Below, piece by piece: positions 1 through 64,000 of a stretch of 64,000 bases of DNA (the first letter of the stretch is position 1; every line of letters starts with the position of its first letter). The notes beneath the pieces were generated by a model. It made no database searches. It worked only from the letters and a program-made list of their open reading frames with translations, and was not told the DNA's origin. The stretch covers positions 62,001 to 126,000 of the forward strand of contig NW_026728278.1 in NCBI RefSeq assembly GCF_030684315.1, given 5' to 3'. The stretch is from Stegostoma tigrinum (Eukaryota). A program made the position numbers and the translations under genes.

Positions 1-2279
1 GAGCAGGAGCCCTGGCTGAGTTCCCCTCTCTGACATCTTGAAGAATCTTGGGTGATGCTTGTTCCCAAGAGAAGGCTAACGCCCCAAGTGGACAGCTCAG
101 TGGGTTCACAGTGAGGGAGTCTTATAAAGAATCTTCCCCCGCCTCACCAAGCAAACAGCTGCTGCGCCACTGAAGGCTCCTTTGTTCCCATCCACAGCAC
201 TGACCAACTCACAGCTCCTTCAAGGAGAGGGCCTGTCCCTCCGCATCTGCCTGAGCCCACCACAAGGCTTCCACACCGAAGAAAACAGACTCCACCTCAC
301 TGCCAAGTCAACACCTTGACTCCAATAAAACCAGGAAGGGGGAGGCGGCCCTCACTTGTGCTACTCACGGGCAACCGGGTTCCATTGCCTCCACTGCCCA
401 GGGGAGGTACGTCAAGGCAACACAGCCAGACTGTCACCCCTCTGTCCCACCCGCAAGACGTTCTGGCTCGATTTCCCCAGCTCTGTAAATGCTCCTAAAC
501 AGGGGTGAACGGAAACAGGTCGGTGCAAGCACAGTACGCACACCCTTTGTTAACTCTTGCCTGCGTTGTCCTGACATATGCTATGCTACCCTGAGGCAAT
601 GGGGGGGGGGGGGGGGGGGGGGGGGGAATAGAGAAAGACAAGGCCTGTCAGCAGGCAGCATCGTGACACCAGTTAGAATTCCTCACTAAGCCTCCACACT
701 TGGTTTCAGCGACTGTTTCATTTCTCTGTGACTGCCACACTCTCTCNNNNNNNNNNNNNNNNNNNNNNNNNNNNNNNNNNNNNNNNNNNNNNNNNNNNNN
801 NNNNNNNNNNNNNNNNNNNNNNNNNNNNNNNNNNNNNNNNNNNNNNNNNNNNNNNNNNNNNNNNNNNNNNNNNNAAAGGCTCAGCTGGTAGGGGGGGAGA
901 ATGCGGAAGGCCTGCACTCATTGGCGAGCCTGTTCCAATCTCCTCCTCCTCACAGGCCCCTGGCACCCTCATCGAGCTACTCCAAAAGGGTACTAAAGGC
1001 AGCGGGGAGGGGGAAGTGGGGGGGGGCACTTGGAAGCCTCCTCCGCCTCTCCCCCCCCACCCCACCACAAATCCTCATGACTCAACGATTCACCCGGGGA
1101 GGGGTTGGAGGATAAGGGGTGGCGAGCCAGGCAGACACCCAGTCACAGCAGTCCTGAATGGGATTGTGGTTGGCCCCCTGGGTACCCAGAGACACACTGG
1201 CTTGGAGAAGACAGCAACAAAGCCAGGTGTCAGTGGATGGGGGAAAGGGGTGCCGGAACCTGCTCAATTCCAAACAGCGCGTTCTTTTGCTTATTTTCTT
1301 TCTCCGTTGAAAAAAAATCAAGACATAAAACAGAACCAAGCCTGCGCCAACGTGACCCACACTTTAAAAATCATTTGTCTTTCTTTTTACAAAAAAAACA
1401 AGGTAGTTTCATCAGCAAATATACAGTTCCACCTGTGTTTCTTCTGTTGGCAAATTATAATTCACTAGACATGATTAAAGACATGGATGCCTGATCTACA
1501 CGGCCCTCCAGCACAGGGTGGGGTGGGGCAGCGCAGCGGGCTGATGCAATGCTGTGCAGATTCCCTCGGGGTGGGGTATCTATGGGTGTGTGTGTGTGTG
1601 TGTCTGTGTGTTGGGGACGGGGTGCATGTGTGTGGGGCAGGGGTTTGAAAACAACAGATTGCACTGTGACCCTCCCTGCCACCCCCATAACTCAGCATTG
1701 CTGGGGAAGGTTGCATCTCACAGAGTCTGCCCACACTCTACTGGGACCAACAACCCCCACCCCACCCCACCACTTCCAGAGGTGGGAAAAACCCCACCCA
1801 ATCAGGCCCACAGCCACGCAATCCCTAAACCTCGCCTGCTCCCTGGAATGTGCTGCATCTGAGTGGACGTTATGGTGGGGCCTAGGGTGGCAGGTACAGG
1901 GGGCGCTTAGGGGCCGGTGTGTCCATCCCACAGCACCCACGTCTTTGGATGAAGTGACGTGCAGTCCACGGTCTCGGCCGCGAGTCTCCCAGCTTATCCC
2001 GTGCACGCTGAGCTGAAGAAGATCTGAGGAGCAAGCTGATACTCGAAATGGGCAAAGGGGAAGAGGTTGCTGGTTCTGGGAGAGCAACTAGTAGCCATGG
2101 GGAATGCAACTTGGCTGGTGGCCAGGTGCGACGTCTGGGGTGGTGCTGGTGGGTGGACGGGGGTGGGGAAGATGTGCAATTCTGCAAGGGGTTGGGGTGG
2201 AGTGGCAGAAGTCTCACAGTGGGCAGAGAGGGAGAGGGTGGTGGGTGAGGGGGGGGGGTGGGTGGCTGAGAGGCCGGGA

Positions 2280-4508
2280 CGGGGGAGAGAGAGGCCGGGG
2301 GGGGGGGGGGGAGAGAGAGGCCGGGGGGGGGGGGGGGGGAGAGAGAGGCGGGGGGGGGGGGGGGGGGGGAGAGGAGGGGTGGGGAGAGGAGGGGTGGGGA
2401 GAGGAGAGAGAGGAGAGGAGAGAGAGGGGGGGAGAGAGGGGGGGGGGGGAGAGAGGGGGGGTGGGGGTGGGGGAGAGAGGGGGGTGGGGGGGGAGAGAGG
2501 GGGGTGAGAGAGGAGAGGGGGGGAGAGAGGAGAGGGGGGGGGAGAGAGGAGAGGGGGGGGAGAGAGGAGAGGGGGGGGAGAGAGGAGAGGGGGGGGAGAG
2601 AGGAGAGGGGGGGGAGAGAGGAGAGGGGGGGGGGAGAGAGGAGAGGGGGGGGAGAGAGGAGAGGGGGGGGAGAGAGGAGAGGGGGGGGGAGAGAGGAGAG
2701 GGGGGGGAGAGAGGAGAGGGGGGGGGAGAGAGGAGAGGGGGGGGGAGAGAGGAGAGGGGGGGAGAGGAGAGGGGGGGGAGAGAGGAGAGGGGGGGAGAGA
2801 GAGGGGGGGGAGAGAGAGAGGCCGGGGGGGGGGGGGAGAGGAGGGGTGGGGAGAGGAGGGGTGGGAGAGGAGAGAGAGGGAGAGGAGAGAGAGGGGGGGG
2901 AGAGAGGGGGGGGGGAGAGAGGGGGGGGGGAGAGAGGGGGGGGGGAGAGAGGGGGGGAGAGAGGGGGGGGGAGAGAGGGGGGGGGAGAGAGGGGGGGGAG
3001 AGAGGGGGGGGGAGAGAGGGGGGGTGGGGGGGGAGAGAGGGGGGGTGGGGGGGGAGAGAGGGGGGTGAGAGAGGAGAGGGGGGGAGAGAGGAGAGGGGGA
3101 GGGAGAGAGGAGAGGGGGGGGGAGAGAGGAGAGGGGGGGGGAGAGAGGAGAGGGGGGGGGAGAGAGGAGAGGGGGGGGGAGAGAGGAGAGGGGGGGGGAG
3201 AGAGGAGAGGGGGGGGGAGAGAGGAGAGGGGGGGGAGAGAGGAGAGGGGGGGAGAGAGGAGAGGGGGGGGGAGAGAGGAGAGGGGGGGGGAGAGAGGAGA
3301 GGGGGGAGAGAGGAGAGGGGGGGGAGAGAGAGGGGGGGGAGAGAGAGAGGCCGGGGGGGGGGGGGAGAGGAGGGGTGGGGAGAGGAGGGGTGGGGAGAGG
3401 AGAGAGAGGGAGAGGAGAGAGAGGGAGAGGAGAGAGAGGGGGGGAGAGAGGGGGGGGAGAGAGGGGGGGTGGGGGGGGGAGAGAGGGGGGGTGGGGGGGT
3501 GAGAGAGGAGAGGGGGGAGAGAGGAGAGGGGGGGAGAGAGGAGAGGGGGGGGGAGAGAGGAGAGGGGGGGGGAGAGAGGAGAGGGGGGGGAGAGAGGAGA
3601 GGGGGGGGAGAGAGGAGAGGGGGGGGGAGAGAGGAGAGGGGGGGGGGAGAGAGGAGAGGGGGGGGGAGAGAGGAGAGGGGGGGGAGAGAGGAGGGGGGGG
3701 AGAGAGGAGAGGGGGGGGGAGAGAGGAGAGGGGGGGGAGAGAGGAGAGGGGGGGGGAGAGGAGAGGGGGGGGGAGAGAGGAGAGGGGGGGGAGAGAGGAG
3801 AGGGGGGGGNNNNNNNNNNNNNNNNNNNNNNNNNNNNNNNNNNNNNNNNNNNNNNNNNNNNNNNNNNNNNNNNNNNNNNNNNNNNNNNNNNNNNNNNNNN
3901 NNNNNNNNNNNNNNNNNNNNNNNNNNNNNNNNNNNNNNNNNNNNNNNNNNNNNNNNNNNNNNNNNNNNNNNNNNNNNNNNNNNNNNNNNNNNNNNNNNNN
4001 NNNNNNNNNNNNNNNNNNNNNNNNNNNNNNNNNNNNNNNNNNNNNNNNNNNNNNNNNNNNNNNNNNNNNNNNNNNNNNNNNNNNNNNNNNNNNNNNNNNN
4101 NNNNNNNNNNNNNNNNNNNNNNNNNNNNNNNNNNNNNNNNNNNNNNNNNNNNNNNNNNNNNNNNNNNNNNNNNNNNNNNNNNNNNNNNNNNNNNNNNNNN
4201 NNNNNNNNNNNNNNNNNNNNNNNNNNNNNNNNNNNNNNNAGAGGGGGGGGAGAGAGGGGGGGAGAGAGGGGGGGGAGGGGGGGGGGGAGGGGGGGGGGGA
4301 GAGAGGGGGGGGAGAGAGGGGGGGGAGAGAGGGGGGGGAGAGAGGGGTGGGAGAGGGGGGGGGGAGAGGGGGGGGAGAGGGGGGGGTGAGAGGGGGGGGA
4401 GAGGGGGTGGGAGAGGGGGGAGGGGAGAGGGGGGGGAGAGGGGGGGAGAGGGGGGTGGGGAAGAGTGGGGGGGGAAGAAGGGGGGGGGAGAGAGGGGGGG
4501 GAGAGAGA
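2280..4508. repeat. G/A-only tract (GGGGGGGAGAGAGGAGA)n, gapped
   Basis: Direct inspection; lies in the RBM10 intron after the 74-nt exon. Confidence 0.95.
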
Positions 4509-5413
4509 NNNNNNNNNNNNNNNNNNNNNNNNNNNNNNNNNNNNNNNNNNNNNNNNNNNNNNNNNNNNNNNNNNNNNNNNNNNNNNNNNNNNNNNNNNNN
4601 NNNNNNNNNNNNNNNNNNNNNNNNNNNNNNNNNNNNNNNNNNNNNNNNNNNNNNNNNNNNNNNNNNNNNNNNNNNNNNNNNNNNNNNNNNNNNNNNNNNN
4701 NNNNNNNNNNNNNNNNNNNNNNNNNNNNNNNNNNNNNNNNNNNNNNNNNNNNNAGAGGGGTGAGATGGATGGAAAGAATGCGAGTGGGGCAGGAGGATGA
4801 ATGCAGGAAAAGAATGACAGCAAGGAACAGAATGAGAGCAGGCAAAGTGGGGGCGACAGAGTGAGAGGGGGCAGAGGCTGAGAAGGTAGTGAGGGGTGGG
4901 TTAGGGGAGTTGGTATGGGATGGAGGATGAGGAAGACGGGAGAGGCACGGGAGGGGGAAAGGGGAAGGGATAAGGGGAAGAGAGTGAGTGAGGACCAAGG
5001 TAGGTAGAGGAGGCAGGAGGAGAACAGTGAGGGAGAGTGGTGGATGACAGGGTTGGCAGGGACGGCAAGGGGAGAGAGGGTGGGGGATACAGAAAGAAGG
5101 CAGAAATAGAGAGAGGGGGAGATGAGAGGGCAAGAGAGAGAAAGAGAGAGACAGGGAGCAGGAGATAGGAAAGACGAGGGAATTGGAACTGAGGGAGTGC
5201 AAACGAGATGATGGGAGGCGGGAGGTTTTGTGGCGTGAACAAGCCAGTGGGGTGGTAACTGCAGTAAGTGCAGCAAAGGGGGCGACCTGGGTGGTCAGTG
5301 CCCTCAGCGAGCTGATGTGGCCGTGTGAACCAGGCATTGGGGTCTCCCAACTAACAGAGATGGTACTTGTGTGTGAGTGTGTGTCTGTGTGTGTTCAAAT
5401 GCAGCAGAGCAAC

Positions 5414-5487
5414 CTGATTGGCTTCCATCCATCTGGTAGCGTCCTGCAAGTGATTAAACTCCACGAAGGCGAAACCACGGCTCTGAC
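5414..5487 (-). CDS. RBM10: RBM10 coding exon (RRM1, RNP1 motif), 74 nt
   Basis: tctccag|GT CAG AGC CGT GGT TTC GCC...GCC AAT CAG|gttgct gives (G)[24 protein letters not shown], nearly identical to human RBM10 [25 protein letters not shown]. Phase 1 start matches the preceding exon. Confidence 0.95.
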
Positions 5488-6244
5488 CTGGAGACAGCAT
5501 TCAAATACAGACGGAGTGTGTTAGTTCATCACAACAAAGGAGCCTTTCCTCAGCATGCCTCAGAAACCCTGTTTGCACGGGCAAGTCTGATGTAGTGACG
5601 GGAAGGGGCGAATAAAATGACAGTGACCAGCTCCAGGGCAGCCTGGCCCCTCTGGACGGGCGTGAACTACCTCCGAAGCAGGGAGACCACCACCCCCCAC
5701 CCCACAACCCTCCTCCATCTCCTCTCCCCAACATCCCAGAGCCACCAAGAGCTGGGAGGAAGCAAAACGCCAGCCCGTGACGCAATGATCCCCTCCAACG
5801 ACCAGCTGAAACAAACACAGGATTCCCCGCTCAGTCCCAGCGCAGACTGCTATTGACCCACAAATTGAAGACAACTAAAAAAACCTTCCTTCCTCAACAG
5901 GACAACTGAAGTGCAAGCACACAACGGAGAGAAAAGCCACTTCACCTCACCGCCTCAGAGCCATATACGGAACACACAACAGGAACGTCAATTTAGATTG
6001 CTGTGCAGAGATGCACACCGACCAAGCCAGCCCTTGGCTGCTGACGTCAGTGATAGAGGGACAGGCTGTGGTGCCTTACTTACACAGGCCAGCTTGGGAC
6101 CTGACCTCTGAAAATAGCAAACAGCAAGACTGTGGATTCGGTCTTACCTGGCCACCTGCACCTTCTGTGCAAATTACACTGTACCCAGCTCCACCAATCC
6201 ACTCAACAGCAGACAGCTTCCTAACCTACACTGGCCAGTACAGA

Positions 6245-9200
6245 AGTGCGGGCGGGGCGTTATATCACTGGACAGTGATACAAGATACCGAGGTGGGGGT
6301 GTGGTTTATCACTGGACAGTGATCCAGGTTATGGCTGTGCGGAGGTTTATATCACTCGACAGTAACCCAGGGTACAGGAGAGTGGGGGGGTGTATCACTG
6401 GACAGCAAGCCAGGGTACAGGAGAGTGGGGATTATATCACGGGACAGTGAACCAGGGTGCGGGAGAGTGGGGATTATATCACGGGACAGTGAACCAGGGT
6501 ACAGGAGAGTGGGGGGTGTATCACTGGACAGCAAGCCAGGGTGCGGAGAGTGGGGATTATATCACGGGACAGTGAACCAGGGTACAGGAGAGTGGGGGGG
6601 TGTATCACTGGACAGCAAGCCAGGGGGCGGGAGAGTGGGGATTATATCACGGGGCAGCAAACCAGGGGGCGGGAGAGTGGGGATTACATCACGGGACAGC
6701 GAGCCAGGGGGCGGGAGAGTGGGGATTATATCACGGGGCAGCGAACCAGGGTGCGGGAGAGTGGGGATTATATCACGGGGCAGCAAACCAGGGGGCGGGA
6801 GAGTGGGGATTATATCACGGGGCAGCGAACCAGGGTGCGGGAGAGTGGGGATTATATCACGGGGCAGCGAACCAGGGTGCGGGAGAGTGGGGATTATATC
6901 ACGGGACAGTGAACCAGGGTGCGGGAGAGTGGGGATTATATCACGGGGCAGCGAGCCAGGGTGCGGGAGAGTGGGGATTATATCACGGGGCAGCGAACCA
7001 GGGTGCGGGAGAGTGGGGATTATATCACGGGACAGCAAACCAGGGTGCGGGAGAGTGGGGATTATATCACGGGACAGTGAACCAGGGTGCGGGAGAGTGG
7101 GGATTATATCACGGGACAGCAAACCAGGGTGCGGGAGAGTGGGGATTATATCACGGGACAGTGAACCAGGGTGCGGGAGAGTGGGGATTATGTCACTGGA
7201 CAGCGAGCCAGGGGGGCGGGAGAGTGGGGATTATATCACGGGGCAGCGAACCAGGGTGCGGGAGAGTGGGGATTATATCACGGGGCAGTGGGGATTATAT
7301 CACGGGACAGCGAACCAGGGTGCGGGAGAGTGGGGATTATATCACGGGACAGTGAACCAGGGTGCGGGAGAGTGGGGATTATATCACGGGACAGTGAACC
7401 AGGGTGCGGGAGAGTGGGGATTATGTCACTGGACAGCGAGCCAGGGGGCGGGAGAGTGGGGATTATATCACGGGGCAGCGAACCAGGGTGCGGGAGAGTG
7501 GGGATTATATCACGGGGCAGTGGGGATTATATCACGGGACAGCGAACCAGGGTGCGGGAGAGTGGGGATTATATCACGGGACAGTGAACCAGGGTGCAGG
7601 AGAGTGGGGATTACATCACGGGACAGCGAGCCAGGGGGCGGGAGAGTGGGGATTATATCACGGGGCAGCGAACCAGGGTGCGGGAGAGTGGGGATTATAT
7701 CACGGGACAGTGGGGATTAAATCACGGGACAGCGAACCAGGGTGCGGGAGAGTGGGGATTATATCACGGGACAGTGGGGATTATATCACGGGACAGTGAA
7801 CCAGGGTGCAGGAGAGTGGGGATTACATCACGGGACAGCGAGCCAGGGGGCGGGAGAGTGGGGATTATATCACGGGGCAGCGAACCAGGGTGCGGGAGAG
7901 TGGGGATTATATCACGGGACAGTGGGGATTATATCACGGGACAGCGAACCTGGGTGCGGGAGAGTGGGGATTATATCACGGGGCAGCGAACCAGGGTGCG
8001 GGAGAGTGGGGATTATATCACGGGGCAGTGGGGATTATATCACGGGACAGCGAACCAGGGTGCGGGAGAGTGGGGATTATATCACGGGGCAGTGAACCTG
8101 GGTGCGGGAGAGTGGGGATTACATCACGGGACAGCGAGCCAGGGGGCGGGAGAGTGGGGATTATATCACGGGGCAGCGAACCAGGGTGCGGGAGAGTGGG
8201 GATTATATCACGGGGCAGTGGGGATTATATCACGGGACAGCGAACCAGGGTGCGGGAGAGTGGGGATTATATCACGGGACAGTGAACCTGGGTGCGGGAG
8301 AGTGGGGATTACATCACGGGACAGCGAGCCAGGGGGCGGGAGAGTGGGGATTATATCACGGGGCAGCGAACCAGGGTGCGGGAGAGTGGGGATTATATCA
8401 CGGGGCAGTGGGGATTATATCACGGGACAGCGAACCAGGGTGCGGGAGAGTGGGGATTATATCACGGGACAGTGAACCAGGGTACAGGAGAGTGGGGGGG
8501 TGTATCACTGGACAGCAAGCCAGGGTGCGGGAGAGTGGGGATTACATCACGGAACAGCAAGCCAGGTTGCGGGAGAGTGGGGATTATGTCACTGGACAGT
8601 GAACCAGGGTGCGGGAGAGTGGGGATTATATCACGGGACAGTGAACCAGGGTGCGGGAGAGTGGGGATTATATCACGGAACAGCGAACCAGGGTGCGGGA
8701 GAGTGGGGATTATATCACGGGACAGTGAACCAGGGTGCGGGAGAGTGGGGATTATATCACGGGACAGTGAACCAGGGTGCGGGAGAGTGGGGATTATATC
8801 ACGGGACAGTGAACCAGGGTGCGGGAGAGTGGGGATTATATCACGGGACAGCAAACCAGGGTGCGGGAGAGTGGGGATTATATCACGGAACAGCGAACCA
8901 GGGTGCGAGAGAGTGGGGATTATATCACGGGACAGCAAACCAGGGTGCGGGAGAGTGGGGATTATGTCACTGGACAGTGAACCAGGGTGCGGGAGAGTGG
9001 GGATTACATCACGGAACAGCGAACCAGGGTGCGGGAGAGTGGGGATTATATCACGGGACAGTGAACCAGGGTGCGGGAGAGTGGGGATTATATCACGGGA
9101 CAGTGAACCAGGGTGCGGGAGAGTGGGGATTATATCACGGGGCAGTGAACCAGGGTGCGGGAGAGTGGGGATTATATCACGGGACAGTGAACCAGGGTGC

Positions 9201-9525
9201 GGGAGAGTGGGGATTATATCACGGGGCAGTGAACCAGGGTGCGGGAGAGTGGGGATTATATCACGGAACAGCGAACCAGGGTGCGGGAGAGTGGGGATTA
9301 TATCACGGGACAGTGAACCAGGGTGCGGGAGAGTGGGGATTATATCACGGGACAGTGAACCTGGGTGCGGGAGAGTGGGGATTATATCACGGAACAGCGA
9401 ACCAGGGTGCGGGAGAGTGGGGATTATATCACGGGACAGTGAACCAGGGTGCGGGAGAGTGGGGATTATATCACGGGGCAGTGAACCAGGGGGCGGGAGA
9501 GCGGGGGTTGTATCACTGGACAGTA
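6245..9525. repeat. 42-bp minisatellite with higher-order structure
   Basis: Unit gagagtggggattatatcacgggacagtgaaccagggtgcgg; 14-aa periodicity in the ORF track. Confidence 0.97.
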
Positions 9526-11434
9526 TTCTAATGAAGTGGCAGTGAAGTTGTCAGATTGCTGTACAAATGCACTCTTAAAGTGATGTTTGCCAATACTGCC
9601 TGCTCTGGGACAGCGCCTCAGGAACGCACACCGCCAGAAATCCACCCACCCGTCTGCAGAGTGCTCCATCATCGCAACCCTAGATGGCCAACGTTTTTCA
9701 GTCCTACCTGCAAGGCCCACGTGGTGAGCGTGAAGCATTTCGCGTGGTGAAGGAAGGAACAGCCGTGATCAGCAGGGGGGCAAGGGGCTGGGCCTTCTCT
9801 TCCCCAACAACCCCCACCCGCCTGTCGAAACCCCGTACTTGCCCGTGCAAAGAGAGTGACCCTGCTCTGCCGAGTCTCATCTGCGCACAGCCCTGCCTGT
9901 GCTGCACTTCCACCAGCCCCAACCCGGGCCCTCCCTCCACATCCACCTCTTCCCCCACCCCAATACCCAGGTCAGAGGGCGCCCGAAGCACGCAAGCCCC
10001 TCCAAGTGAATGTGAGGGACCGTGCCCGGGCCTAGCTTGCCCTCGTAAGAAACACATGGTAGGAACCATTTTACTGCACCACAGCTCAACGGGATGGGAA
10101 GGGTAGGGGAGTCAGGGTGATGGCGGGCAATGCATCCAAGAACACAAATGGCATGAACCATGTAACTTACCAGCTTACCTTGGATAATAACAAGCCACCA
10201 TAACTCCATCACACCCCACACACAAAAAACAAAATCGACAAATTTCAATAAGGTGTGACACCCTTTTCTTTTACAAAAGAAACACACTCAATTCAAAGGA
10301 GCAGATCCAAAAAAGAAGTGTGAATCTTTGACCGTTTGAACCTGATAAACTATTAAAGGTGAATAGATGGGGTTGTGAACTGCATGAACTCAAGGGAGAA
10401 AGGAACAAGAAGGGCAGGTTGGCGCGGGTGGTATTGAGGGCGCTGGAAGAGACTCATGGCAGAGAAATAACAAAACGACTGCTGGTTTCACATTCACCCC
10501 GCTCTCTCTGCGGCCAGAGGAAGACGCTTCTCCTGATCAAATTTATGAGCGACTATCTTACATTGACAGATCCCTGTCTCCCTGGTCTCCCCACCCCACA
10601 CACAAGTGGAAACATCTCACCGGCGACCTGCTCCAACTCTCCCCCTCGCCATTGCAAAGACCTGAAGCGCTCCCTTTCCCAGAGAACGAGCCCCAGCCTG
10701 TCTGACCCTTTCCTGGCCGTTACAACACCCTCAGGCCTGGGGTTACCTTCTCAAATCTATTTTGATTGCACCTTGTGGCCAAATATACAAACATCTGCTG
10801 CAATCCTGTGCTCCCGTGTGTTTGGGACAGTGTGGAGCCCAAAACAGTTTGAAGGTGTCCTGTGCTTGGCAATCTTAGAGCAAGCTTTTTAAAAAGGTGA
10901 GACGAATGCAACATTCAAGAACTCTAGGCCCTGCTTCGGGATAGGCAGTGGGGATCGGGAGAGGAGCCTACAATAACCTAGTTACACGTACAAGTTAGGC
11001 CCCACTCAACACAATTGTGGCTGATTTGATCGCTGCACATTCCCACTAATGTGATCAACATTTTATTCGCCCACCTTTGCCTTTGGTGAATCTCTACTCC
11101 CCCCTGTCCGTCCTCAACCGCGCCCGGCCCAAAAGAATATCCGAAGGCTCTGCACCTGCGCGCAACCCCCCCACCCCCAACTCTCTCAGGCTCTTAGGTG
11201 CTCTCTCTTACTCTTGAACCCCAGTGGATAATAAGCCCAACCTTACCTTGATCCGCCCAATCCTGGTAATACTCTCAATGACCTTCCCTGAACTGCCTCC
11301 AACACACTAACATTTCCTTCCTTAAGTAACAAGACCACTACCACACACAGTACTCCAGATACGGTCTCTGTACACCTCCCAACTCTTGTATCATTTCAGC
11401 ACGAACGACAAACAATAACATTCTATCACTTCTG

Positions 11435-11535
11435 TGATGGGGCAACTGGACTCAAAACGTTAACTCTTGATTTCTCTCCACAGATGCTTCCAGTCCGACT
11501 GAGCTTTTCCAGCAAATTCTGGTTTTGTTTCTCGC
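11435..11535. mobile_element. Short Penelope-like terminal fragment (similar piece at about 40220-40265)
   Basis: gactcaaaacgttaactc...ccacagatgct...ctgagcttttccagcaaattctggttttgttt; resemblance recalled from chondrichthyan repeats, not verified by search. Confidence 0.45.
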
Positions 11536-11915
11536 ATTCTATCAGCGTTTCCTATTATTAAATGTATCTGCAAACTGAATTTGCAGATAATTTGCTTTTC
11601 TGAGTTGCTTTGGGGAGGGGACAGCAAGGGTAGAAGTGTATTATTCAAAAATGCAAAGCCAGGCACTGGCTGTGGGAAGAGTTTGGGCAGGGTGTAGGGG
11701 AGGAGACAAACAGGTTGAAAAGATTCCTCCTTGGAAGAGCACAGCCAACATCAGGCTCCTCAGGGTTTCCACCCTCAACCACGCGTAATAACTTCCACCA
11801 CAGTCTATTCAGCAATCTAGAACCACTCACTGGAACAGAGCGAGAAAGGAGGGGCTGCGGGGAGCGCGTGCAGGGGCTGCAGAGATCTCTTACAGAACCA
11901 TCAACAGACTCTCAC

Positions 11916-11985
11916 CTGAAGATTTGTTCCTCATTAGGCGCACCTCCCGAGGCTGGTAGCCAGCGTACTGCAGCTGGAGCCGGAT
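11916..11985 (-). CDS. RBM10: RBM10 coding exon (RRM1), 70 nt
   Basis: tttcag|ATC CGG CTC...AAA TCT TCA G|gtgag gives IRLQLQYAGYQPREVRLMRNKSS(G). REVRLMRNKSSG is the RBM10-type sequence. Confidence 0.95.
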
Positions 11986-12724
11986 CTGAAATCAGACAGG
12001 AAGAGGCAACAAACTCTAATAATGTCCAACAAATTCCGCACACCTCCCGCTCCCAGGGTGGGGAAGCACGGGTGGCCCAACAGTCAGCGGACAAAAGGGG
12101 CAGCTACAGCATGGGGTTAGGTTGAGGGTGAAGCTGCCCTCTAACTCTTCTAAGCTGAAAGTAAAGCTACCTCCACACTGCCGCCAAACACTCCCAGGGA
12201 CATGGACAGCACGGGGTTAGATACAGAGTACAGCTGTTCCCCCCCCATCAAACATTCCCAGGGACAGCGGGGTTAGATACAGAGTAAAGCTCCCCCTACA
12301 CTGTCCCTAACCATCGTGTTGGGTGACAGCGGGGGGTGGATTACCAACTCATAAATCACTCAGGGTTTTAATCTGGGGCTCTGCACGAGACCACAGTGCT
12401 GCATCTCAATCCTTAAGTGTAAGGTTTGATTCCCCATCTGCCAGAGGTGTGTGTTACCAGAGCCAGCTTTATTGCATGCACAGCTCCTGGTTTGTCAGTT
12501 TAATCGTCAGGGAGGAGAGAGAGTGGGTCCCCGCAGGCGAACCAGAGAACCCTGCAGATGAATAGGCTGCACGACAGTAGGGGGTTGGCCGGGAGGCTGT
12601 CTTCACATAAAGCACCATTATATCCTTGAGTTCATTTCTGGCACTGGACGTTGAATGAAGAGATGGATGCTAAGATAACTGAGACAGAAGGTTCAGGCCC
12701 CTGTTTTCTCTCTCACACACGTAC

Positions 12725-12898
12725 ATCATTTTCGGTGGCTGACTGAGGCAGCATCCGGAGCATTATGATCTTGCTGGCTTTCTCATCGCCAGACTCGCTC
12801 CTGTAGTCCTGGTCCCTGTAGTCTCCATCGCCTGGGAAGCTGAAGGCCTCTTCTGTGTTCTCGTAGCTTTTGTAACTGTCACTGTCCTCTCTGTATTC
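12725..12898 (-). CDS. RBM10: RBM10 coding exon, 174 nt
   Basis: ctgcag|GAA TAC...GAA AAT GAT|gtac gives EYREDS...[38 protein letters not shown], matching RBM10 [10 protein letters not shown]...[20 protein letters not shown]. Confidence 0.95.
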
Positions 12899-36789: not shown

Positions 36790-38460
36790 CCCCAATCCCC
36801 GATTCCCGGTCGGTCGGCCCTCGCAATCCCCGATTCCCGGTCGGTCCGGCCCCCCCAATCCCCGACTCCCGGTCGGTCCGGCCCCCCCAATCCCCGATTC
36901 CCGGTCGGTCCGGCCCCCCCAATCCCCGATTCCCGGTCGGTCCGGCCCCCCCAATCCCCGATTCCCGGTCGGTCCGGCCCCCCCAATCCCCGACTCCCGG
37001 TCGGTCCGGCCCTCCCAATCCCCGACTCCCGGTCGGCCCCGCCCCCCCCAATCCCCGACTCCCGGTCGGTCCGGCCCTCCCAATCCCCGACTCCCGGTCG
37101 GCCCCGCCCCCCAATCCCCAATTCCCGGTCGGCGCCGCCCCCCCGATTCCCGGTCGGTCCGGCCCCCCCAATCCCCAATTCCCGGTCGGCCCCGCCCCCT
37201 CAATCCCCAATTCCCGGTCGGCCCCGCCCCCCAATTCCCGGTCGGTCCGGCCCCCCCCAATCCCCGGTCGGCCCCGCCCCCTCAATCCCCAATTCCCGGT
37301 CGGTCCGGCCCCCCCAATCCCCAATTCCCGGTCGGCCCCGCCCTCTCAATCCCCAATTCCCGGTCGGCCCCGTCCCCCAATCCCCAATTCCCCGTCGGCC
37401 CGGCCCCCCCAATCCCCAATTCCTGGTCGGCCCCACCCCCTCAATCCCCAATTCCCCGTCGGTCCGGCCCCCCCCAATCCCCAGTCGATCCGGCCACGCC
37501 CCCCCCAATCCCCAATTCCCCGTCGGTCCGGTCCCGCCGCCCCAATCCCCAGATCCCCCCCCGGTCCCGGCCCCCCCAATCCCCAGTCGGTCCGGCCCCG
37601 CCCCCCAATCCCAATTCCCCGTCGGTCCCGGCCCCACCCCCCCAATTCCCAGTTCCCCCTCGGTCCAGCCCCCCCAATTCCCAGTTCCCCCTCGGTCCGG
37701 CCCCCCACAATCCCCAGTTCCCCCTCGGTCCGGCCCCCCAATCCCAGTCGGTCCGGCCCCGGCCCCCCAATCCCCAGTCGGTCCCGGCCCCCGCCCCCCA
37801 ATCCCCAATTCCCCCGTCGGTCCGGTCCCGCTCCCCCCCAATCCCCAGTTCCCCATCGCAAAATCCCCGTCGGTGCACCCTCCCGTCCCCGATTCGCAGT
37901 TGATATGCCCACACCCCATCTCCAATTCTCTGTCGACATGGCCCCCCCACCCATCCCCGATTCCTCGTCGATGCGGCCCCCCCCAAATCTCCGATTCCCC
38001 GTCAGTGCAGCCCCCCCATCCAAGATTCCGCGTCGATGCGGCCCCACCAATCTCCGATTCCCCATCGATACGGCCCCCCCGACCCGTCCCCGATTCCTCC
38101 TCGATGCTGCCCCCCCAATCCCCAATTCCCCGTCGATACGGCCCCCATCCTCAATTCCCCATGGATACATCCCTCCCCCTGGCCAAGATTCCCCGTCGAT
38201 ACAGCCCCTAAATCCCCGATTCCCCGTCGATACGGCACCCCCAAGCCCCGAATCCCTGTCGATATGGCCGCCCTCCCGTCCCCGATACCCCGTCAATACG
38301 TCCCTCACCCCCCCCGATTCCCCGTCGATATGGCAGCCCCTTCCCCAATTTCCCATCGATACGTCCCTCTCCCGTTTCCGATTCCCCGTTGATACGGCCC
38401 CCCCCTTCCCCGATAATACGTTTCCTCCCACCCCGTCCCTGATTCCCAGTCGATTATGGC
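36790..38460. repeat. ~31-bp C-rich minisatellite
   Basis: ccccccaatccccgattcccggtcggtccgg, progressively diverging rightward. Confidence 0.9.
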
Positions 38461-38486
38461 CCCCCCCCCCCCCCCCCCGTCAATAT

Positions 38487-38745
38487 TCAGATTTAAAAGG
38501 GAGCTGAGGGGCAACTTTTTCACGCAGCGGGTGGTGCGTATGTGGACCGAGCTGCCAGAGGAAGTGGGTGGGGCTGGTACACTGACATTATTTAAAAGGC
38601 ATCTGGATGGGGACTTGGATAGGAAGGGTTCAGAGGGATAGGGGCCAAACACTGGCAAATGGGACAGGATTAATTTAGGATACCTGGGTCGGCCTGGACG
38701 GGTTGGGCGGAAGGGTCTGTTTCCGTGTAGTACAGCTCTATGACC
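38487..38745 (+). mobile_element. CR1 3' fragment
   Basis: FKRELRGNFFTQRVVRMWTELPEEV...FKRHLD plus 3' UTR. Confidence 0.8.
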
Positions 38746-39375
38746 CTACACACTGGACGTCCTGTAACTTTGCCAGCAGAAAGGCAAAACCATCCGAAGC
38801 CTGGGCGAAGCACTTATTGCTCTTCCTGAATGCTGTGCCTTCTTCACTGCGAAGCCTGAGACTTTATAAGTTGGGAGCCAGTTGGCCTGGCCATGCAGAG
38901 GTGAAATCTGGAGAGAACATCAAGGAGCGGCGGGTTCGTCCGAGATAACAGGCTGACCGCAGCGGTGTAACAGAACAGACTGGGCACCTTCAAAACCTTT
39001 CAAGAAGGTAATCTGGACTCTAAAACTTTCTTATTTCAAAGTTAAATGCGCTTAAGTGCAACTTGACTGATCAAGCACATCAACATGAGGCAAAAACACT
39101 GTTAGTTAAATTCAACAAAGGAAGTAAGGAACTTTTGAAGAACAACTCTAATGGAAAACGTAAGAGAATATTTTCCAACTAAAGAGCAACCATTCCGGTA
39201 TAGTAGCAGCCCGTGAACACCACGCTTGATTTTGGCTAGAACCGAGGGAGGGGGGACACAAAATAAAAACAGCCTCCCTTCAGCAACGGCTGAAAGCTAA
39301 TCCTAAAAATCCCTGGGTCCATGACAGCTTCATCGACACCGACAGAGGCTCCTGCGCTTTTTTTTTAACGAATAG

Positions 39376-40202
39376 TGGTTGAGCCCCTCTGAGAACTAAA
39401 ACCGAGACGTCCAGAGAGGAGCGTCTCACCCCATAATCTGTGAACAGGGAGTAACCTGCCTTTCAGAAACTTCTTGTGGTTCAATAGGTCGCTGACACTC
39501 ACTTTACAATTAACAAGTAACAATTTGTTTATCTAACTGTGAATAAATTAACGAAACTATTCACGAATCAAATAAATCCACTGTAACTACTAACTATTCT
39601 CGAATAAGGCAAGATTCTAATGGCACGCCGTTCCAATAAGTGTAAATCTCACCCGTATTTGAAAATGAAGAGAATTCAGTCTCTGGAAAGTACAGATAGG
39701 TTGTGTGCCTTCCAGAATGTTCTACGATGATTCCTCTGTCAGGAATGTCCCCTCCATCGATTCTTCTGTCAGGAATGTTAGTGTTGTTATTTCGATGGTG
39801 CTATCTCTAAGACATAGAGGAGACTGTGAGAGCCAGCGATTCTGTCTTGAGAGCTGAGGGCCGTTAGCTCTGGCAGATGGCAGCTAGCTCTGGTGTCTTT
39901 GTCCAACTAACCCCCCCCCTTCTTCTTTTATACCCTTCATGACACATTAATATTTCAAACAATAGGATTGGCCACCACATCTAAATTTAATTTTTTTTTG
40001 GTATCTAAGTGCCTGGTTCACATTGAGAGGCCAGTGCTCTTGGCACTTTCGCCTGCGAACTGTATGGCCTTCCGATACCAATATTTCAAGTCGGGTGCTC
40101 TCTGTTTACTCACAAACCCTCAAGCTGCTACTCAAAGGCATCCAGTTCGAATCTCTCGGGGCGGTGGGGAAACCATCATCCTTTAAAGGGACCACGCAAC
40201 CA
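39376..40202 (-). mobile_element. Possible solo LTR
   Basis: AT-richer 827-bp block bounded by TGGTTG...CAACCA; minus-strand GGTATAAAG near 39930; no target-site duplication seen. Confidence 0.3.
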
Positions 40203-41182
40203 GCACTGAATTCTGACAGCCGGACCTGCTGAGTTTTTCCGGCAACTTTGTTTCTGTTCCCAATTCTAACTTGCAGCCTCCCAATGACCGAGCGCTCTAC
40301 CCAGCTTCACAGCACGTTCCAACTTGTATAAAAAAAACGCAGACCCCCCCAACACACACACATACACACACACGTGCGCGCGCGCGGATTCACAGATTAT
40401 TTATGTCCTTGAAGCTTGCTTCTCACCTGTCCCCCAGTCTCTCTGGAAAGTAAAGCAGGTCAAAAGAGACATCTTAAAAGCCACAGCAGGGTCACACACG
40501 TGGGGCTGCATTTTGCGACTTTGCCTCCGCTTCCGCCCCCCCCCCCCCCAACCTTGACAGCATTTCCTTTCCATGTCTCTGTCTACAATTACGCAGCACC
40601 TTTACAGCGCAGTTCTGCAAAAGATTTTCACCAGAGCCTACAAGCGAAGACTTGACAGTGTCCCTCGGACTGAGGATGGTCTGCAAATCCCTCCTTGCTC
40701 ATGGAGGGCTCCCAGTCCCAGAGCAGTCATTGTGCTGGCAGGCGGGAGCAGGTGCCATCGCGCGCTGACAGTCGGTGCTAAGCAGCCGAAACACAAAAAA
40801 ACAATGGATAGACTTTTGCCGGGAAGACCGCAAAAGGTCGGAAGTACGGGATGGAAACCTGATTGCTCCCTGGCTGCCCTGCCATCGCAAAATTGTTGGA
40901 GGGTCGGAGAGCAGAATCCTGGCGAGTATTCCTCAGAGTTGACTATCTATATGACCTTCAGAAACCAAGCGAGATGCGAGCCAGTGATATTACGCATCAT
41001 GGAATAGCTTCATTGAACTGCTCAGAAACATCGCTTCAGTTTTTCTGTTGAGTTGTCTCTTGTCTCTCAGCGCCTGAGCCCATCAAGAATGAAGGGTTTA
41101 ACTCAGACACAGTAATCAGAACACCCTGTTAGACTGTCAGGAATCACAGAAACACATCCTTCAGTCCAACTTGTCCTTGGTG

Positions 41183-42570
41183 ATAGAGAGAGAGATGTTT
41201 AATCAGGAAGGGGGGGATCGAGGGGTTATATTCGAGGCTGAGAGAGAGAGATGTTTAATCAGGAAGGGGGGGGATCGCGGCTGAGAGAGAGAGAGAGATG
41301 TTTAATCAGGAAGGGCGGGGGATCGAGGGTTATATTTGAGGCTGAGAGAGATGTTTAATCAGGAAGGGGGGGATCGAGGGGTTATATTCGAGGCTGAGAG
41401 AGAGAGATGTTTAATCAGGAAGGGGGGGGATCGAGGCTGAGAGAGAGATGTTTAATCAGGAAGGGGGGGATCGCGGGGTTATATTCGAGGCTGAGAGAGA
41501 GAGATGTTTAATCAGGAAGGGGGGGATCGCGGGGTTATATTCGAGGCTGAGAGAGAGAGATGTTTAATCAGGAAGTGGGGGGATCGAGGGGTTATATTCG
41601 AGGCTGAGAGAGAGAGAGATGTTTAATCAGGAAGGGGGGGGGATCGAGGGGTCATATTAGAGGCTGAGAGAGAGATGTTTAATCAGGAAGGGGGGGATCG
41701 AGGGGTTATATTCGAGGCTGAGAGAGAGATGTTTAATCAGGAAGGGGGGGGATCGAGGGGGTCATATTAGAGGCTGAGAGAGAGATGTTTAATCAGGAAG
41801 GGGGGGGATCGAGGGGTTATATTCGAGGCTGAGAGAGAGATGTTTAATCAGGAAGGGAGGGGATCGAGGGGTTATATTCGAGGCTGAGAGAGAGAGATGT
41901 TTAATCAGGAAGGGGGGGGGATCGAGGGGTTATATTCGAGGCAGAGAGAGAGAGATGTTTAATCAGGAAGTGGGGGATCGAGGGGTTATATTCGAGGCTG
42001 AGAGAGAGATGTTTAATCAGGAAGGGGGGTACGAGGGGTTATATTCGAGGCTGAGAGAGAGAGAGAGATGTTTAATCAGGAAGGAGGGGATCGAGGGGTT
42101 ATATTCGAGGCTGAGAGAGAGAGAGAGAGATGTTTAATCAGGAAGGGGGGGGGATCGAGGGGTTATATTCGAGGCAGAGAGAGAGAGATGTTTAATCAGG
42201 AAGGGGGGGGATCGAGGGGTTATATTCGAGGCAGAGAGAGAGAGATGTTTAATCAGGAAGGGGGGGGATCGAGGGGTTATATTCGAGGCTGAGAGAGAGA
42301 GAGATGTTTAATCAGGAAGGGGGGGGGATCGAGGGGTTATATTCGAGGCTGAGAGAGAGAGATGTTTAATCAGGAAGGGGGGGATCGAGGGGTTATATTC
42401 GAGGCTGAGAGAGAGAGATGTTTAATCAGGAAGGGGGGGATCGAGGGGTTATATTCGAGGCTGAGAGAGAGAGAGATGTTTAATCAGGAAGTGGGGGGAT
42501 CGAGGGGTTATATTCGAGGCTGAGAGAGAGAGATGTTTAATCAGGAAGTGGGGGGATCGAGGGGTTATAT
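41183..42570. repeat. ~53-56-bp minisatellite, same unit as 31170-31730
   Basis: gagagagatgtttaatcaggaagggggggatcgaggggttatattcgaggct. Confidence 0.97.
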
Positions 42571-42976
42571 TTGGACGGAGTGTGGGTTGTGGCCAGATTC
42601 CCCCGGGCCCCTCTCATTCGGACCCCAGGGCGTGGGGAGTGAGGGGTGGGGGGTGGTGTCAGAGGGTCGCCGGGCGACTTCCCTGTCTCCGGGGAGACCT
42701 TGACCTTCAGATGCTCGTCACTTTGAGACCGATTGTGAGCTCACAATCTCCAGAGCGACGTTGTGACGACCGTCCTCGGTCGCTGTGACGATTAACGCCC
42801 CCCCCCCCCCGACTTATTTCGGGGGTGGGGGAGCTGTTGTCTGTGGGTGGGGTGGTTGGTACGGGGGGGCTGGTTCCAGGCCATCGCTCCCACTTGCCTC
42901 CTCCTTCGATGCCCGCAGACGGTGGGAGAGGGCAGGGTGAGCTGTGTGACTGGGTGAGGGTGGGCGTTCTTCAGCG

Positions 42977-43034
42977 ATGCATCTCTGTACCTGGACAGTC
43001 GTGGCACTGCTGCAGTTCTCCATCGCTGAACTGG
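42977..43034 (+). CDS. Leader exon of an uncharacterised Ig V-domain membrane protein
   Basis: ATG...MHLCTWTVVALLQFSIAEL G|gtacgt; hydrophobic signal-like peptide; phase 1 donor in frame with the V1 exon. Confidence 0.65.
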
Positions 43035-43057
43035 GTACGTGCGGAGGGTCAGGGCCA

Positions 43058-45103
43058 AGGGAGCGGGCGCCGTCGGAGGGCCGGGGCCGAGGGAGCGGGC
43101 GCCGTCGGGGGGCCGGGGACGAGGGTGCGGGCGCCGTCGGGGGGCCGGGGACGAGGGAGCGGGCGCCGTCGGGGGGCCGGGGACGAGGGAGCGGGCGCCG
43201 TCGGAGGGCCGGGGACGAGGGAGCGGACGCCGTCGGGGGGCCGGGGACGAGGGAGCGGGCGCCGTCGGGGGGCCGGGGACGAGGGAGCGGGCGCCGTCGG
43301 GGGGCCGGGGGACGAGGGAGCGGGCGCCGTCGAGGGGCCGGGGGACGAGGGAGCGGGGCGCCGTCGGGGGGCCGGGGACGAGGGAGCGGGCGCCGTCGGG
43401 GGGGGCCGGGGACGAGGGAGCGGGCGCCGTCGGGGGGCCGGGGACGAGGGAGCGGGCGCCGTCGGAGGGCCGGGGACGAGGGAGCGGGCACCGTCGGGGG
43501 ACGAGGGAGCGGGCGCCGTCGGAGGGCCGGGGACGAGGTAGCGGGCGCCGTCGGAGGGCCGGGGACGAGGGAGCGGGCGCCGTCGGGGGGACGGGGACGA
43601 GGGAGCGGGCGCCGTCGGGGGGCCGGGGACGAGGGAGCGGGCGCCGTCGGAGGGCCGGGGACGAAGGGAGCGGGCGCCGTCGGGGGGACGGGGACGAGGG
43701 AGCGGGCGCCGTCGGGGGGCCCGGGGACGAGGGAGCGGGCGCCGTCGGGGGGGCCGGGGACGAGGGAGCGGGCGCCGTCGGGGGGCCGGGGACGAGGGAG
43801 CGGGCGCCGTCGGGGGGACGGGGGACGAGGGAGCGGGCGCCGTCGGGGGGCCGGGGGACGAGGGAGCGGGAGCCGTCGGGGGGCCGGGGGACGAGGGAGC
43901 GGGCGCCGTCGGGGGGCCGGGGGACGAAGGGAGCGGGAGCCGTCGGGGGGGCCGGGGGGACGAGGGGAGCGGGCGCCGTCGGGGGGCCGGGGGACGAGGG
44001 AGCGGGCGCCGTCGGGGGGGCCGGGGGACGAGGGAGCGGGCGCCGTCGGGGGGCCGGGGGACGAGGGAGCGGGCGCCGTCGGGGGGGCCGGGGGACGAGG
44101 GAGCGGGCGCCGTCGGGGGGCCGGGGGACGAGGGAGCGGGCGCCGTCGGGGGGCCGGGGGACGAGGGAGCGGGCGCCGTCGGGGGCCGGGGGACGAGGGA
44201 GCGGGGCGCCGTCGGGGGGGCCGGGGGACGAGGGAGCGCGCGCCGTCGGGGGGCCGGGGCCGAGGGAGCGGGCGCCGTCGGGGGACGAGGGAGCGGGCGC
44301 CGTCGGGGGACGAGGGAGCGGGCGCCGTCGGGGGACGAGGGAGCGGGCGCCGTCGGGGGACGAGGGAGCGGGCGCCGTCGGGGGGCCGGGGACGAGGGGA
44401 GCGGGCGCCGTCGGGGGACGAGGGAGCGGGCGCCGTCGGGGGGGCCGGGGACGAGGGAGCGGGCGCCGTCGGGGGGGGCCTGGGCCGAGGGAGCGGGCGC
44501 CGTCGGGGGACGAGGGAGCGGGCGCCGTCGGGGGGCCGGGGACGAGGGAGCGGGCGCCGTCGGGGGGGCCGGGGACGAGGGAGCGGGCGCCGTCGGGGGA
44601 CGAGGGAGCGGGCGCCGTCGGAGGGTCGTGGGACGAGGGTGCGGGGCGCCGTCGGGGGGCCGGGGGACGAGGGAGCGGGCGCCGTCGGGGGGCCGGGGGA
44701 CGAGGGAGCGGGCGCCGTCGTCGGGGGGACGAGGGAGCGGGCGCCGTCGGGGGCCGGGGGACGAGGGAGCGGGCGCCGTCGGGGGGACGAGGGAGCGGGC
44801 GCCGTCGGGGGGCCGGGGGACGAGGGAGCGGGCGCCGTCGGGGGGCCGGGGGACGAGGGAGCGGGCGCCATCGGGGACGAGGGAGCGGGCGCCGTCGGGG
44901 GGCCGGGGGACGAGGGAGCGGGCGCCGTCGTGGGACGAGGGAGCGGGCGCCGTCGGGGGGCCGGGGGACGAGGGAGCGGGTGCCGTCGGGGGGCCGGGGG
45001 ACGAGGGAGCGGGCGCCGTCGGAGGGCCGGGGGACGAGGGAGCGGGCGCCGTCGGAGGGCCGGGGGACGAGGGAGCGGGCGCCGTCGGAGGGCCGGGGAC
45101 GAG
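43058..45103. repeat. ~32-bp extremely GC/CpG-rich minisatellite
   Basis: gacgagggagcgggcgccgtcggggggccgggg; fills intron 1 of the Ig V gene. Confidence 0.97.
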
Positions 45104-45222
45104 GTGAAGCTGCTACCACTGGCCCCGAGGTGCTGGGTGGCGCTAGGTGAATGCAGCTGCTTTTCTCGCCATGCTAACCACCTCTCCTTCTCCCCCCCCC
45201 CCCACCCCCCCAACCCCGGCAG

Positions 45223-45628
45223 ATTTTGTGCAGGTTTTTGACATCCTCATCTCAGCCGAAGGCAGCAACTCCTCGTTTCACCCAGAGATCCTGTTCCTGA
45301 ACGGGTCTGGCTTCACCCTCGCCAAAGTCGGTGACATTGCCACCCTGTACTGTCACATCATGTTGTTGGGCGAGTCGGCCGAGCCACGCTACGCTGTACG
45401 CTGGGAGGCGAGTCGCTACGGTGAGCTGACAGTGGCCCAGTTTGACCAGAGCCAGGACGAAGGCCCCTTCATCCACCCGGCCTACCGAGGCAGGCTCAGT
45501 CTGGTCTCCCATGGCCCCGAAAGCCTGCTGCACTTTGACCCTGTCCAGGAGCAGGACTTTGGAGAGTACCTCTGCAAGGGGCATGTGGTGGGCCAGGAGG
45601 GTGAGACCTTCACCTCGCTGTCTGTCCT
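45223..45628 (+). CDS. Ig V-set domain 1 (3' end lost in gap)
   Basis: cggcag|(D)FVQV...GDIATLYC...YAVRW...HPAYRGRLSL...LHFDPVQEQDFGEYLC: B-strand Cys, C-strand Trp, D-strand Arg, DxGxYxC. Confidence 0.88.
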
Positions 45629-45791
45629 NNNNNNNNNNNNNNNNNNNNNNNNNNNNNNNNNNNNNNNNNNNNNNNNNNNNNNNNNNNNNNNNNNNNNNNN
45701 NNNNNNNNNNNNNNNNNNNNNNNNNNNNNNNNNNNNNNNNNNNNNNNNNNNNNNNNNNNNNNNNNNNNNNNNNNNNNNNNNNNNNNNNNNN

Positions 45792-46949
45792 CTCAACTCT
45801 CCATCTCTCTCACTCTCTCTATGTGTACAACTCTCCATCTCTCTCTCTGTGTGTACAAATCTCCATCTCTGTCTCTCTCTCTCACTCTCCATCTCTCTCA
45901 CTCTCTCTCTCTATGTGTACAACTCTCCATCTCTCTCACTCTCTCTCTGTGTACAACTCTCCATCTCTCTCTCTGTGTGTACAAATCTCCATCTCTGTCT
46001 CTCTCTCTCACTCTCCATCTCTCTCACTCTCTCTCTCTCTCTATGTGTACAACTCTCCATCTCTCTCACTCTCTCTATGTGTACAAATCTCCATCTCTCT
46101 CACTCTCTCTCTCTCTCTCTCTCTATGTGTACAAATCTCCATCTCTCTCACTCTCTCTCTCTCTCTCTCTCTCTATGTGTACAACTCTCCATCTCTCACT
46201 CTCCATCTCTCTCTCGACGTGTAGAACTCTCTCAACTCTTCAAATCTCTGTCTCACTCTCCAACTCTCTATCTCTCTCTCTCTGTACATCTCACACTCTC
46301 CATCTCTCTCACTCTCTATGTGTACAACTCTCCATCTGTCCCTCTGTCTCGCTGACACTCTCTGTATATATGACAGCATATCTCTCCATCTGTCCCTCTC
46401 TCTATATATATTACAGCATATCTCTCCATCTGTCCCTCTCTCTCTCTCTGTCTCCCTGACACTGTCTGTATATATTACAGCATATCTCTCCATCTGTCCC
46501 TCTCTCTCTGTCTCCCTGACACTGTCTGTATATATTACAGCATATCTCTCCATCTGTCCCTCTCTCTCTCTCTCTCTGTCTCCCTGACACACTCTGTATA
46601 CATTACAGCATATCTCTCCATCTGTCCCTCTCTCTCTCTGTCTCGCTGACACTCTGTATATATTACAGCANNNNNNNNNNNNNNNNNNNNNNNNNNNNNN
46701 NNNNNNNNNNNNNNNNNNNNNNNNNNNNNNNNNNNNNNNNNNNNNNNNNNNNNNNNNNNNNNNNNNNNNNNNNNNNNNNNNNNNNNNNNNNNNNNNNNNA
46801 TATTACAGCATATCTCTCCATCTGTCCCTCTCCATCTGTCTCCCTGACACTCTCTGTATATATGACAGGATATCTCTCCATCTGTCCCTCTCTCTCTGTC
46901 TCCCTGCCCTGACACTCTCTGTATATATTACAGCATATCTCTCCATCTG

Positions 46950-46995
<46 letters not shown>

Positions 46996-48144
46996 CCTGA
47001 CACTCTCTGTATATATGACAGCATATCTCTCCATCTGTCTCTCTCCCTCTGTCTCCCTGACACTCTCTGTATATACGACAGCATATCTCTCCATCTGTCT
47101 CTCTCCCTCTGTCTCCCTGACACTCTCTGTATATACGACAGCATATCTCTCCATCTGTCCCTCTCCATCTGTCTCCCTGACACTCTCTGTATATATGACA
47201 GCATATCTCTCCATCTGTTCCCCTGTCTCTCTCTCTGTCTCCCTGACACTCTCTGTATATATTACAGCATATCTCTCCATCTGTCCCTCTCTCTCTCTGT
47301 ATATATGACAGCATATCTCTCCATCTGTCCCTCTCTCTCTCTGTCTCCCTGACACTCTCTGTATATATTACAGCATATCTCTCCATCTGTCCCTATCTCT
47401 CTCTCTCTTTCTCCCTGACACACTCTGTATATATTACAGCATATCTCTCCATCTGTCTCTCTCCATCTGTCTCCCTGACACTCTCTGTATATATTACAGC
47501 ATATCTCTCCATCTGTCCCTCTCTCTCTCTCTCTGTCTCCCTCACTCTCTCTGTATATATTACAGCATATCTCTCCATCTGTTCCCCTGTCTCTCTCTCT
47601 GTCTCCCTGACACTCTCTGTATATATTACAGCATATCTCTCCATCTGTCCCTCTCTCTCTCTGTATATATGACAGCATATCTCTCCATCTGTCCCTCTCT
47701 CTCTCTGTCTCCCTGACACTCTCTGTATATATTACAGCATATCTCTCCATCTGTCCCTATCTCTCTCTCTCTGTCTCCCTGACACACTCTGTATATATTA
47801 CAGCATATCTCTCCATCTGTCTCTCTCCATCTGTCTCCCTGACACTCTCTGTATATATTACAGCATATCTCTCCATCTGTCCCTCTCTCTCTCTCTCTCT
47901 GTCTCCCTCACTCTGTCTGTATATATTACAGCATATCTCTCCATCTGTCCCTCTCTGTCTCTCTCTCTCTCTGTCTCCCTGACACACTGTGTATATATTA
48001 CAGCATATCTCTCCATCTGTCCCTCTCCATCTGTCTCCCTGACACTCTCTGTATATATGACAGCATATCTCTCCATCTGTCCCTCTCTCTCTGTCTCCCT
48101 GCCCTGACACTCTCTGTATATATTACAGCATATCTCTCCATCTG

Positions 48145-48182
<38 letters not shown>

Positions 48183-49225
48183 CCTGACACTCTCTGTATA
48201 TATGACAGCATATCTCTCCATCTGTCTCTCTCCCTCTGTCTCCCTGACACTCTCTGTATATACGACAGCATATCTCTCCATCTGTCCCTCTCCATCTGTC
48301 TCCCTGACACTCTCTGTATATACGACAGCATATCTCTCCATCTGTCCCTCTCCATCTGTCTCCCTGACACTCTCTGTATATATGACAGCATATCTCTCCA
48401 TCTGTTCCCCTGTCTCTCTCTCTGTCTCCATGACACTCTCTGTATATATTACAGCATATCTCTCCATCTGTCCCTCACTCTCTCTGTCTCCCTGACACTC
48501 TCTGTATATATTACAGCATATCTCTCCATCTGTCCCTATCTCTCGCTCTCTGTCTCCCTGACACACTCTGTATATATTACAGCATATCTCTCCATCTGTC
48601 TCTCTCCATCTGTCTCCCTGACACTCTCTGTATATATTACAGCATATCTCTCCATCTGTCCCTCTCTCTCTCTGTCTCGCTGACACTCTGTATATATTAT
48701 AGCATATCTCTCCATCTGTCCCTCTCTCTCTCTCTGTCTCCCTGACACTCTCTGTATATATTACAGCATATCTCTCCATCTGTTCCTCTCTCTCTCTCTG
48801 TCTCGCTGACACTCTGTATATATTACAGCATATCTCTCCATCTGTCCCTCTTTCTCTCTCTCTGTCTCCTTCACTCTCTCTGTATATATTACAGCATATC
48901 TCTCCATCTGTCCCTCTCTCTCTCTCTCTCTCTGTCTCGCTGACACTCTGTATATATTACAGCATATCTCTCCATCTGTCCCTCTCTGTCTCTCTGTCTC
49001 CCTGACACTGTCTGTATATATTACAGCATATCTCTCCATCTGTCCCTCTCTCTCTCTCTGTCTCCCTCACTCTCTCTGTATATATGACAGCGTATCTCTC
49101 CATCTGTCCCTCTCTCTCTCTCTGTCTCGCTGACACTCTGTATATATTACAGCATATCTCTCCATCTGTCCCTCTCTCTCTCTCTGACACTCTGTATATA
49201 TTACAGCATATCTCTCCATCTGTCC

Positions 49226-49262
<37 letters not shown>

Positions 49263-50530
49263 CCTGACACACTCTATATATATTACAGCATATCTCTCCA
49301 TCTGTCCCTCTCCATCTGTCTCCCTGACACTCTCTGTATATATGACAGCATATCTCTCCATCTGTCCCTCTCTCTCTCTCTCTCTCTGTCTCCTTCACTC
49401 TCTCTGTATATATTACAGCATATCTCTCCATCTGTCCCTCTCTCTCTCTCTGTCTCCCTGACACTGTCTGTATATATGACAGCATATCTCTCCATCTGTT
49501 CCCCTGTCTCTCTCTCTGTCTCCCTGACACTCTCTGTATATATTACAGCATATCTCTCCATCTGTCCCTCTCTCTCTCTCTGTCTCGCTGACACTCTGTA
49601 TATATACAGCATATCTCTCCATCTGTCCCTCTCTCTCTCTCTGTCTCCCTGACACTCTCTGTATATATGACAGCATATCTCTCCATCTGTCCGTCTCTCT
49701 CTCTCTGTATATATTACAGCATATCTCTCCATTTGTCCCTCTCTCTCTCTCTTTCTGTCTCCCTGACACTCTCTGTATATATTACAGCATATCTCTCCAT
49801 CTGTCCCTCCCTCTCTCTCTGTATATATTACAGCATATCTCTCCATTTGTCCCTCTCTCTCTCTGCATCTCTCTGACTCTCTATATATACACATATATAT
49901 CTTTCTCTTTTTATTTCTCTGATGTTGTCTCTCTCTATATATACACATATCTCTCCATCAGTGTCTCTCACTCTTTCTATCTCTCTGACACTCTCTCTAT
50001 ATACGTACATACACATATATCTCTTCATCTCTCTCTGTTTGTATCTCTCTGATACTCTCCCTCTCTCTCTTTTTCTCTGTCTCTCCATCTCACTCTACCT
50101 GTCTCTGTAGCTCTCAATTTTCTCTGTGTCTCTCTCTCTCTCTCCCTCCCTGTCTGTCTCTCTATCTCCCTCTTTCTCTCTCCCTACCTCTCAGCTCTCT
50201 CTAGGTCTCTCTTTCTTCCCCCCCCCCTTCATATTTCTCTGACCCTGTGTCCCTCTCTCTGTGTCTATCTCTCTATCTCCCTCTTTCTCTCTCTCTCTAT
50301 ACCTGTCAACTCTTTCTCTCACTGTTCCTCTAGCTTTCTTTGAGTGTCTCTTTATCTCCCTGTTTTTCACTCCCTATGGCTCAGCTCTATATCTGTCTCC
50401 CTCTCTCTCTCCCTCTGTTTGTATTTCTCTGACCCTCTGACTGTAGCCCTCCCCCTCCCTCTCTCTGTATCTTTCTGTCTCTCTACCTTCCTGTTTCTAT
50501 GCCCCTACCTCTCAACTCTCTGTCTCTCTT
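45792..50530. repeat. CT-rich compound satellites (~60-bp unit in 46340-49860)
   Basis: tatatattacagcatatctctccatctgtccctctc...tctccctgacactctctg. Confidence 0.95.
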
Positions 50531-51812
50531 TCAGTGGGACACAGGATGCAGGACGGTGATGGAGGGAGAGAGAGATGCAGATGCCAAACAGGATGCATAG
50601 ATTGAGAAAGGAATGAAGAGAAAGGAATGGAGATAGTGAGAAGGGTGGAGAAGGGGATGGAGATCATGAGGATGAATGGAGAGAGAGAGAAATTGAAAGA
50701 GTGAGAAAGGGAGGGAGATAGTAAGAGGGAGAGATAGAGAGAGGAGGAGATAGTGATGGGGGTGGAGTGGTAGAGAGGGATCGAGAGATGGTGGGATAGA
50801 GAGGGAGAGATAGTGAGGGGGATGGAGAGATCTTGAGAATGAGAGGGAGAGTTAGAGGGGGATGGAGAGATAGTGAGGGAGAGAACTGTAGGGACGGGAT
50901 AGAGAGGGAGAGACAGTGAGGGGGCACGGAGAGTGGGAGAGAGTGAAGGGGATGGGGAGATATTGGGAGGGAGTTGGAGAGATAGTGAGAGGGACAGAGA
51001 TTGCGGGGACTGAGAGATATTGGGAGAGAGAACTACAGGGATGGGGTGGAGAGATGTTGGAGGGGGATGGAGGCATAGTGAGAGAGAGAGGGAAAGAGAC
51101 AGACAGAGACAGCTGTAGGGAGGGGATTGGAGAGATAGGGAGGGAGAGAGAAAGATGGGGGTGATGGAGAGAGAGGTACAAGGTGGAGAGATGGAGGGGG
51201 GTGATGGAGGGATAGTGAGAGAGAGGGAGAGACAGCTGTAGGGAGGGAGGGGGAGAGAGAGATGGAGACAGGGTGGAGAGAAGGAGGGGACTGGCATGGA
51301 GGGATAGTGGGAGAGAGAGGGAAAGAGACATCTGTAGGGAGGTGATTGGAGAGGTAGGGAGGGAGAGAGAAAGATGGGGGTGATGGAGAGAGAGGTACAA
51401 GGTGGAGAGATGGAGGGGGGTGATGGAGGGATAGTGAGAGAGAGGGAGAGACAGCTGTAGGGAGGGAGGGGGAGAGAGAGATGGAGACAGGGTGGAGAGA
51501 AGGAGGGGACTGGCATGGAGGGATAGTGGGAGAGAGAGGGAAAGAGACAGCTGTAGGGAGGTGATTGGAGAGGTAGGGAGGGAGAGAGAAACGGGGACAG
51601 GGTGGACAGATGGAGGGATAGTGGGAGAGAGAGCTGTAGAGAGGGGACTGGGGAAATAGGGAGGGAGAGGGGCAGGAGTCACTGAGGCTGCATTGATGCT
51701 GAGCTTGATAGAGCGAGGGAGGGAGGGAAGGAGCGTGGGCAGAGGCCGGGGCGGGGGCAAGAGGGCAGCTTTTGGCTTTTGGGCACTGACTTGCTCCCCT
51801 CCCCTCCCGCAG

Positions 51813-52202
51813 ATACGCAGCCGGAACTGGAGGCCGCTACCACCTCGGACAGTGCCAACCGCACCCTGACGTCCCTAAGCAGCTCGGGCAGGGTGAGGGC
51901 GCGGCTGGGAGCCTCTGCCCAGCTGGAGTGCCGGATGGAGGCGGGCGATGGTGACAGATATGCGGTGCAGTGGGAGACCGCCGGTGGTGGGGTGGTTGTC
52001 TCTCGGGTGGACCAGGGTGAGCCAGCGGCCAACTACCTGAACCCCCGCTACGGGCAGCAGCTGAGCGTCAGCCTCTTGGATGGGACCACGCGCCTCAGTT
52101 TCCACTCGGTGCGCCAGGACGACTTCGGCGAATATGCCTGCAACGTTTGGCTCTCTGGGCACCCTGAGCACACAGTCACTGCGTACACCACGCTGGAGGA
52201 AG
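51813..52202 (+). CDS. Ig V-set domain 2, phase 1-1 exon
   Basis: cccgcag|(D)TQPE...LGASAQLEC...YAVQW...NPRYGQQLSV...LSFHSVRQDDFGEYACNV...LEE G|gtgag. Confidence 0.9.
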
Positions 52203-52249
52203 GTGAGGGATTGGGGGTTTGTCGTTGTGTTGGGGGGGGGGGGGGGTGG

Positions 52250-52730
52250 TCAGGGAGTGGGCGCTGTCGGAGGGTCAGTGCCGAGGGAGCGGGCGCTGTC
52301 AGTGTGGGGGGGCGGTGGTGAGGGAGCAGGCATTGTCGGAGGGTCAGCACTGAGGGAGCGGGCGCTGTCAGTGTGGGGGGGGTGAGGGAGCGGGCGCTGT
52401 CGGAGGGTCAGCGCTGAGGGAGTGGGCGCTGTCGGAGGGTCAGCGCTGAGGGAGCGGGCGCTGTCGGAGGGTCAGCGCTGAGGGAGCGGGCGCTGTCGGA
52501 GTGTCAGCGCTGAGGGAGCGGGCGCTGTCGGAGTGTCAGCGCTGAGGGAGCGGGCGCTGTCGGAGGGTCAGCGCTGAGGGAGCGGGCGCTGTCGGAGGGT
52601 CAGCGCTGAGGGAGCGGGCGCTGTCGGAGGGTCAGCGCTGAGGGAGCGGGCGCTGTCGGAGGGTCAGCGCTGAGGGAGCGGGCGCTGTCGGAGGGTCAGC
52701 GCTGAGGGAGCGGGCGCTGTCGGAGGGTCC
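52250..52730. repeat. 32-bp minisatellite
   Basis: gagggtcagcgctgagggagcgggcgctgtcg. Confidence 0.95.
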
Positions 52731-53186
52731 GCGCCCCTGTGTCTGGGTCACTTTGCTATCACTGGGAGCTCTCTGTGGGTAAATTGAGCGATAACTCTTT
52801 CCCTGACAGCAGTGAGTTCACTGAAAGGTGTAAACACTGCGTTGGCTCGGAGCGAGCTCTCGAGGATGGCGTGGGCTGAGGGCACAGTGCCCCTCGGCAG
52901 GGTCCACTGGACCTTTTCCAGCTGCTGATGCCCATCCCAACACCCTCAGCTGCCACCGGAACTGTGCTCGTTCCACACCATGGCTTCGCTCCGTTTCAAT
53001 ATCATCATGCACTCCCATGCTGACCTTCGTCTTCCCCCCCCCCCTCCCTCTCTCTCTCTCTCTCTCTCCGTCCCCCTCCTCTGTCCGTCCCCCTCCTCTG
53101 TTCCTCCCCCTCCTCTGTGTCCCCCCCCGTCCCCCTCCTCCCCTCACTGTGTCTCTCTGTCTCCCTCCCCTCTCTCTCCCTGCCAG

Positions 53187-53624
53187 AACCCCTCTCTGTC
53201 AGCCCAGTGGTGGAGACCGAGGCCCCCCTGGTGCCCAGTAGCCGTGCCCCGCAGCACCAGACGCCCGGGGCCCGGATCGTGGCCCTCACCACGTCTGGGA
53301 AGGTGACTGCCCGCCTGGGCTCCCCTGCCACCCTGAGCTGCCGGGTCATGGTGGTGAACGCTGAGCCGGAGACCCGGTACCGTCTGGCCTGGTCCTCCCA
53401 ACGCCACCCCAATCTGACACTGGCGCAGATCGACCAGGGGAGGGGGAACGCGGCCTGGGTCCACCCCAGCTACCGGGACCGGCTCAGCCTGACGGCCAAC
53501 GGGGGCTCCAGCCGGCTCCACTTCGGCACCGTCACCGACGAGGACCCCGGCGAGTACGTCTGCAAGGCTGGCATCTCGGGCAGCGGCACCGACGACCTGA
53601 CCTCACCCGTCCTCCTGCTCAAAG
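53187..53624 (+). CDS. Ig V-set domain 3, phase 1-1 exon
   Basis: tgccag|(E)PLSV...LGSPATLSC...YRLAW...HPSYRDRLSL...LHFGTVTDEDPGEYVCKA...LLK G|gtggg. Confidence 0.9.
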
Positions 53625-53844
53625 GTGGGTACGGGGCGCCCCTTTGGGGGTGGGGGGTGGTGGCAGGGGGGATGCCTTGTCGCTTCAGAACTCCCCCCAA
53701 ACCCCACACCCGTCGCCGTCAGAATCCAGATTTATCTGCTCGGCGATGCCCCTGTAGTCAAATAGCTCACCGGTTGGTGATGCCCCTGTCGTCAAATATC
53801 TCACCGATTGGTGATGGCCCTATAGTCAAATAGCTCACTGATTT

Positions 53845-54335
53845 GGAAGTGGAGCCGCAGGTAGACAGGGCGGTGAGGGTGGGGGGGATCGGGACGCTGG
53901 CCTTTATCGGTTGGTGCATTGACTGTAGGAGTCGGGAGGGTTGTGTATTGGTGAGGCTGCTTTGGGAATACCGCGTCCGATCCCGGTCTCCCTGCTACAG
54001 GAAGGATGTTGGGAAAGGGGGACAGGGAGAGGCTGGGGGCTGGGAACGTCGGGAGGGGGGGGGGGGGGTGACCTTACAGAGGTTTATAAAACCCGGAGGG
54101 GCATATATAGGGGGGAGGGGGGTCCGAAACTAGAGGGGCGTGGGTTTAAGGTGGGAGGGGGAAAGGGACCTGAGGGGCAGCGTTTTCACGCAGAGGGTGG
54201 TGCGTGTGTGGGACGAGGAAGTGGGTGGGGGGGGGCTGGTAACATTTGAAAGGATGGGGGCCAAACGCTGGCAGATGGGACTGGACTAGTTCAGGGTCAG
54301 CATGGATGGGTTGGGCCGAAGGGTCTGAAACTGTA
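53845..54335 (+). mobile_element. Degenerate CR1 3' fragment
   Basis: Remnants of QVDRAV..LAFI, ttttcacgcagagggtggtgcgtg, gggccgaagggtctg. Confidence 0.7.
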
Positions 54336-54517
54336 AATGTGTTGAAGGGATGTGGGCCACACGTCAGACGGAAGCGGGTGAGAGGGCAGAACTGTCTCTG
54401 TTTACCACAGCAGCGGCCAGCAGCGTGCGAGCTGACGGTCAGACTCCAGGGGGGGAGGGAGGCGGTGACCATGTCTCCACGCAGCCCCATCTAACCGCCG
54501 TGTCTGTCGTCGCCTCC

Positions 54518-55580
54518 TGCTCTCTCTCGCTCACGCCCTCTCTCTCTCGCGCTCTCACTCTCTCTGTCTGTCTCTCTCGCGTGCTCTCTCTCGGTCTCTC
54601 TCTCGGTCTCTCTCTCGGTCTCTCTCGCGTGCTCTCTCTCGGTCTCTCTCTCGGTCTCTCTCTCGGTCTCTCTCTCGGTCTCTCTCTCGGTCTCTCTCTC
54701 GCGCTCTCTCTCGCGCTCTCTCTCGCGCTCTCTCTCGCGCTCTCTCTCGCGCTCTCTCTCGCGCTCTCTCTCGCGCTCTCTCTCTGTGTCTCTCTCTCGC
54801 GCTCTCTCTCTGTGTCTCTCTCTCGCGCTCTCGCTCTGTGTCTCGCTCTCGCGCTCTCGCTCTGTGTCTCGCTCTCGCGCTCTCGCTCTGTGTCTCGCTC
54901 TCGCGCTCTCGCTCTGTGTCTCGCTCTCGCGCTCTCGCTCTGTGTCTCGCTCTCGCGCTCTCGCTCTGTGTCTCGCTCTCGCGCTCTCGCTCTGTGTCTC
55001 GCTCTCGCGCTCTCGCTCTGTGTCTCTCTCTCGCGCCCTCGCTCTGTGTCTCTCTCTTGCTCTGTCTCTCGCTCTGTGTCTCTCTCGCGCTCTCTTTCGC
55101 TCTCGCGCTCTCTCTCGCGCTCTCTCTCTCTTGCGCTCTCGCTCTTTCTCTCTCTCTCTCTCTGTGTGTCTCTCTCTCGCGCTCTCTCTGTCTCTCTCTC
55201 GCGCTCTCTCTGTCTCTCTCTCGCGCTCTCTCTGTCTCTCTCTCGCGCTCTCTCTGTCTCTCTCTCGCGCTCTCTCTCGCGCTCTCTCTGTCTCTCGCTC
55301 TCTCTCGCGCTCTCTCTGTCTCTCTCTCGCGCTCTCTCTGTCTCTCTCTCGCGCTCTCTCTGTCTCTCTCTCGCGCTCTCTCTGTCTCTCTCTCGCGCTC
55401 TCTCTGTGTCTCTCTCGCGCTCTCTCTGTGTCTCTCTCGCGCTCTCTCTGTGTCTCGCTCGCGCTCTCTCTGTGTCTCTCTCGCGCTTTCTCTCCCTCAC
55501 GCGCGCGCGCCTCTCTCTCTGTCTCGTGCGCTCTCTCTCGCGCGCGCGCTCTCTCTCTCACACTCACTCTCTCTCTCTCG
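54518..55580. repeat. (CT)n-CGCG compound microsatellite
   Basis: Direct inspection; merges with the TM exon acceptor. Confidence 0.95.
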
Positions 55581-55594
55581 CCCCTCTCCTGCAG

Positions 55595-55703
55595 CCAAAC
55601 CGAGGATTCTGCCAGCCTCATCAGAAACTGCGATCCTGTGGCTCATCCTGCATTTCTTTGTCATCCTGTTTGCAATGACCATTGGAATTGGCTCCTGCTT
55701 TCT
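55595..55703 (+). CDS. Transmembrane exon of the Ig V protein
   Basis: cctgcag|(A)KPRILPASSETAILWLILHFFVILFAMTIGIGSCF CT|gtgagt; about 24-aa hydrophobic helix; phase 1 start, phase 2 end. Confidence 0.8.
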
Positions 55704-55809
55704 GTGAGTAAAATCCGTAGAGATGCAGGTGGCTGGTCAGAACGAGGGGGGGAACACTGCCCGCGACACCCCCCCCCCCCGCCAAAACCCACCACATGAC
55801 ACAAGGTCC

Positions 55810-58135
55810 CACTCTACACCGACCCCATGGACCCCAAACCCCTTCCCCGTTCACTCCCGCTCTACACCGTCCCCATGGACCCAAAACCCCTTCCCCGTTC
55901 ACTCCCGCTCTACACCGTCCCCATGGACCCAAACCCCTTCCCCGTTCACTCCCGCTTTACACCGTCCCCCTGGACCCCAAACCCCTTCCCCGTTCACTCC
56001 CGCACTACACCGTCCCCATGGACCCAAACCCCTTCCCCGTTCACTCCCGCTCTACACCGTCCCCATGGACCCAAACCCCTTCCCCGTTCACTCCCGCACT
56101 ACACCGTCCCCATGGACCCAAACCCCTTCCCCGTTCACTCCCGCTCTACACCGTCCCCATGGACCCAAACCCCTTCCCGTTCACTCCCGCTCTACACCGT
56201 CCCCATGGACCCCAAACCCCTTCCCCGTTCACTCCCGCTCTACACCGTCCCCATGGACCCCAAACCCCTTCCCCGTTCACTCCCGCTCTACACCGTCCCC
56301 ATGGACCCCAAACCCCTTCCCGTTCACTCCCGCTCTACACCGTCCCACGGACCCCAAACCCCTTCCCGTTCACTCCCGCACTACACCGTCCCCATGGACC
56401 CAAACCCCTTCCCCGTTCACTCCCGCTCTACACCGTCCCCATGGACCCAAACCCCCTTCCCCGTTCACTCCCGCTCTACACCGTCCCCATGGACCCCAAA
56501 CCCCTTCCCCGTTCACTCCCGCTCTAAACCGTCTCCATGGACCCAAACCCCTTCCCCGTTCACTCCCGCTCTACACAGTCCCCATGGACCCAAACCCCTT
56601 CCCCGTTCACTCCCGCTCTAAACCGTCCCCATGGACCCAAACCCCTTCCCAGTTCACTCCCGCTCTACACCGTCCCCATGGACCCCAAACCCCTTCCCCG
56701 TTCACTCCCGCTCTAAACCGTCCCCATGGACCCCAAACCCCTTCCCCGTTCACTCCCGCTCTACACCGTCCCCATGGACCCAAACCCCTTCCCAGTTCAC
56801 TCCCGCTCTACACAGTCCCCATGGACCCCAAACCCCTTCCCCGTTCACTCCCGCTCTACACTGTCCCCATGGACCCGAAACCCTTCCCCATTCACTCCCA
56901 CTCTACACCGTCCCCATGGACGCCAAACCCCTTCCCCGTTCACTCCCGCTCTACACTGTCCCCATGGACCCGAAACCCTTCCCCGTTCACTCCCACTCTA
57001 CACTGTCCCCATGGACCCCAAACCCCTTCCCCGTTCACTCCCGCTCTACACTGTCCCCATGGACCCCAAACCCCTTCCCCGTTCACTCCCACTCTACACT
57101 GTCCCCATGGACCCCAAACCCCTTCCCCGTTCACTCCCGCTCTACACTGTCCCCATGGACCCCAAACCCCTTCCCCGTTCACTCCCACTCTACACTGTCC
57201 CCATGGACCCCAAACCCCTTCCCCGTTCACTCCCGCTCTACACTGTCCCCATGGACCCCAAACCCCTTCCCCGTTCGCTCCCGCTCTACACCGTCGCCAT
57301 GGACCTGAATCCCATCCCTGTTCAATCCTGCTCTACACTGTCCCCATGGACCCCAAACCCCTTCCCCGTTCACTCCCGCTCTACACCGTCCCCATGCATC
57401 CAAACCCCTTTCCCGTTCACACCCGCTCTACACCGTCGCCATGGACCCAAATCACATCCCCGTTCAATCCTTACACTGTCCCCAGGGACCCCAAACCCCT
57501 TCCCCGTTCACTCCCGCTCTACACCGTCCCCATGGACCCAAATCCCATCCCCGTTCACTCCCGCTCTATACCATCCTCATGGACCCAAACCCCTTCCCCG
57601 TTCGCTCCCGCACTACACCGTCCCCATGGACCCCAAACCCCTTCCCGGTTCACTCCCGCTCTACACCGTCCCCATGGACCCGAAACCCTTCCCCGTTCAC
57701 TCCCGTTCTACACCGTCCCCATGGACCCCAAACCCCTTCCCGTTCACTCCCGCTTTACACGGTCCCCATGGACGCCAAACCGCTTCCCCCTTCACTCCCG
57801 CTCTACACTGTCCCCGTGGACCCGAAACCCTTCCCTGTTCACTCCCGCTCTACACTGTCCCCATGGACCCCAAACCCCTTCGCCGTTCACTCCCGCTCTA
57901 CACCGTCCCCACGGACCCCAAACCCCTTCCCCGTTCACTCCCGCTCTACACGGTCCCCATGGACGCCAAACCCCTTCCCCGTTCACTCCCGCTCTACACC
58001 GTCCCCATGGACCCCAAACCCCTTCCCCGTTCACTCCCGCTCTACACCGTCCCCATGGACCCCAAACCCCTTCCCCGTTCACTCCCGCTCTACACCGTCC
58101 CCATGGACCCCAAACCCCTTTCCCGTTCACTCCCT
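55810..58135. repeat. 47-48-bp minisatellite
   Basis: ctctacaccgtccccatggaccccaaaccccttccccgttcactcccg. Confidence 0.97.
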
Positions 58136-58595
58136 ATGTGGTCCTTCTCCAGGAGTGTTTCACTGGGAACAGTATAAAGAGGGAGCTTTACCCTGTATCT
58201 AACCCCGTGCTGTCACTGTCCCTGAGAGTGTTTGATGGGGCAGACAGTGCAGTGGGAGCCTTACCCTGTATCTAACCCCCTCGTGTTGAGTGTGTTTGAT
58301 GTGGGAGCTGGGGAGACGGTGTGTAGAGAGAGCCGTACCCTGTATCTAACCCCCTCGCATTGGACGTGTTTGATGTGGGGGAGGGAACAGTGTAGGGGGA
58401 GCCGTAACCTGTATCTAACCCCTCATGTTGGGATTGTTTGATGTGGGGGGGAGGGGGGGGGACAGTGTAGAGGGAGCCGTACCATGTGCCTAGCCCTCTC
58501 GCGCTGGGCGAGTTCGACAGGGAACGGAGTTGGGGTGAGGTGTGGAAGGTGGCGGTGAGCCGGACTGAAAGCTGTCGATCTCTTCTCCCCGACAG

Positions 58596-58635
58596 GTCAG
58601 GAACGAAGAATCGAATCCTGCCAGAGCACGTGTGA
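58596..58635 (+). CDS. Cytoplasmic tail / last exon of the Ig V protein
   Basis: ctccccgacag|G TCA GGA...CAC GTG TGA gives (L)SGTKNRILPEHV*; phase 2 fits; AATAAA at 58792. Confidence 0.6.
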
Positions 58636-58791
58636 AGTGCCCAGCGCTGGGAGGGGTTGGTGGGGCGGGGTGGCAGTGTTTTTGGGGGCGGGCGGGGGGT
58701 GTACCGCAGACTCGCCTGAGCCGGAAATGGATGTTTGTTTTGTGATTTTGTCTTTTTTTTTAACAAGAAAATAGCCAAAGTACTTAGTCGT

Positions 58792-58797
58792 AATAAA
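58792..58797 (+). terminator. Polyadenylation signal of the Ig V gene
   Basis: AATAAA, then ATTAAA at about 58808 and GT-rich sequence; U-rich tract upstream. Confidence 0.55.
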
Positions 58798-59240
58798 GAG
58801 TGGAACCATTAAAACGTTGCTGCATGTGTGAGATTAATGTTTGGGGTCTGGCGCTGGGAGGGAACGGCTCAGGTGAAGGGAATGGATGCGGCTGAGTGTG
58901 CGGACCAGGACCCCTCTCCCTCTCGGGGTGAGGGCCGAGGTGTGCTCTTGCCCCAGGAAGCCACTCGATGCTTCAGCGAGAAGGTACAGCCCTTCGCTCG
59001 GGAGTGCCACGGGTCGAAGAGGGTCTTTGAGGCCCTTTGCTTGCATGAGGCTGTGGGTAGTGCGGACGGGGTTGTGGTGTGGGGAGGGCGGACGTTGGGG
59101 GTCAACGGATGGTTTTCTGCGAAGCTACATTCGCAGCTAGCTGAATCCCTACAGTGGGGAAGTAGGCCATTCAGTCCATCAGGTCCAGCCCAGAGAACAT
59201 CCCAGCCAGCACCCCTTATCCCTGTAACCGCGCATTCCCC

Positions 59241-61084
59241 ATGGCCAATCCACCCTAACCGGCACATCCCTGGGTACTACGGGACAATTTAGCACGGCCA
59301 ATCCCACCCTAACCCACACATCCCTGGGCACTACGGGACAATTTAGCACGGCCAATCCACCCTAACCCGCACATCCCTGGGTACTACAGGACAATTTAGC
59401 ACAGCCAATCCCACCCTAACCTTCACGTCCCTGGGCACTACGGGACAATTTAGCACGGCCAATCCACCCTAACCCACACATCCCTGGGTACTACGGGACA
59501 ATTTAGCACGGCCAATCCCACCCTAACCCACACATCCCTGGGCACTACGGGACAATTTAGCACGGCTAATCCACCCTAACCCGCACATCCCTGGGCACTA
59601 CGGGACAATTTAGCACGGCCAATCCACCCTAACCCGCACATCCCTGGGTACTACGGGACAATTTAGCACGGCCAATCCCACCCTAACCCACACATCCCTG
59701 GGCACTACGGGACAATTTAGCACGGCTAATCCACCCTAACCCGCACATCCCTGGGCACTACGGGACTATTTAGCACAGCCAATCCCACCCTAACCTGCAC
59801 ATCCCTGGGTACTACGGGACAATTTAGCACGGCCAATCCCACCCTAACCCGCATATCCCTGGGTACTACGGGACTATTTAGCACGGCCAATCCCACCCTA
59901 ACCTGCACATCCCTGGGCACTACGGGACAATTTAGCACGGCCAATCCACCCTAACCCGCACATCCCTGGGTACTACAGGACAATTTAGCACAGCCAATCC
60001 ACCCTAACCCGCACATCCCTGGGGGCACTACGGGACAATTTAGCATGGCCAATCCCACCCTAACCCGCACATCCCTGGGCACTATGGGATAATTTAGCAC
60101 GGCCAATCCCACCCTAACCCGCACGTCCCTGGGTACTACAGGACAATTTAGCACGGCCAATCCACCCTAACCCGCACGTCCCTGGGCACTACGGGACAAT
60201 TTAGCACGGCCAATCCCACCCTAACCCGCACATCCCTGGGTACTTCGGGACAATTTAGCGCGGCCAATCCACCCTAACCCGCACGTCCCTGGGCACTACG
60301 GGACAATTTAGCACGGCCAATCCACCCTAACCCGCACGTCCCTGGGCACTACGGGACAATTTAGCACGGCCAATCCCACCCTAACCCGCACATCCCTGGG
60401 TACTACAGGACAATTTAGCACGGCCAATCCACCCTAACCCGCACGTCCCTGGGCACTACGGGACAATTTAGCACGGCCAATCCCACCCTAACCCGCACAT
60501 CCCTGGGTACTTCGGGACAATTTAGCGCGGCCAATCCCACCCTAACCCGCTCATCCCTGGACACTACGGGACAATTTAGCACGGCCAGTCCCACCCTAAC
60601 CCGCATATCCCTGGGCACTACGGGACAATTTAGCACGGCCAATCCCACCCTAACCCGCATATCCCTGGGTACTACGGGACTATTTAGCACGGCCAATCCC
60701 ACCCTAACCCGCACATCCCTGGACACTACGGGACAATTTAGCACGGCCAATCCCACCCTAACCCACACATCCCTGGGCACTACGGGTCAATTTAGCACGG
60801 CCAATCCCACCCTAACCCGCACATCCCTGGGCACTACGGGACAATTTAGCACGGCCAGTCCCACCCTAACCCGCACATCCCTGGGCACTACGGGACAATT
60901 TAGCACGGCCAATCCCACCCTAACCCGCACATCCCTGGGCACTACGGGTCAATTTAGCACGGCCAATCCCACCCTAACCCGCACATCCCTGGGCACTACG
61001 GGACAATTTAGCACGGCCAATCCCACCCTAACCCACACATCCCTGGGCACTACGGGTCAATTTAGCACGGCCAATCCCACCCTA
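59241..61084 (-). repeat. 52-53-bp SINE-derived minisatellite, about 35 units
   Basis: ggccaatcccaccctaacccgcacatccctgggcactacgggacaatttagcac; SINE/CR1-type tail at 59140-59240. Confidence 0.9.
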
Positions 61085-61699
61085 GAGCAGTTGCCATACC
61101 AAGCTGTTATGCGTCCGAATAGGACACTTTGTGCAGTGCCACTGTCTGAAATAATTGGCCGGACACTTTGTGGACCTTCTGAATTTCTTCAGCCTCCTGA
61201 CGAAGTCCAAGGCCTAAGGGCTGTTTCCTTTACCGCAGCGCCGATGTGGATGGACCGACGTTGAACATAGGTAATATTTCCTGCTGGGAAGTCGAACCTG
61301 CGGACCTCAGCTCTGTCGTTACGCAGTGACCAGCTCTGGACGGGATTGGGGTTGGGGGTTGGGGGTTGGAGGTGGGGTAGAGACTGTGCCCTTCTCAGCG
61401 CGCCGCCCTGCGCTCCGTCCAGGCTCCGAGAGCGGAAACCGCGGAGCCAGGCCCCCATCTAATTGGGCTGGCGGTGAAAGGGCTGAACCGCCTCCGGCTC
61501 TGCCTTTTGCTCAGTTTTCGCACCAACCCTCTCGGGGATGCTACAGGAGGGGCTGGGCCCTGCCCCTGGGCCCCCAGGCCCATAGGAAGGGGCGCTACCC
61601 AACCATGAGTCCTGTCTCAGTGTGTGCGTGTTCAGGTGGAATATAAATAGTCGGCCAAATATTTATGGTAGGAACGGGATGGTCGTCTTTAAGGTGCGA

Positions 61700-61871
61700 G
61701 CCCACCTATTGTCCCGCCCATCGAGGACACGCCCCCTTGCATTCCCATGGTCTATTGGTCGCGTGTCGGGGCCCCACCTCCCGATTGGCTCGCATCGCCG
61801 TCACTCCGCAGGAAGGACGGGGGGGCGGGGATAATTAAAGGGGAAGTCGCCGTCTCCCGCTGAGGGTGAAG
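61700..61871 (+). promoter_or_regulatory. NDUFB11 proximal promoter
   Basis: Two ATTGG boxes, GGGGCGGGG GC box, YY1-like AAGATGGCGGC overlapping the ATG. Confidence 0.6.
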
Positions 61872-62072
61872 ATGGCGGCGCTGATTCGGTCGGTGCTGAG
61901 GCCCGTTCCTCGGTGCGTCCTTCTGCGAGGGTCCGGGGCCCACCCCGGCTCCCGGAGGGCCGTCTCTAACAGCGGCCCCGACTCGGCCTCGGGTACGGCC
62001 CTGGCCGGGTCCACGGACCTGCCGCCCGGGTACGTGGGCGCGGAGCAGCCGGAGGTCAACCTGTACGACCAG
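61872..62072 (+). CDS. NDUFB11: NDUFB11 exon 1 (mitochondrial targeting peptide)
   Basis: aagATGGCGGCG; Arg-rich presequence MAALIRSVLRPVPR...PEVNLYDQ|gtaagg; compare human ENLYEK. Confidence 0.88.
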
Positions 62073-62134
62073 GTAAGGGGGGGGGGCTAGACCGGGGAAC
62101 CGCCAAAAAATGACCATTAATCGGCTAAATTCAC

Positions 62135-63030
62135 CTTAAAAACCAATAAAATCATCTTTAAACTCGTGAAAACATCCTAAAATCACCCTGAAAACCAATA
62201 AAATCATCTTTAAACTCGTGAAAACATCCTAAAATCACCCTGAAAACCAATAAAATCATCTTTAAACTCGTGAAAACATCCTAAAATCACCCTGAAAACC
62301 AATAAAATCATCTTTAAACTACTGACATCACCCCCAAAATAATAAAATCATCTCTAAACAGCTAAATTCATGTTTAAAAACAGCTGAAATCACGGTTAAA
62401 GCTGTAAAATAATCTTTTAAACAGCTGAAATCACCCCAAAAATGATAAAAATCATATGTAAACAGCTGAAACAATCTTAAAAACAGCTGAAATCACAGTC
62501 TATAGAGTGAAATAACTTGTAAACAGCTGAAATCACCCAAAACACAATGAAATCATGTTTAAACTACTGAAACCATCCGGAAAACAGCTACCATTTCCTG
62601 AAAAACCAATAAAATCACGCTCAAATGATTGAAATCAACCTTAAAAACCAATAAAATCATATTTAAACAGCTAAAATCATGCTGAAAAACTAATACCAGC
62701 AACCAGTAAACAGCTACAATTACCTATAAACAGCTGAAGTCAGCCTGACCTTAGCTGTTTAAATATGATTTCAACAGTTTATAACAAGATTTTAGCTATT
62801 AATAAGCCGTCAACAGCCAAAATCTCCCTAAAAAACACTAAAATCATGTTTAAAATCATCTCAAGCCTGCATGAATGAAAAGAAATCAGCTTAAATCACT
62901 CACAACATTTAGAATTATCCTATATTAAAAAAAATCATTTCAGAAGCCTGTATGAGTTTTAGTGAAGAAAATAACCCAAAACTAAAGATACAAAATCATC
63001 CTGAAAGACTTCCATTTCACCTCAAAACCT
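62135..63030. repeat. AT-rich 52-bp repeat (3+ perfect copies) decaying into related motifs
   Basis: aaaaccaataaaatcatctttaaactcgtgaaaacatcctaaaatcaccctg. Confidence 0.85.
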
Positions 63031-63062
63031 TTTCTGGCCAGGGTGAGTGAGAGAAATAACCT

Positions 63063-63690
63063 TAAATTGTCCCGTAGTGCCCAGGGATGTGCGGGTTAGG
63101 GTGGGACTGGCCGTGCTAAATTGTCCTGTAGTGCCCAGGGATGTGCGGGTTAGGGTGGGATTGGCCGTGCTAAATTGTCCCGTAGTGCCCGGGGATGTGC
63201 AGGTTAGGGTGGGATTGGCCGTGCTAAATTGTCCCGTAGTGCCCAGGGATGTGCGGGTTAGGGTGGGATTGGCCGTGCTAAATTGTCTCGTAGTGCCCAG
63301 GGATGTGCCGGTTAGGGTGGGATTGGCCGTGCTAAATTGTCCCGTAGTGCCCAGGGATGTGCAGGTTAGGGTGGGATTGGCCGTGCTAAATTGTTCCGTA
63401 GTGCCCAGGGATGTGCGGGTTAGGGTGGGACTGGCCGTGCTAAATTGTCCTGTAGTGCCCAGGGATGTGCGGGTTAGGGTGGGATTGGCCGTGCTAAATT
63501 GTCCCGTAGTGCCCAGGGATGTGCGGGTTAGGGTGGGATTGGCCGTGCTAAATTGTCCCGTAGTGCCCAGGGATGTGCGGGTTAGGGTGGATTGGCCGTG
63601 CTAAATTGTCCCGTAGTGCCCAGGGATGTGTGGGTTAGGGTGGGATTGGCCGTGCAAATTGTCCTGTAGTGCCCAGGGATGTGCGGGTTT
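63063..63690 (+). repeat. 53-bp SINE-derived minisatellite, about 12 units, inverted relative to 59241-61084
   Basis: taaattgtcccgtagtgcccagggatgtgcgggttagggtgggattggccgtgc; SINE-type tail to about 63830. Confidence 0.9.
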
Positions 63691-63962
63691 GCTGTGGGAA
63701 ATGTGGGGTTACAGAGTTGAGAGTGGGTGGGGATTGGGGTTGAATGTTTGTGGTGTTGTGCCCAGGATGCTGTTCAGGGGGCCAACATGGACATGATGGG
63801 CTGATAGGCCACTTTGTGCACTCCATTTAAGGCCCACATCGCAGCAGAGCCACTCCCCACATGGTGCCCTCGCTGGCAGGGGTTTGCCCGGAGAGGGGAG
63901 TGGCGGTTGGTGAACATGGGATATTGTCTCTCACTCCGTCTCTGTGTTTCGCCCCCCGGCAG

Positions 63963-64000
63963 AACCCTGACTACCATGGATTCAGCTCCGACCCTGTGGT
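63963..64000 (+). CDS. NDUFB11: NDUFB11 exon 2 (partial, runs off the window)
   Basis: cggcag|AAC CCT GAC TAC CAT GGA TTC gives NPDYHGFSSDPV; compare human NPDSHGYDKDPV. Confidence 0.88.

Follow-up and report, generated by a model that had tools for sequence, protein, structure and literature searches.

An uncharacterized zebra shark gene encodes a predicted membrane protein of three V-set domains with a transmembrane helix and tail more conserved than its ectodomain

Organisation of the zebra shark locus

The window analysed here is a 64 000-nucleotide stretch of the zebra shark (Stegostoma tigrinum) genome. On its forward strand, six exons translate into a 482-residue type I protein ordered as a leader, three V-set domains (V1, V2 and V3), a transmembrane (TM) helix and a 13-residue tail with a terminal EHV. 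The RefSeq counterpart is the uncharacterized zebra shark gene LOC125450397 (XP_059499932.1), and the sole mismatch is four residues at an assembly gap: the two coding halves in the window are letter-for-letter residues 1–154 and the final 324 residues of XP_059499932.1. Only residues 155–158 are incomplete, with 8 nt and the exon 2 donor lying inside the first gap (45629). It follows from this match that V1, too, is encoded by a phase 1-1 exon and that the gap at 46671 needs no coding sequence. The first-pass annotation, which had singled out both gaps, described V2 and V3 as phase 1-1 exons, and the exon coordinates bear this out.

Exon 1 (42977–43034, 58 nt, ending in phase 1) contains the start codon and a predicted signal peptide of about M1–A18, the cleavage site being placed by hydrophobicity; the same leader is found in the Heterodontus, Scyliorhinus, Pristis, Mobula and Narcine models. 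Exon 2 (visible part 45223–45628, probably 414 nt in full) encodes an N-terminal peptide, the sequons N35 and N46, and V1. The predicted mature N-terminus is a hydrophobic peptide (F21–G33, 45225–45263) outside the Ig fold. Residues 20–33 are identical at 11–13 of 14 positions in five species, an excess over the Ig domains that is borderline (p 0.02–0.09), and the peptide is of low confidence in both structure models, with a poor AlphaFold result for exon 2 alone (pLDDT 44.7). Exon 3 (51813–52202, 390 nt, phase 1-1) carries a Ser/Thr-rich spacer and V2, exon 4 (53187–53624, 438 nt, phase 1-1) a Pro/Ser/Thr-rich spacer and V3, and exon 5 (55595–55703, 109 nt, phase 1-2) a short stalk and the TM helix. 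The coding part of exon 6 (58596–58635, stop codon 58633–58635) supplies the cytoplasmic tail ending in E-H-V. The exon ends are canonical AG/GT. A polyadenylation signal, AATAAA, lies at 58792–58797, the end coordinate of the first-pass annotation, and an ATTAAA is next at 58808.

The exon 4–exon 5 junction is present in contigs of three sequencing runs from one study, and both ends of exon 4 match the ends of contig pieces in runs X5, X6 and X7. Splicing, which had been proposed as a check on the gene, is observed directly at one of five junctions. The locus is also rich in repeats and has two gaps, features that would suit a mis-joined prediction or a pseudogene. Against such an artefact, the frames are open throughout, the RefSeq model agrees, spliced contigs exist and orthologues occur in 13 elasmobranch species; we regard it as scarcely credible. 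The spliced gene with a receptor-like product of three V domains is confirmed as real.

Upstream and head to head with the gene lies exon 1 of SEPHS2 (35910–36173, reverse strand), which has an in-frame TGA at the selenocysteine position and matches human SEPHS1 with an E of 6e-14; human SEPHS1 itself has Thr at this position. A SEPHS2 neighbour is also implied in Mustelus. Downstream, the first exon and the start of the second of a probable NDUFB11 occupy 61875–63998 on the forward strand. This assignment is weak, in that 10 of 11 rows are NDUFB11 with a best E of 0.084 and the candidate exon 1 as a lone query gave no match. The other neighbours are a twinfilin and an RBM5/10-like gene.

Three V-set domains of one type

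V1, V2 and V3 show the hallmarks of the Ig superfamily (IgSF) V-set, namely the B-strand Cys, the C-strand Trp, D-x-G-x-Y-x-C and the extra C' strand. Their V-set folds are predicted, the models placing strands A–G including C' in all three. No C domain is present, all three Ig domains being V-set, and a family-domain HMM run on the window picks out exactly three Ig exons. V2 and V3 are 29% and 34% identical to V1, and all five motifs of the private signature described in the first-pass annotation are found in each domain. Since local alignments among the three score 138–232, and the maximum against 61 foreign V domains is 88–91, the signature that they share stands above the level of generic V-set similarity. 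Internal duplication, as had been suggested, is supported as the origin of the tandem. The spacers before V2 and V3, earlier called Ser/Thr/Pro-rich, contain 46% and 41% of these residues, compared to 23% for the entire ectodomain. Each domain has two Cys in zebra shark, Heterodontus, Heptranchias, Mustelus and Pristis.

Relatives in elasmobranchs and coelacanth

Relatives with the same parts occur in 10 shark species and three batoids, the batoid forms having two domains. Sharks have the layout V1-V2-V3; the Pristis and Mobula models carry Pro/Ser-rich repeats in place of V2 (V1-repeat-V3), and V3 is absent from the Narcine model (V1-V2). Narcine and Pristis keep the TM helix and tail; in the Mobula model the TM segment has diverged and the tail is a different one, ending in FGV. 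There is one gene per species among the matches, yet two contigs each in Heterodontus and S. torazame, and no inhibitory partner gene is among these matches.

Outside elasmobranchs, the uncharacterized Latimeria chalumnae protein LOC106706668 (XP_014353418.1) consists of a single V domain and a TM segment. This domain scores 80.7 bits on an HMM built from elasmobranchs only (background at most 39), and its best match is V3 (hhalign probability 98.4, 28% identity). The free tree groups it with V1, and constraining it to V3 raises the log-likelihood by 0.46 units (AU p 0.52). From 94 domains cut, 16 were removed because they were duplicated, nearly duplicated or wrongly cut, and 46 entered the tree; Mobula V3 and Narcine V1 had been missed by the cut. 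The remainder of the coelacanth protein differs, with an unrelated TM segment and a longer tail lacking a terminal Val (LSK). Judged by its sequence, the coelacanth protein belongs to the family through its V domain, the kinship being at domain level, and the domain family is therefore older than the split of sharks and bony fish.

With the coelacanth protein as query, word-based searches returned only itself among 984 candidates and none of 71 longer proteins. Such searches are insensitive, as the Mobula and Narcine members escaped another of them. The first-pass annotation had offered 'lineage-specific or tetrapod-lost' as descriptions of the receptor. The former fails because the coelacanth protein carries the same domain; the latter is unproven, being based on absence among the best 150 of 459 matches (cut at about 47 bits). 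The locus also adjoins SEPHS2, a GC-rich block that many bird assemblies are reported to lack (PMC13134290). Literature searches by gene identifiers, neighbour combination or shark IgSF terms listed no paper on the gene, as judged by title and opening of the abstract.

Conservation of the transmembrane helix and tail

The principal new finding concerns the distribution of conservation along the protein. Between zebra shark and five other sharks, the TM segment, a predicted helix, is identical at 20–21 of 23 positions (87–91%) while the ectodomain is 54–59% identical. Conservation of TM plus tail exceeds that of the Ig domains in five of five species (Fisher p 2e-6 to 6e-3, the species not being independent). 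As a control drawn from a single family of three proteins in another lineage, three teleost IGSF3-like pairs gave TM identities of 33–39% and ectodomain identities of 36–59%, one pair having 59% in the ectodomain and 39% in the TM segment. Eleven sequences from sharks, Pristis and Narcine are invariant at W449, F459, A460, I463, G464, G466, S467, C468 and F469 and, in the tail, at L470, G472, K474, R476, I477, E480 and V482. Four of the TM residues are small (A460, G464, G466 and S467). This near-invariance, absent from the first-pass annotation, is the strongest clue that we have to the protein's working.

The earlier description of a TM His, a Cys near the TM end and a tail ending in E-H-V stands, as His453 (codon 55651–55653), Cys468 (codon 55696–55698) and L470–V482, all of it in exons 5 and 6. 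Position 453 is His in 10 of 11 aligned sequences and Asn in Narcine. An E-x-V terminus is found in 11 of 13 family proteins, the exceptions being Mobula (FGV) and coelacanth (LSK). It fits the class III PDZ consensus of a C-terminal D/E-x-hydrophobic (PMC2909223), which keeps EHV a candidate class III ligand, as had been proposed; a terminal Val is in itself frequent, and among 984 human type I proteins 145 have one (PMC3779271). The 13-residue tail has no Tyr, in agreement with the reported lack of an ITIM or ITAM.

Comparison with adhesion molecules and immune receptors

Conservation in the ectodomain is highest at V1, which is identical at 71–78 of 116 positions in five distant sharks (V2, 56–62 of 111) and occurs in every model. 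Together with the retained E-x-V, this would suit a junctional or myelin-type adhesion molecule like MPZ, the nectins or CTX/JAM, in which V1 binds in trans, homophilically or to a relative on the opposing cell, the tail engages a junction scaffold through its PDZ-type end and the TM helix serves a cis-dimer. The top tied folds include MPZ (Z 15.3, rmsd 1.9, 114 aligned residues), CD200/CD200R, VSIG4 and nectins, and in the tree a crinoid JAM-C-like V domain comes out as the nearest outgroup (98/96, on long branches). However, fold Z-scores are tied at 13–15 across antibodies, T-cell receptors and adhesion molecules, and so do not discriminate among them. MPZ, SCN-beta, CD83 and CD226 are the top language-model neighbours and the coelacanth form resembles them as a single V plus TM, but the scores are generic to V-set domains and a family-level sequence match is lacking. 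CTX, JAM and nectin proteins have a V domain followed by one or more C-type domains, whereas the zebra shark protein has three V-set domains of one type and no C-type domain. The conservation maximum, moreover, is in the membrane and the ectodomain is lower. We consider an adhesion molecule of this kind rather unlikely; if the protein is an ordinary one, its interest is chiefly evolutionary.

PDB sequence searches and Foldseek gave generic Ig matches, with no EWI, basigin or CD226 chain prominent. The weak top PDB sequence match is pIgR (29 bits), and tandem V domains (as in pIgR and MDIR), a short Tyr-free tail, a polar TM residue and an ectodomain far less conserved than the TM segment could befit a receptor of innate immunity, or one that binds immunoglobulin, relying on an adaptor for its signalling and comparable to activating MDIR/CD300 or FcmuR. 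The TM His of human FcmuR is proposed to bind an adaptor (PMC6509151). FcmuR differs, however, in having a long tail with conserved Tyr and a gene beside PIGR/FCAMR (PMC6509151), whereas the zebra shark tail is 13 residues without Tyr and the neighbours are SEPHS2, a twinfilin, an RBM5/10-like gene and probably NDUFB11, that is, housekeeping genes rather than a PIGR/FCMR cluster. The pIgR/CD300/TREM/MDIR group is marked by a second V-domain disulfide and a YWC motif (PMC3031540); the family has two Cys per domain, and YWC is in none of 13 family proteins. The TM residue is His/Asn and not Arg/Lys, and neither a multigene cluster nor an inhibitory counterpart appears among the matches. We found no positive evidence for the immune role raised in the first-pass annotation, and hold it to be improbable.

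The J-type motif of antigen receptors is FGxG, and [FW]GxG is in none of 13 family proteins, which upholds the earlier statement that FGxG and C domains are missing. By the criterion of a J-type motif plus C domains (PMC12227049), the zebra shark protein, having neither, differs from antigen receptors and UrIg.

The EWI proteins (IGSF8/EWI-2, PTGFRN/EWI-F, IGSF3 and CD101) share with our family a V-only tandem ectodomain, a single TM with small residues, a juxtamembrane Cys and a short basic tail. RefSeq names the Heterodontus copy 'IGSF3-like'. The family could be a highly diverged EWI member by descent that lost the EWI motif and kept tetraspanin binding, and an AU test, with ray-finned fish IGSF3-like domains as the only EWI rows and IGSF8 and PTGFRN missing from the named rows, did not reject a clade of the family with EWI (p 0.36). 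The free tree, on the other hand, separates the two, and the family HMM shows no preference, giving EWI domains 8–34 bits, butyrophilin-like 22–39 and other V domains 14–43. The conserved EWI motif is the marker of the EWI family (PMC2270906), and EW[IVL] or C...EW is in none of 13 family proteins, in line with the first-pass annotation; a similar pattern recovered five EWI proteins from the retrieved matches. EWI proteins also have four or more domains and ours one to three, with His/Asn in a TM segment far more conserved than that of the IGSF3-like control, and a PDZ-type end. EWI descent seems to us decidedly improbable.

A proposed lateral partner in the membrane

The TM helix and short tail are far less changed than the V domains, which suggests that the protein docks onto another membrane protein. 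We postulate that it is a lateral (cis) partner bound through its TM helix, the best explanation at hand, at somewhat less than even chances. The intramembrane contact would be made by His/Asn453 together with the small residues A460, G464, G466 and S467, Cys468 may be palmitoylated, and the C-terminal E-x-V could bind a PDZ scaffold or drive surface export. The glycosylated V domains, variable among species in number and identity, would be an exchangeable adhesion or spacer arm. A modular ectodomain over a TM and tail kept in Narcine and Pristis speaks for such a partner, as does the Tyr-free tail, which lacks a Tyr motif through which the protein could signal by itself. On the other side, self-association or an ITAM adaptor could explain a conserved TM equally well. 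The unrelated TM and tail of the coelacanth and the diverged Mobula model imply either that the constraint is not family-wide or that those models are wrong at their 3' ends.

Basigin and neuroplastin, with a TM Glu, and embigin combine two or three Ig domains with a strongly conserved TM whose polar residue serves a membrane partner. Our family resembles them in its several Ig domains and conserved TM with a polar residue; it differs in that all its domains are V-set domains of a single private type and that His/Asn takes the polar position, with no Glu in the helix, and no sequence relationship is seen. The mode of working would be like that of basigin/neuroplastin with transporters or of EWI-2/EWI-F with tetraspanins, the protein being a member of neither family. 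Binding of CD9 to EWI-2 needs small TM residues and a juxtamembrane palmitoylated Cys (PMC7105497), and the first five Ig domains of EWI-F are dispensable for CD9 binding (PMC7536822). EWI clusters make up five of the best 10 rows of a language-model search, a lead only.

An unnamed V-set family common to elasmobranchs and coelacanth joins the ancestral jawed-vertebrate surface proteome, from a gene in a GC-rich block often missed by genome assemblies, and the way its conservation is distributed suggests that the membrane helix is the working part. As a bolder and improbable version of the lateral partner, an undescribed IgSF family as old as jawed vertebrates would have grown to three domains in sharks and disappeared from most bony vertebrates, its near-invariant TM helix and tail making it an ancillary subunit dedicated to an elasmobranch membrane transporter or receptor, such as one in urea/salt handling or epithelial immunoglobulin transport. 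If the partner were an elasmobranch transporter or an immunoglobulin-handling protein, the family would be relevant to osmoregulation or mucosal immunity in sharks.

Gene structure and transcripts

The zebra shark gene LOC125450397 has six exons with canonical splice sites (42977-43034, 45223 to the assembly gap at 45629, 51813-52202, 53187-53624, 55595-55703 and 58596-58635), at the positions proposed in the first-pass annotation. Translation of the two halves present in the assembly reproduces, without a mismatch, the first 154 residues and the last 324 of its RefSeq product, XP_059499932.1 (482 aa, named 'uncharacterized'), the gap at 45629 cutting residues 155-158 only; that at 46671 is flanked by intronic tandem repeats and hides nothing the gene model needs. 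Different minisatellites (periods 33, 60-64, 32, 24, 48, 54 and 56), some very GC-rich, take up much of most introns and of both flanks within 41185-60000.

Contigs from four of the 23 listed sequencing runs were compared over 52760-54500. Three runs of unrecorded type from one study (X5, X6 and X7) each have a contig covering exactly 53187-53624, exon 4, and extending 52, 12 and 74 letters, respectively, past 53624, with a consensus matching the start of exon 5; the contig of a fourth run, X1, reads on into the intron instead. Since the three contigs end at the bounds of exon 4 and continue as exon 5, spliced joining of the predicted exons is directly seen at one of five junctions. Their upstream portions measure 595, 805 and 555 letters, and the 805-letter part would correspond, by length, to exons 2 and 3 combined. 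That the gene is an artefact is scarcely credible.

The product is a V-set immunoglobulin superfamily (IgSF) protein. All five motifs of the private signature noted earlier recur in V1, V2 and V3, and pairwise scores among the three reach 138-232 versus a maximum of 88-91 against 61 foreign V domains, which supports the earlier suggestion that they arose by internal duplication. The window holds no other Ig exon of the family type. AlphaFold2 models all three domains as V-set folds that include a C' strand (pLDDT mostly 70-91 in 10-residue blocks), joins them by linkers of low confidence and places a helix at 443-470. With a pTM of 0.37 for the full protein, this model leaves the relative placement of the domains undefined.

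Neighbouring genes

The adjacent genes are housekeeping genes: an RBM5/RBM10-like gene (reverse strand), twinfilin (25903-32169, reverse) and SEPHS2 (exon 1 at 35910-36173, reverse, with an in-frame TGA at the selenocysteine position) precede LOC125450397 (forward), which is followed by what is, on weak matches, probably NDUFB11 (forward). Residues 47-129 of the Mustelus model (P0003, XP_078062927.1) are antisense SEPHS2 exon 1 (59% over 90 aa, E 3e-20); this opening stretch of the RefSeq model is a mis-annotation yet evidence of the same neighbour, so the head-to-head arrangement with SEPHS2 is, judged from sequence, common to two shark orders. Twinfilin matches TWF1 as well as TWF2, at 48-53 bits, and may be a further paralogue. 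Because no further SEPHS exons were recognised between SEPHS2 exon 1 and the exons of twinfilin, whose 5' half is likewise missing from the window, the gap of 200 N at 33947-34146 probably stands for a far longer stretch. Broken LINE reverse-transcriptase frames, presumably of CR1 type, lie at 15824-18759 (reverse strand), in or beside the RBM10-like gene.

Family distribution and affinities

Nine of ten matches in the first homology search were family members, the tenth being a background Siglec-1; an exhaustive profile search returned 459 proteins at E <= 0.001, with at least seven members among the best 150. The family is present in ten shark species (Stegostoma, Rhincodon, Hemiscyllium, Chiloscyllium, Heterodontus, two Scyliorhinus, Mustelus, Cetorhinus and Heptranchias), in the batoids Pristis, Mobula and Narcine, and in coelacanth (LOC106706668). 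The Chiloscyllium model P0014 (XP_072422689.1) loses its frame inside V3, probably through an assembly error. An HMM from which it was left out gives the coelacanth domain 80.7 bits, versus at most 39 for non-members among 163 stored proteins (non-members reach 43 on a smaller family HMM), and it aligns to V3 with an hhalign probability of 98.4; 17 family domains fall on one side of a tree branch with support 93/87 (not starred). The coelacanth member contradicts the lineage-specific alternative of the first proposal. The family is real, apparently undescribed, and dates back at least to the shark/bony-fish split. Among the best 150 of 459 matches, where single-domain relatives below ~47 bits are out of reach, there was no clear member from chimaeras, skates, ray-finned fish, lungfish or tetrapods. 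Loss is weakly evidenced, given the 309 further matches, this floor, and the absence of the SEPHS2 block from assemblies, described for many birds and ascribed to GC content (PMC13134290). RefSeq predicts the gene under 'uncharacterized' or misleading names, and the open-licence literature yielded no paper on it.

Structural comparison does not separate the candidate folds, which tie at Z 13-15 (MPZ, CD200, VCBP3, VSIG4, nectins, antibodies and TCRs), and language-model neighbours (CD226-like, EWI, TIM, CD83, SCN4B and MPZ clusters, 0.94-0.96) are leads only. Both the second disulfide and the YWC motif that define pIgR/CD300/MDIR (PMC3031540) are absent, excluding that group, and antigen receptor identity was rejected on its defining tests. 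FcmuR shares the TM His (PMC6509151), which would suit an adaptor-coupled immune or Ig-binding receptor, a reading we consider quite improbable; FcmuR itself is rejected, as the tail here is short and the neighbouring genes differ. The EWI motif, the defining feature of that family (PMC2270906) and first noted as missing from this protein, occurs in 0 of 13 family proteins, excluding membership by definition. EWI descent, for which a family+EWI clade is not rejected by an AU test (p 0.36) and HMM cross-scores are not preferential (IGSF8 and PTGFRN being absent from the named rows), has a distinctly slim chance and would overlap functionally with lateral partnering.

Conservation of the membrane part

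The ectodomain is modular: V1-V2-V3 in sharks, V1-V2 in Narcine and one domain in coelacanth. The Pristis (P0009, XP_051865053.1) and Mobula (P0015, XP_062891262.1) models have mutually different Pro/Ser-rich tandem repeats instead of V2; the Pristis name 'C6orf132 homolog' probably derives from its repeat. When zebra shark is compared with five other shark species, 20-21 of 23 TM and 11-12 of 13 tail residues are identical, versus 54-59% of the ectodomain; in three control pairs of ray-finned-fish IGSF3-like proteins, a single family, TM identity is 33-39% at 36-59% in the ectodomain. Position 453 is His in 10 of 11 aligned sequences and Asn in one, while G464, G466, S467 and C468, like the terminal E-x-V, do not vary in any of the 11. 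The Mobula model, with a diverged TM and a tail ending FGV, and the coelacanth protein, whose TM and tail are unrelated, count against this pattern.

A helix that stays frozen beneath a variable ectodomain is most simply explained by partner binding within the membrane. We tentatively postulate, at somewhat less than even chance, that the product is a lateral partner of another membrane protein, which its TM helix would bind within the membrane. The precedent is the binding of EWI proteins to tetraspanins, which is described as carried by small residues of the TM together with palmitoylated cysteines beside it (PMC7105497), most Ig domains of EWI-F being dispensable (PMC7536822). A further precedent for a helix-bound membrane partner comes from basigin and neuroplastin. 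The terminal E-x-V fits the class III PDZ-ligand consensus (PMC2909223), as first suggested for EHV, but a terminal Val is also widespread as an export signal, with 145 of 984 human type I proteins carrying one (PMC3779271). That the product is a PDZ-anchored adhesion molecule is a rival reading that we consider unlikely. For the lateral partner, the binding protein, palmitoylation and any PDZ contact are all putative. A hydrophobic peptide where the mature protein is predicted to begin, modelled at low confidence, is also conserved (11-13 of 14 identical), with a borderline excess over the Ig domains.
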